Shown: piece by piece, positions 1-19,873 of the stretch | Numbering within the stretch: position 1 is the first letter of the stretch | Layout of the letters: every line of letters begins with the position of its first letter | DNA from: a virus | Lineage: Duplodnaviria; Heunggongvirae; Uroviricota; Caudoviricetes | Reading direction: 5' to 3' (one strand) | IMG/VR virus record: IMGVR_UViG_2695420411_000003 | Length of the DNA: 19,873 nt | Notes under the pieces: generated by a model | What the model was told of the DNA's origin: nothing | Database searches by the model: none | The model's input: only the letters and a program-made list of their open reading frames with translations | Made by a program: the position numbers and the translations under genes

Positions 1-584
1 CCGTCACCACAGTAAATGGCGGCATGATTCGGCACCGATGAACCAAAACAGCACAGCAGCACATCGCCCGGTTGTGCTGATGACAACGGCACCTGATACA
101 GCCCTGTGGCCTCCAGATTATCCAGATAGAGATTCTGACCGTGACGCCACCAGTCATCCTCGCGATGAAAATCCGGCATCTCAATCCCCGCCAGATGATA
201 AGCATCCCGGAACAGCGTGTAACAGTCCGTCACCCCGTGCTCAAAGCGCCGCCCGGTGAGATGCGGCACACAGCGGAACTTATGAATCGCCCCCCGGCAG
301 ACCAGCAACCACGGCAAATCACTCTGCACCTGCAGCCGCCGGTCAGCCTCACTCAGCCAGGGCAGACCACCGGGGTGGCTGTGGACCAGCGCCACAATCT
401 CACCCTGCATTTCTGCCTGCAGCCAGTCCTCCGGAGCCATCCGGAAATAATCCTCCGGCTCACCGGAGATATTCACGCAGGGAAAATATCTTTCCCCCTC
501 CGGCGTTCTCACCACGAAGCCGCACGACTCCGCTGGCGCACATCGCCGGGCGTGCGCCAGAATCGCTGATTCTGTCTGTGTCAT
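1..584 (-). CDS. K: Tail assembly protein K (lambda gpK-like), 3' end runs off the left edge of the window
   Basis: Reverse complement of 582-584 is ATG; hand translation gives MTQTESAILAHARRCAPAESCGFVV..., matching remembered lambda gpK N-terminus. Sits directly downstream of L as in lambda. Not in the ORF track because no stop lies inside the window. Confidence 0.85.
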   Translation of the reverse strand, partial: MTQTESAILAHARRCAPAESCGFVVRTPEGERYFPCVNISGEPEDYFRMAPEDWLQAEMQGEIVALVHSHPGGLPWLSEADRRLQVQSDLPWLLVCRGAIHKFRCVPHLTGRRFEHGVTDCYTLFRDAYHLAGIEMPDFHREDDWWRHGQNLYLDNLEATGLYQVPLSSAQPGDVLLCCFGSSVPNHAAIYCGD

Positions 585-589
585 GGGAT

Positions 590-1288
590 TTACTGCGAAA
601 GTTTGTTAATGGAAAGGAAGCCGCCAAAGTTGCCGACGTTATTGCGAAACTTACAGCCACTCAGGCATTTGCTGCATTTATCCTTCGTGATATCGGACGT
701 TGGCTGGTCATATTCATCCGCGACCGCCGGACCGTGATAACCGCACTCATCGCCGCGATAGGTCCAGGTGCAGGTGTTGGCCAGCATGATACGTCCCGGA
801 AAAACAGCGCCGTCCGTTTCCGTCGGCGTGGACAGTACAAAAGAGGCACTCACCGCGCTCAGTTCGCTGCACTGCTCAATGCGCCAGCGGCTGATCACCT
901 CCTGCTCCGGATCGGCGTCACTGTTTCCGTTGACGAAGTTCACCGCATCCAGAAAACGGGCGTAAACCTTACGCCGGACCACCGTTCCTCCGACCAGACT
1001 CTGCAGGTCTTCCGCCATCGCGGTGACCATGCCGTGCAGGTTAGAAACCGTCAGTGTCGGACGGGCAGCACTGCCCTTGCCGTTCAGTTCAAATCCCGTC
1101 CCCTGAATGGGATACGCCTGATACTGTCGCCCCTGCCAGGTGATCGGCTCACCTTTTTCGTTCTGCTCATTACAGAAAAAATAACGTTCTCCACCGACCA
1201 CTGTCAGATCGATTTCCCAGAGCACCACCTGGGCTGACTGAGTGAGGCGTGTCGTCTCATGATGTGTTTCCTGTGGAATATCCTGCAT
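590..1288 (-). CDS. L: Minor tail protein L (lambda gpL-like)
   Basis: 232-aa ORF MQDIPQETHHETTRLTQSAQVVLWEIDLT...GFLSINKLSQ, near-identical over long stretches to remembered lambda gpL; position between M and K. Confidence 0.9.
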   Translation of the reverse strand: MQDIPQETHHETTRLTQSAQVVLWEIDLTVVGGERYFFCNEQNEKGEPITWQGRQYQAYPIQGTGFELNGKGSAARPTLTVSNLHGMVTAMAEDLQSLVGGTVVRRKVYARFLDAVNFVNGNSDADPEQEVISRWRIEQCSELSAVSASFVLSTPTETDGAVFPGRIMLANTCTWTYRGDECGYHGPAVADEYDQPTSDITKDKCSKCLSGCKFRNNVGNFGGFLSINKLSQ

Positions 1289-1297
1289 CAGAGACTC

Positions 1298-1627
1298 CTA
1301 TGCCACGACCTGTTCAAAATCTGCCGTTATGGTTACCCACAACGCCCCCACGCTTGCCGACCATTTACGACAAACCACCCTGATCGGCTTCCAGTCATAA
1401 GGTGGCGTCCACTGAAATGCGCGGACGCCACCGTGCCGTTCCAGAAAGGCTTTTAAAGATGGGTGTTCACATTTACGAACACGTATCGTCACGCTGTAAG
1501 TCGACAACTGGTTATTCAGTCCCGCCGCACGACGCTGTTCATAACCATCGCCCAGCTTCACTGTCACCACTTTCGGCTCTGATACCACATTCATATCCGG
1601 GCGCACTTTCCAGTGAAACGTCTCCAT
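1298..1627 (-). CDS. M: Minor tail protein M (lambda gpM-like)
   Basis: 109-aa ORF METFHWKVRPDMNVVSEPKVVTVKLGDGYEQRRAAGLNNQ... resembles lambda gpM; its ATG (1625-1627) overlaps the TAA stop of the tape measure gene by 1 nt. Confidence 0.88.
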   Translation of the reverse strand: METFHWKVRPDMNVVSEPKVVTVKLGDGYEQRRAAGLNNQLSTYSVTIRVRKCEHPSLKAFLERHGGVRAFQWTPPYDWKPIRVVCRKWSASVGALWVTITADFEQVVA

Positions 1628-4600
1628 TACCGATATGCTCCACTTAACCGACCACCATCACGGGCCTGCTGTTGCATAAAGTCCGCTGCCGCTTTTTTCC
1701 CAAGGTCATAAACCACCTTCAGGGCAGCCGGACCTATCTGCCCGTTCGTGCCATCGTTATTGATCTCGATGTTGTACTGCGGGGCAAACATCGCCATACC
1801 TGAACCACCAATATCCGCCACAACCCCCAGCTTACCGTCAGCACCACGACGCAGTGGCAGAATGGCTTCAGGTCCCGCTTCCCCCATCACACCCGCGCCT
1901 TTTGCAAAAGCAAAAAACGTCGGACGGTTAACCACCGTGCCACTGTAACGACTCAAATCAGCAGACTGATAAATCCCCCCATTGGCATTCAGGGAAAGGC
2001 TGCTGAGATCAAATCCCAGTACACTGCCAATCCCTTTTATCGATTTCATCATGGTTGCCTGCGCCAGGATTTTCGCCATATCTGACAGCACCGAAGAGGT
2101 GAAGGATTTGAAGTTGAGTTTGCCGGTAGTGACAAAAGTTGCCAGGCCATTTCCCATGTTGCTGAAGGCTGACGAGAACACCTGTTCTGCTGTTCCTGCC
2201 GTATTGTCTGCATCCACGGTAAAATCCTGAAATGCACGCAGGACTCCGTTTTTCCAGTTACCCTGCACAACTTCAAGCTGTTGCCAGTAACGGCGATTCT
2301 CATTCAGTTGTCGGTTCAGGCTCTCCGTCAGCGCCTGCTCGGCCTTTCTGTAGTCATCCGTGTTATATGTCCCTTTCTGCTCACTATCCCGCCTCAACTG
2401 CTCCAGCTGTTGCTGGTATTTCTGGCGAAGACTCAGTTGTACCTGATATCGCTGCCGCTGCTGATCACCCATACCCACCGTGGCGATATCCAGGTCATGT
2501 TGCTGACGCTGAGCGAGCTCTTCTTCAGCCAGTTGACTGGTCAGCTGAATTGTTTTTTTCTTCAGATCGTTGAGTGCCGTCTGTTTCTGAAGCTCCTGCT
2601 GTTTTACATCCAGCAGCGTCAGTGCCTGAATCAGTTCATCTTTACGGGCCAGCACACTCTTTTCATCTGCCGTCAGTTTTTTCCCGTCCAGATCGCTGAT
2701 GCGCTGCTGCAGAGCCAGAAGCTGTTTATGCGCTTCTGTCATCTTTTCAGTGGCAATGCCTGCTGACTGTCTTGCAGCAGCAATCTGTCCTTCCACCTGT
2801 GCCTGTTGCTGACTGTACTGCAGCAATAACCGGGTGGCCTCATCATTACGGGTTTCGCGTGTTTTTTTCTTACCGGATGCCAGGGCTTTCTCGTAACGTT
2901 CATTTTCACGTTGTATCGCTGCATCCCTGACAGCCTGATCGGCGTACTGCATGGCATTAATACGCGCAATTTCACGCTGATGTCGTGCTGCTTCCGTTTC
3001 ATTCATCCGGTTCAGTGCAGCATTTTCAGCATTACGTCGTTTCTGTTGCTCCTGATAATTCCGCTCTGCCTGCTCTTTTGCATCCTGCAAATCCTTCTGG
3101 CGTTTTTTCTCCTGAAGATCGTTAAGACGCTGCTGATCGTATTCAACCTGAGAAGATGATGCCGTCCAGGGGAGTCTTTTCGCCCGCGACACTTTCTCCT
3201 GTAAAGCGGCAATCTGTTCATCCAGCGAGTCTTCACGACCAATATTCATGGCCGCATCCCAGAAACGACTCCATAAATCAGACAGATACTTCAGCGTACT
3301 GCCAAGCGCATTGAGGTTATTATCAATATCCGCAGTACGCCGACCGGTTTCCTCTGCCAGTGCAGACATGGCTATCCGTGCAGCATCACTGGACCGTCCC
3401 TGATCCCCAAGGACACGTATCTGCTCAAGCTGAGTGGCAGTAAGAAAATGCAGCTCATTGTCCAGAGCCTTCGCGGCATTTACAGGATCATCCTTCAGCC
3501 GCTTAAACTGATTTATGGTATCGCTGACCGACTGGCCAACCGATCGCTCCATCTGTGCGGCAGCTCTCGCCACCATACCGATATCGTTTCCACGAAATGC
3601 ACCACTCCCCACCACCTGAGCCAGCACACCGGCTGCAGCATGTTGCGTGATACCATTCCCGGAAATAGCACGACTGAGCGTCCACAGCTGCCCGGCAGTG
3701 ACTCCGGCATAATGCCCCGTCAGCGACAACTGGCGGTTAAATTCTTCCCCCTCCTTCTGACCGTCATACCAGGCTTTACCCAGACCATAGACGGACGCGG
3801 CAATACCGCCAATAACCCCGCCAAGCATCATGCCTTTCGGTGACATCAGAGTGTCTATCCATCCGGCACGGTTAGCCAGCGTTATCCCGGATCCCCTCAG
3901 CGCCCCTAAATTGCCGCGGGCCAGTTCACCTATCAGAACGCCTATCTCCTGGCGGGCCGCTGCACTTTTCAGACCCAGCGAATGCGTGGCTTTTCCTGCC
4001 TGCTCCATTTTGCGGATATACACTTCTGCAGCACTGCTTACCCCCAGCTGGGCAGCCTTAGCACGAAGCAACTCAGAAGAAGAAAGATTCTGGCGGGTTG
4101 CCTGCTCTTTAAGCTGACGGATAAACGCCACTTTCTGTCGGGTAGCCTCTTCCTCAGCCTGCGTAAGAACACGGGTTTTCGCCGTAACCTCAGAAATCAG
4201 CGCCAGATAATCCTGCTGACCAATCCCGCCACTGTTTCTGGCCTGTCGGATCTGCTGCTGAATACGCTGTAATTCCTGCAGCCCCGCACTGGCCTGTTTC
4301 ACACTGTCAATCTGACGATAAAACGCAGCAGCTGCTTTATCCTGAGCCTCCGCCAGAGCCATGGCCTGCGCCTGTTCCTCGCGCATTTTCTGGCTCAGTG
4401 CCTCCATACGCTGGCGGGTTTTCTCCACCTCGCGGGCCATGCGTTCATGAGCCTGTGCGTTCTTCTCCACCGTCTGCGCATGGACGGATGCGGCTGTTGC
4501 AGCCGAAGACGCCGCCTGCGTTGTCTGCCGGGCGGCCTGAGTCTGACGCTCCATAAAACGCTGCATACGGGCAGAAGACCGTTCTGCATCGCTGGCTGCA

Positions 4601-4692
4601 CCATTCAGAAGGTTTTTGATACGGGGAATTTCATTTTTAAACTCTGCCGCATCAATCCCCAAATCAATGACCAGGTTGGCTATCTGGTCCAT
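1627..4692 (-). CDS. H: Tail tape measure protein (lambda gpH-like)
   Basis: Very long ORF (track 1627..4722), Ala/Gln/Glu-rich coiled-coil-like core, Gly-rich segment, between G-T and M. Start placed at internal ATG 4690-4692 (MDQIANLVIDLGIDAAEF, compare lambda H MAEPVGDLVVDLSLDAARF) preceded by GGAGGTG; the track start at 4722 is less likely. Confidence 0.88.
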   Translation of the reverse strand: MDQIANLVIDLGIDAAEFKNEIPRIKNLLNGAASDAERSSARMQRFMERQTQAARQTTQAASSAATAASVHAQTVEKNAQAHERMAREVEKTRQRMEALSQKMREEQAQAMALAEAQDKAAAAFYRQIDSVKQASAGLQELQRIQQQIRQARNSGGIGQQDYLALISEVTAKTRVLTQAEEEATRQKVAFIRQLKEQATRQNLSSSELLRAKAAQLGVSSAAEVYIRKMEQAGKATHSLGLKSAAARQEIGVLIGELARGNLGALRGSGITLANRAGWIDTLMSPKGMMLGGVIGGIAASVYGLGKAWYDGQKEGEEFNRQLSLTGHYAGVTAGQLWTLSRAISGNGITQHAAAGVLAQVVGSGAFRGNDIGMVARAAAQMERSVGQSVSDTINQFKRLKDDPVNAAKALDNELHFLTATQLEQIRVLGDQGRSSDAARIAMSALAEETGRRTADIDNNLNALGSTLKYLSDLWSRFWDAAMNIGREDSLDEQIAALQEKVSRAKRLPWTASSSQVEYDQQRLNDLQEKKRQKDLQDAKEQAERNYQEQQKRRNAENAALNRMNETEAARHQREIARINAMQYADQAVRDAAIQRENERYEKALASGKKKTRETRNDEATRLLLQYSQQQAQVEGQIAAARQSAGIATEKMTEAHKQLLALQQRISDLDGKKLTADEKSVLARKDELIQALTLLDVKQQELQKQTALNDLKKKTIQLTSQLAEEELAQRQQHDLDIATVGMGDQQRQRYQVQLSLRQKYQQQLEQLRRDSEQKGTYNTDDYRKAEQALTESLNRQLNENRRYWQQLEVVQGNWKNGVLRAFQDFTVDADNTAGTAEQVFSSAFSNMGNGLATFVTTGKLNFKSFTSSVLSDMAKILAQATMMKSIKGIGSVLGFDLSSLSLNANGGIYQSADLSRYSGTVVNRPTFFAFAKGAGVMGEAGPEAILPLRRGADGKLGVVADIGGSGMAMFAPQYNIEINNDGTNGQIGPAALKVVYDLGKKAAADFMQQQARDGGRLSGAYR

Positions 4693-5391
4693 AACGCACA
4701 CCTCCGGAAATACCTTCCCCAAGATGCATCAGTTCTTCGTCCGTTCGCTCCGGTATCCCGTTCTCTTCCGGTAAAAGGCTGAAATCAGCCACCGCAGCAT
4801 CACTGCTGCCGGACACCATTCTCACGATCAATGCCTTCAGCGAGGCAAACTGCGCATCCATCCACACATCACTGAAGCTCTGCATCCGGAAATAATCGCC
4901 CCACTCACCAAGCTCAGTGGCCGACATTTCCGACAGCATCCGCCGCCAGTCTGCCCGCCTGAACTCCCGGGCAAGCCGCATGACAAACTGCATTTCCCGC
5001 GTCAGGACTTTTCCGGCGTCAGCACCTCATGCTCCAAATCCCCGGCATTCTCAATGGCTCCCATACCGCTCAGCGACAGAACCATCTCCGCCCCCGCTCC
5101 CAGGGCATCATACGACCATGTTGTAATAACGGATGCGCAAAGCGTCTCAACATCCTGAGACTGTTCCGCATTCCACAGTGAGCGGGAAACCAGCCAGGCA
5201 TTGATATCCATCCCCATCCGCAGAAAAGCAATCTGTCGTTCAGCCTCCGGCAGTTCTCCCTCTTCGGCATCAAACTTTGCCGTTCGCTGCTGAACAAACG
5301 CCAGATATTCAATTCTCTGCAGCCCGGACAGCTCACTGAGCACCACGGACTGCTTTTCATAATTAAACGTGCCCTGTTTCAGAAACATCAT
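4664..5391 (-). CDS. T: Tail assembly chaperone G-T fusion, inferred programmed -1 frameshift (T portion = track ORF 4664..4993)
   Basis: The T frame is offset -1 from G and stays open from a TGA about 18 nt upstream of CCGGAAAAG through to 4664. The only slippery-like element in the roughly 22-nt window where both frames are open is CCG GAA AAG (about 5008-5016). Conserved G/G-T arrangement between major tail protein and tape measure. Confidence 0.65.
5002..5391 (-). CDS. G: Tail assembly chaperone G (lambda gpG-like)
   Basis: Start at ATG 5389-5391 (MMFLKQGTFNYEKQSVVLSELSGLQRIEYLAF, compare lambda gpG MFLKTESFEHNGVTVTLSELSALQRIEHLA) preceded by GGTGGAGAAC. The track N-terminal extension to 5430 would read through the terminator hairpin and is rejected. 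Confidence 0.8.
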   Translation of the reverse strand: MMFLKQGTFNYEKQSVVLSELSGLQRIEYLAFVQQRTAKFDAEEGELPEAERQIAFLRMGMDINAWLVSRSLWNAEQSQDVETLCASVITTWSYDALGAGAEMVLSLSGMGAIENAGDLEHEVLTPEKS

Positions 5392-5404
5392 GTTCTCCAC
5401 CTGC

Positions 5405-5428
5405 AAAAAAGCCCCGGATAACCGGGGC
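5405..5428 (-). terminator. Intrinsic terminator-like hairpin between V and G
   Basis: Plus strand 5411-5428 gccccggataaccggggc is a perfect 7-bp GC stem with 4-nt loop; on the minus strand it is followed by TTTTTT (plus 5405-5410 aaaaaa). Lies between the V stop (5449) and the G start (5391). Confidence 0.6.
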
Positions 5429-5448
5429 AAATGATGAGTATCGTCCTG

Positions 5449-6192
5449 TTAACCTGCGGCGCTGACAGCCACCGCAGCCACTGCCACAAAATCGCCGTCA
5501 GAAGTCATGCCCACAATGCTGACACTGCCCTGCTTCACGCCTTTCACCGTGGCCACAAGCCCGTTCAGGGTCACCGTGGCAGTCTGTGGATCTGTCGAAT
5601 GCACACTGATCGCTTTGTCACTGGCTCCGTCAGGTTTTACTGTAAAGGTCAGCGTGGTGGTTGCTCCCACTTTTACACTGGCAGATGCCGGTGCCACCGT
5701 CAGCCCGGTAACGCTCACTGTTTCAGTGCCTTCCTCTGCCAGATACGGACGCCCCACACCGCTGATTTTCACTGTGTGGGTCATCACGTCTTTTGAGGCA
5801 ATGGTTTTACCCAGTGAGCTCAGCCAGCCACGGAAAACATCAACAGTGCCGTTGGGATATTTGATACGAAACGCGCAGACTTCACCGGAGTCGAACAACT
5901 GAACCAGTTTTTTCTGTCCGCTGTCACCCGGACGCCAGGCCAGCGTCGCCGAAGTATCACCGACGGATTTCTGCCCCTGGGTTGTCGTTTTCCAGTCTGC
6001 ATCTTCATCATCGAGATAAGTGTCATCTTCTGCATCAGCGGTCATTTCGCCAGGTTGCAGATCCTTCACCATCGCAAGACGCAGCCAGTCAGTGTCCGAT
6101 AAAGGGTTCGCAAACGCATCGCCCTTGCCGGTGTACATCCAGAACGTCGTTCCCGCACCTTTCGTTTTTGCCAGTGGATTTGGTGTGGTCAT
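5449..6192 (-). CDS. V: Major tail protein V (lambda gpV-like, with C-terminal Ig-like domain)
   Basis: MTTPNPLAKTKGAGTTFWMYTGKGDAFANPLSDTDW...NGTVDVFRGW... matches remembered lambda gpV. Start placed at ATG 6190-6192 with AAGGAGGTG 5 nt upstream; the track start at 6198 is a GTG. Confidence 0.9.
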   Translation of the reverse strand: MTTPNPLAKTKGAGTTFWMYTGKGDAFANPLSDTDWLRLAMVKDLQPGEMTADAEDDTYLDDEDADWKTTTQGQKSVGDTSATLAWRPGDSGQKKLVQLFDSGEVCAFRIKYPNGTVDVFRGWLSSLGKTIASKDVMTHTVKISGVGRPYLAEEGTETVSVTGLTVAPASASVKVGATTTLTFTVKPDGASDKAISVHSTDPQTATVTLNGLVATVKGVKQGSVSIVGMTSDGDFVAVAAVAVSAAG

Positions 6193-6203
6193 TGCCACCT
6201 CCT

Positions 6204-6605
6204 TTAATTCGTGTACGTGATCTGGTACGTGATTTCCGCCATCGCCCAGGTGGCCATCTCATTATCACGTTGATAGTTAAAACCGAGAGGGATCAGGGTG
6301 TCGATGAGTCCGGAAAGTGCCGGTATATCATTCAGAGCCGGGAAAATGGTGCTCTCCATCCACATATCCAGCTCTGAATCCGGTGCCTGTGCCCGGATGA
6401 AGACAGCAATATGCAGAACAGCCTGCCAGTCATCTTCATCCGTCATTTTTCCGGTGTACTGAGCATCACTCAGCCACACCGCCACGGCAGGCAGTTCCTG
6501 CGCATCAATAAATGCCGGAAGCCCGTCAAAAAACGTGGCGCTGTCTCCACACTGTTCCCGAAGGCGTGCCAGTACGGCCTGGCGGATTTGTGTATGTCGG
6601 TTCAT
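6204..6605 (-). CDS. U: Tail terminator protein U (lambda gpU-like)
   Basis: ORF ...ATFFDGLPAFIDAQELPAVAVWLSDAQYTG...PDSELDMWMES...IPALS...ITYQITYTN resembles lambda gpU. Start chosen at ATG 6603-6605, which overlaps the Z stop as ATGA. Confidence 0.85.
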   Translation of the reverse strand: MNRHTQIRQAVLARLREQCGDSATFFDGLPAFIDAQELPAVAVWLSDAQYTGKMTDEDDWQAVLHIAVFIRAQAPDSELDMWMESTIFPALNDIPALSGLIDTLIPLGFNYQRDNEMATWAMAEITYQITYTN

Positions 6606-7180
6606 CGGGTCAGCCATAACCTCAGTTGTTGTTTCAGTGCATACCCCAGCTGTTTCGGCATTTCCGCAGCAATGATGCGGTCGCGGGCATCTTCAAATGC
6701 CTGTGTCAGCGGTCCGGAAAGCGGGATTTTCACCACATCAATGGGGTAACGATTTTTGCCATCAATACGCCGCATCACATGCCAGCGACCATTCGCCAGT
6801 TGCTGAATAAACGCATCCCGGAAAAGATATTTACCCACCTTCAGCACACTGCCACGGTACTGCAGTTTTCCACCACGCCGGGCCAGTCTGACCCGGGCTG
6901 TCCCCAGCTTAATGGCGGGCAGATTGCCCCGGTTAACGCGGATCCTGGCCGTCATTTTTCCTGACGGACTGGCTTTAAACACCCGGACACGCTGACGTAC
7001 CAGTTTCAGGGGGATCCCTTTCACCTGGTTATCTCCCGCAACGGTATTCCCGGCAACCTGCCGGGTGGCAACCGAGACCGCTTTCTGTGCCACACGGTTT
7101 ATCGCCCATGCGCTGGCCTGTGGCACCATACGGGTATCAAGGCTGTTCAGATTGCGGATGGCATTCTCAAGCCCCTTCAT
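6602..7180 (-). CDS. Z: Head-tail joining / tail completion protein (lambda gpZ-like)
   Basis: 192-aa ORF between FII-like and U, same length and position as lambda gpZ; AGAGGTGTGGG precedes the ATG. Confidence 0.75.
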   Translation of the reverse strand: MKGLENAIRNLNSLDTRMVPQASAWAINRVAQKAVSVATRQVAGNTVAGDNQVKGIPLKLVRQRVRVFKASPSGKMTARIRVNRGNLPAIKLGTARVRLARRGGKLQYRGSVLKVGKYLFRDAFIQQLANGRWHVMRRIDGKNRYPIDVVKIPLSGPLTQAFEDARDRIIAAEMPKQLGYALKQQLRLWLTR

Positions 7181-7191
7181 CCCACACCTCT

Positions 7192-7467
7192 TTACTCAAT
7201 AAAGATCATTGGCTTACCGTTAAAACGTTCATGCCGTGTGACCGTCCATTGTTGTCCGTCATAAACAACGCGATCCCCGCGCCGTGGGCGGTATCCCGAA
7301 GAAAACACCACCAGAGAGACCGCAGGTCCGGACAGAGCATTCAGCTCTGCCAGTGTTTCGCCCGGGATCACAGCCATATCGACATCATTAATCGAGGCTG
7401 TCTTTCCCATCTTTCTGACCGTGATCGCATCCATACGCGCTGCCAGCCGGGAAAAGGGATCAGACAT
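7192..7467 (-). CDS. Head-tail connector protein (lambda gpFII-like)
   Basis: 91-aa ORF in the FII position (between head genes and Z); its ATG overlaps the last codons of the upstream gene by 8 nt. Family assignment is by position and size only. Confidence 0.6.
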   Translation of the reverse strand: MSDPFSRLAARMDAITVRKMGKTASINDVDMAVIPGETLAELNALSGPAVSLVVFSSGYRPRRGDRVVYDGQQWTVTRHERFNGKPMIFIE

Positions 7468-7793
7468 TGAGTTTTACCGGCACTTCTTCTGCACTGGTTC
7501 CGGCATCTGCCCAGACAACCCCGACCAGCGGATCAGAGCCGCTGTTAGTCAGCTGAACTTTTCCGGACTTCAGATAAACCTTCTTACCCGTTTTCATGTC
7601 ATCCGTTTTCAGTTTAGGCAGGATAAACACACCTTCGGTCATGCCGTCGCCTGTTTCACCCTGTGGAATATCGGTCAGCGCCACCGCAAAAACATCACCC
7701 ACCTGCACCAGATCTCCGCTGCTGATGGCTGCACTGGCAACAATCGCCACCGTTTTTCCTTCTTCTACAAAATTCTTTGCCATAACTGTCTCC
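7460..7793 (-). CDS. Small head-associated protein (possible decoration / head-completion protein), function unknown
   Basis: Start placed at internal ATG 7791-7793 (MAKNFVEEGKTVAIVASAAISSGDLVQVGDVFAVAL...) with GGAGA 7 nt upstream. Gly/Val-rich, about 111 aa, immediately after the major capsid gene. Not lambda gpFI-like. Confidence 0.5.
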
Positions 7794-7804
7794 GCACAGC
7801 CCCG

Positions 7805-7858
7805 TTCAGGGGCTGATTTCAGGTACAAAAAAAGCCCTTACGGGCCATCAGAGTTGTT
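7805..7858 (-). terminator. Tandem stem-loops after the major capsid gene, one terminator-like
   Basis: Minus-strand RNA: GGCCC-GUAA-GGGCU followed by UUUUUUU (plus 7837-7856), then a second 6-bp stem AGCCCC-UGAAC-GGGGCU (plus 7808-7826) without a U-tract. Both lie between the capsid stop (7870) and the next gene's RBS. Confidence 0.5.
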
Positions 7859-7869
7859 GTCTGCGACGT

Positions 7870-9879
7870 TTACGCCGTACATTTCACCAGACCGCGGTGA
7901 TCAACTGGCGCGACACCGGCGTCAATACGCACTTTCGTTGTCACGCCATCCACACTGAAGCCCTCCATCTGATCAATATATGGCGTATCCACACCGTTGA
8001 GATAAGCCACTTCAATCGTATCGGAGCCTTTTGACGCAGCCAGGTAGAAGGTGGTCTGGCTGTTATCATCAAGACGAGGCTCTGCAATAACGGTCGCAAA
8101 ATCTTTCACCGGGTTAATAATACCGGCGTTAATGTCAGCCCCCTTGACACTTGAGGAGCGAATGACCTGGTTAGCAACAGACTCCATCGCCGTCGGTACC
8201 AGTACGAACGCAGGACGAATATTCAGATGACGCTCCCCCTCTTTCTGAACGCGCATCAACTGGCGGGCTTTATCCAGCGATGCCACGTCCATTGCAGCGC
8301 TCTCCAGTACGTTTGCATGTTTCGCTTTATCGAACAGACTTACATTATCTGTGGAGATTTTCGGGTTAGACGTCAGAATGGCATAAACCAGATCGGCAAT
8401 AGTGGATTTCGCCGCACGGCCCAGTTTCATCGGGACATCGGTCAGCATATTCAGATCATCATTGATAATGGCCTGACGGGTGATACTGAACAGCTCGCCA
8501 TAGGTCGCCAGTGCAATAGTGGCCTGTTTATCTCCGGTGGTGACGTATTTATATTCCGCCCCTTCACGCACCTGACGCAGAGCACTGAAGCCACCCATAC
8601 CCACACGATGGGCAATTTTAAAATCAGACAACTGACCTTTCCGCGTCCACTGTTCATAGGTTTCAGGGGCATCTTCCCAGCCCTGCAGAATGGCTTTGTT
8701 CGCAACATCCAGCAGAATATTACCGAAGTCAGACGTACTGTGTGTGAACGCCGCACCGACCATCTGCATCGGGTTATAACTGGAAACCCCAATACCCCGT
8801 TCAGTCAGTGACATACGGGCATATTCACGCAGGGTCATCCCGTTGTAGACATTATCACGTTCGGTTTTTTCAAATCCGGCACGCGCCATCAGCGCCTGGC
8901 GGATCCCGTCCCCCACAAAATTACCGTTACCGGCATAAATATGAGCCGGGGTATTTTTATTGGATGGCGTGGACTCGCGCCCCATCTCGTTCAACAGCTT
9001 TTCGCGGGCCTGCTCCAGCGAACATTCAGGATCGGCAAGACACTGAGCCTGCAGCGTCTGATAACGCCCGCCAAACATGGCAAACAGATCATTAATACCG
9101 TTTACACGCGCTTTTTGCTCTGCCAGTACCTGCGCACGGATGCTGTTTTCATCCACCACGGGTGCTGCTGCCTGCACTGGCGTCCGGGAGGCTTCAGGTT
9201 CATTATCCTGTACGCGTGGAGCACTGTTGCGTGGCGGAGTAATCATGTTTCGAATGGATTCCGGCATCTTTTTAAATTCCTCTGTACGTTTTGACTGAAT
9301 ACATGCCATTGCCTTAACGGCTGGCGTTACCTGATCAGCAAATCCATGTGCCAGACATTCGGCACCGGACATCCAGGTCTCATCCGCCAGCATGGCAGCA
9401 ATTTCATCGGTGGTTTTCCCGGTTTTCTGTGCATAAGCGGGTAACAGAACCGCCTCAACTTTATCGAGCAGGTCGGCATAGGTGCGCATGTCCTCCGCAT
9501 CACCGCCCGTAAAGCCAAATGGTTTATGAATCATCATGAAGGTGTTTTCCGGCATAATGACCGGGTTTCCCACCATCGCAATGACCGACGCCATTGACGC
9601 CGCCACACCGTCGACATAAACGGTAATGGACGCACCATGTGTTTTCAGCGCATTAAAAATGGCGATGCCTTCAAAGACATCGCCACCCGGTGAATTAATA
9701 TGGAGATTAATGTGGGTGATATCGCCCAGTGCATTCAGATCACTGATAAACTGCTTCGCTGTAACACCCCAGAAACCAATCTCGTCATAAATATAAATAT
9801 CCGCGTCACTCTGGTGACCAGCCTGCATCCTGAACCAGGAATTATTCTTCGGACTGGTCGTCGGTGTGCTGCGGCTCAT
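7870..9879 (-). CDS. Prohead protease (ClpP/S14-like) fused to HK97-fold major capsid protein
   Basis: N-terminal part ...DIYIYDEIGFWGVTAKQF...INSPGGDVFEGIAIFNALK...MASVIAMVGNPVIMPENTFMMIHKP... looks like a ClpP-family serine protease; the C-terminal roughly 340 aa look like an HK97-type capsid protein. Start is uncertain: ATG 9877-9879 overlaps the portal by 38 nt, alternative ATG 9826-9828 lies 13 nt after the portal stop. The track start at 10089 is rejected because it reads deep into the portal. Confidence 0.8.
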   Translation of the reverse strand: MSRSTPTTSPKNNSWFRMQAGHQSDADIYIYDEIGFWGVTAKQFISDLNALGDITHINLHINSPGGDVFEGIAIFNALKTHGASITVYVDGVAASMASVIAMVGNPVIMPENTFMMIHKPFGFTGGDAEDMRTYADLLDKVEAVLLPAYAQKTGKTTDEIAAMLADETWMSGAECLAHGFADQVTPAVKAMACIQSKRTEEFKKMPESIRNMITPPRNSAPRVQDNEPEASRTPVQAAAPVVDENSIRAQVLAEQKARVNGINDLFAMFGGRYQTLQAQCLADPECSLEQAREKLLNEMGRESTPSNKNTPAHIYAGNGNFVGDGIRQALMARAGFEKTERDNVYNGMTLREYARMSLTERGIGVSSYNPMQMVGAAFTHSTSDFGNILLDVANKAILQGWEDAPETYEQWTRKGQLSDFKIAHRVGMGGFSALRQVREGAEYKYVTTGDKQATIALATYGELFSITRQAIINDDLNMLTDVPMKLGRAAKSTIADLVYAILTSNPKISTDNVSLFDKAKHANVLESAAMDVASLDKARQLMRVQKEGERHLNIRPAFVLVPTAMESVANQVIRSSSVKGADINAGIINPVKDFATVIAEPRLDDNSQTTFYLAASKGSDTIEVAYLNGVDTPYIDQMEGFSVDGVTTKVRIDAGVAPVDHRGLVKCTA

Positions 9880-11350
9880 GTCGTTTCGTTGCGGCACTGC
9901 TGCCTCCTTTATCACTGGCCGGATCGGTATCAAATACCAGATCCAGCTTGCGGTTTTCATCAATTTCGGCCTTGCGCCGACGTTTGACATCATCCGGATT
10001 ACGACCACCAGCACGTACCCAGTCTGATTCTGTCGCCGCTCCACCACGAATCTGGATTTTCCAGGCCTCAGCCTCCTTAACAGGGTCAATCCACGGCATC
10101 ACCGGTCCGGAATACACCGCGGTATACAGTGAAGAACGGTCAAGATCGCGGGGTAGCCTGATAACACCGGATGCCACAGCCTGTTTCAGCCAGGCACGAT
10201 ACATCGGACGGGTGACGGCACCAATAAACCAGTCCTGCAGGATCAGGTAGCCATCAGTGGATTCAACCAGCTCCTGACGCTGGGCGCTGTAAGTGCCGTT
10301 ATAGTTGCGCGCTGTACTGGAAAAACTCAGACGACTGCCCGCCGCCACGGCACGCAACTGACCATTACGAAAAGTTTCAAGGTTAGGATTGGGGCGATCC
10401 GACTTCACCATTCCGATTTCTTCGCCGGGTTTCAGATCATCGTAAATAATGCCTGGCTGAATGGTAAGCTCGCGTTCCTTATCCTTGCTGCCATTACCAT
10501 CCGCTTCATAGCTCTGCCCGTCGCCTTTCCGGATGTACATCCCCAGAGCAGCGGCGATCCTTGCTGCAGTCAGCTCAGAATCTTCATACTCTTTCAGAGC
10601 ACTGAGGCGGATCAGCACACCGGACAATAAAGACGTCCCGCGCATCTGGTGCAGACGGCGAACAAATTTAAGATGCAGCATTCGCTCTGCATCCACTTCT
10701 TTGGTTTCCATCTGCCGTCCGGATACGGGACGGCTTTTATACACCAGATATTTTTCGGGACGCCCCCAGTCATCAACAAACACGCCCTGATTCAGCCTGT
10801 TGCTCTCATCACTGGTCATGGGAATAAAGTCCGGCTCGAGCGCCTCCAGCCAGAAATGAACACCGGCAGAAGGCGTCAGGCTGTTTATGCGCCCGGAAAC
10901 CATCTGGGCAAACACCTCACCATCGCGCAGCCAGGTACGAAGCATCAGACGTTCCAGCATCGGACGGGTAAACTGCCCGGTGACTTCCGGGCTGACAGAC
11001 CATTCACTCCATCGGGTGCGAATCTCCGCAGCCAGGTCACGGGCAATGGCCCCATTGCGTAATACCGGATGTGGCTCGACAATAATCCCGTTTTTCCCCA
11101 CCACCCGTTCTTCCAGCTTGTCAAATACACCAATAACCAGATCGTGGTTGTTATCAAGGTAACGGGCCTGCTCACGTAACGACACGGCCCCGTACTGGCT
11201 TAACTGGTCGGCAGTTCGGTTCTCCCGTCGGGCTTTGTGTGTCCGCGTCGTTTTTACGGCCTCATAAGCCTGGATCACCGCACGGGAACGCAGCCTTGCC
11301 GCTTTCCATCCTGGTGAAAAAACGCCAATCACATCATCAAGAATTGCCAT
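9842..11350 (-). CDS. Portal protein
   Basis: About 500-aa ORF between gpW and the capsid gene. Start placed at ATG 11348-11350 (MAILDDVIGVF...), which overlaps the W stop (TGATG). The track extension to 11422 would overlap W. Does not resemble remembered lambda gpB in sequence; assignment is by size, position and acidic C-terminus. Confidence 0.8.
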   Translation of the reverse strand: MAILDDVIGVFSPGWKAARLRSRAVIQAYEAVKTTRTHKARRENRTADQLSQYGAVSLREQARYLDNNHDLVIGVFDKLEERVVGKNGIIVEPHPVLRNGAIARDLAAEIRTRWSEWSVSPEVTGQFTRPMLERLMLRTWLRDGEVFAQMVSGRINSLTPSAGVHFWLEALEPDFIPMTSDESNRLNQGVFVDDWGRPEKYLVYKSRPVSGRQMETKEVDAERMLHLKFVRRLHQMRGTSLLSGVLIRLSALKEYEDSELTAARIAAALGMYIRKGDGQSYEADGNGSKDKERELTIQPGIIYDDLKPGEEIGMVKSDRPNPNLETFRNGQLRAVAAGSRLSFSSTARNYNGTYSAQRQELVESTDGYLILQDWFIGAVTRPMYRAWLKQAVASGVIRLPRDLDRSSLYTAVYSGPVMPWIDPVKEAEAWKIQIRGGAATESDWVRAGGRNPDDVKRRRKAEIDENRKLDLVFDTDPASDKGGSSAATKRHEPQHTDDQSEE

Positions 11351-11562
11351 CAGAACCTCGCCAGCCGATACCCGGGATGCCCCCGTCGTCGTGTAATCAG
11401 AGCCGCAAGGCGGCGCTCCCACTCCTGCCGTCCCTGCCGGATCTCAGATAAGTTTTCCATGGTCATCTGCTGACCATTAAAGGTGACGGATTTTCCGTCC
11501 AGCACCGCCATTTCAGCTTCCGTATAACGCTGAATCATGGCTTCGATATCATTCTGGTTCAT
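11350..11562 (-). CDS. W: Head-tail joining protein (lambda gpW-like)
   Basis: About 70 aa, ends ...ALITRRRGHPGYRLARF (compare lambda gpW ...RRRGPAGFYV). Start at ATG 11560-11562, overlapping the terminase stop as ATGA, with GGAGG 6 nt upstream. Confidence 0.75.
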   Translation of the reverse strand: MNQNDIEAMIQRYTEAEMAVLDGKSVTFNGQQMTMENLSEIRQGRQEWERRLAALITRRRGHPGYRLARF

Positions 11563-13658
11563 AACCATCCTCCGGAAGTCAGCCAGGGGTTAACATCGTC
11601 AGTTACTGTTTTCTTCCGTTTTTGTTTTTTAACAGGCGTGGATACCGGTTCCGGTGAGGATGACGGTTCGGTACTGTCCGGGACACACTCCAGCCAGGTT
11701 TCCCGGCTCGCCCACTCCGGTGCATCCGGCCAGCGGATCTTTTCGTATCCATGCAGAATGACCAGAGCCTCGGCATACACCATCAGGTCAAAAGCTTCGT
11801 TGGCACCGCGACCCGGCTTACTCCATTTCCCGTCACTGCTCCGCTCTTCATACGTCAGTTCGTCGTAAAACCAGCTCCCCAGCCAGTCAGGGAAATGCAC
11901 ATAGCCGGGACCTGGCGAGTCACGCCATAACGCGTTATTCACCCGGTCTTTCAGTGCATCCGTCTGAAGAAGCCAGAGCGGCACATCACCTGCGGCCTGC
12001 GCCCGTCGGCCCGTTCGTCCGGTGTTATCAGGGAATGTACGGGTGATCAGTTTTGCGCGCCGGATGCTGTCGCCCTTAAACAGGTAAATACGTTTACCAA
12101 GGCCATCACGACGGCAACGACGCCAGAATTTATAGGCATTATCAGTGACCCCGTCTTCACCGCCGGAGTCCACCGCCATTGCCATCAGTCGCATTTGTTG
12201 AGAAGGATCGGAGGCCAGCGGCCAGCTTTTATGAAAAACATCCGTCAGCAGGACATCCCAGTCTTCCGGATAGCTGGCCGGATCAATTCGCTGGCTCTCC
12301 CCGTCGCTGTCACCGCGCAATGACTGCGTGATGTTGTAACGATCAATAATCCAGCGTTCGCCACGGCTGCCATAGCCCGTTACCTGAACCACAAAACGGC
12401 GATGACGTCCCGCCTGCACATCCACTGTCGCCACAAGAAAATTAACGCCATCCGGCACACTGCGGGAAGGAACTGGCTCTGCCCGCTGCTCAAGCAGTTC
12501 ACTTTTTCGTTGCTCCATGCTGGCGCGGGGAAGATAAGGTAATCCCCAGTCGGTGTTGATAACCGCCCTGAGTGTTTCTTCACTTCCTGTCGCTTCATAC
12601 TCCTGTTCTGCAGTCAGTAATTTGTAAACCAGTTGCGCCCAGGTCTGATACGCAGCAGCTGGCCCTTCCATCCAGAAACTGGCGATACGGGAGCGGCGCG
12701 GTTCACCGGAAACGTTGCCGTTACAATCAATGACCTGACCTTCACGCAACCAGACTCCTGCACTATTGAGCTCACGCTTTTTCTCCGCCGTGATAATGCC
12801 GCTGCAGTGCGGGCAAAGTAGATACGCCGCCTCACTGGCTTTAAAGGGATCCGGTTCATTACGGTAGCCGGTCATGGCATCCATGGCTGGCTGAAAATAT
12901 TCACCGCAGTGCGGACATGGCCAGTACCAGCGGCGGCGGTCACCACGATTGTAAAGGGAAAGAATACCAGTCGTCGGTGGCGCTTCATGAGGCGACTTAC
13001 GTCGCCATTTGCTGTCGCAGATGTCACGTCCCGGCGAGCTCTCCACCAGAGTCATCCCGGCGGACATAAATGTGGTGGTACGTTTTGAGGCCAGGGAGAA
13101 ACCATCACCCTCGCTGTCGATATTCTCCGGAAAACGGTCGTAATCGGTTAAGGCGACAAACCGGTAATCCGACGACGACATAATGTTGACCGAGGGCCAA
13201 CCAATTTTAAGGAACGAGCCATCCCTGAACGTCTTATCATGGACATTATTGTCATTACGACGTGGACTCATTCTTTTCTTTACCGCCGCACTGCTTCTGA
13301 ACGTTCTGTCGAGGCGCTTTTTTGAATGCTCGCGGGCCTTATCTTCGGTCATCTGCACAACGAGCATGTCCGAAGGATCGCAAACGATGGTATAGACAAT
13401 CCATCCATCGATCAGACCAATGGTCTTCCCTGTTCGCGCAGGACCAACAAAAATCACCGCATCGTATTCACGCGATGCCAGGCAGTTCATGGGCTCAATG
13501 ATGTAGGGTGTCAGTTCAGGATCCCATGGCACCGAGTTACCAGCCCCCTTGGGAACACGCATGAATTTTTTAACAGCCTCCGAAATCGGCATGCGACGTG
13601 GTGGGGAAAATCCTGCCGATATGTCCCTTCCCAAATTTCGGGCTGATGAAAAACCCAT
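11559..13658 (-). CDS. Terminase large subunit (lambda gpA family)
   Basis: 699-aa ORF with Walker A-like VGPARTGKT, paired cysteines CPHCGEY...CPHCSG, and an acidic nuclease-like C-terminal half; GAGGAATA precedes the ATG; directly downstream of the small subunit. Confidence 0.88.
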   Translation of the reverse strand: MGFSSARNLGRDISAGFSPPRRMPISEAVKKFMRVPKGAGNSVPWDPELTPYIIEPMNCLASREYDAVIFVGPARTGKTIGLIDGWIVYTIVCDPSDMLVVQMTEDKAREHSKKRLDRTFRSSAAVKKRMSPRRNDNNVHDKTFRDGSFLKIGWPSVNIMSSSDYRFVALTDYDRFPENIDSEGDGFSLASKRTTTFMSAGMTLVESSPGRDICDSKWRRKSPHEAPPTTGILSLYNRGDRRRWYWPCPHCGEYFQPAMDAMTGYRNEPDPFKASEAAYLLCPHCSGIITAEKKRELNSAGVWLREGQVIDCNGNVSGEPRRSRIASFWMEGPAAAYQTWAQLVYKLLTAEQEYEATGSEETLRAVINTDWGLPYLPRASMEQRKSELLEQRAEPVPSRSVPDGVNFLVATVDVQAGRHRRFVVQVTGYGSRGERWIIDRYNITQSLRGDSDGESQRIDPASYPEDWDVLLTDVFHKSWPLASDPSQQMRLMAMAVDSGGEDGVTDNAYKFWRRCRRDGLGKRIYLFKGDSIRRAKLITRTFPDNTGRTGRRAQAAGDVPLWLLQTDALKDRVNNALWRDSPGPGYVHFPDWLGSWFYDELTYEERSSDGKWSKPGRGANEAFDLMVYAEALVILHGYEKIRWPDAPEWASRETWLECVPDSTEPSSSPEPVSTPVKKQKRKKTVTDDVNPWLTSGGWL

Positions 13659-13666
13659 TATTCCTC

Positions 13667-14194
13667 CTAGAGACTCTCTCCTTCCTCATCAGGAATTAAT
13701 TCAGCAGCACAAGCCTCGTAGGATTTTTCCTGAAGAGTGTATCGCAGGTCATCAATGGCCTGCTGTACAACGCCAACGGCCTGAGGAGTCAGGGCGCAAT
13801 CGCGTTCAAGAACATCCGGAATTGTCTCCAGAACCTGGACGACAGCCTTTCTCATGGACGAATAGACGATGACTACTTCATCAACGGGGATGAGTTTTCG
13901 CTGCTCCTTTTCCAGCTTGATCCTTTCATTTTCCGACTGGTACCAGTCCTTTCTCTCTTTCGGCTCCATACGGGATGGATCATGAACAGAGTCTGCTGCC
14001 TCATGCTTCACACTAAACAGGGCAGGCCCGACATGCTGCAGGGCGTAAACGGGGTTCCCCCTGACAGTCGCAGCCACAGGAGTGTTGGCCGCGAGGAGCC
14101 GTTTTTTTACTGTGTCCCAGTGAAGCCCAAAGGCCTCGGCGATTTTAAAAACACTCCAGTAATAAGCATCACCGATCCCGCTCACATTTGACAT
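13667..14194 (-). CDS. Terminase small subunit (lambda Nu1 / Noh-like)
   Basis: Start at internal ATG 14192-14194 (MSNVSGIGDAYYWSVFKIAEAFGLHWDTVKKRL, a winged-HTH-like N-terminus resembling Nu1) with GGAG 6 nt upstream; immediately upstream of the large subunit and about 200 bp from the cos candidate, as in lambda. Confidence 0.8.
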   Translation of the reverse strand: MSNVSGIGDAYYWSVFKIAEAFGLHWDTVKKRLLAANTPVAATVRGNPVYALQHVGPALFSVKHEAADSVHDPSRMEPKERKDWYQSENERIKLEKEQRKLIPVDEVVIVYSSMRKAVVQVLETIPDVLERDCALTPQAVGVVQQAIDDLRYTLQEKSYEACAAELIPDEEGESL

Positions 14195-14359
14195 AAGCAA
14201 CTCCATCTGGCAGGTGAAAATCAGGTTTATTTATATATTTCAATTAATTGCAAACTAGTCTAATGACAGGGAGAAAAAAATATTGTACAGCTGAAAAGAG
14301 AAATAACTTTTAATTATCAATAAATTACCAAACATGCTGCCGCCGCCATGGAAATGCAA

Positions 14360-14395
14360 AAACTAGCCTTTTTCCGCGACGCTCCCGCCCCGTGG
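14360..14395 (-). other. Candidate cosN cohesive-end site
   Basis: Minus-strand sequence ACGGGGCGGGAGCGTCGCGGAAAAAGG resembles remembered lambda cosN ACGGGGCGGCGACCTCGCGGGTTTTCG, and lies about 200 bp upstream of the small terminase start (lambda: about 190 bp). The AT-rich stretch 14207-14330 between them is where cosB/IHF sites would be. Confidence 0.45.
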
Positions 14396-14756
14396 CAGGG
14401 ACCCCCACTGGGAGGACCCGACAGCCTGACAACCGTGACGAGCATCTGAAACAGAGCTTTACATAATGGCATGGGGATAATTCAGAAGGACATCACAGCA
14501 TGCCCACACAAATTAGTGTGAGTGTCCTGTTTCTTACTACGCGCAGGACTGACGAGCATGAGGGGAAAATACGAGAACCGAAATGCCTTATCTTCAGAAA
14601 TGCAGCCGGCATCCGAACTGGACGATATTGTAAATTCACCTAAATACGAGGCATTGCTGTAGTTGAATTGCATTGCTGTATTAGCCTGACAGTGACAGAA
14701 TACGATATTGACTCTGTCACTTGTGAAATGGTCAGAATGGTTAGCAGTTATGGTGA

Positions 14757-14963
14757 TCAGTCAACCACCAGGGAATAATCCTTCGTATTCTTATCGTGCT
14801 TTACTAACGCGGCCTCAATTGCCCTGAATGCTTCCAGAGACACTTGATGTTCTATACATGCAATTACAACATCCGGGTAACCCATCGAAATGGTGCTATT
14901 AAGCATAGTTTTTACACGAACCTGCTCCTGGGAGGGGGCATCAGTGTATTGATCTTTATGCAT
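14757..14963 (-). CDS. Hypothetical small protein (moron), 68 aa
   Basis: [44 protein letters not shown]... with GGAG 8 nt upstream of the ATG; protein-like composition in an AT-rich block. No family recognised. Confidence 0.45.
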
Positions 14964-15165
14964 TTTGTCGCTCCATGCGTTTGCTCTTCACTTACGGCTA
15001 AAAATATAACGTCAAATCACTCAGCATGAAAGAGTTAAAGATTCAGCGCGTTTCCCTTACATAATCTGTCGTTTGTATTCTCTTCAGGCATACCGGAAAG
15101 ACTAGGTATTGTCACACAACCAATACCATCGACAATCGAGATTTATACCTATTCGGTAATGTTTA

Positions 15166-15196
15166 AATATAACAAAACCCCGTAAAAACGAGGTTT
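15166..15196 (-). terminator. Terminator-like hairpin downstream of the GnsA/GnsB-family gene
   Basis: Minus-strand RNA AACCUCG-UUUUUA-CGGGGUU (7-bp stem including one G-U pair) followed by UUUGUUAUAU. Confidence 0.45.
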
Positions 15197-15256
15197 ATGG
15201 GTAATTTGTATTGTTGAATAGCATCTGATGAGAAATTGATGCTAATACTAAACAGA

Positions 15257-15430
15257 CTAGATTAAATCAATCTTGATATCATAGCTTTCAAGACCAGTCA
15301 TTTTTTCCCGTGCAGTAAACTGGATACTGGTAACTTCTTTCCCGGTCTTTTTCTTAAGCTCAATGATTTTTTTTGTTATATATTCAGAAATATCTGCTTC
15401 TGTTTTTGTTTTTAACTCTTCAATGTTCAT
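15257..15430 (-). CDS. GnsA/GnsB-family small protein
   Basis: MMNIEELKTKTEADISEYITKKIIELKKKTGKEVTSIQFTAREKMTGLESYDIKIDLI closely resembles remembered E. coli GnsA; AGAGGA directly upstream. The track N-terminal extension is rejected. Confidence 0.8.
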   Translation of the reverse strand: MNIEELKTKTEADISEYITKKIIELKKKTGKEVTSIQFTAREKMTGLESYDIKIDLI

Positions 15431-15602
15431 CATTTCCTCTTTTAGTCTGTTATGACTTTCCTGGTACACAGTAGTGTCAATTATATGGAGCAAACGTATA
15501 AAAGATAAGATGAAACATCGCAATAATCAACATACGACGGTCTAAATTTCACACAAACAGATAAAGATGATTATCATTTATTATCAATGCATTAGAATCA
15601 AA

Positions 15603-15794
15603 TCAATTCAAGAGTCTCATTGCTGCTTCCAGAATTTCTTCTGAAGTTACATGTCGATCCGCTGCTACATAAATGACTTTATGATCTCCGGTCAGAGATG
15701 GAAACCCTGCAGCCATTACAGTGAGGTGTGTTGTTTCGCCATTTGGATATTCACGCATGATGGTGTTAACTCCGGTCATCACTGGCACTACCAT
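15603..15794 (-). CDS. Hypothetical small protein upstream of the gns gene (possible YnfN/YmcE-like)
   Basis: 63-aa ORF, protein-like composition, co-oriented and adjacent to the gns gene as ymcE/gnsA and ynfN/gnsB are in E. coli K-12 (from memory). Start codon uncertain; no strong RBS found. Confidence 0.35.
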   Translation of the reverse strand: MVVPVMTGVNTIMREYPNGETTHLTVMAAGFPSLTGDHKVIYVAADRHVTSEEILEAAMRLLN

Positions 15795-15878
15795 TGCTGG
15801 TTCAGAGTTAAAAAAAACTATTATTTTTTTTCATAATGTTACCGTAATATGTGAGTATCCATCGACTAGACACTAAGC

Positions 15879-15900
15879 AAAAAAGCTCCCGAAGGAGCCT
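15879..15900 (-). terminator. Intrinsic terminator downstream of the csp gene and small Cys-rich ORF
   Basis: Minus-strand RNA GGAGC-UUCG-GGAGC (5-bp stem, UUCG tetraloop) followed by UUUUUU (plus 15879-15884 aaaaaa); begins 7 nt after the stop of ORF 15907..16161. Confidence 0.55.
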
Positions 15901-15906
15901 TCATTT

Positions 15907-16122
15907 TCACTTTCTTAAATCTAACGATAGACGGCTAACATTTAAGTATTGTGAAATATTATCAAATGTAATCATCATTGATTTACAAAAGATACATTTT
16001 GCCCCGAAAGGATTCCTGTCAGAAACATCAAAAGATGATGTTCTATACTGAGAACCATGGCAACACGGGCATCTAAAGTGAATATGGTTTGTAATATTTT
16101 CTACCTCAAAGTGCCACAACAT
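15907..16122 (-). CDS. Hypothetical small Cys-rich (zinc-ribbon-like) protein
   Basis: Motif HFRCPCCHG...(about 20 aa)...CIFCKS. An ORF of this length is unexpected in AT-rich DNA, and its stop is immediately followed by the terminator. Against it: no clear RBS, and the first ATG (16120-16122) overlaps the csp 3' end by 17 nt; the track start at 16161 is a TTG. Confidence 0.35.
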
Positions 16123-16321
16123 GAACAGCCGCGGGGCCTTTAGGTCCGTTCTCAATACCAAATTCGACTTCCTGATTCTCAGTTAACGTTTTGAAATCGT
16201 TGCTCTGAATAGCTGAGAAATGGACAAACACATCTTTGCTACCATCTTTCGGCGTGATGAAACCAAAACCTTTTTCAGGGTTAAACCATTTCACTAAACC
16301 AGTCATTTTGTTAGACATCAT
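16106..16321 (-). CDS. CspA-family cold-shock protein
   Basis: [69 protein letters not shown] with RNP motifs KGFGFI and VFVHF; true start is probably the second ATG (16316-16318). A roughly 360-bp AT-rich upstream region is consistent with the long 5' UTR typical of csp genes. Confidence 0.9.
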
Positions 16322-16681
16322 TATTACCTTTTGAAGAAGTTAGCCCTTGGGCAGAATGGTCCGAAAAAAAATATCAGAGAGAAAAACCAACAAGGAAATC
16401 TCAAGAGGTACAAATAATAAAATTATAACAATGACTGCTTCAGATAATTTTGTAACAAACCAGAACACCATTAACGCATGATTAACCAACCATAGCAAGG
16501 ATTACTTTTGTAAAGAAAAACACACGAATGAAACAATAGCTTTATTTATTAATAAAACGTGTCATTCTGTCTAATGACCTTTTATCTTACCCTTAAGATT
16601 TCAAGGATTTTGACTCATGGAAGAGTCCTTTTTATTTAAATTTCACATTCAGCGCTAAAAATAATCCGATTTAATATTAAT

Positions 16682-17709
<1,028 letters not shown>

Positions 17710-17822
17710 GGATATTTATCAGGATTTATCGGCTTCAAATCCCCGGATATGTTAAATCTTACCTCACCAGTGATGGGCACTGGCGGGAGGAGGATGTCAA
17801 TCTGATAAACACAGAGGCGACT

Positions 17823-18236
17823 ATGGATTACACAAATCTACCTAAACAAACTTTTGCTGATTTAATCGCACTCAGGCAAGCAGTCGTAGCTCTAATCAAC
17901 TTGTTGCCGGAGAAGGAAAAGGAATTAGTTAAAGCGCTTCTTAACAGAACTGCCGCCGATTTTTCATCATATCCACTGACAGATGACCTTGCGGACCTTC
18001 CTGAATTAATTGCAGCGTCCGCCATTAAGCTTACTGAAGAGATTTACCCTCCTCAAAAATCTTCACAAAATTCCTGCGAGAGTAACTTCAATGCAATAAT
18101 CGTAAAACGCCGCAAACTGCTCATCGCGGCGTTTTTTTTCATCTTCAGAAGGAATCAGCACCGACAATTTTTTATTCAGATCAGCGACGCTGCCCTCCAG
18201 TTTTTCAATGGGCGATTCAATATCATCTTTTTCTGA
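17823..18236 (+). CDS. Hypothetical plus-strand ORF converging on the lysis genes; reality and true 3' end uncertain
   Basis: ATG 17823 with AGAGG 6 nt upstream. The first roughly 80 aa are protein-like; the remaining roughly 57 aa overlap the minus-strand 173-aa gene, look like antisense translation (F/I/R-rich), and contain a plus-strand terminator-like hairpin. Confidence 0.3.
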   Translation: MDYTNLPKQTFADLIALRQAVVALINLLPEKEKELVKALLNRTAADFSSYPLTDDLADLPELIAASAIKLTEEIYPPQKSSQNSCESNFNAIIVKRRKLLIAAFFFIFRRNQHRQFFIQISDAALQFFNGRFNIIFF

Positions 18237-18584
18237 CCGCAATGCCGTCGGTGGCGTCTTCAGAGAACCAGTAATTCTTCCCGGTAGCTTTCCTTTGTAG
18301 GTTATCCACACATTCTGCGCCTCTAAAATTATGGGGCGCTTTTCCGGCGACAGCTCATCCCCTTCACATAACCCGGCAGCAACATCCAGGAAGACCTGTC
18401 TGATGCTCCTTCTGGCTGCTGCCTCATAAAACTCCAGCGCGGCACCTTCAACACGGTCCAGCGAGATGTCCAGGTCAAAAATTTCACCGTCAAAGCGTTT
18501 TTTGTCCCGTAACGCTAAAGTTACCGTAACTTTATTCTCAAAATTGCGGATCCCTTTCACAATCAGTTCATAGTTTTGAGTCAT
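18063..18584 (-). CDS. Hypothetical 173-aa soluble protein encoded between holin and endolysin, translationally coupled to the holin
   Basis: ATG 18582-18584 lies 4 nt after the holin TAA stop, with GGGGAGAG about 7 nt upstream inside the holin 3' end. No transmembrane segment, charged coiled-coil-like C-terminal region. No family recognised. Confidence 0.6.
   Translation of the reverse strand: MTQNYELIVKGIRNFENKVTVTLALRDKKRFDGEIFDLDISLDRVEGAALEFYEAAARRSIRQVFLDVAAGLCEGDELSPEKRPIILEAQNVWITYKGKLPGRITGSLKTPPTALRSEKDDIESPIEKLEGSVADLNKKLSVLIPSEDEKKRRDEQFAAFYDYCIEVTLAGIL
18104..18138 (+). terminator. Terminator-like hairpin, plus-strand polarity, inside the 3' end of the 173-aa gene
   Basis: aacgccgc-aaactgctcatc-gcggcgtt (8-bp stem, 12-nt loop) followed by 8 T on the plus strand; only 4 T follow it on the minus strand. 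Confidence 0.4.
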
Positions 18585-18588
18585 TGAA

Positions 18589-18804
18589 TTACTCTCCCCG
18601 TGCAGCCTTACGCTTGTCTTCTTTAATCTTGAAATAAAGATTTGTCAGATACGTCAGCAGGCCAAACACCAGACTACCCAGCACACCTATTGCCGCCCAC
18701 TGTGAGGGCGTGACTTTATCGAGCAACTGTAAAAACCAGTACCCGGCACTACCTGCTGAGGTGCCATAGGCGACACCCGTTGTTAACTTATCCATGGATT
18801 TCAT
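18589..18804 (-). CDS. S: Class II holin / pinholin (phage 21 S21-like) with dual-start motif
   Basis: [71 protein letters not shown] closely resembles remembered S21; the Met1-Lys-Ser-Met4 start is the antiholin/holin dual-start arrangement. The gene starts 4 nt from the assembly gap, so its RBS and promoter are missing. Confidence 0.85.
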
Positions 18805-18808
18805 AACC

Positions 18809-18818
18809 NNNNNNNNNN
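18809..18818. other. Assembly gap (10 N)
   Basis: Literal run of n in the sequence. Confidence 0.99.
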
Positions 18819-19233
18819 CGTCAGCTCAATCCGCGACGGTGCTGCCGGTGCGGCGATCCGGAACGATACCGATGCCGGATCGCCCTGCTGTCCCCACGCA
18901 TTTACCGCCCGGACCGTCAGCCTGTAGTTCCCCAGCGCCAGTTGCGTGAAGCGGTATGTGGTTTCCGTCGTCCTGGCCGTGCTGACCAGCCGCTCACTGC
19001 CGTCATCCGCTGCCACGGTCAGGCGAAGCATAAAGCTCACGCCCTTCACCACCTTCGGCGTGTCCCATCGCGCCAGCACCTGATATTCCCCGCTGTCTGC
19101 GGTGACTTCGGCGGTCAGATGCTGCACTGCTGGCGGCGTGACACCATTCACCGTGCCGCTCTGGTCACCGTCAAAGTGCGCCCCGTTATCCACGATGGCT
19201 TCTTTCTCCGGTACATGCTGCACGGCAGTGATG
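18819..19233 (-). CDS. J: Internal fragment of a tail tip / host specificity protein (lambda gpJ-like), bounded by gaps
   Basis: Translation ...TYRFTQLALGNYRLTVRAVNAWGQQGDPASVSFRIAAPAAPSRIELT matches a remembered fibronectin-III-like segment of lambda J; truncated at both ends by N runs. Confidence 0.7.
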
Positions 19234-19243
19234 NNNNNNNNNN
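19234..19243. other. Assembly gap (10 N)
   Basis: Literal run of n in the sequence. Confidence 0.99.
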
Positions 19244-19244
19244 T

Positions 19245-19403
19245 GAGCTGCTGCACCATATTCCTGAACAACTGAGTAAACGAGAGAGGTACACCGACAA
19301 ATGGCAGCGACGCACACACTCCCTCTGGCGTCACCGGGCATGGCACGCATCTGCCTTTACGGGGATTTACAACGATTTGGCCGCCGCATCGACCTTCGAG
19401 TGA
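19245..19403 (+). CDS. K: C-terminal fragment of tail assembly protein K, plus-strand copy
   Basis: ELLHHIPEQLSKRERYTDKWQRRTHSLWRHRAWHASAFTGIYNDLAAASTFE matches remembered lambda gpK C-terminus; begins at the gap. Confidence 0.8.
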   Translation, partial: ELLHHIPEQLSKRERYTDKWQRRTHSLWRHRAWHASAFTGIYNDLAAASTFE

Positions 19404-19873
19404 AAACGGGGTCCGAAGCCATCCGGGCGCTGGCCATGCAGAACCCGGCGTTTCGTCAGAAACTGAGCGACGGCTGGTACCAGGTACGCATTGCCGGGCG
19501 TGATGCAGGTGAAACCGAATTGTCTGCCCGTCTTAATGAGCCGCTGGCAAATGGTGCCGTGATCCACATCGTGCCGCGTCTGGCGGGAGCTAAAAGTGGC
19601 GGTGTGTTTCAGGTGGTGCTGGGGGCGGCGCTGATTGCGGTGGCATGGTGGAACCCTGTGGGCTGGCTGGGTGCCGCGGCTGTATCGGGCATGTATGCGG
19701 CAGGGGCCAGTATGATCCTGGGCGGAGTGGCGCAGATGCTGGCACCGAAAGCCAGGACGCCCACGGCAGCAAGTACAGATAACGGCAAACAGAACACCTA
19801 TTTCTCGTCACTGGATAACATGGTTGCCCAGGGCAATGTTCTGCCCGTTCTGTACGGTGAAATGCGCGTGGGG
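19301..19873 (+). CDS. I: Tail assembly protein I (lambda gpI-like), 3' end runs off the window
   Basis: MAATHTLPLASPGMARICLYGDLQRFGRRIDLRVKTG...GKQNTYFSSLDNMVAQGNVLPVLYGEMRVG is near-identical to remembered lambda gpI; GAGAGAGG upstream; overlaps the K 3' end in another frame. Absent from the ORF track because no stop lies inside the window. Confidence 0.88.
   Translation, partial: MAATHTLPLASPGMARICLYGDLQRFGRRIDLRVKTGSEAIRALAMQNPAFRQKLSDGWYQVRIAGRDAGETELSARLNEPLANGAVIHIVPRLAGAKSGGVFQVVLGAALIAVAWWNPVGWLGAAAVSGMYAAGASMILGGVAQMLAPKARTPTAASTDNGKQNTYFSSLDNMVAQGNVLPVLYGEMRVG

Follow-up and report, generated by a model that had tools for sequence, protein, structure and literature searches.

Gene content and base composition of the block

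The window, that is, the whole stretch of 19,873 nucleotides that was analyzed, contains a 2.3-kb block between the stop codon of the Rz gene (16682) and a lambda-like cosN site (~14390), in which all the small genes lie on the minus strand and are co-oriented with the late genes. Judged by sequence, these genes are cspI, ynfQ, a cut-short ynfR, ynfN, gnsB and ybcW, every one of which is already named in K-12. The features of the block, in the direction of the late genes, are:

16470..16498, minus strand: putative cspI promoter, TTGCTA (16498-16493), 17-nt spacer, GTTAAT (16475-16470), from sequence reading
16060..16476, minus strand: cspA-type thermoregulator mRNA, long 5' UTR and csp coding region
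16106..16318, minus strand: cspI, cold-shock protein, 70 aa
15907..16095, minus strand: ynfQ, 62-aa four-Cys small protein (CPCC...CxxC), YmcF family
15866..15904, minus strand: ynfR remnant, 12 codons followed by TAG (sequence and alignment)
15878..15902, minus strand: intrinsic terminator after cspI-ynfQ, GGCTCC-TTCG-GGAGC and T6 (fold and conservation)
15603..15834, minus strand: ynfN, disrupted (alignment of 11 loci, PHROG 3425, homologues and allele counts)
15480..15530, minus strand: promoter-like block 5' of gnsB, TTGATT-17-TATCTT (15530-15502) and a perfect TATAAT (15485-15480)
15257..15430, minus strand: gnsB, 57 aa, GnsA/GnsB family (ORF from 15523)
15165..15196, minus strand: intrinsic terminator after gnsB, 9-bp stem (15196-15175) and T-rich tail (terminator scan and fold)
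14757..14963, minus strand: ybcW homologue, 68 aa, the last gene before cos
14692..14720, minus strand: hairpin after ybcW, 8-bp stem, 13-nt loop, no U-tract (fold)
14379..14390, minus strand: probable cosN cohesive-end sequence, GGGCGGGAGCGT

The sequence-only reading of this DNA had described AT-rich, co-oriented genes between Rz and cos, and this description holds: all of its ORFs are present on the minus strand where it placed them, and the GC content is 37.2% for positions 14757-16321 versus 53.8% for bases 1-14206. Across the block, GC ranges from 31 to 44%, versus 54% in the structural genes, and the 1565-bp segments with the lowest GC in the entire 19.9-kb window coincide with the block. 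The codon-usage comparison with the flanking genes that had been proposed along with it points the same way, with GC3 values of 0.27-0.40 for cspI, ynfQ, ynfN and gnsB versus 0.52-0.56 for the endolysin and terminase genes; the value for Rz is 0.38.

A terminator scan of the block detected 4 terminator-like sites versus 1.3 +/- 1.3 expected. A consensus promoter scan yielded 6 sites versus 8.8 expected, and neither the putative cspI promoter nor that of gnsB is among them; the promoter assignments therefore rest on sequence reading, conservation and published RNA-seq data. Between conserved phage genes, the block carries a cspA-type leader and two terminators of its own, together with promoters recognized by eye, and its base composition (GC and GC3) is unlike that of the neighboring phage genes, as is typical of morons; lambda and DLP12 have no csp-gns cassette at the same site.

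The cspI-ynfQ unit

CspI is identical to K-12 CspI at 70 of 70 positions and consists of a single cold-shock domain of ~70 aa (Pfam CSD, E = 1.7e-31, residues 6-70); there is an additional in-frame ATG at 16321, and PGAP names the gene cspI in near-identical genomes. The K-12 gene is induced on temperature downshift. The leader and coding region match the full Rfam model RF01766 (positions 1-428; 109.8 bits versus a gathering score of 78; E = 2.3e-28). The putative promoter, which would give a 5' UTR of ~145 nt, resembles the cspA promoter (TTGCAT/CTTAAT). PADLOC returned for CspI a generic cold-shock-domain match alone (CSD_V, E = 3.4e-15), and the NCBIfam model of the retron Se72 effector scored 49.9 bits versus a cut-off of 82; both were read as family resemblance and not as a defense gene or system.

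The start codon of ynfQ is an ATT at 16095, located 10 nt past the cspI stop and 8 nt after a GAGG; an 84-aa form of this Cys-rich ORF, with a TTG start at 16161, was rejected. The product, a zinc-ribbon-like small protein, is identical to K-12 YnfQ at 59 of 62 positions and belongs to the Pfam YmcF-like family (PF23641, E = 1.5e-32, residues 23-83 of the 84-aa ORF). The gene is annotated either as ynfQ or as "cold shock small protein YmcF", and a YmcF/YnfQ gene follows csp by 10 nt in 15 of 15 genome loci.

The terminator after cspI-ynfQ (-14.5 kcal/mol, z = -2.69) retains its stem and T-run, with a variable loop, in Escherichia, in Citrobacter and in the cspG-ymcF locus. The ynfR reading frame crosses this hairpin; the 12-codon form seen in the window, compared with 21 aa in K-12 YnfR, is present in 51 of 87 loci. 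It has been published that YnfR-SPA rises strongly upon cold shock; a search of the literature for cold induction of YmcF/YnfQ found this YnfR result alone.

A disrupted ynfN next to an intact gnsB

Full-length members of the YnfN family comprise 76 aa and begin with MKKIIVFFNSEP. In the window, a run of eight A (15831-15824) replaces A7, and the frame stops at 15810-15808, after 8 codons; the intact remainder is a 63-aa ORF from the ATG at 15794 (15794-15603) and no more, which matches positions 14-76 of the 76-aa PHROG 3425 profile. Thus, the window encodes neither the full 76 aa nor the N-terminal strand MKK(I/V)IVFFN; the missing residues correspond to strand 1 of the predicted sheet in a structure prediction. 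The window protein is identical to K-12 YnfN at 48 of 51 positions. Frameshifted ynfN was found in 15 of 87 loci, the window and K-12 included, and goes back to two independent slips (A8 in the window versus T7 in K-12 Qin). Some of these homopolymer frameshifts could be sequencing errors, and the shortened YnfN, of 63 or 51 aa, might still be made and active.

By comparison, all 87 loci have an intact gnsB that encodes 57 aa. Its product is identical to K-12 GnsB at 53 of 57 positions (4 substitutions) and to GnsA at 36 of 57, spans positions 1-54 of the 54 in the Pfam GnsA/GnsB profile PF08178 (E = 7.9e-33) and matches the solved GnsA structures 4XO1 and 4XO2 (E = 8e-20). As cited in later papers, overexpressed K-12 GnsA and GnsB increase the content of unsaturated fatty acids and rescue cold-sensitive secG, fabA6 and relA fadR defects; a role of GnsB in cold adaptation is thus suggested, by homology, by the overexpression phenotypes of its K-12 homologues.

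The two genes are separated by a 172-nt spacer that holds the promoter-like block; each gns gene is preceded by a conserved version of the TTGATTATTG block, and this holds for gnsA and for the loci that have no ynfN as well. The terminator downstream of gnsB folds with -11.0 kcal/mol (z = -2.43). A candidate Fur box in the spacer (TGATAATAAATGATAATCAT) was rejected, because it differs from the 19-bp consensus at more than 3 positions and is missing from the K-12 and Tritos alleles.

ybcW and the cos site

The last ORF, of 68 aa, had been counted among the acquired morons; instead, it is YbcW, which occupies the same position in lambda. It is 79% identical to YbcW of the K-12 prophage DLP12 (E = 3e-40), as also to the lambda protein, and matches PHROG 657 (E = 4.6e-48); searches of Pfam, NCBIfam and PDB gave no match. 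At the DNA level, positions 14612-15079 of the window are 83% identical to lambda 47629-48090 over 468 nt. The hairpin that follows belongs to a structure with a folding energy of -22.6 kcal/mol (z = -2.79) and was not called by the terminator scan; it is stable but has no U-tract and so does not look like a terminator. Of the hairpins with which the sequence-only reading had closed each of at least three transcription units, those after the Cys-rich ORF and after gns are retained as terminators.

A cos site had been placed beyond the block, and the phage records agree: those of Tritos and cdtI open exactly at window position 14390 with GGGCGGGAGCGTCGCGG, and 14391 is the last position of the Tritos record. 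The cosN candidate of the window resembles lambda cosN, GGGCGGCGACCT.

Related loci in prophages, phages and bacterial chromosomes

The proposed likeness to the K-12 prophage Qin (cspI, ynfN and gnsB next to rzpQ) proved exact. In addition to the CspI, YnfQ, YnfN and GnsB identities given above, RzpQ is identical at 149 of 165 positions and RzoQ at 80 of 84, and the Qin segment rzpQ-cspI-ynfQ-ynfR-ynfN-gnsB (b1553-b1550) has the same genes, order, strand and spacing as the window. Downstream, the two diverge: Qin continues with two opposite-strand genes, ydfO and ynfO, followed by nohA, whereas the window continues with ybcW and an intact cos and terminase and is therefore probably part of a complete prophage.

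The phages Tritos (of E. coli LF82), cdtI, mEp460, 2H10 and HannyBb share with the window an identical Rz-cspI-ynfQ-ynfN-gnsB-ybcW right end (92-99.5% DNA identity), to which Tritos and cdtI add a common cos and terminase (99%). Unlike the window, Tritos has an intact ynfN and an additional opposite-strand ybcV/ydfO-like gene that separates gnsB from ybcW; in mEp460, the cos/terminase module past window position 14351 is a different one. In lambda and DLP12 (Rz-bor-ybcV-ybcW-cos), ybcW is likewise the final late-strand ORF before cos, but bor and the opposite-strand ybcV take the place of the csp-gns cassette.

A paralogous cassette is the E. coli cspG-ymcF-ymcE-gnsA locus, which includes a csp gene, a YmcF-family gene 10 nt further on, the same terminator hairpin and a gns gene; the window proteins are identical to CspG at 55 of 70, to YmcF at 42 of 62 and to GnsA at 36 of 57 positions. 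Unlike the window, this locus has no Rz-like gene upstream and contains, between the terminator and gns, ymcE, a gene unrelated to ynfN that overlaps gnsA by 11 nt, has a reading frame crossing the terminator and is broken in other Escherichia.

A search of complete E. coli genomes found this gene order in 1050 of them (at least 80% coverage), and about a fifth of the complete genomes of this species have the block at full length; the isolated phages HannyBb, mEp460, 2H10, PhiR63_1 and Tritos have this order as well. Among 80 gns loci in IMG/VR, the arrangement Rz>cspI>ynfQ>ynfR>ynfN>gnsB is complete in 78, and the other two lack the upstream part. Across 15 species-level gns loci, csp and ymcF/ynfQ are the only invariant neighbors. 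The YnfN family is small and confined to Escherichia and Citrobacter; in one Citrobacter locus (L017), tblastn matched neither ynfN nor ymcE in the sequence upstream of gns, and in another (L015), it matched only a 40-aa ymcE-like fragment.

Expression in the Tritos lysogen

The published transcriptome of the E. coli LF82 Tritos lysogen, in which genes of this block are listed as morons, was obtained at 37 C with no cold shock and from a phage 92% identical to this prophage. In these data, cspI stands 93-fold over the prophage background, whereas Rz and the endolysin gene remain at background level. A 174-nt gene at 1610202-1610375, which we identify as gnsB because of its length and spacing, is 27-fold over background. 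The ynfN mRNA follows that of cspI (r = 0.91) at a level 3-5 log2 units below, whereas the gnsB mRNA does not track cspI (r = 0.07) and amounts to 2.6-72 times the ynfN mRNA, with a correlation of 0.38 between the two. Together with the conserved spacer block, these mRNA levels indicate that ynfN and gnsB, previously taken as one transcription unit, are probably transcribed separately.

Function of the block: the competing explanations

The region is, with high probability, the standard right-end accessory block of an E. coli lambdoid prophage of the Qin/Tritos/cdtI type, in which a cold-adaptation moron cassette precedes the conserved lambdoid gene ybcW; the cold-shock block that many lambda-like prophages of E. 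coli carry at their right ends is already known. Three other explanations have to be weighed against this one.

The small ORF and gns had been suggested to form a pair of the YmcE/GnsA toxin-antitoxin kind; such a type II (addiction) pair, YnfN/GnsB, would stabilize the prophage. The idea has a basis in annotation, given that Pfam names the family "GnsA/GnsB toxin", PGAP labels gnsB "addiction module toxin" and several papers, with reference to Wei et al. 2015, assign ymcE-gnsA to type II. A published survey found the partners of the GnsA/GnsB domain always upstream, and ynfN is located upstream of gnsB on the same strand, with both proteins being small; the locus thus shares with type II operons such as relBE and yefM-yoeB two small adjacent same-strand genes in a mobile element and a "toxin"-labelled downstream family. 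However, the upstream gene is no homologue of the proposed antitoxin: BLASTP gave no alignment of YnfN with YmcE at E <= 100, and YmcE is absent from the top local alignments. Unlike relBE and yefM-yoeB, the two genes neither overlap nor abut, show no translational coupling and have separate putative promoters, one of them in the 172-nt gap; the upstream gene is variable or broken; and the mRNA of the supposed toxin was in large excess in the Tritos lysogen, which is healthy. An antitoxin would have to be intact wherever its toxin is, but gnsB is whole at all 87 loci, including the 15 with a frameshifted ynfN, and one Citrobacter gns lacks any upstream tblastn match to either proposed partner. 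The model pair fares no better, since ymcE is itself disrupted in three Escherichia genomes (L019-L021) that keep an intact gnsA, and GnsA and GnsB have repeatedly been found as multicopy suppressors that rescue growth. A toxin-antitoxin pair of YnfN and GnsB is not supported, and we consider it highly improbable.

Could the block serve the phage instead, with CspI acting as antiterminator and RNA chaperone and GnsB as modifier of membrane lipids, so that late expression and holin/spanin lysis keep working in the cold? Csp proteins are transcription antiterminators and RNA chaperones, GnsA and GnsB alter membrane lipid composition, and nearly all of the 80 viral contigs, like the isolated phages, have the block on the late strand immediately behind the lysis cassette. 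However, lambda and many lambdoid phages carry bor/ybcV instead of the cassette, which is therefore dispensable for lytic growth; the cassette genes have promoters and terminators of their own and are highly expressed in uninduced lysogens in which the neighboring lysis genes are silent; and the same cassette, in the form cspG-ymcF-gnsA, also occurs where there is no Rz-like gene upstream. A phage-serving role thus appears unlikely, although it is compatible with the cold-adaptation cassette and the two are not exclusive. That the small ORFs are merely decaying, non-functional remnants in AT-rich filler next to cos is hardly credible: ynfN and ynfR are indeed interrupted in the window, the YnfN family is tiny, and YnfN, YnfQ and YbcW are without known function, but cspI, ynfQ, gnsB and ybcW are whole and highly conserved, the cassette has been kept into Citrobacter with divergence mostly at synonymous positions, and its genes are strongly transcribed in the Tritos lysogen.

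Under the preferred explanation, a cold-adaptation moron cassette, the genes of the block would be expressed in the lysogen from their own promoters, with no involvement of the phage repressor. In the cold, the cspI-ynfQ mRNA would accumulate by means of its leader, a few percent of the transcripts would pass the terminator into ynfR/ynfN, and gnsB would be transcribed separately; by homology with K-12 GnsA and GnsB, its product may shift membrane lipids to unsaturated fatty acids and so help the cells to grow in the cold. In the lytic cycle, the Q-antiterminated late transcript would also cover the entire block, given its late-strand position between Rz and cos.

A broader reading that joins these lines is offered tentatively, as a possibility. 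Under this scenario, a mobile cold cassette, composed of csp with its thermosensing leader, the ymcF/ynfQ zinc-ribbon gene, a leaky terminator and gns, would move back and forth between the chromosome and lambdoid phages, with ymcE, ynfR and perhaps ynfN as dispensable passengers, and the "YmcE-GnsA toxin-antitoxin system" would be a mis-annotation. GnsA/GnsB would then be the membrane arm and Csp the RNA arm of the response, perhaps coupled in that Csp lets transcription pass the conserved terminator at low temperature.

As a discovery, the block carries little weight: its genes are named in K-12 and it has already been reported as the moron region of Tritos. The value of the analysis is corrective. 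The label "addiction module toxin" on gnsB gives no ground for inferring a toxin-antitoxin pair with ynfN here, and the YmcE-GnsA toxin-antitoxin claim, which has been copied between databases, is likewise made less convincing by the comparison of loci. If the block is indeed a cold cassette, lambdoid prophages would pass a ready-to-use module for fitness at low temperature from one enterobacterium to another, which would bear on the survival of these bacteria outside the host.

Organization of the gene block

In this part of the window, every gene is carried by the minus strand, and the block cspI-ynfQ-ynfR-ynfN-gnsB-ybcW lies between Rz and cos.

Features in order of transcription, starting with the endolysin gene
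17709-17176, minus, endolysin
17179-16682, minus, Rz with embedded Rz1
about 360 nt, AT-rich leader 5' of the csp gene
16318-16106, minus, csp gene (cspI)
16095-15907, minus, Cys-rich small gene (ynfQ)
15902-15878, minus, hairpin and T6, 3' of the Cys-rich gene
15794-15603, minus, YnfN-like ORF
172 nt, spacer from the YnfN-like ORF to the gns gene
15430-15257, minus, gns gene (gnsB)
15196-15165, minus, second hairpin with T-tract, after gns
14963-14757, minus, 68-aa ORF (ybcW)
around 14390, GC-rich cos region
14206-13667, minus, terminase small subunit
13658-11559, minus, terminase large subunit

The GC content of the block region is 37.2% (31% to 44% for single genes) compared to 53.8% in bases 1-14206, and the lowest-GC 1565-bp windows of the entire sequence coincide with this region. 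Third-position GC is likewise lower in cspI, ynfQ, ynfN and gnsB (0.27-0.40) than in the endolysin and terminase genes (0.52-0.56), with Rz at 0.38. A terminator scan detected 4 terminator-like sites versus 1.3 +/- 1.3 expected; both T-tract hairpins fold well (-14.5 and -11.0 kcal/mol, z about -2.5), and the hairpin 3' of the 68-aa ORF is stable and lacks a U-tract. Strand, composition and terminator results thus confirm the description of co-oriented, AT-rich genes with hairpins in the sequence-only reading. Another terminator-like hairpin (16612-16627, plus strand; GACTC-6-GAGTC, then T-rich), located between Rz and the putative cspI promoter, faces against the late genes, and there is no nearby plus-strand gene that would need it.

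The records of phages Tritos (a prophage of E. coli LF82) and cdtI start at window position 14390 with GGGCGGGAGCGTCGCGG, which closely resembles lambda cosN; therefore, the placement of the block between Rz and cos is correct. At 14379-14391, GGGCGGGAGCGT followed by CGCGG forms a lambda-like cosN where both records begin and end, so that the window spans the joined cos of the prophage. Mosaic joints are found at 14351, 14612 and 15079: lambda homology is limited to 14612-15079, mEp460 homology stops at 14351, just past cos, and Tritos and cdtI homology runs on through the terminase genes, the small terminase being of the DUF1441 type.

Gene identities and distribution

Comparison with the small prophage proteins of E. 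coli K-12 bore out the resemblance described in the sequence-only reading. The csp product is identical to CspI (70/70), and the Rfam model of the cspA thermoregulator matches the csp leader together with the coding region at 109.8 bits (gathering score, 78 bits). The Cys-rich ORF is YnfQ (59/62 identical; Pfam YmcF-like, E = 1.5e-32), the 63-aa ORF corresponds to YnfN (48/51), and the gns product is GnsB (53/57), with matches to PF08178 and to the solved GnsA structure (E = 8e-20). The 68-aa ORF is YbcW, 79% to the protein of the cryptic prophage DLP12, with no match among the compared genes of the K-12 cryptic prophage Qin; it lies within 468 nt of DNA with 83% identity to lambda 47629-48090, where lambda has its final late-strand ORF ahead of cos. 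Around the ynfQ start (16093-16108), the only in-frame ATG, GTG or TTG before the Cys motif is the ATG at 16122, inside cspI; the K-12 annotation starts ynfQ at an ATT (16095), 8 nt after GAGG, as in the paralogue ymcF, and such a start beside a cold-shock gene may be regulatory.

Of 5426 complete E. coli genomes, 1050 contain the 2.9-kb stretch at a coverage of 80% or more, and PGAP assigns the names rzpQ, cspI, ynfQ, ynfN and gnsB there. Identity of the stretch to the right ends of isolated phages (HannyBb, mEp460, 2H10, PhiR63_1 and Tritos) is 92-99.5%. As a feature, the block is not new; a widespread gene block, already annotated and partly characterized, is present here as a near-identical copy.

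Members of the YnfN family have 76 aa and share a conserved N-terminal strand, MKK(I/V)IVFFN. In the window (15834-15808), ynfN contains A8 (15831-15824) instead of A7 just 3' of the start codon, which brings in a stop after 8 codons and leaves an ORF for residues 14-76 only; T8 is at 15817-15810. These two adjacent homopolymers slip recurrently: ynfN is intact (A7/T8) in 72 of the 87 loci, 10 show a T7 slip and 5, including the window, an A8 slip. The T7 loci include Qin of K-12 MG1655, and accordingly, the annotated 51-aa YnfN is a remnant.

Are ynfN and gnsB a toxin-antitoxin pair?

The notion that YmcE and GnsA form a type II toxin-antitoxin pair is passed on in papers and in Pfam/PGAP names, and the sequence-only reading extended it to the small ORF and gns gene of the block. 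Six results, on similarity, spacing, frameshifts, neighbours, mRNA and fold, go against this extension, which we consider highly improbable. BLASTP and local alignment detected no similarity between YnfN and YmcE. The ynfN and gnsB genes are separated by 172 nt, whereas ymcE overlaps gnsA by 11 nt; the spacer includes a block, TTGATTATTG..., that is conserved ahead of all gns genes, irrespective of what precedes it, and is accompanied by a perfect TATAAT in the Qin type. Frameshifts affect ynfN in 15 of the 87 loci, including the window and K-12, whereas all 87 carry gnsB intact, at 57 aa; a truncated YnfN could, nevertheless, still be active. The YnfN model is confident (pLDDT 86.5; five strands and one helix), and structure comparison suggests no resemblance of this predicted structure to any solved fold, those of antitoxins included.

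In each of 15 species-level loci (Escherichia, Shigella and Citrobacter), csp and ymcF/ynfQ precede gns, but the gene in between varies: ynfN in 10, a ymcE-like ORF in 4 (a 40-aa fragment in L015), and a match to neither in the remaining locus (L017). The ymcE gene (K-12 locus L003, 2848-3078) is damaged in genomes that keep gnsA (compared at L019 2790-3008 and L020 and L021 2782-3008): in E. whittamii and Escherichia sp. E1V33 it carries a frameshift, and in another E. coli its start codon is gone and a stop has arisen, and gnsA in these genomes is intact and 91-98% conserved. Both YmcE, in its N-terminal part (IRLPRGAFF), and YnfR (KAPSGAFL) arise by reading across the conserved cspG-ymcF terminator hairpin, which explains the (A/L)P(S/R)GAF peptide that they share. 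The csp-ymcF-(ynfN)-gns cassette is also present in Citrobacter spp., at least once right after an Rz-like gene (L013); there, the terminator stem is kept and the loop is TTAT instead of TTCG.

In the Tritos lysogen, gnsB mRNA exceeds ynfN mRNA 2.6-72-fold in 10 of 10 samples; gnsB is independent of cspI (r = 0.07), and ynfN tracks cspI (r = 0.91) at a level 3-5 log2 units below it, the pattern expected of terminator read-through. Furthermore, in the literature consulted, plasmids carrying GnsA or GnsB restore growth and increase unsaturated fatty acids instead of killing the cells.

A probable cold-response moron

By the usual definition, the block qualifies as a moron: it has its own leader and terminators, differs in base composition from the phage genes beside it, and is absent from lambda and DLP12, where bor and ybcV occupy that site; ybcW is conserved in both. 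In the Tritos lysogen (E. coli LF82) grown in LB, cspI is expressed 93-fold above the prophage background, and Rz and endolysin are at background (PMC9928086). The second moron in Table 1 of that study, LF82_0907 (27-fold above background), is labelled 'YnfN' but is gnsB by its coordinates (1610202-1610375; Tritos locus L005, 3269-3442), 174-nt length and neighbour spacing; the larger table labels it GnsB, and the product labels of the S1 sheet are off by one row compared to that table and the GenBank record. According to the supplementary tables of the same study, ybcW (LF82_2580) is near background in LB and about 30-fold up in DMEM and macrophages (log2 about 5 in LB to about 10 in macrophages), and therefore behaves as a condition-dependent moron.

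What is established here is the identity of the genes, their synteny, the cspA-type leader, the pair of terminators and expression in the related lysogen; the scheme that follows is inferred. Genes cspI and ynfQ would form one cold-inducible unit, probably transcribed from TTGCTA-17-GTTAAT (16498-16470, minus strand) with a leader of some 145 nt. Read-through of the terminator may carry a few percent of the transcripts into ynfR and ynfN, which fits the published cold induction of YnfR-SPA. Separate units would be formed by gnsB and ybcW. By homology, GnsB would shift lipids towards unsaturated fatty acids, so that the cassette would pair RNA-level with membrane-level aid to cold growth. Given the position of the block, ahead of cos and on the late strand, it would also be read by Q-antiterminated late transcription, and it is possible that the phage itself gains from the block at low temperature.

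The by-products of this analysis do not make the finding surprising. Annotators may, however, profit from them: YnfN is truly 76 aa long and subject to recurrent homopolymer frameshifts, ymcE is in decay, csp, ymcF and gns are invariantly linked, and labels are shifted in the moron table as published.

What the first reader, a model, noticed from the sequence alone, without database searches (positions are those of the whole stretch)
17710..18588. Roughly 0.9-kb insertion splitting the holin-endolysin pair: a holin-coupled 173-aa protein converging on a plus-strand ORF
In phage 21-type cassettes the pinholin and SAR endolysin genes are adjacent. Here a 173-aa soluble protein is wedged between them, with its ATG 4 nt after the holin stop and its RBS inside the holin gene, so it is almost certainly made together with the holin from the late transcript. 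Its 3' end overlaps by about 174 bp a convergent plus-strand ORF (17823..18236) that has its own RBS, and the overlap contains a hairpin plus T8 with plus-strand polarity. Possible readings: (a) a LydB-like lysis regulator (in phage P1 the soluble antiholin gene sits directly downstream of the holin gene); (b) a counterpart of the gene found between holin and lysozyme in E. coli K-12 prophage Qin (ydfR, from memory); (c) a two-gene accessory module such as toxin/antitoxin, superinfection exclusion or a lysogen-expressed gene in bor-like orientation. I recognise neither protein, so this is the best candidate in the window for an undescribed function.
Basis: partly seen in the sequence, partly recalled or inferred. 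Interest (0 to 1): 0.72.

Follow-up and report, generated by a model that had tools for sequence, protein, structure and literature searches.

The report
YdfR gene and reverse-facing moron
Between the holin and lysozyme genes of this E. coli-type prophage lie a catalogued but poorly understood phage gene (ydfR) and a small gene facing the other way with its own start and stop signals; both are common in related prophages, and their odd sizes here come from a 2-base insertion seen only in this assembly.

Summary
Their sizes (173 aa, 137 aa) and the 174-bp overlap come from a GA insertion at 18078-18082. It is absent from all 13 aligned relatives and from all 315 complete E. coli genomes that carry the segment. 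In relatives the pair is 183 aa (late strand) and 86 aa (plus strand), overlapping tail-to-tail by 53 nt. The hairpin plus T8 lies about 20 nt after the 86-aa stop, where a terminator belongs.

The 173-aa protein is a YdfR/DUF1327 member (Pfam E 1e-41), 81% identical over residues 1-74 to K-12 YdfR. So reading (b) is correct. K-12 YdfR was recently reported to bind the RNase E catalytic half.

The plus ORF is phrog_2572 (function unknown), a predicted acidic three-helix protein. Homologues at 40-50% identity in Salmonella and metagenome contigs keep the tail-to-tail layout, the ribosome-binding site and the hairpin.

A promoter-like motif (TTTATC-N17-TATGTT) marks every cassette-bearing locus. 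It precedes three unrelated cargo ORFs and is missing from all 43 cassette-less loci.

Best reading: a late accessory gene plus a reverse-oriented moron, both frameshifted here. Protein functions remain unknown. Interest is modest.

The parts
18589..18804 (-). Phage-21-type class II (pin)holin with a dual start, M1-K-S-M4.
   Evidence: Pfam PF04971, E 2e-35. RefSeq relatives are annotated essQ/essD.
18592..18597 (-). Shine-Dalgarno (GGAGAG) for ydfR, inside the last codons of the holin gene. The ydfR ATG lies 4 nt after the holin stop.
   Evidence: Read directly from the sequence.
18249..18584 (-). ydfR core, residues 1-112 (the DUF1327 domain).
   Evidence: Pfam PF07041, 141 bits against a cut-off of 25. 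It is 81% identical to K-12 YdfR over residues 1-74. The AF2 model shows a three-strand sheet plus a helix, pLDDT 60-80.
18063..18248 (-). C-terminal extension of long-form YdfR, as read in this window (residues 113-173). The last 5 residues (LAGIL) are frameshifted. Relatives continue RRNFVKIFEEGKSLQ and stop at 18031-18033.
   Evidence: In-frame indel variants of 171, 176 and 211 aa keep the C-terminus. The 296-aa class shares this segment at 91% DNA identity.
18078..18082 (.). GAGAG where relatives have GAG. This private 2-bp insertion frameshifts both convergent ORFs.
17725..17753 (+). Promoter-like motif TTTATC-N17-TATGTT, next to the lysozyme start codon and pointing toward ydfR.
   Evidence: It occurs as one copy on the plus-ORF strand in every cassette-bearing locus, including Salmonella, where the spacer has diverged. 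It is absent from all 43 cassette-less loci. The match to consensus is weak (7 of 12), and the generic scan did not report it.
17813..17817 (+). Shine-Dalgarno (AGAGG) of the plus ORF, 5 nt before its ATG.
   Evidence: Sequence. Remote homologues have TAAGGA at the equivalent place.
17823..18080 (+). Genuine 86-codon part of the plus ORF (phrog_2572). It is acidic (pI 4.6) and predicted to be a three-helix protein.
   Evidence: PHROG E 1e-53. PGAP annotates it as an 86-aa hypothetical protein in relatives. pN/pS is 0.39 in its frame. Homologues at 40-50% identity were found. AF2 pLDDT is 73.
18081..18236 (+). Read-through tail of the plus ORF, created by the GA insertion. It is not part of the gene in relatives.
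18104..18139 (+). Hairpin with a 10-bp stem and 12-nt loop, followed by T8. It is the likely intrinsic terminator of the plus ORF and is embedded in ydfR codons (KRR...AAF).
   Evidence: Fold energy -14.6 kcal/mol, z = -2.7. An 8-bp core is conserved in 6 distinct homologues: 86% of cells pair, against 39-68% in slid controls. Covariation is not significant.
17176..17709 (-). SAR-type phage lysozyme (rrrQ-like).
   Evidence: Pfam PF00959, E 5e-25. RefSeq annotation supports it.
16682..17179 (-). Rz-like spanin (DUF2514, rzpQ-like) with an embedded Rz1-like lipoprotein ORF at 16732-17028.
   Evidence: Pfam PF10721, E 2e-38. K-12 annotates rzpQ/rzoQ at the equivalent place.

Best explanation
The interval between the pinholin and the SAR endolysin holds two nested accessory elements of a Qin-like lambdoid prophage.

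(1) ydfR is a late gene translationally coupled to the holin.
- Its DUF1327 N-domain corresponds to the part of K-12 YdfR reported to bind the catalytic half of RNase E and to co-purify with RNA.
- I therefore infer that it modulates RNA turnover late in infection rather than controlling the holin.
- The long form (183 aa in relatives) adds a conserved linker and a helical tail.

(2) A reverse-oriented moron follows.
- It has a weak sigma-70-like promoter abutting the lysozyme start, a 5' UTR of about 60 nt and a Shine-Dalgarno.
- It encodes an 86-aa acidic three-helix protein (phrog_2572).
- It ends in a hairpin-T8 terminator that lies inside the 3' coding part of long ydfR, so the two genes overlap tail-to-tail by 53 nt.
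- I infer that the moron is transcribed on its own, probably in the lysogen, convergently to late transcription. Its RNA is necessarily antisense to the late mRNA between ydfR and R.
- What its protein does is unknown. A small protein-binding adaptor or inhibitor is my guess.

In this assembly a private GA insertion in the overlap frameshifts both genes, giving 173 aa and 137 aa. So here the pair is mutated or mis-sequenced.

What is shown: the anatomy, family membership, distribution and privacy of the indel. What is inferred: promoter and terminator activity, timing of expression and both protein functions.
For: Family and context: Pfam DUF1327, holin_2_1, lysozyme and DUF2514. RefSeq relatives are annotated essQ / YdfR family / hypothetical / rrrQ in a Qin-like locus.

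Private indel.

Long ydfR is real coding sequence:
- The 183-aa ORF is intact in all class-A relatives.
- Indel variants of 171, 176 and 211 aa preserve the frame.
- A 296-aa class shares the segment and has no opposite-strand ORF.

The plus ORF is real:
- PHROG E 1e-53.
- pN/pS 0.39 against 1.4-3.6 in non-equivalent frames.
- In-frame indels.
- Homologues at 40-50% identity with conserved length, start and Shine-Dalgarno.

Moron features:
- Presence/absence between homologous flanks, with classes of 78, 352, 537 and 923 nt.
- The same promoter-like motif precedes three unrelated cargo ORFs and is absent from 43 of 43 cassette-less loci.
- The hairpin is conserved.
- G+C is lower, 0.42-0.43 against 0.48-0.52 in flanking genes.
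- The Salmonella homologue sits in the bor position.

Viable phages carry the pair: 2H10, PhiR63_1, PhiR5_1 and PhiR12_x.

The RNase E link comes from PMC13232886, together with 81% identity over the interacting residues.
Against: - No transcript data exist for either strand. The promoter motif matches consensus weakly (3/6 and 4/6), and a generic scan found no promoter.
- The wobble-sharing antisense frame gives the same pN/pS as the plus ORF (0.36 against 0.39).
- Hairpin covariation is anecdotal: 2 double changes, reached by 130 of 500 shuffles. Its stem could be conserved for the KRR...AAF peptide rather than for RNA.
- T8 is present only in the E. coli type.
- One widespread lineage, with 176-aa YdfR, has the plus ORF start mutated to ACG. 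So the plus ORF is dispensable there.
- ydfR overexpression in K-12 changed few transcripts.
- The YdfR model is of low confidence (pLDDT 56).
- No fold or family match gives a function for either protein.
Confidence: 0.6

Rival explanations
1. YdfR is a lysis regulator, a LydB-like antiholin or lysis-timing factor. It would be made stoichiometrically with the pinholin and act on the holin or the SAR endolysin.
For: It always sits between S and R, 4 nt after the holin stop, with its Shine-Dalgarno in the holin gene. A genetic screen cited in PMC13232886 linked ydfR to envelope integrity.
Against: - S21-type cassettes exist without it, for example DLP12 essD-rrrD, which abut directly.
- The holin has its own dual-start antiholin motif.
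- No lysis-category PHROG or Pfam family matches it.
- The protein is soluble and acidic, with no membrane segment.
- K-12 YdfR binds cytoplasmic RNase E.
- A direct alignment with P1 LydB was not run.
Confidence: 0.15
2. The convergent pair is a two-protein module of the toxin/antitoxin or effector/immunity kind. The 86-aa protein would neutralise the helical C-terminal tail of long YdfR.
For: The plus ORF is always found tail-to-tail with a late-strand ORF ending in E.KRRDE..AA(F/L)Y...RN(F/L), across 40-50% divergence.
Against: - Similarity among the partners is confined to the stretch that physically overlaps the hairpin and the plus ORF 3' end. Elsewhere they are unrelated.
- The 296-aa YdfR has the segment but no plus ORF.
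- The 176-aa lineage lost the plus ORF start codon but keeps YdfR.
- Both proteins are acidic.
- The genes are convergent, not in an operon.
- Neither protein matches PADLOC or Pfam toxin-antitoxin families.
Confidence: 0.08
3. The plus ORF is not a gene. It would be a chance open frame, an antisense shadow or leftover sequence, and only ydfR-long is functional.
For: The family is narrow, almost entirely E. coli and Salmonella. It has no Pfam domain. The wobble-sharing antisense frame scores equally well. The start codon is lost in one lineage. The phage records for 2H10 and PhiR63_1 annotate only the long ydfR there.
Against: - Most of the ORF (17823-18030) lies outside ydfR, so no opposite-strand gene explains its conservation.
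- Length, start codon, Shine-Dalgarno and helix pattern are kept at 40-50% identity in three clades and three different genomic contexts. HMMER E-values are 1e-8 to 1e-10 against 1.8 billion proteins.
- Indels are in frame.
Confidence: 0.1
4. The cassette acts mainly at the RNA level. Its plus-strand transcript would be an antisense regulator of the late S-ydfR-R mRNA, in the manner of lambda OOP on cII, damping leaky lysis-gene expression in lysogens. The ORFs would be secondary.
For: Transcription is convergent, with at least 53 nt of overlap plus the terminator inside ydfR. The same promoter-like motif precedes three unrelated cargo ORFs at the same site, which suggests the position and orientation matter more than the protein.
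Against: The ORFs are conserved as proteins within each family. The Stx2-86-type cassette does not overlap ydfR at all. The Salmonella homologue lies outside the S-R interval. No Rfam family matches.
Confidence: 0.07

Closest known systems
YdfR of E. coli K-12 cryptic prophage Qin (DUF1327, PF07041; P76160)
   Same: It occupies the same position between essQ and rrrQ in a Qin-like gene neighbourhood (gnsB, cspI-like, ynfQ-like, rzpQ). It is 81% identical over residues 1-74, the part reported to bind RNase E 1-597.
   Different: K-12 YdfR is 103 aa and abuts rrrQ, with no opposite-strand cassette. The window's form belongs to the 183-aa class, which adds a conserved linker and a helical tail, and it is further frameshifted to 173 aa.
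Lambda bor / DLP12 borD-type morons (a reverse-oriented, independently transcribed gene next to the lysis genes)
   Same: The plus ORF runs opposite to late transcription. It has its own ribosome-binding site and a terminator-like hairpin, shows presence/absence polymorphism and has lower G+C. Its Salmonella homologues sit after Rz, where bor sits.
   Different: There is no sequence relation to Bor. The protein has no signal peptide or lipobox and is an acidic three-helix protein. In E. coli the cassette lies inside the lysis operon, between ydfR and R, and overlaps a late gene tail-to-tail. Expression in lysogens is untested.
phrog_2572 / RefSeq WP_001306174.1 and WP_001557934.1 (86-aa hypothetical protein)
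   Same: The first 86 codons of the window's plus ORF are 98-100% identical to this family.
   Different: In the window the stop codon is lost through the GA insertion, and 51 spurious residues are appended.
Phage 21 / DLP12 pinholin-SAR endolysin-Rz/Rz1 cassette
   Same: It has a PF04971 holin with a dual start, a lysozyme with an N-terminal signal-anchor-release-like segment, and an Rz with an embedded Rz1.
   Different: DLP12 has S and R abutting. Here 879 nt carrying two extra genes separate them.
Lambda OOP antisense RNA overlapping the 3' end of cII (recalled from memory)
   Same: A short convergent transcript would overlap the 3' end of a phage gene by about 50 nt.
   Different: OOP is non-coding, whereas this transcript carries a conserved ORF. 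No RNA-level effect has been shown here.

Membership tests
YdfR / DUF1327 (PF07041) | Match to the Pfam model above its gathering score. | tested here: met
   141.3 bits against a cut-off of 25, covering residues 1-112 and profile positions 1-92 of 93.
YdfR / DUF1327 (PF07041) | Located between a class II holin and a lysozyme in a lambdoid lysis cassette. | tested here: met
   All 88 loci examined have a holin upstream, and a lysozyme downstream where the locus extends that far. K-12 shows the same order.
YdfR / DUF1327 (PF07041) | Binds the N-terminal catalytic half of RNase E, as reported for K-12 YdfR residues 1-72. | not testable with these tools
   Only sequence conservation could be checked: 81% identity over residues 1-74.
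Phage-21-type pinholin / SAR endolysin cassette | PF04971 holin with a dual start, a phage lysozyme with an N-terminal SAR-like segment, and Rz with an embedded Rz1. | tested here: met
   Pfam hits. The holin starts MKSM, the lysozyme N-terminus is [22 protein letters not shown], and an Rz1-like ORF with an LTSC lipobox is embedded. Membrane behaviour was not tested.
Moron (independent transcription unit inserted between genes that are adjacent in related phages) | Present or absent between otherwise homologous flanks. | tested here: met
   The distance from the ydfR core to R is 78 nt with no cassette and 352, 537, 619 or 923 nt with different cassettes.
Moron (independent transcription unit inserted between genes that are adjacent in related phages) | Has its own promoter. 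| tested here: inconclusive
   TTTATC-N17-TATGTT is conserved in all cassette-bearing loci, including a Salmonella version with a diverged spacer, and is absent from 43 of 43 cassette-less loci. It matches consensus at only 7 of 12 positions, and the generic scan did not report it.
Moron (independent transcription unit inserted between genes that are adjacent in related phages) | Has its own terminator. | tested here: inconclusive
   A hairpin plus T8 lies about 20 nt after the stop in relatives. The stem core is conserved, but covariation is not significant, and the T-run is weak or absent in remote homologues.
Moron (independent transcription unit inserted between genes that are adjacent in related phages) | Expressed from the repressed prophage. 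| not testable with these tools
   No transcript data were available.
Moron (independent transcription unit inserted between genes that are adjacent in related phages) | Base composition differs from the neighbouring genes. | tested here: met
   G+C is 0.42-0.43 for the cassette against 0.48-0.52 for the holin, the ydfR core and the lysozyme. The difference is modest.
LydB-like antiholin / lysis regulator | Sequence similarity to an annotated lysis-regulator family. | tested here: not met
   Pfam gives only DUF1327. All seven PHROG hits are of unknown function. A direct alignment with P1 LydB was not run.
Type II toxin-antitoxin or defence module | Match to known toxin, antitoxin or defence protein families. 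| tested here: not met
   PADLOC, Pfam and NCBIfam give no hits for either protein.
Type II toxin-antitoxin or defence module | Co-directional operon and obligate co-occurrence of the two proteins. | tested here: not met
   The genes are convergent. The 296-aa YdfR class lacks the plus ORF, and the 176-aa lineage has the plus ORF ATG changed to ACG.

The most novel reading that the evidence does not exclude
The ydfR-R junction of S21-type lysis cassettes is a dedicated docking site where a conserved outward-facing promoter drives interchangeable cargo genes convergently into the late operon. The resulting sense/antisense overlap, possibly processed through the RNase E that YdfR itself binds, would form a switch. 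That switch would silence leaky holin/endolysin expression in lysogens and be overridden by Q-antiterminated late transcription.
Probability: 0.1. Interest if true: 0.6.

Novelty: new member of a known kind. Interest (0 to 1): 0.33.

Why it matters
The finding corrects a tempting mis-reading. The long overlap and the odd ORF sizes are a private frameshift, not biology.

It also shows that RefSeq's habit of calling the 183-aa ydfR a truncated pseudogene is probably an annotation artefact. The frame is kept through in-frame indels, and it is shared with a 296-aa form.

In the sample examined, about 45% of YdfR-containing pinholin cassettes (35 of 78) carry a reverse-facing small gene inside the lysis operon. 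Each sits behind the same promoter-like motif, with three unrelated cargos. That is a tidy, testable example of moron exchange at a fixed site.

Together with the recent RNase E-YdfR report, it gives two cheap experimental handles on very common E. coli and Shigella prophage genes that have no assigned function.

Tried and rejected
- **Function by homology.** Pfam, NCBIfam, PADLOC and a PDB sequence search gave nothing for the plus ORF. For YdfR they gave only DUF1327, apart from sub-threshold hits such as PARP1 at E 0.05.
- **'DUF1823' label.** The label given to the plus ORF in the PhiR phage records is a sub-threshold match: E 0.11, 13 bits against a cut-off of 25. I rejected it.
- **Fold search, plus ORF.** Foldseek of the three-helix model against the PDB found nothing below E 2.8. 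The AFDB library was unavailable.
- **Exhaustive HMMER search.** It hit a 975-aa TPR/CHAT-like protein in 8 stretches (P0139). I judged this a repeat-helix resemblance, not homology.
- **Relatedness of the three cargo ORF families.** BLASTP and hhalign found none.
- **dN/dS on the ydfR extension.** It did not discriminate between frames (0.70 against 0.58-1.06), because the region is mosaic and rich in indels.
- **Hairpin covariation.** Not significant.
- **Rfam.** No family matched.
- **Literature.** Searches for DUF1327, the PhiR phages, and morons or antisense RNA in lysis cassettes found nothing specific beyond PMC13232886.
Full report
**1. What is in the sequence.**

On the minus strand, the window from 16682 to 18804 is a phage-21-type lysis cassette:
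- a class II holin at 18589-18804 (PF04971, E 2e-35), with a dual start MKSM;
- a 173-aa ORF at 18063-18584;
- a lysozyme at 17176-17709 (PF00959) with a SAR-like N-terminus;
- an Rz-like gene at 16682-17179 (DUF2514) with an embedded Rz1-like ORF.

The 173-aa ORF starts 4 nt after the holin stop. Its GGAGAG Shine-Dalgarno lies inside the holin gene. The plus-strand ORF 17823-18236 (137 aa) has AGAGG 5 nt before its ATG and overlaps the 173-aa ORF by 174 bp. The overlap holds a 10-bp-stem hairpin followed by T8 (18104-18139; -14.6 kcal/mol, z = -2.7).

**2. The sizes and the long overlap are private to this assembly.**

I aligned the region with E. coli PE164 and HS, phages PhiR63_1 and PhiR5_1, IMG/VR contigs and further E. 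coli genomes. The window has GAGAG at 18078-18082 where all 13 others have GAG.
- None of the 315 complete E. coli genomes carrying the segment has the extra GA. Their best identity is 97.2%, which is exactly the 2-nt gap.
- The exact 173-aa protein is on record only on this contig. The contig is the whole window: JRRU01000009.1 of GCA_001413535.1.
- Without the insertion the late-strand ORF is 183 aa, ending ...YDYCIEVTRRNFVKIFEEGKSLQ with its stop at 18031-18033.
- The plus ORF is then 86 aa, ending ...NSCE with TAA at 18083-18085.
- The two overlap tail-to-tail by 53 nt, and the hairpin-T8 lies about 20 nt after the plus ORF stop.
- The 51 extra residues of the window's plus ORF are a basic, F/I/R-rich read-through.

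I cannot tell whether the insertion is a real mutation or a sequencing error. The contig also contains two runs of ten N.

**3. The late-strand protein is YdfR.**

- It matches DUF1327 at 141 bits against a cut-off of 25, over residues 1-112.
- RefSeq relatives sit in a Qin-like locus: essQ/essD, YdfR family, rrrQ, rzpQ, cspI, ynfQ, gnsB.
- It is 81% identical to K-12 YdfR over residues 1-74.

The family comes in discrete length classes that share the core and differ after ...SLKTPP: 103, 114, 116, 171, 176, 183, 211, 243, 268 and 296 aa.

The window's extension is genuine coding sequence, for three reasons:
- The 183-aa frame is intact in every class-A relative.
- Three independent indels (-36, -21 and +84 nt) preserve the frame and the C-terminus.
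- The 296-aa class shares the segment at 91% DNA identity as far as window ~18094, continues into another domain, and has no opposite-strand gene.

PGAP labels the gene 'incomplete, missing C-terminus'. That looks like an artefact of comparing it with short-form references.

**4. What is published on YdfR.**

Only one informative paper was found, PMC13232886 (RNA Biol 2026).
- K-12 YdfR was recovered in a two-hybrid screen.
- Residues 1-72 suffice for interaction with RNase E 1-597.
- Strep-YdfR co-purifies RNase E 1-598 and DNase-resistant nucleic acid.
- Overexpression changes few transcripts.
- The authors cite a screen that linked ydfR to envelope integrity.

This is the only functional lead, and I adopt it as an inference for the window's protein.

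**5. The plus ORF is a real, catalogued, uncharacterised gene.**

- Its first 86 codons match phrog_2572 (E 1e-53). PGAP annotates them as an 86-aa hypothetical protein.
- In the 207 nt that no ydfR codon overlaps, pN/pS is 0.39 in its frame, against 1.4-3.6 in four other frames. The wobble-sharing antisense frame scores the same (0.36), as expected.
- Variants differ by in-frame indels.
- An exhaustive HMMER search and a profile search found 89-93-aa homologues at 40-50% identity in Salmonella and metagenome contigs.
- AF2 predicts three helices (pLDDT 73). The protein is acidic (pI 4.6).
- No fold, Pfam, NCBIfam, PADLOC or PDB match gives a function.

**6. Context of the remote homologues.**

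In every case the plus ORF lies tail-to-tail with a late-strand ORF, overlapping it by 59 nt:
- a 73-aa ORF that starts at the Rz stop, in Salmonella prophages. There the cassette lies between Rz and the small terminase gene, which is the position of bor;
- a 144-aa ORF;
- a 243-aa DUF1327 fusion.

These partners resemble each other and the window's extension only across the hairpin and the overlap, in the motif E.KRRDE..AA(F/L)Y...RN(F/L). BLASTP gives E 2e-4, 0.25 and no hit.

The hairpin core of 8 bp is kept in six distinct sequences, including one G-C to A-U double change. Cells pair at 86%, against 39-68% in slid controls. Covariation is not significant, because 130 of 500 shuffles reach it. 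The T-run is strong only in the E. coli type.

The conserved mobile unit is therefore the plus-strand cassette together with the stretch of opposite-strand reading frame it overlaps. It is not a pair of co-evolving proteins.

**7. A fixed docking site with interchangeable cargo.**

Among 78 IMG/VR loci with a YdfR core and a lysozyme in view:
- 43 have a 116-aa YdfR and no cassette;
- 28 have a 114-aa YdfR plus a 90-aa plus ORF (phrog_2411);
- 5 have the window's type;
- 2 have the Stx2-phage-86 type, with a 268-aa YdfR and a 104-aa plus ORF (phrog_1853).

The three plus ORFs are unrelated by BLASTP and hhalign.

All cassette-bearing loci share TTTATC-N17-TAT(G/T)(G/T)T next to the lysozyme start, on the plus-ORF strand. 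In the window this is 17725-17753. The Salmonella version keeps the hexamers and the spacing, although its spacer has diverged. All 43 cassette-less loci lack the motif. It is a weak consensus match, and a generic scan did not report it. The pattern of conserved hexamers around a variable spacer is what a promoter would show.

Cassette G+C is 0.42-0.43, against 0.48-0.52 in the flanking genes. The window-type insert occurs in 281-364 of 5426 complete E. coli genomes and in 8 phage records, namely 2H10, PhiR63_1, PhiR5_1 and PhiR12_x.

**8. Interpretation.**

Best reading (confidence about 0.6): ydfR is a late accessory gene coupled to the holin, and I infer that it acts on RNA or RNase E. Nested against it is a reverse-oriented moron encoding a small acidic helical protein of unknown role. 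Both are frameshifted in this assembly.

Rivals:
- A lysis regulator (about 0.15). Position and coupling favour it. Against it are cassettes without ydfR (DLP12), the holin's own dual start, and the absence of any match to a lysis family.
- A two-protein module (about 0.08). Against it are the partner similarity confined to the overlap, the 296-aa class without a plus ORF, the 176-aa lineage whose plus ORF start is ACG, and the fact that both proteins are acidic.
- A non-coding plus ORF (about 0.1).
- A purely antisense-RNA role (about 0.07).

**9. Verdict.**

- Reading (b) is correct.
- The bor-like part of reading (c) is the best account of the plus ORF.
- Reading (a) is unsupported.
- The striking 174-bp overlap is not a property of the element.

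Both proteins belong to catalogued families of unknown function. This is a new member of known kinds, of modest interest. The recurring promoter-plus-cargo site inside the lysis operon and the RNase E lead are the parts worth an experiment.

Noticed in passing
window 18810-18819 and 19215-19224, with flanks 18801-19873: Two runs of exactly ten N lie immediately upstream of the holin start. They are followed by fragments of lambda J-like and other tail genes on both strands. The contig end looks like a scaffold of repeated prophage pieces. The natural upstream region of the lysis cassette (the Q / late-promoter region) is therefore missing.
   Followed up: partly
L001, L002, L089-L093 (RefSeq E. 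coli genomes): PGAP annotates the intact 183-aa (or 176- or 211-aa) ydfR as a pseudogene ('incomplete; missing C-terminus') that stops at residue 112. The phage records for 2H10 and PhiR63_1 do the opposite: they annotate the long ydfR and omit the 86-aa plus ORF.
   Followed up: yes
L091 (E. coli VL46); P0002, P0022, P0026: The lineage with the 176-aa YdfR (an in-frame 21-nt deletion) is found in many E. coli and Shigella contigs. In it the plus ORF start codon is changed from ATG to ACG, and no plus ORF is annotated.
   Followed up: partly
window 17828-18025 (-): A 65-aa antisense ORF shares third-codon positions with the plus ORF and so shows the same pN/pS (0.36 against 0.39). It is most likely a shadow ORF.
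   Followed up: partly
window 17710-17745; L005, L100: The sequence GGATATTTATCAGGATTTATCGG next to the lysozyme ATG contains a direct repeat, ATTTATC(A)GG. It is conserved even in loci where no lysozyme is seen beside the cassette, such as L100 and the Salmonella loci. The cassette therefore seems to have carried a piece of the R upstream region with it.
   Followed up: partly
P0139 (975 aa; found): The N-terminal helix-turn of the 86-aa protein (ADLIALRQAVVALINLLPEKE) matches eight tandem TPR-like repeats of a large CHAT/TPR-type protein at E 1.6e-10. This is probably a repeat-helix resemblance rather than homology.
   Followed up: no
window 14207-16681; L088 3553-5117: Downstream of Rz lies the Qin-type accessory cluster: a cold-shock-domain gene, a YmcF/YnfQ-like gene, a GnsAB-family gene and small unannotated ORFs. 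After it come a DUF1441 protein and a full-length GpA-type large terminase.
   Followed up: no
L104/L105 2501-3391 (296-aa YdfR class); L006 (268-aa class): Long YdfR forms carry an additional C-terminal domain of about 120 aa (phrog_26186 and phrog_36381 segments), with no Pfam match. In the 296-aa class, 15 nt that form one arm of the hairpin are missing.
   Followed up: partly
window 17675-17690 (+): A terminator-like hairpin with a T-run lies on the plus strand inside the 5' end of the lysozyme coding region. It is a consensus match only, at the frequency expected by chance.
   Followed up: no

What the first reader, a model, noticed from the sequence alone, without database searches (positions are those of the whole stretch)
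17823..18236. Plus-strand ORF whose reading frame runs through its own apparent terminator
The only intrinsic-terminator-like structure with plus polarity here (18104-18138) lies inside the plus ORF, roughly 100 nt before its stop, and inside the coding sequence of the convergent minus gene. Either the plus transcript is a non-stop or truncated mRNA, the plus ORF's C-terminal third is an antisense artefact (its composition suggests this), or the hairpin is a regulatory RNA element such as an antisense-RNA terminator overlapping the 3' end of the 173-aa gene.
Basis: seen in the sequence. Interest (0 to 1): 0.5.

Follow-up and report, generated by a model that had tools for sequence, protein, structure and literature searches.

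The report
Frameshifted prophage gene overrunning its terminator
The odd "gene that reads through its own terminator" is a rare 2-base duplication in a small prophage gene of unknown function. The duplication destroys the gene's normal stop codon, which in almost all relatives lies 18 bases upstream of the terminator hairpin, so this is an ordinary mutant allele and not a new mechanism.

Summary
A 137-codon + ORF (17823-18236) runs through a 10-bp hairpin plus T8 tract (18104-18139) that lies inside the convergent 173-aa minus gene.

The cause is ordinary. The window carries a GA duplication within GAGAG (18078-18082). In 128 of 132 related loci fetched here, and in all 315 complete E. coli genomes that hold this stretch, the + gene is 86 codons long. 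It ends at a TAA (window 18083-18085, out of frame here) 18 nt before the hairpin. The same duplication shortens the minus protein from 183 to 173 aa.

The duplication is a real, rare allele. The exact 137-aa protein is on 22 contigs, and the allele occurs in two sequence backgrounds.

The 86-aa gene is real but of unknown function. It matches phrog_2572, models as a three-helix bundle, gives dN/dS of 0.3-0.6, and has relatives at 42-56% identity.

In every locus that carries this gene, including diverged relatives, a GC hairpin sits 18-22 nt after its stop, inside the coding sequence of a convergent gene that overlaps it by 53-59 nt. Most loci that keep the minus-strand motif but lack the + gene have a damaged hairpin. 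I therefore read the hairpin as the + gene's intrinsic terminator. In this allele it would give a non-stop mRNA or a junk-tailed protein. Interest is low.

The parts
17823..18080 (+). Conserved body of the small + gene: 86 codons, MDYTNLPK...QNSCE (phrog_2572; the canonical product is annotated WP_001306174.1)
   Evidence: full-length match to phrog_2572 (E 1.2e-53). 118 of 132 related loci have an intact 86-codon ORF. dN/dS is 0.34-0.61. Relatives at 42-56% identity exist. AF2 gives a three-helix bundle at pLDDT 73.
17813..17817 (+). Shine-Dalgarno-like AGAGG, 5 nt before the ATG
   Evidence: Read directly from the sequence. It is conserved in A-type alleles, and AAGGA occupies the same place in types B and C.
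17725..17753 (+). Candidate weak sigma-70 promoter, TTTATC-N17-TATGTT (inferred only)
   Evidence: The two hexamers and their spacing are conserved in the diverged A, B and C cassettes. The promoter scan's threshold is not met. No expression data were available.
18078..18082 (.). GAGAG: site of the 2-bp GA duplication (canonical sequence is GAG) that shifts both overlapping genes out of frame
   Evidence: Alignment. GA in 128 and GAGA in 4 of 132 loci. 0 of 315 complete E. coli genomes carry GAGA. The exact 137-aa product is on 22 contigs. The allele is present in a second background, L031, at 98.55% identity.
18083..18085 (+). Native TAA stop codon of the + gene, out of frame in this window
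   Evidence: the canonical ORF ends ...TGC GAG TAA.
18081..18236 (+). Tail created by the frameshift (codons 87-137 plus TGA); it is the antisense of the minus gene, is Phe/Arg/Ile-rich, and is not a conserved coding frame
   Evidence: This frame shows no sign of selection (dN/dS 0.64-1.44).
18104..18139 (+). Hairpin (10-bp stem with a 6 G-C core, 12-nt loop) plus T8 tract; probable intrinsic terminator of the + gene, embedded in the minus coding sequence (codons EKKRRDEQFAAF)
   Evidence: The hairpin is intact in all 146 loci that carry the + gene, 18-22 nt after its stop, including diverged types B and C. It is damaged in about 79 of 83 loci that keep the motif but lack the + gene.
18063..18584 (-). 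173-aa late-operon gene: DUF1327/YdfR domain (aa 1-112) plus a coiled-coil-like module; the same duplication alters its last residues (canonical 183 aa ends ...TRRNFVKIFEEGKSLQ, here ...TLAGIL)
   Evidence: PF07041, E 1.1e-41; phrog_2091.
17737..18248 (.). 512-bp segment (+ gene, hairpin and the module part of the minus gene) that replaces 51 bp in phages with a short 116-aa YdfR
17176..17709 (-). Lysozyme R (rrrQ-like), downstream neighbour in the late lysis operon (context)
18589..18804 (-). Class II holin (essQ/essD-like), upstream neighbour in the late lysis operon (context)

Best explanation
Shown: the window carries a rare frameshift allele of a small prophage gene. A GA dinucleotide is duplicated inside the 53-nt stretch where two convergent genes overlap tail to tail. 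This removes the + gene's stop codon (canonical product 86 aa, stop 18 nt before the hairpin). The reading frame then runs on through the hairpin as antisense junk, giving 137 codons. The same change replaces the last 16 residues of the minus-strand DUF1327-plus-module protein (183 to 173 aa).

Inferred: the hairpin plus T tract is the Rho-independent terminator of the + gene. It is built into the coding sequence of the convergent late-operon gene (codons KKRRDEQFAAF) and keeps + transcription from running antisense into the holin. In this allele, transcripts ending at the T tract (about 18137-18140) have no in-frame stop. They should behave as non-stop mRNAs, which are rescued by tmRNA with degradation of the product. 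Read-through transcripts would give an 86-aa protein with a 51-aa hydrophobic and basic tail. Either way the allele is most likely a loss-of-function lesion in a Qin-like, decaying prophage.
For: A 2-bp insertion relative to three relatives. Canonical 86-aa CDS annotated 18 nt upstream of the hairpin. GA versus GAGA is 128:4 in fetched loci and 315:0 in complete E. coli genomes. The exact 137-aa protein is on 22 contigs against at least 999 for the 86-aa representative. GAGA is also found in a 98.55%-identical background.

The + gene is real: phrog_2572, homologues of 89-93 aa at 42-56% identity aligned over the full length, dN/dS 0.34-0.61, and a three-helix model whose residues 75-86 are unstructured.

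The minus frame is real: the module recurs in 169/176/183/211/243/296-aa and 185/222-aa proteins that differ by in-frame indels.

The hairpin is tied to the + gene. It is intact 18-22 nt after the stop in types A, B and C, although the module proteins are only about 23-31% identical. Type C shows one G-C to A-U double change, and one G-C to G-U change preserves pairing only in the + sense. Where the + gene is absent, the commonest alleles carry a synonymous GCG to GCT mismatch or a 15-nt in-frame deletion of one arm.
Against: No transcript data were available, so neither the promoter nor the 3' end of the + RNA is shown. The only promoter candidate is weak (none found upstream). The 12-nt loop is large for an intrinsic terminator. 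The T tracts of types B and C are poor (TTTCTGTTC, TTGTCGCTC). Covariation is not significant (82 of 500 shuffles reach the score). The contrast between loci with and without the + gene rests on only a few independent evolutionary events. A few loci without the + gene (L085, L087, L232) keep a perfect stem. The hairpin is at least as stable in the minus sense, so a role in the late mRNA cannot be excluded.
Confidence: 0.82

Rival explanations
1. The 2-bp difference is a sequencing or assembly error in a draft scaffold, and the real genome has the canonical 86-aa gene.
For: The window contains two N10 runs, so it is a scaffolded draft. The change lies in a short GA repeat. No complete RefSeq E. 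coli genome has it.
Against: Four independent IMG/VR contigs carry exactly GAGA, one of them (L031) in a background with 36 other differences. The exact 137-aa protein has its own accession (WP_159420128.1) and is on 22 contigs, including one of 4.67 Mb.
Confidence: 0.04
2. The + ORF is not a gene in any allele. The region is a non-coding spacer or a cis-antisense RNA locus, and the hairpin terminates a non-coding antisense RNA that regulates the minus gene or the lysis operon.
For: No clear promoter and no known domain. About 11% of loci have the ORF disrupted by start loss, nonsense or frameshift. dN/dS is only moderately below 1. The transcript would be antisense to 53 nt or more of the minus gene.
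Against: ORFs of 86-93 codons stay open, with a Shine-Dalgarno sequence, in relatives down to 42% protein identity, and conservation runs along all three predicted helices. Length variants are in-frame. The ORF matches a PHROG family over its full length. The AF2 model is moderately confident.
Confidence: 0.08
3. The hairpin acts on the minus (late) transcript, or is only a by-product of the conserved peptide motif KKRRDEQFAAF (CGCCGC...GCGGCG from Arg-Arg...Ala-Ala). Its position after the + stop would then be incidental.
For: The same motif and hairpin occur in module proteins that have no + gene nearby (L085, L087, L232). The minus-sense fold is more stable (-18.7 to -23 kcal/mol against -14.6 to -17). 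The synonymous CGC to CGT variant keeps a G-U pair only in the minus sense. Covariation is not significant.
Against: Type C changes the peptide (RHHENGVAF) yet keeps a 9-bp stem through a double change. Where the + gene is missing, the peptide motif is kept while a synonymous change (GCT) breaks the stem core in 37 or more loci, and 32 loci delete one arm. The spacing to the + stop is constant at 18-22 nt across diverged cassettes. The R to H variant keeps pairing only in the + sense.
Confidence: 0.15

Closest known systems
Rho-independent terminators shared by or embedded between convergent genes (bidirectional terminators seen in full-length RNA profiling of E. coli; discussed in bioRxiv 10.1101/2022.10.23.513370, found; the original Ju et al. 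2019 report is cited from my own knowledge)
   Same: A GC-rich hairpin flanked by an A tract on one side and a T tract on the other, lying where two convergent transcription units meet. The convergent transcripts would overlap at their 3' ends.
   Different: The hairpin is not between the two stop codons. It lies inside the minus gene's coding sequence, about 40 nt or more before that gene's stop, and the two ORFs themselves overlap by 53-59 nt. Termination was not measured here.
Phage morons in or beside the lambdoid lysis cassette (for example lambda bor, transcribed against the late operon; own knowledge)
   Same: A small gene of opposite orientation, with its own ribosome-binding site and terminator, inserted among late lysis genes. 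It is present in some lambdoid prophages and absent from close relatives.
   Different: The + gene always travels with a partner on the other strand (the module ORF) that it overlaps. No lysogen expression or phenotype is known. There is no homology to Bor or Lom.
Non-stop mRNAs rescued by tmRNA/ArfA (established trans-translation pathway; own knowledge)
   Same: In this allele the predicted transcript 3' end lies upstream of the first in-frame stop codon, which defines a non-stop message.
   Different: The situation arises here from a frameshift mutation. It is not a regulated or conserved feature, and neither tagging nor 3' ends were observed.
YdfR / DUF1327 proteins of Qin-type prophages (K-12 YdfR, 103 aa, binds the RNase E catalytic domain and co-purifies with RNA; PMC13232886)
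   Same: The minus gene's first 112 residues are a full DUF1327 domain, and the gene sits between the holin and the lysozyme as ydfR does.
   Different: The window's protein carries an extra 61-71-aa module that K-12 YdfR lacks. Its tail is altered by the duplication. RNase E binding was not tested for this form.

Membership tests
Rho-independent (intrinsic) terminator | GC-rich stem of at least about 5 bp | tested here: met
   10-bp perfect stem with a core of 6 G-C pairs, -14.6 kcal/mol, z = -2.3.
Rho-independent (intrinsic) terminator | Short loop (typically 3-8 nt) | tested here: not met
   The loop is 12 nt in this allele, so the scan did not list it. PhiR12-type alleles gain two pairs and have a 12-bp stem with an 8-nt loop.
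Rho-independent (intrinsic) terminator | U-rich tract immediately 3' of the stem | tested here: met
   T8 at 18132-18139, of which four can pair with the upstream A4. The tract is weaker in types B and C.
Rho-independent (intrinsic) terminator | Lies shortly downstream of the stop codon of a co-oriented gene | tested here: inconclusive
   Not met in the window, where the ORF runs through it. Met in canonical alleles (18 nt after TAA) and in types B and C (20-22 nt).
Rho-independent (intrinsic) terminator | Transcript 3' ends form at the U tract | not testable with these tools
   No RNA data are available here. Term-seq or 3' RACE is needed.
phrog_2572 (86-aa phage protein of unknown function) | Full-length profile match | tested here: met
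   The canonical 86-aa form matches at E 1.2e-53, residues 1-86 of 86. The window's first 86 codons are identical in protein to the commonest haplotype.
DUF1327 / YdfR family (PF07041) | Pfam domain above the gathering score | tested here: met
   141.3 bits against a cut-off of 25, residues 1-112.
Bidirectional terminator between convergent genes | Hairpin located in the intergenic space between the two stop codons | tested here: not met
   The hairpin lies inside the minus ORF, and the two ORFs overlap by 53 nt in canonical alleles and 174 nt in the window.
Bidirectional terminator between convergent genes | A tract 5' and T tract 3' of the stem, so that both strands read stem plus U tract | tested here: met
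   The + strand reads AAAA-stem-TTTTTTTT. The minus strand reads stem plus UUUUACGAUUAUU.
Non-coding cis-antisense RNA regulator | The transcript lacks a conserved ORF | tested here: not met
   The ORF of 86-93 codons is conserved down to 42% identity, and dN/dS is below 1.
Known anti-phage defence systems (PADLOC) | Profile match of either partner | tested here: not met
   No hit for the 86-aa, 93-aa, 73-aa, 183-aa or 296-aa proteins.

The most novel reading that the evidence does not exclude
The small three-helix + gene and the minus-strand coiled-coil 'module' ORF form a conserved, mobile two-gene cassette. Its 53-59-nt tail-to-tail overlap and embedded hairpin would be functional. For example, a lysogen-expressed + transcript and the Q-antiterminated late transcript could control each other by RNA duplex formation or polymerase collision, tuning lysis-gene expression. 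Alternatively the pair could be an uncharacterised moron or exclusion module. The cassette is found fused to DUF1327 between S and R (types A and C) and free-standing after Rz (type B).
Probability: 0.15. Interest if true: 0.5.

Novelty: new member of a known kind. Interest (0 to 1): 0.15.

Why it matters
This matters little for biology at large. It removes an apparent paradox, an ORF reading through its own terminator, by showing that the ORF is a frameshift allele already present in public databases as a 'hypothetical protein'. It also shows that annotation pipelines treat the locus inconsistently: 137-aa, 86-aa, 'YdfR incomplete' or no call.

There is a modest by-product. The slot between holin and lysozyme in E. 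coli lambdoid prophages holds an uncharacterised convergent gene pair that overlaps at the 3' ends, with a terminator-like hairpin written into the coding sequence of one partner. That pair could be a convenient natural case for studying terminators embedded in coding sequence and convergent transcription inside a Q-antiterminated operon.

Tried and rejected
- **Function of the 86-aa protein.** Pfam and NCBIfam gave only sub-threshold noise (DUF1823 at E 0.11, which one phage record had used as a name). PADLOC gave nothing. An exhaustive HMMER search found only close relatives, three short homologues and spurious TPR-repeat hits. The AF2 model searched with Foldseek against PDB and BFVD gave nothing below E = 0.9.
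- **Alternative + ORF in L087.** The 106-aa ORF (phrog_1853) is not a homologue of the 86-aa protein.
- **Known RNA families.** Rfam has no family at the hairpin. Two chance matches fell well below their gathering scores.
- **Frame test in the overlap.** dN/dS over 145 nt was too noisy to separate the frames. The decision rests instead on which frame stays open, on in-frame indels and on recurrence of the module in other proteins.
- **Covariation of the hairpin.** Eight haplotypes gave 2 pairs with double changes, which is not significant.
- **Species-representative genomes.** The scan returned only one E. coli locus, so the family is essentially confined to Escherichia and Shigella prophages plus a few metagenomic relatives.
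- **Programmed frameshifting.** Rejected, because the difference is a DNA polymorphism and the shifted frame is not conserved.

Full report
**1. The observation**

The window is part of a Qin-like lambdoid prophage of E. coli. On the minus strand lie the holin (18589-18804), a 173-aa gene (18063-18584), the lysozyme R (17176-17709) and Rz (16682-17179). A cspA-type thermoregulator lies further on at 16060-16476.

The + ORF 17823-18236 (137 aa) exists. The hairpin is AAAACGCCGC, a 12-nt loop, then GCGGCGTTTT, followed by more T (18104-18139). It folds at -14.6 kcal/mol, z = -2.3.

**2. Why the ORF runs through the hairpin**

I aligned the window with three relatives: E. coli PE164, phage PhiR63_1 and phage PhiR12_1. 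The window reads CTGCGAGAGTAAC where the others read CTGCGAGTAAC. The extra GA lies within GAGAG at 18078-18082.

In the relatives the + gene is annotated as an 86-aa hypothetical protein ending ...TGC GAG TAA. In window coordinates that TAA is 18083-18085, 18 nt before the hairpin, and it is out of frame here. Codons 87-137 are therefore the antisense of the minus gene. Their Phe/Arg/Ile-rich composition is what the antisense of Lys/Glu-rich sequence gives.

How common is the GAGA form?
- None of the 315 complete E. coli genomes that contain this stretch has it. The best full-length hits are all 97.8%, which corresponds to the 2-bp gap.
- Among 132 related loci fetched from IMG/VR, metagenomes and records, 128 have GA and 4 have GAGA.

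The allele is nevertheless real:
- The exact 137-aa protein is in NCBI as WP_159420128.1, on 22 contigs, one of them 4.67 Mb. The 86-aa representative is on at least 999 contigs.
- One GAGA locus (L031) differs from the window at 36 other positions.

The duplication lies in the overlap of both genes, so it also alters the minus protein. The canonical product is 183 aa ending ...CIEVTRRNFVKIFEEGKSLQ. The window's is 173 aa ending ...CIEVTLAGIL.

**3. Are both genes real?**

*Plus gene.*
- It matches phrog_2572 over its full length.
- Its length variants are in-frame (84, 88 and 82 aa).
- Pairwise dN/dS between the three E. coli haplotype groups is 0.34-0.61. Variable sites fall 15/10/9 at codon positions 3/2/1.
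- An exhaustive HMMER search found homologues of 93 and 89 aa at 56% and 42% identity. They align across all three predicted helices.
- AlphaFold gives a three-helix bundle (pLDDT 73). Residues 75-86, the part that overlaps the minus gene, are unstructured.
- No function could be assigned.
- About 11% of loci carry a disrupted copy through start loss, nonsense or this frameshift. That is consistent with weak constraint in decaying prophages.

*Minus gene.*
- Residues 1-112 are a complete DUF1327/YdfR domain.
- The remaining 61-71 residues (...IEKLE..LNKKLS..PSEDEKKRRDEQFAAFYDYCIEV...) are a module that recurs in several forms. It appears inside 296-aa proteins (phrog_1085), at the N-terminus of 185- and 222-aa proteins, and as a free-standing 73-aa protein. 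In-frame length variants of 169, 176, 211 and 243 aa also exist.
- The minus frame through the hairpin is therefore genuine coding sequence.
- dN/dS on the 145-nt overlap alone was too noisy to discriminate the frames.

**4. Anatomy of the locus**

Compared with phages that carry a short 116-aa YdfR, a 512-bp segment (17737-18248) replaces 51 bp. That segment holds the + gene, the hairpin and the module part of the minus gene.

The diverged homologues of the + gene show the same arrangement:
- In loci L092-L094 and L148-L152 (type B) the 93-aa gene converges on a 73-aa module gene and overlaps it by 59 nt. There the pair lies after Rz and before a DUF1441 gene.
- In L095 and L097 (type C) the gene converges on a 243-aa DUF1327-module fusion between S and R, again overlapping by 59 nt.

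The pair thus behaves as a two-gene cassette found at two different positions in phage genomes.

**5. The hairpin**

Every locus that carries the + gene (146 loci, about 17 haplotypes) has an intact stem 18-22 nt after the + stop codon:
- Type A: AAAACGCCGC/GCGGCGTTTT.
- PhiR12-type alleles: two extra pairs, giving a 12-bp stem and an 8-nt loop.
- Type B: AACGCCGC/GCGGCGTT.
- Type C: AACGCCACC/GGTGGCGTT.

These stems persist although the module proteins are only about 23-31% identical between types and the encoded peptide changes from RRDEQFAAF to RHHENGVAF.

Relative to type A, type C has one G-C to A-U double change. A 7-locus variant (Arg to His) gives G-U in the + sense but A-C in the minus sense. 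Formal covariation is not significant, with 82 of 500 shuffles reaching the score.

I also examined 83 loci that keep the module but lack the + gene:
- The commonest haplotype (37 loci, with further minor variants) carries a synonymous GCG to GCT change that puts a mismatch in the GC core.
- 32 loci have an in-frame 15-nt deletion that removes one arm.
- About four keep a perfect stem.

This contrast rests on few independent evolutionary events. Even so, the diverged cassettes keep the hairpin while much closer relatives without the + gene lose it. That pattern is what is expected if the hairpin serves the + gene.

I therefore read the hairpin as the + gene's intrinsic terminator, written into the coding sequence of its convergent partner. 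Termination itself, and the promoter, are inferred and not shown. The only promoter candidate is a weak but conserved TTTATC-N17-TATGTT at 17725-17753. No Rfam family matches the region.

**6. Consequence for this allele (inference)**

If transcripts end at the T tract, the frameshifted message has no in-frame stop. By the established trans-translation pathway it should be handled as a non-stop mRNA. Read-through transcripts would give an 86-aa protein with a 51-aa junk tail. The minus protein also loses its conserved tail. The simplest view is a loss-of-function lesion affecting both genes.

**7. Comparison with what is known**

The arrangement works like a terminator at the junction of convergent transcription units. 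It is A-tract/stem/T-tract and could in principle act in both directions. It fails one defining feature of the classical bidirectional terminator because it lies inside one ORF and not between the stop codons.

The + gene resembles a moron such as lambda bor in its orientation and patchy distribution, but it always comes with an overlapping partner.

The N-terminal domain of the minus gene belongs to the YdfR family. [quoted passage not shown] That finding concerns the DUF1327 domain only and was not tested here.

**8. Verdict**

The finding is real in the sequence and is explained by an ordinary, rare frameshift allele. The underlying cassette is an uncharacterised but unsurprising member of known kinds: a small prophage accessory gene with an intrinsic terminator embedded in a convergent ORF. 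Interest is low (0.15). The most novel reading still open is that the overlap and hairpin form a functional coupling device between the two genes (probability about 0.15).

Noticed in passing
window 18809-18818 and 19234-19243: There are two runs of exactly 10 N, so the window is a scaffolded or patched draft. The sequence to the right of the first run does not continue the usual region upstream of the holin. By eye it encodes a tail-fibre (J-like) peptide on the minus strand, which I did not test.
   Followed up: partly
window 16060-16476 (-): Rfam cspA thermoregulator (RF01766), 109.8 bits against a gathering score of 78. This is the 5' leader of a cspI-type cold-shock gene, typical of Qin-like prophages.
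   Followed up: no
L004, L085-L088, L097 and the window 17710-18588: The slot between holin S and lysozyme R is strongly polymorphic in E. coli prophages. Forms seen: YdfR alone (114-116 aa); DUF1327 plus module (169-243 aa) with a convergent 86-93-aa gene; DUF1327 plus module plus C-domain (296 aa, phrog_1085); and module plus C-domain (185 or 222 aa).
   Followed up: partly
L087 717-1037 (+) and 1017-1685 (-): A different, unrelated small convergent gene (106 aa, phrog_1853) overlaps the 3' end of the 222-aa module protein by 21 nt. Convergent 3' overlap therefore recurs in this slot with non-homologous partners.
   Followed up: partly
window 17767-17783 (+): Inverted repeat CCAGTG-N5-CACTGG in the leader of the + gene, partly conserved (GTGGTGGGACACTG) in the diverged type B cassette. 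Its role is unknown.
   Followed up: no
L092 1151-1779; L151, L152: In type B loci the two-gene cassette (93-aa gene plus free-standing 73-aa module gene) lies after Rz (DUF2514) and before a DUF1441 gene, not between S and R. The pair therefore occupies different positions in different phage genomes. Between L092 and L151 the + protein is almost unchanged, while the module protein differs by about 26%.
   Followed up: partly
L001 1025-1560 (E. coli PE164) and other hits: In several close relatives the neighbouring lysozyme rrrQ is itself annotated as frameshifted, and the DUF1327-module gene is flagged 'incomplete' by PGAP because it is compared with short YdfR models. Annotation of this locus is inconsistent across genomes.
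   Followed up: no
L044, L045, L055, L057, L064, L066, L069: Seven IMG/VR loci share an ATG to ACG change at the + gene's start codon together with a 21-23-nt deletion elsewhere in the 512-bp segment. This is a second, independent way in which the + gene is inactivated.
   Followed up: partly

What the first reader, a model, noticed from the sequence alone, without database searches (positions are those of the whole stretch)
18809..19873. Scaffold gaps and orientation conflict: K is present twice, on opposite strands
Two 10-N gaps bound a 415-bp J-like fragment (minus) and a 630-bp K-C-terminus/I fragment (plus). The main contig starts with K on the minus strand, reading leftward toward I and J, yet the right-hand fragments carry K/I on the plus strand. 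Adjacency and orientation across the gaps are therefore scaffolding artefacts, most likely from collapse or mis-joining of repeated lambdoid prophage tail genes, or fragments of a second prophage. The holin is cut off 4 nt upstream of its start, so the antiterminator and late promoter are missing. Any synteny claim across 18809 would be wrong.
Basis: seen in the sequence. Interest (0 to 1): 0.5.

Follow-up and report, generated by a model that had tools for sequence, protein, structure and literature searches.

The report
Mis-joined contigs in draft prophage record
The right-hand 1 kb of this window is two small contigs glued to an 18.8-kb E. coli prophage contig with 10-N spacers in the wrong place and orientation, so it is a draft-assembly artefact and not a biological feature.

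Summary
Two runs of exactly 10 N (18809-18818, 19234-19243) separate an 18,808-nt lambdoid late-region contig (c1) from a 415-nt internal piece of tail-tip gene J on the minus strand (c2). They also separate it from a 630-nt piece carrying the 3' end of K and 191 codons of I on the plus strand (c3).

One detail in the title is wrong: K is split, not present twice. Reverse-complementing 1-584 and appending 19244-19403 gives one uninterrupted 744-nt, 247-codon K gene, with no missing and no repeated base. That join is colinear in 4,304 finished E. coli genomes. In three finished genomes c3 sits directly to the left of position 1, and c2 lies 1,889 nt further on.

The window is the complete NCBI draft record JRRU01000009.1 (GCA_001413535.1). 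Sibling assemblies carry the same prophage piece at 100% identity. They break it at varying positions, always with 10 N, and a different unrelated neighbourhood follows in each assembly (8 of 8 on one side, 9 of 9 on the other).

So adjacency across these gaps carries no biological information. Interest is very low, except as a warning: a spurious 151-aa gene call spans both gaps.

The parts
1..584 (-). 5' part of tail-tip assembly gene K (codons 1-194 plus 2 nt). It is cut off by the start of the record.
   Evidence: Translation. Pfam Prok-JAB, and NlpC/P60 truncated at model position 74 of 105. It corresponds to the 'C40 family peptidase' CDS in L001, L122 and L123.
590..1288 (-). Minor tail gene L, intact. 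Sibling assemblies break inside it, at window positions 925-989.
   Evidence: Pfam Phage_tail_L, E 3e-99. Sibling break points.
18589..18804 (-). Class II (phage 21 type) holin, 71 aa, complete. Only 4 nt of its leader (18805-18808) remain, so its ribosome-binding site and everything upstream are not in the record.
   Evidence: Relatives continue CCACCTCGCAGA... here, which is the complement of the Shine-Dalgarno sequence.
18809..18818 (.). 10-N spacer 1, an artificial contig join.
   Evidence: The same 10-N spacer occurs in 17 sibling loci, at other break points.
18819..19233 (-). Contig c2: an internal fragment of tail-tip gene J (about codons 586-723 of 1137, Ig-like domain). It has the same orientation as c1 but is placed on the wrong side of it.
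   Evidence: It maps 1,889 nt beyond the end of c3 in L001, L122 and L123.
19234..19243 (.). 10-N spacer 2, an artificial contig join.
19244..19403 (+). 3' part of K (last base of codon 195, codons 196-247, stop). It is the exact continuation of the reverse complement of position 1.
   Evidence: The joined ORF is 247 aa. NlpC/P60 becomes complete, 1-105 of 105, and rises from 30.1 to 49.2 bits. The coordinates are adjacent in three finished genomes. The join is colinear in 4,304 genomes. The exact joined protein is on record and colinear on an independent contig.
19301..19873 (+). 5' 191 codons of tail assembly gene I (215 codons in relatives). It overlaps the end of K and runs off the end of the record.
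   Evidence: Pfam Lambda_tail_I. The start matches the annotated CDS start in L001.
18801..19256 (-). Spurious 151-aa gene call that crosses both N spacers. It is a by-product of the artefact.
   Evidence: It is the gene at 618-1073 of L132, which is the window reversed. The ORF listing shows the corresponding N-spanning ORF at 18801-19346.

Best explanation
The window is one complete draft-genome record, NCBI JRRU01000009.1 from E. coli assembly GCA_001413535.1. It was built by stringing three separately assembled contigs together with fixed 10-N spacers.

- c1 (1-18808) is the late region of a Qin-like / mEp460-like lambdoid prophage. It reads on the minus strand from the holin to the middle of K.
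- c3 (19244-19873) is the true left-hand neighbour of c1, but it is placed at the far right and flipped.
- c2 (18819-19233) is a piece of J. In the real order it lies about 1.9 kb beyond c3, on the left of c1.

The real order, in c1 orientation, is therefore: c2, then about 1,889 nt that were not assembled, then the reverse complement of c3, then c1.

Shown: the exact join; the positions in finished genomes; the identity of the record; the variable break points and inconsistent neighbours in sibling assemblies; and that these pieces are multi-copy across E. coli genomes.

Inferred: that the breaks arose because short reads could not resolve tail and lysis genes shared by several lambdoid prophages in the same genome. 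Also inferred: that the scaffolder grouped the three pieces using some real linkage but got side and orientation wrong.
For: - N runs and piece sizes.
- Joining the reverse complement of 1-584 to 19244 onward gives an uninterrupted 247-codon K. K is 744 nt in L001, L122 and L123, and here it is 584 + 160 nt.
- The NlpC/P60 domain goes from 1-74 of 105 to 1-105 of 105 after joining.
- The joined 1,330 nt aligns as one piece at 100% coverage in 4,304 finished genomes.
- In L001, L122 and L123 the first base of c3 is the base directly next to the first base of c1. c2 lies 1,889 nt beyond the end of c3, in c1 orientation.
- The exact joined protein exists (P0001), on a metagenome contig that is gap-free across the junction.
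- The window equals JRRU01000009.1: 19,873 nt, 100% identical, with N runs in the same places.
- Eighteen sibling loci were examined. In 17 of them the same prophage piece, 99.99-100% identical, stops at window 925/927/929/989 or 18255/18313/18317/18319/18742. Each stop is followed by 10 N and then DNA that differs between all assemblies.
- c2 and c3 are multi-copy, at median 2 places per genome and up to 12.
Against: - No reads are available, so the copy number of c2, c3 and the ends of c1 in the source genome itself was not measured.
- c2 is only 95.9% identical to J in the two prophages closest to c1 (L001, L123). It is 99.8% identical to J in a prophage whose L/K region is only 90% like c1 (L122). 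It may therefore come from another prophage, or from a collapsed mix of copies.
- The three pieces are true near-neighbours, which random concatenation would rarely give. The joining procedure was therefore not purely arbitrary in this record, and I could not reconstruct it.
- The contig ends abut with zero overlap. This points to an assembler that cuts at graph branch points, but the assembler is unknown.
Confidence: 0.94

Rival explanations
1. c2, and possibly c3, represent a second lambdoid prophage of the same genome, or a collapsed consensus of several copies. On this reading their placement next to c1 reflects linkage to another copy. The scaffold would then be correct for that copy and merely uninformative for c1.
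For: The K/I and J segments occur at a median of 2-3 places per E. coli genome, up to 12-15. The best J matches for c2 lie in a prophage type different from c1 (99.8% in L122 against 95.9% in L001 and L123). One sibling (L142) shows a second lambdoid early region (O, P, NinE, RusA) in this lineage.
Against: c3 starts at exactly the base where c1 stops, in frame, and restores a K of the canonical 744 nt. That is expected only if c3 is, or includes, the neighbour of c1. A minus-strand J followed by a plus-strand K/I cannot belong to one intact prophage. 10-N joins in sibling assemblies are demonstrably inconsistent.
Confidence: 0.25
2. A genuine rearrangement: an inversion or deletion mediated by recombination between prophages truncated K and moved an inverted K 3' end / I segment and a J remnant next to the lysis cassette.
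For: Lambdoid prophages in E. coli are known substrates for such recombination (general knowledge, not tested here). The window by itself cannot exclude it.
Against: - Homologous recombination would leave intact hybrid genes, not a K cut between the second and third base of a codon whose missing part reappears with no loss or overlap.
- Every junction that would document the rearrangement is an N run.
- Near-identical sibling strains break elsewhere.
- One sibling reads straight from the Q-family antiterminator region into the holin (L141).
Confidence: 0.02
3. The break 4 nt upstream of the holin is caused by an insertion sequence (IS1) sitting just upstream in this strain, rather than by prophage-prophage repeats.
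For: An IS1 lies with its end 82 nt upstream of the holin start in the finished relative CUPF06. An IS1 InsA gene lies about 760 nt upstream of the holin in sibling JRRI01000005.1. IS1 is multi-copy in E. coli (general knowledge).
Against: The IS1 boundary in the relatives is not at the window's break point. Other siblings break 66-553 nt further inside, within the holin or the DUF1327 gene, so the repeated stretch there includes phage sequence. The holin allele is about 10% diverged from the closest prophages, which marks a mosaic boundary.
Confidence: 0.15

Closest known systems
Repeat-induced contig fragmentation and mis-scaffolding of lambdoid prophages in short-read E. coli draft assemblies
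   Same: Fixed-length N spacers. Small (415 and 630 nt) contigs made of multi-copy tail genes. A broken gene whose other half is elsewhere in the same record. Break points and neighbours that vary between assemblies of near-identical strains.
   Different: Nothing of substance. The one less usual detail is that the contig ends abut with zero overlap, unlike the k-mer overlaps left by many de Bruijn assemblers. That comparison is from my own knowledge and was not tested.
Phage lambda tail-tip module L-K-I-J
   Same: Same gene order and overlaps once the pieces are re-ordered. K has JAB/MPN + NlpC/P60 domains, I has the Lambda_tail_I domain, and J has its Ig-like domain. K overlaps I as annotated in finished genomes.
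   Different: In the record the module is cut in K, in I and twice in J. About 1.9 kb (the I 3' end and the first 585 or so codons of J) and the J 3' part are missing.
Qin prophage / phage 21-type lysis cassette (essQ-ydfR-rrrQ-rzpQ) with cspI-ynfQ-ynfN-gnsB accessory genes
   Same: Finished relatives annotate these very genes opposite window 14.7-18.8 kb. Pfam finds the P21 holin, DUF1327, phage lysozyme and DUF2514.
   Different: Unlike the defective Qin of K-12 (from memory, not tested), this element carries a full head and tail module. That module is 96-98% identical to phages cdtI, Tritos and mEp460.

Membership tests
Assembly / scaffolding artefact (contigs joined by spacer Ns) | Junctions are runs of N of a fixed conventional length, not real sequence. 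| tested here: met
   There are two runs of exactly 10 N. The same 10-N run is at every break in 17 sibling loci.
Assembly / scaffolding artefact (contigs joined by spacer Ns) | The sequences on the two sides of a junction are not adjacent, in that order and orientation, in finished genomes. | tested here: met
   In L001, L122 and L123, c2 and c3 map to the left of c1, with c3 reversed. Neither maps to the right of the holin.
Assembly / scaffolding artefact (contigs joined by spacer Ns) | A gene broken at a contig end is completed exactly by another contig of the same record. | tested here: met
   K is 584 nt (c1) + 160 nt (c3) = 744 nt, giving a 247-aa open frame with zero gap and zero overlap. 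The join is colinear in 4,304 genomes. The domain is completed.
Assembly / scaffolding artefact (contigs joined by spacer Ns) | Independent assemblies of near-identical strains disagree on break points and on what lies across the spacer. | tested here: met
   Break points are at 925-989 and at 18255-18742. The flanks are all different in 8 of 8 and 9 of 9 assemblies.
Assembly / scaffolding artefact (contigs joined by spacer Ns) | The small contigs are repeats in the source genome (elevated read depth). | not testable with these tools
   No reads are available. The indirect evidence is that these segments are present at a median of 2-3 and up to 12-15 places per finished E. coli genome.
Genuine duplication of K on opposite strands | The two copies share homologous sequence. 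| tested here: not met
   There is no similarity between c3 and c1 beyond chance 12-20-mers. The two pieces cover complementary, non-overlapping codon ranges.
Lambda-type tail-tip genes K, I, J | Family-specific domains above Pfam gathering thresholds, and lambda gene order. | tested here: met
   Scores against cut-offs: Prok-JAB 53 bits (25), NlpC/P60 49.2 bits (23), Lambda_tail_I 82.4 bits (23.8), Ig_J 148 bits (29). The order L-K-I-J is seen in finished relatives.

The most novel reading that the evidence does not exclude
The placement of c2 and c3 to the right of the holin reflects real read-pair links to a second lambdoid prophage lying close to this one and head-to-head with it. If so, the strain carries a prophage-prophage inversion or a tandem prophage array that short reads collapsed.
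Probability: 0.03. Interest if true: 0.15.

Novelty: not a real feature. Interest (0 to 1): 0.04.

Why it matters
It matters only as quality control.

- No synteny, gene-neighbourhood or 'truncated gene' inference should be drawn across 18809-18818 or 19234-19243.
- K should not be scored as a pseudogene or as a duplicate.
- The holin's missing promoter, antiterminator and ribosome-binding site are absences of assembly, not of biology.
- A spurious 151-aa ORF spanning both gaps (18801-19256, minus) has already been called on this record. Such chimeric 'proteins' can pollute protein databases.
- In the sibling assemblies from the same accession series examined here (GCA_0014129xx-0014137xx), each multi-megabase record has a 10-N spacer at the end of this prophage piece, with unrelated DNA beyond it. 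Long-range context from them should be treated with caution.

Tried and rejected
- **IMG/VR scan across the first N gap.** An exact-pattern scan found nothing, so the record is not there in this form, or literal Ns are not matched.
- **IMG/VR scan for the last 30 nt of c1.** It gave at least 120 contigs, none of 19,873 nt. They were useful only to show what normally follows the holin leader.
- **Literature search.** Searches for the WGS accession prefixes gave nothing relevant, so the project and the assembler remain unidentified.
- **Context look-up of the joined K protein.** I replaced it with an exact-sequence look-up and the contig of that hit.
- **Look-up of the exact L protein.** It returned only the window's own record, so no sibling contig carrying L-K-I-J at 100% identity could be retrieved to assign c2.
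- **k-mer overlaps between contig ends.** I looked for suffix-prefix overlaps of 6-200 nt in all orientations and found none.
- **Paired-end versus mate-pair orientation mix-up.** I considered it and rejected it by reasoning only. It would move c3 to the right of c1 without flipping it, which is not what is seen.
- **Circular reading of the record.** The cyclic order c2-c3-c1 is correct, but with three pieces that has a 50% chance, and c3 is still inverted.
- **tRNA and Rfam scans.** They found nothing bearing on the gaps.

Full report
**What is in the sequence**

The window contains exactly two runs of N, each 10 long, at 18809-18818 and 19234-19243. They divide it into three pieces:
- c1 = 1-18808 (51% G+C)
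- c2 = 18819-19233 (415 nt, 64% G+C)
- c3 = 19244-19873 (630 nt, 60% G+C)

All recognisable genes of c1 lie on the minus strand. Reading downward from the right end they are:
- a 71-aa phage-21-type holin (18589-18804; PF04971)
- a DUF1327 protein
- a lysozyme
- a DUF2514 (Rz-like) protein
- a cspI / ynfQ / ynfN / gnsB-type accessory cluster
- a DUF1441 protein in the small-terminase position
- large terminase, portal, a ClpP-protease/capsid fusion, tail genes and a tape measure
- M, L (590-1288), and the first 194 codons of K (584 down to 1)

The holin start codon is 4 nt from the first N, so even its ribosome-binding site is missing. Relatives continue CCACCTCGCAGA at that point.

c2 has a single open frame, on the minus strand. 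It encodes the Ig-like domain of tip-attachment protein J (Pfam Ig_J, E 1e-43).

c3 carries two genes on the plus strand: the last 52 codons and stop of K (to 19403), and, overlapping it, the first 191 codons of I (19301-19873; Lambda_tail_I).

**K is split, not duplicated**

The reverse complement of 1-584 ends ...TGT GGT GAC GG, and c3 begins T GAG CTG CTG. Joined, they read through as one 247-codon frame ending in a stop.

- K is 744 nt in three finished genomes. Here it is 584 + 160 nt.
- The NlpC/P60 domain is cut at model position 74 of 105 in the c1 part alone. It becomes complete (1-105 of 105) after joining, rising from 30.1 to 49.2 bits.
- No part of c2 or c3 is similar to any part of c1, and no contig ends overlap by 6 nt or more.

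The title's 'K is present twice' is therefore incorrect. The window holds the two complementary halves of one gene, on opposite strands at opposite ends of the record.

**Is the join real?**

- A 1,330-nt sequence made of the reverse complement of 1-700 plus c3 aligns as a single piece, at 100% coverage, in 4,304 of 5,426 finished E. coli genomes.
- In three finished genomes (CUPF06 = L001, CV839-06 = L122, PCN061 = L123) the base matching c3 position 1 is directly next to the base matching c1 position 1, with c3 reversed relative to c1.
- In all three, c2 lies exactly 1,889 nt beyond the far end of c3, in the same orientation as c1.
- The exact 247-aa joined protein is on record. It sits on an independent metagenome contig that is gap-free across the junction.

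A fragment starting by chance at precisely the base where another contig ends, in frame, has odds of roughly one in the length of a prophage times two orientations.

The true order, in c1 orientation, is: c2, then about 1.9 kb that was not assembled, then the reverse complement of c3, then c1. The record instead gives c1, c2, c3.

**Where the window comes from**

Exact-protein look-ups identified the window as the complete NCBI draft record JRRU01000009.1 of assembly GCA_001413535.1. That record is 19,873 nt long and 100% identical, with the N runs at the same places.

The tape-measure and DUF1441 proteins are shared exactly with a series of sibling assemblies: JRRI, JRRM, JRRN, JRRY, JRRZ, JRSB, JRSD, JRSE, JRSG and JRSJ. 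In these, the same prophage piece is 99.99-100% identical to c1 but stops at different places.

- On the tail side it stops inside L, at window 925, 927, 929 or 989.
- On the lysis side it stops at 18255, 18313, 18317, 18319 or 18742.
- Every stop is followed by exactly 10 N and then unrelated chromosomal DNA. Examples from the Pfam content of the called genes are pyruvate formate-lyase genes, an Hha/YbaJ pair and a phage-shock (Psp) operon.
- No two assemblies share the foreign flank: 8 of 8 differ on one side and 9 of 9 on the other.

Only JRRI01000005.1 reads through without Ns. There a Q-family antiterminator, a lipocalin gene, a ybgA-like gene and an IS1 InsA gene precede the holin, much as in CUPF06 and PCN061.

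This shows directly that, in this accession series, a 10-N run is a contig-concatenation spacer. What lies across it is not biological adjacency.

**Why the breaks are there (inferred)**

- The K/I and J segments occur at a median of 2-3 and up to 12-15 places per finished E. coli genome.
- Break points that vary among near-identical strains are what repeat-limited short-read assembly produces.
- The c1 core that every sibling assembles is about 990-18255. The two c1 ends extend into L/K and into DUF1327/holin.
- The holin itself is about 10% diverged from the prophages that otherwise match c1 best, which marks a mosaic boundary.
- An IS1 near the holin in relatives could contribute to the right-hand break, but it does not coincide with it.

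I could not measure read depth, identify the assembler, or explain why this scaffold groups three true near-neighbours yet misplaces them.

c2 cannot be assigned with confidence. It is 95.9% identical to J of the prophages closest to c1. It is 99.8% identical to J of a prophage whose L/K region is only 90% like c1. It may belong to a second prophage or be a collapsed consensus.

**Comparison with what is known, and verdict**

Biologically this is an ordinary lambdoid prophage late region. It has Qin / phage-21-type lysis genes, and a head-tail module 96-98% identical to phages cdtI, Tritos and mEp460. Its tail-tip genes L-K-I-J are lambda-type.

Its interpretation is supported, and its own proposed test comes out positive. 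Nothing here is novel.

The practical consequences are:
- K should not be called truncated or duplicated.
- No neighbourhood inference should cross the N runs.
- The 151-aa gene call at 18801-19256, which spans both gaps, is spurious.

Noticed in passing
window 18801-19256 (minus); L132 618-1073: The gene calls held for this public record include a 151-aa 'protein' that starts in c3, runs through both N spacers and all of c2, and ends over the holin start codon. It is a chimeric product of the artefact. The ORF listing shows the equivalent N-spanning ORF at 18801-19346.
   Followed up: partly
window 16060-16476 (minus): A full-length match to the Rfam cspA thermoregulator (RF01766, 109.8 bits against a gathering score of 78). 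It covers the leader and coding region of a prophage-borne cold-shock gene (cspI-like, CDS 16106-16321), which is followed by ynfQ-, ynfN- and gnsB-like accessory genes.
   Followed up: no
window 18501-18808: The holin end of c1 has 29-30 mismatches per 308 nt (about 10%) against the two finished prophages that match the rest of the lysis cassette with 0-5 mismatches per 500 nt. This is a sharp mosaic boundary lying close to where sibling assemblies break.
   Followed up: partly
window 18063-18584 (minus) and 17823-18236 (plus): The DUF1327 (YdfR-like) ORF is 173 aa here, with the domain at residues 1-112. In finished relatives the annotation at the same start is a 336-nt 'incomplete' pseudogene. 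This exact 173-aa sequence is on record only for this assembly. An overlapping antisense 137-aa ORF is called as a gene in every sibling assembly.
   Followed up: no
window 590-1288 (minus): The exact 232-aa L protein was found in no record other than the window's own. Sibling assemblies stop inside this gene, so its 3' half (window 590 to about 925) may be a consensus of several prophage copies rather than one real allele.
   Followed up: no
L124-L131, L133-L140, L142 (NCBI JRR*/JRS* assemblies): In all 17 loci drawn from these 1-4.7-Mb sibling records, a 10-N spacer follows this prophage piece and unrelated, mutually different DNA lies beyond it. Long-range synteny from those records is therefore unreliable.
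   Followed up: yes
L001 27892-28660 (approx.); L141 4359-4631: An IS1 copy sits between the Q-family antiterminator region and the holin in the finished relative CUPF06, with its end 82 nt upstream of the holin start. An IS1 InsA gene also lies there in sibling JRRI01000005.1. PCN061 has an IS66-family element in the large terminase gene and an IS3 in the ybgA-like gene. Relatives of this prophage thus carry several IS insertions.
   Followed up: partly
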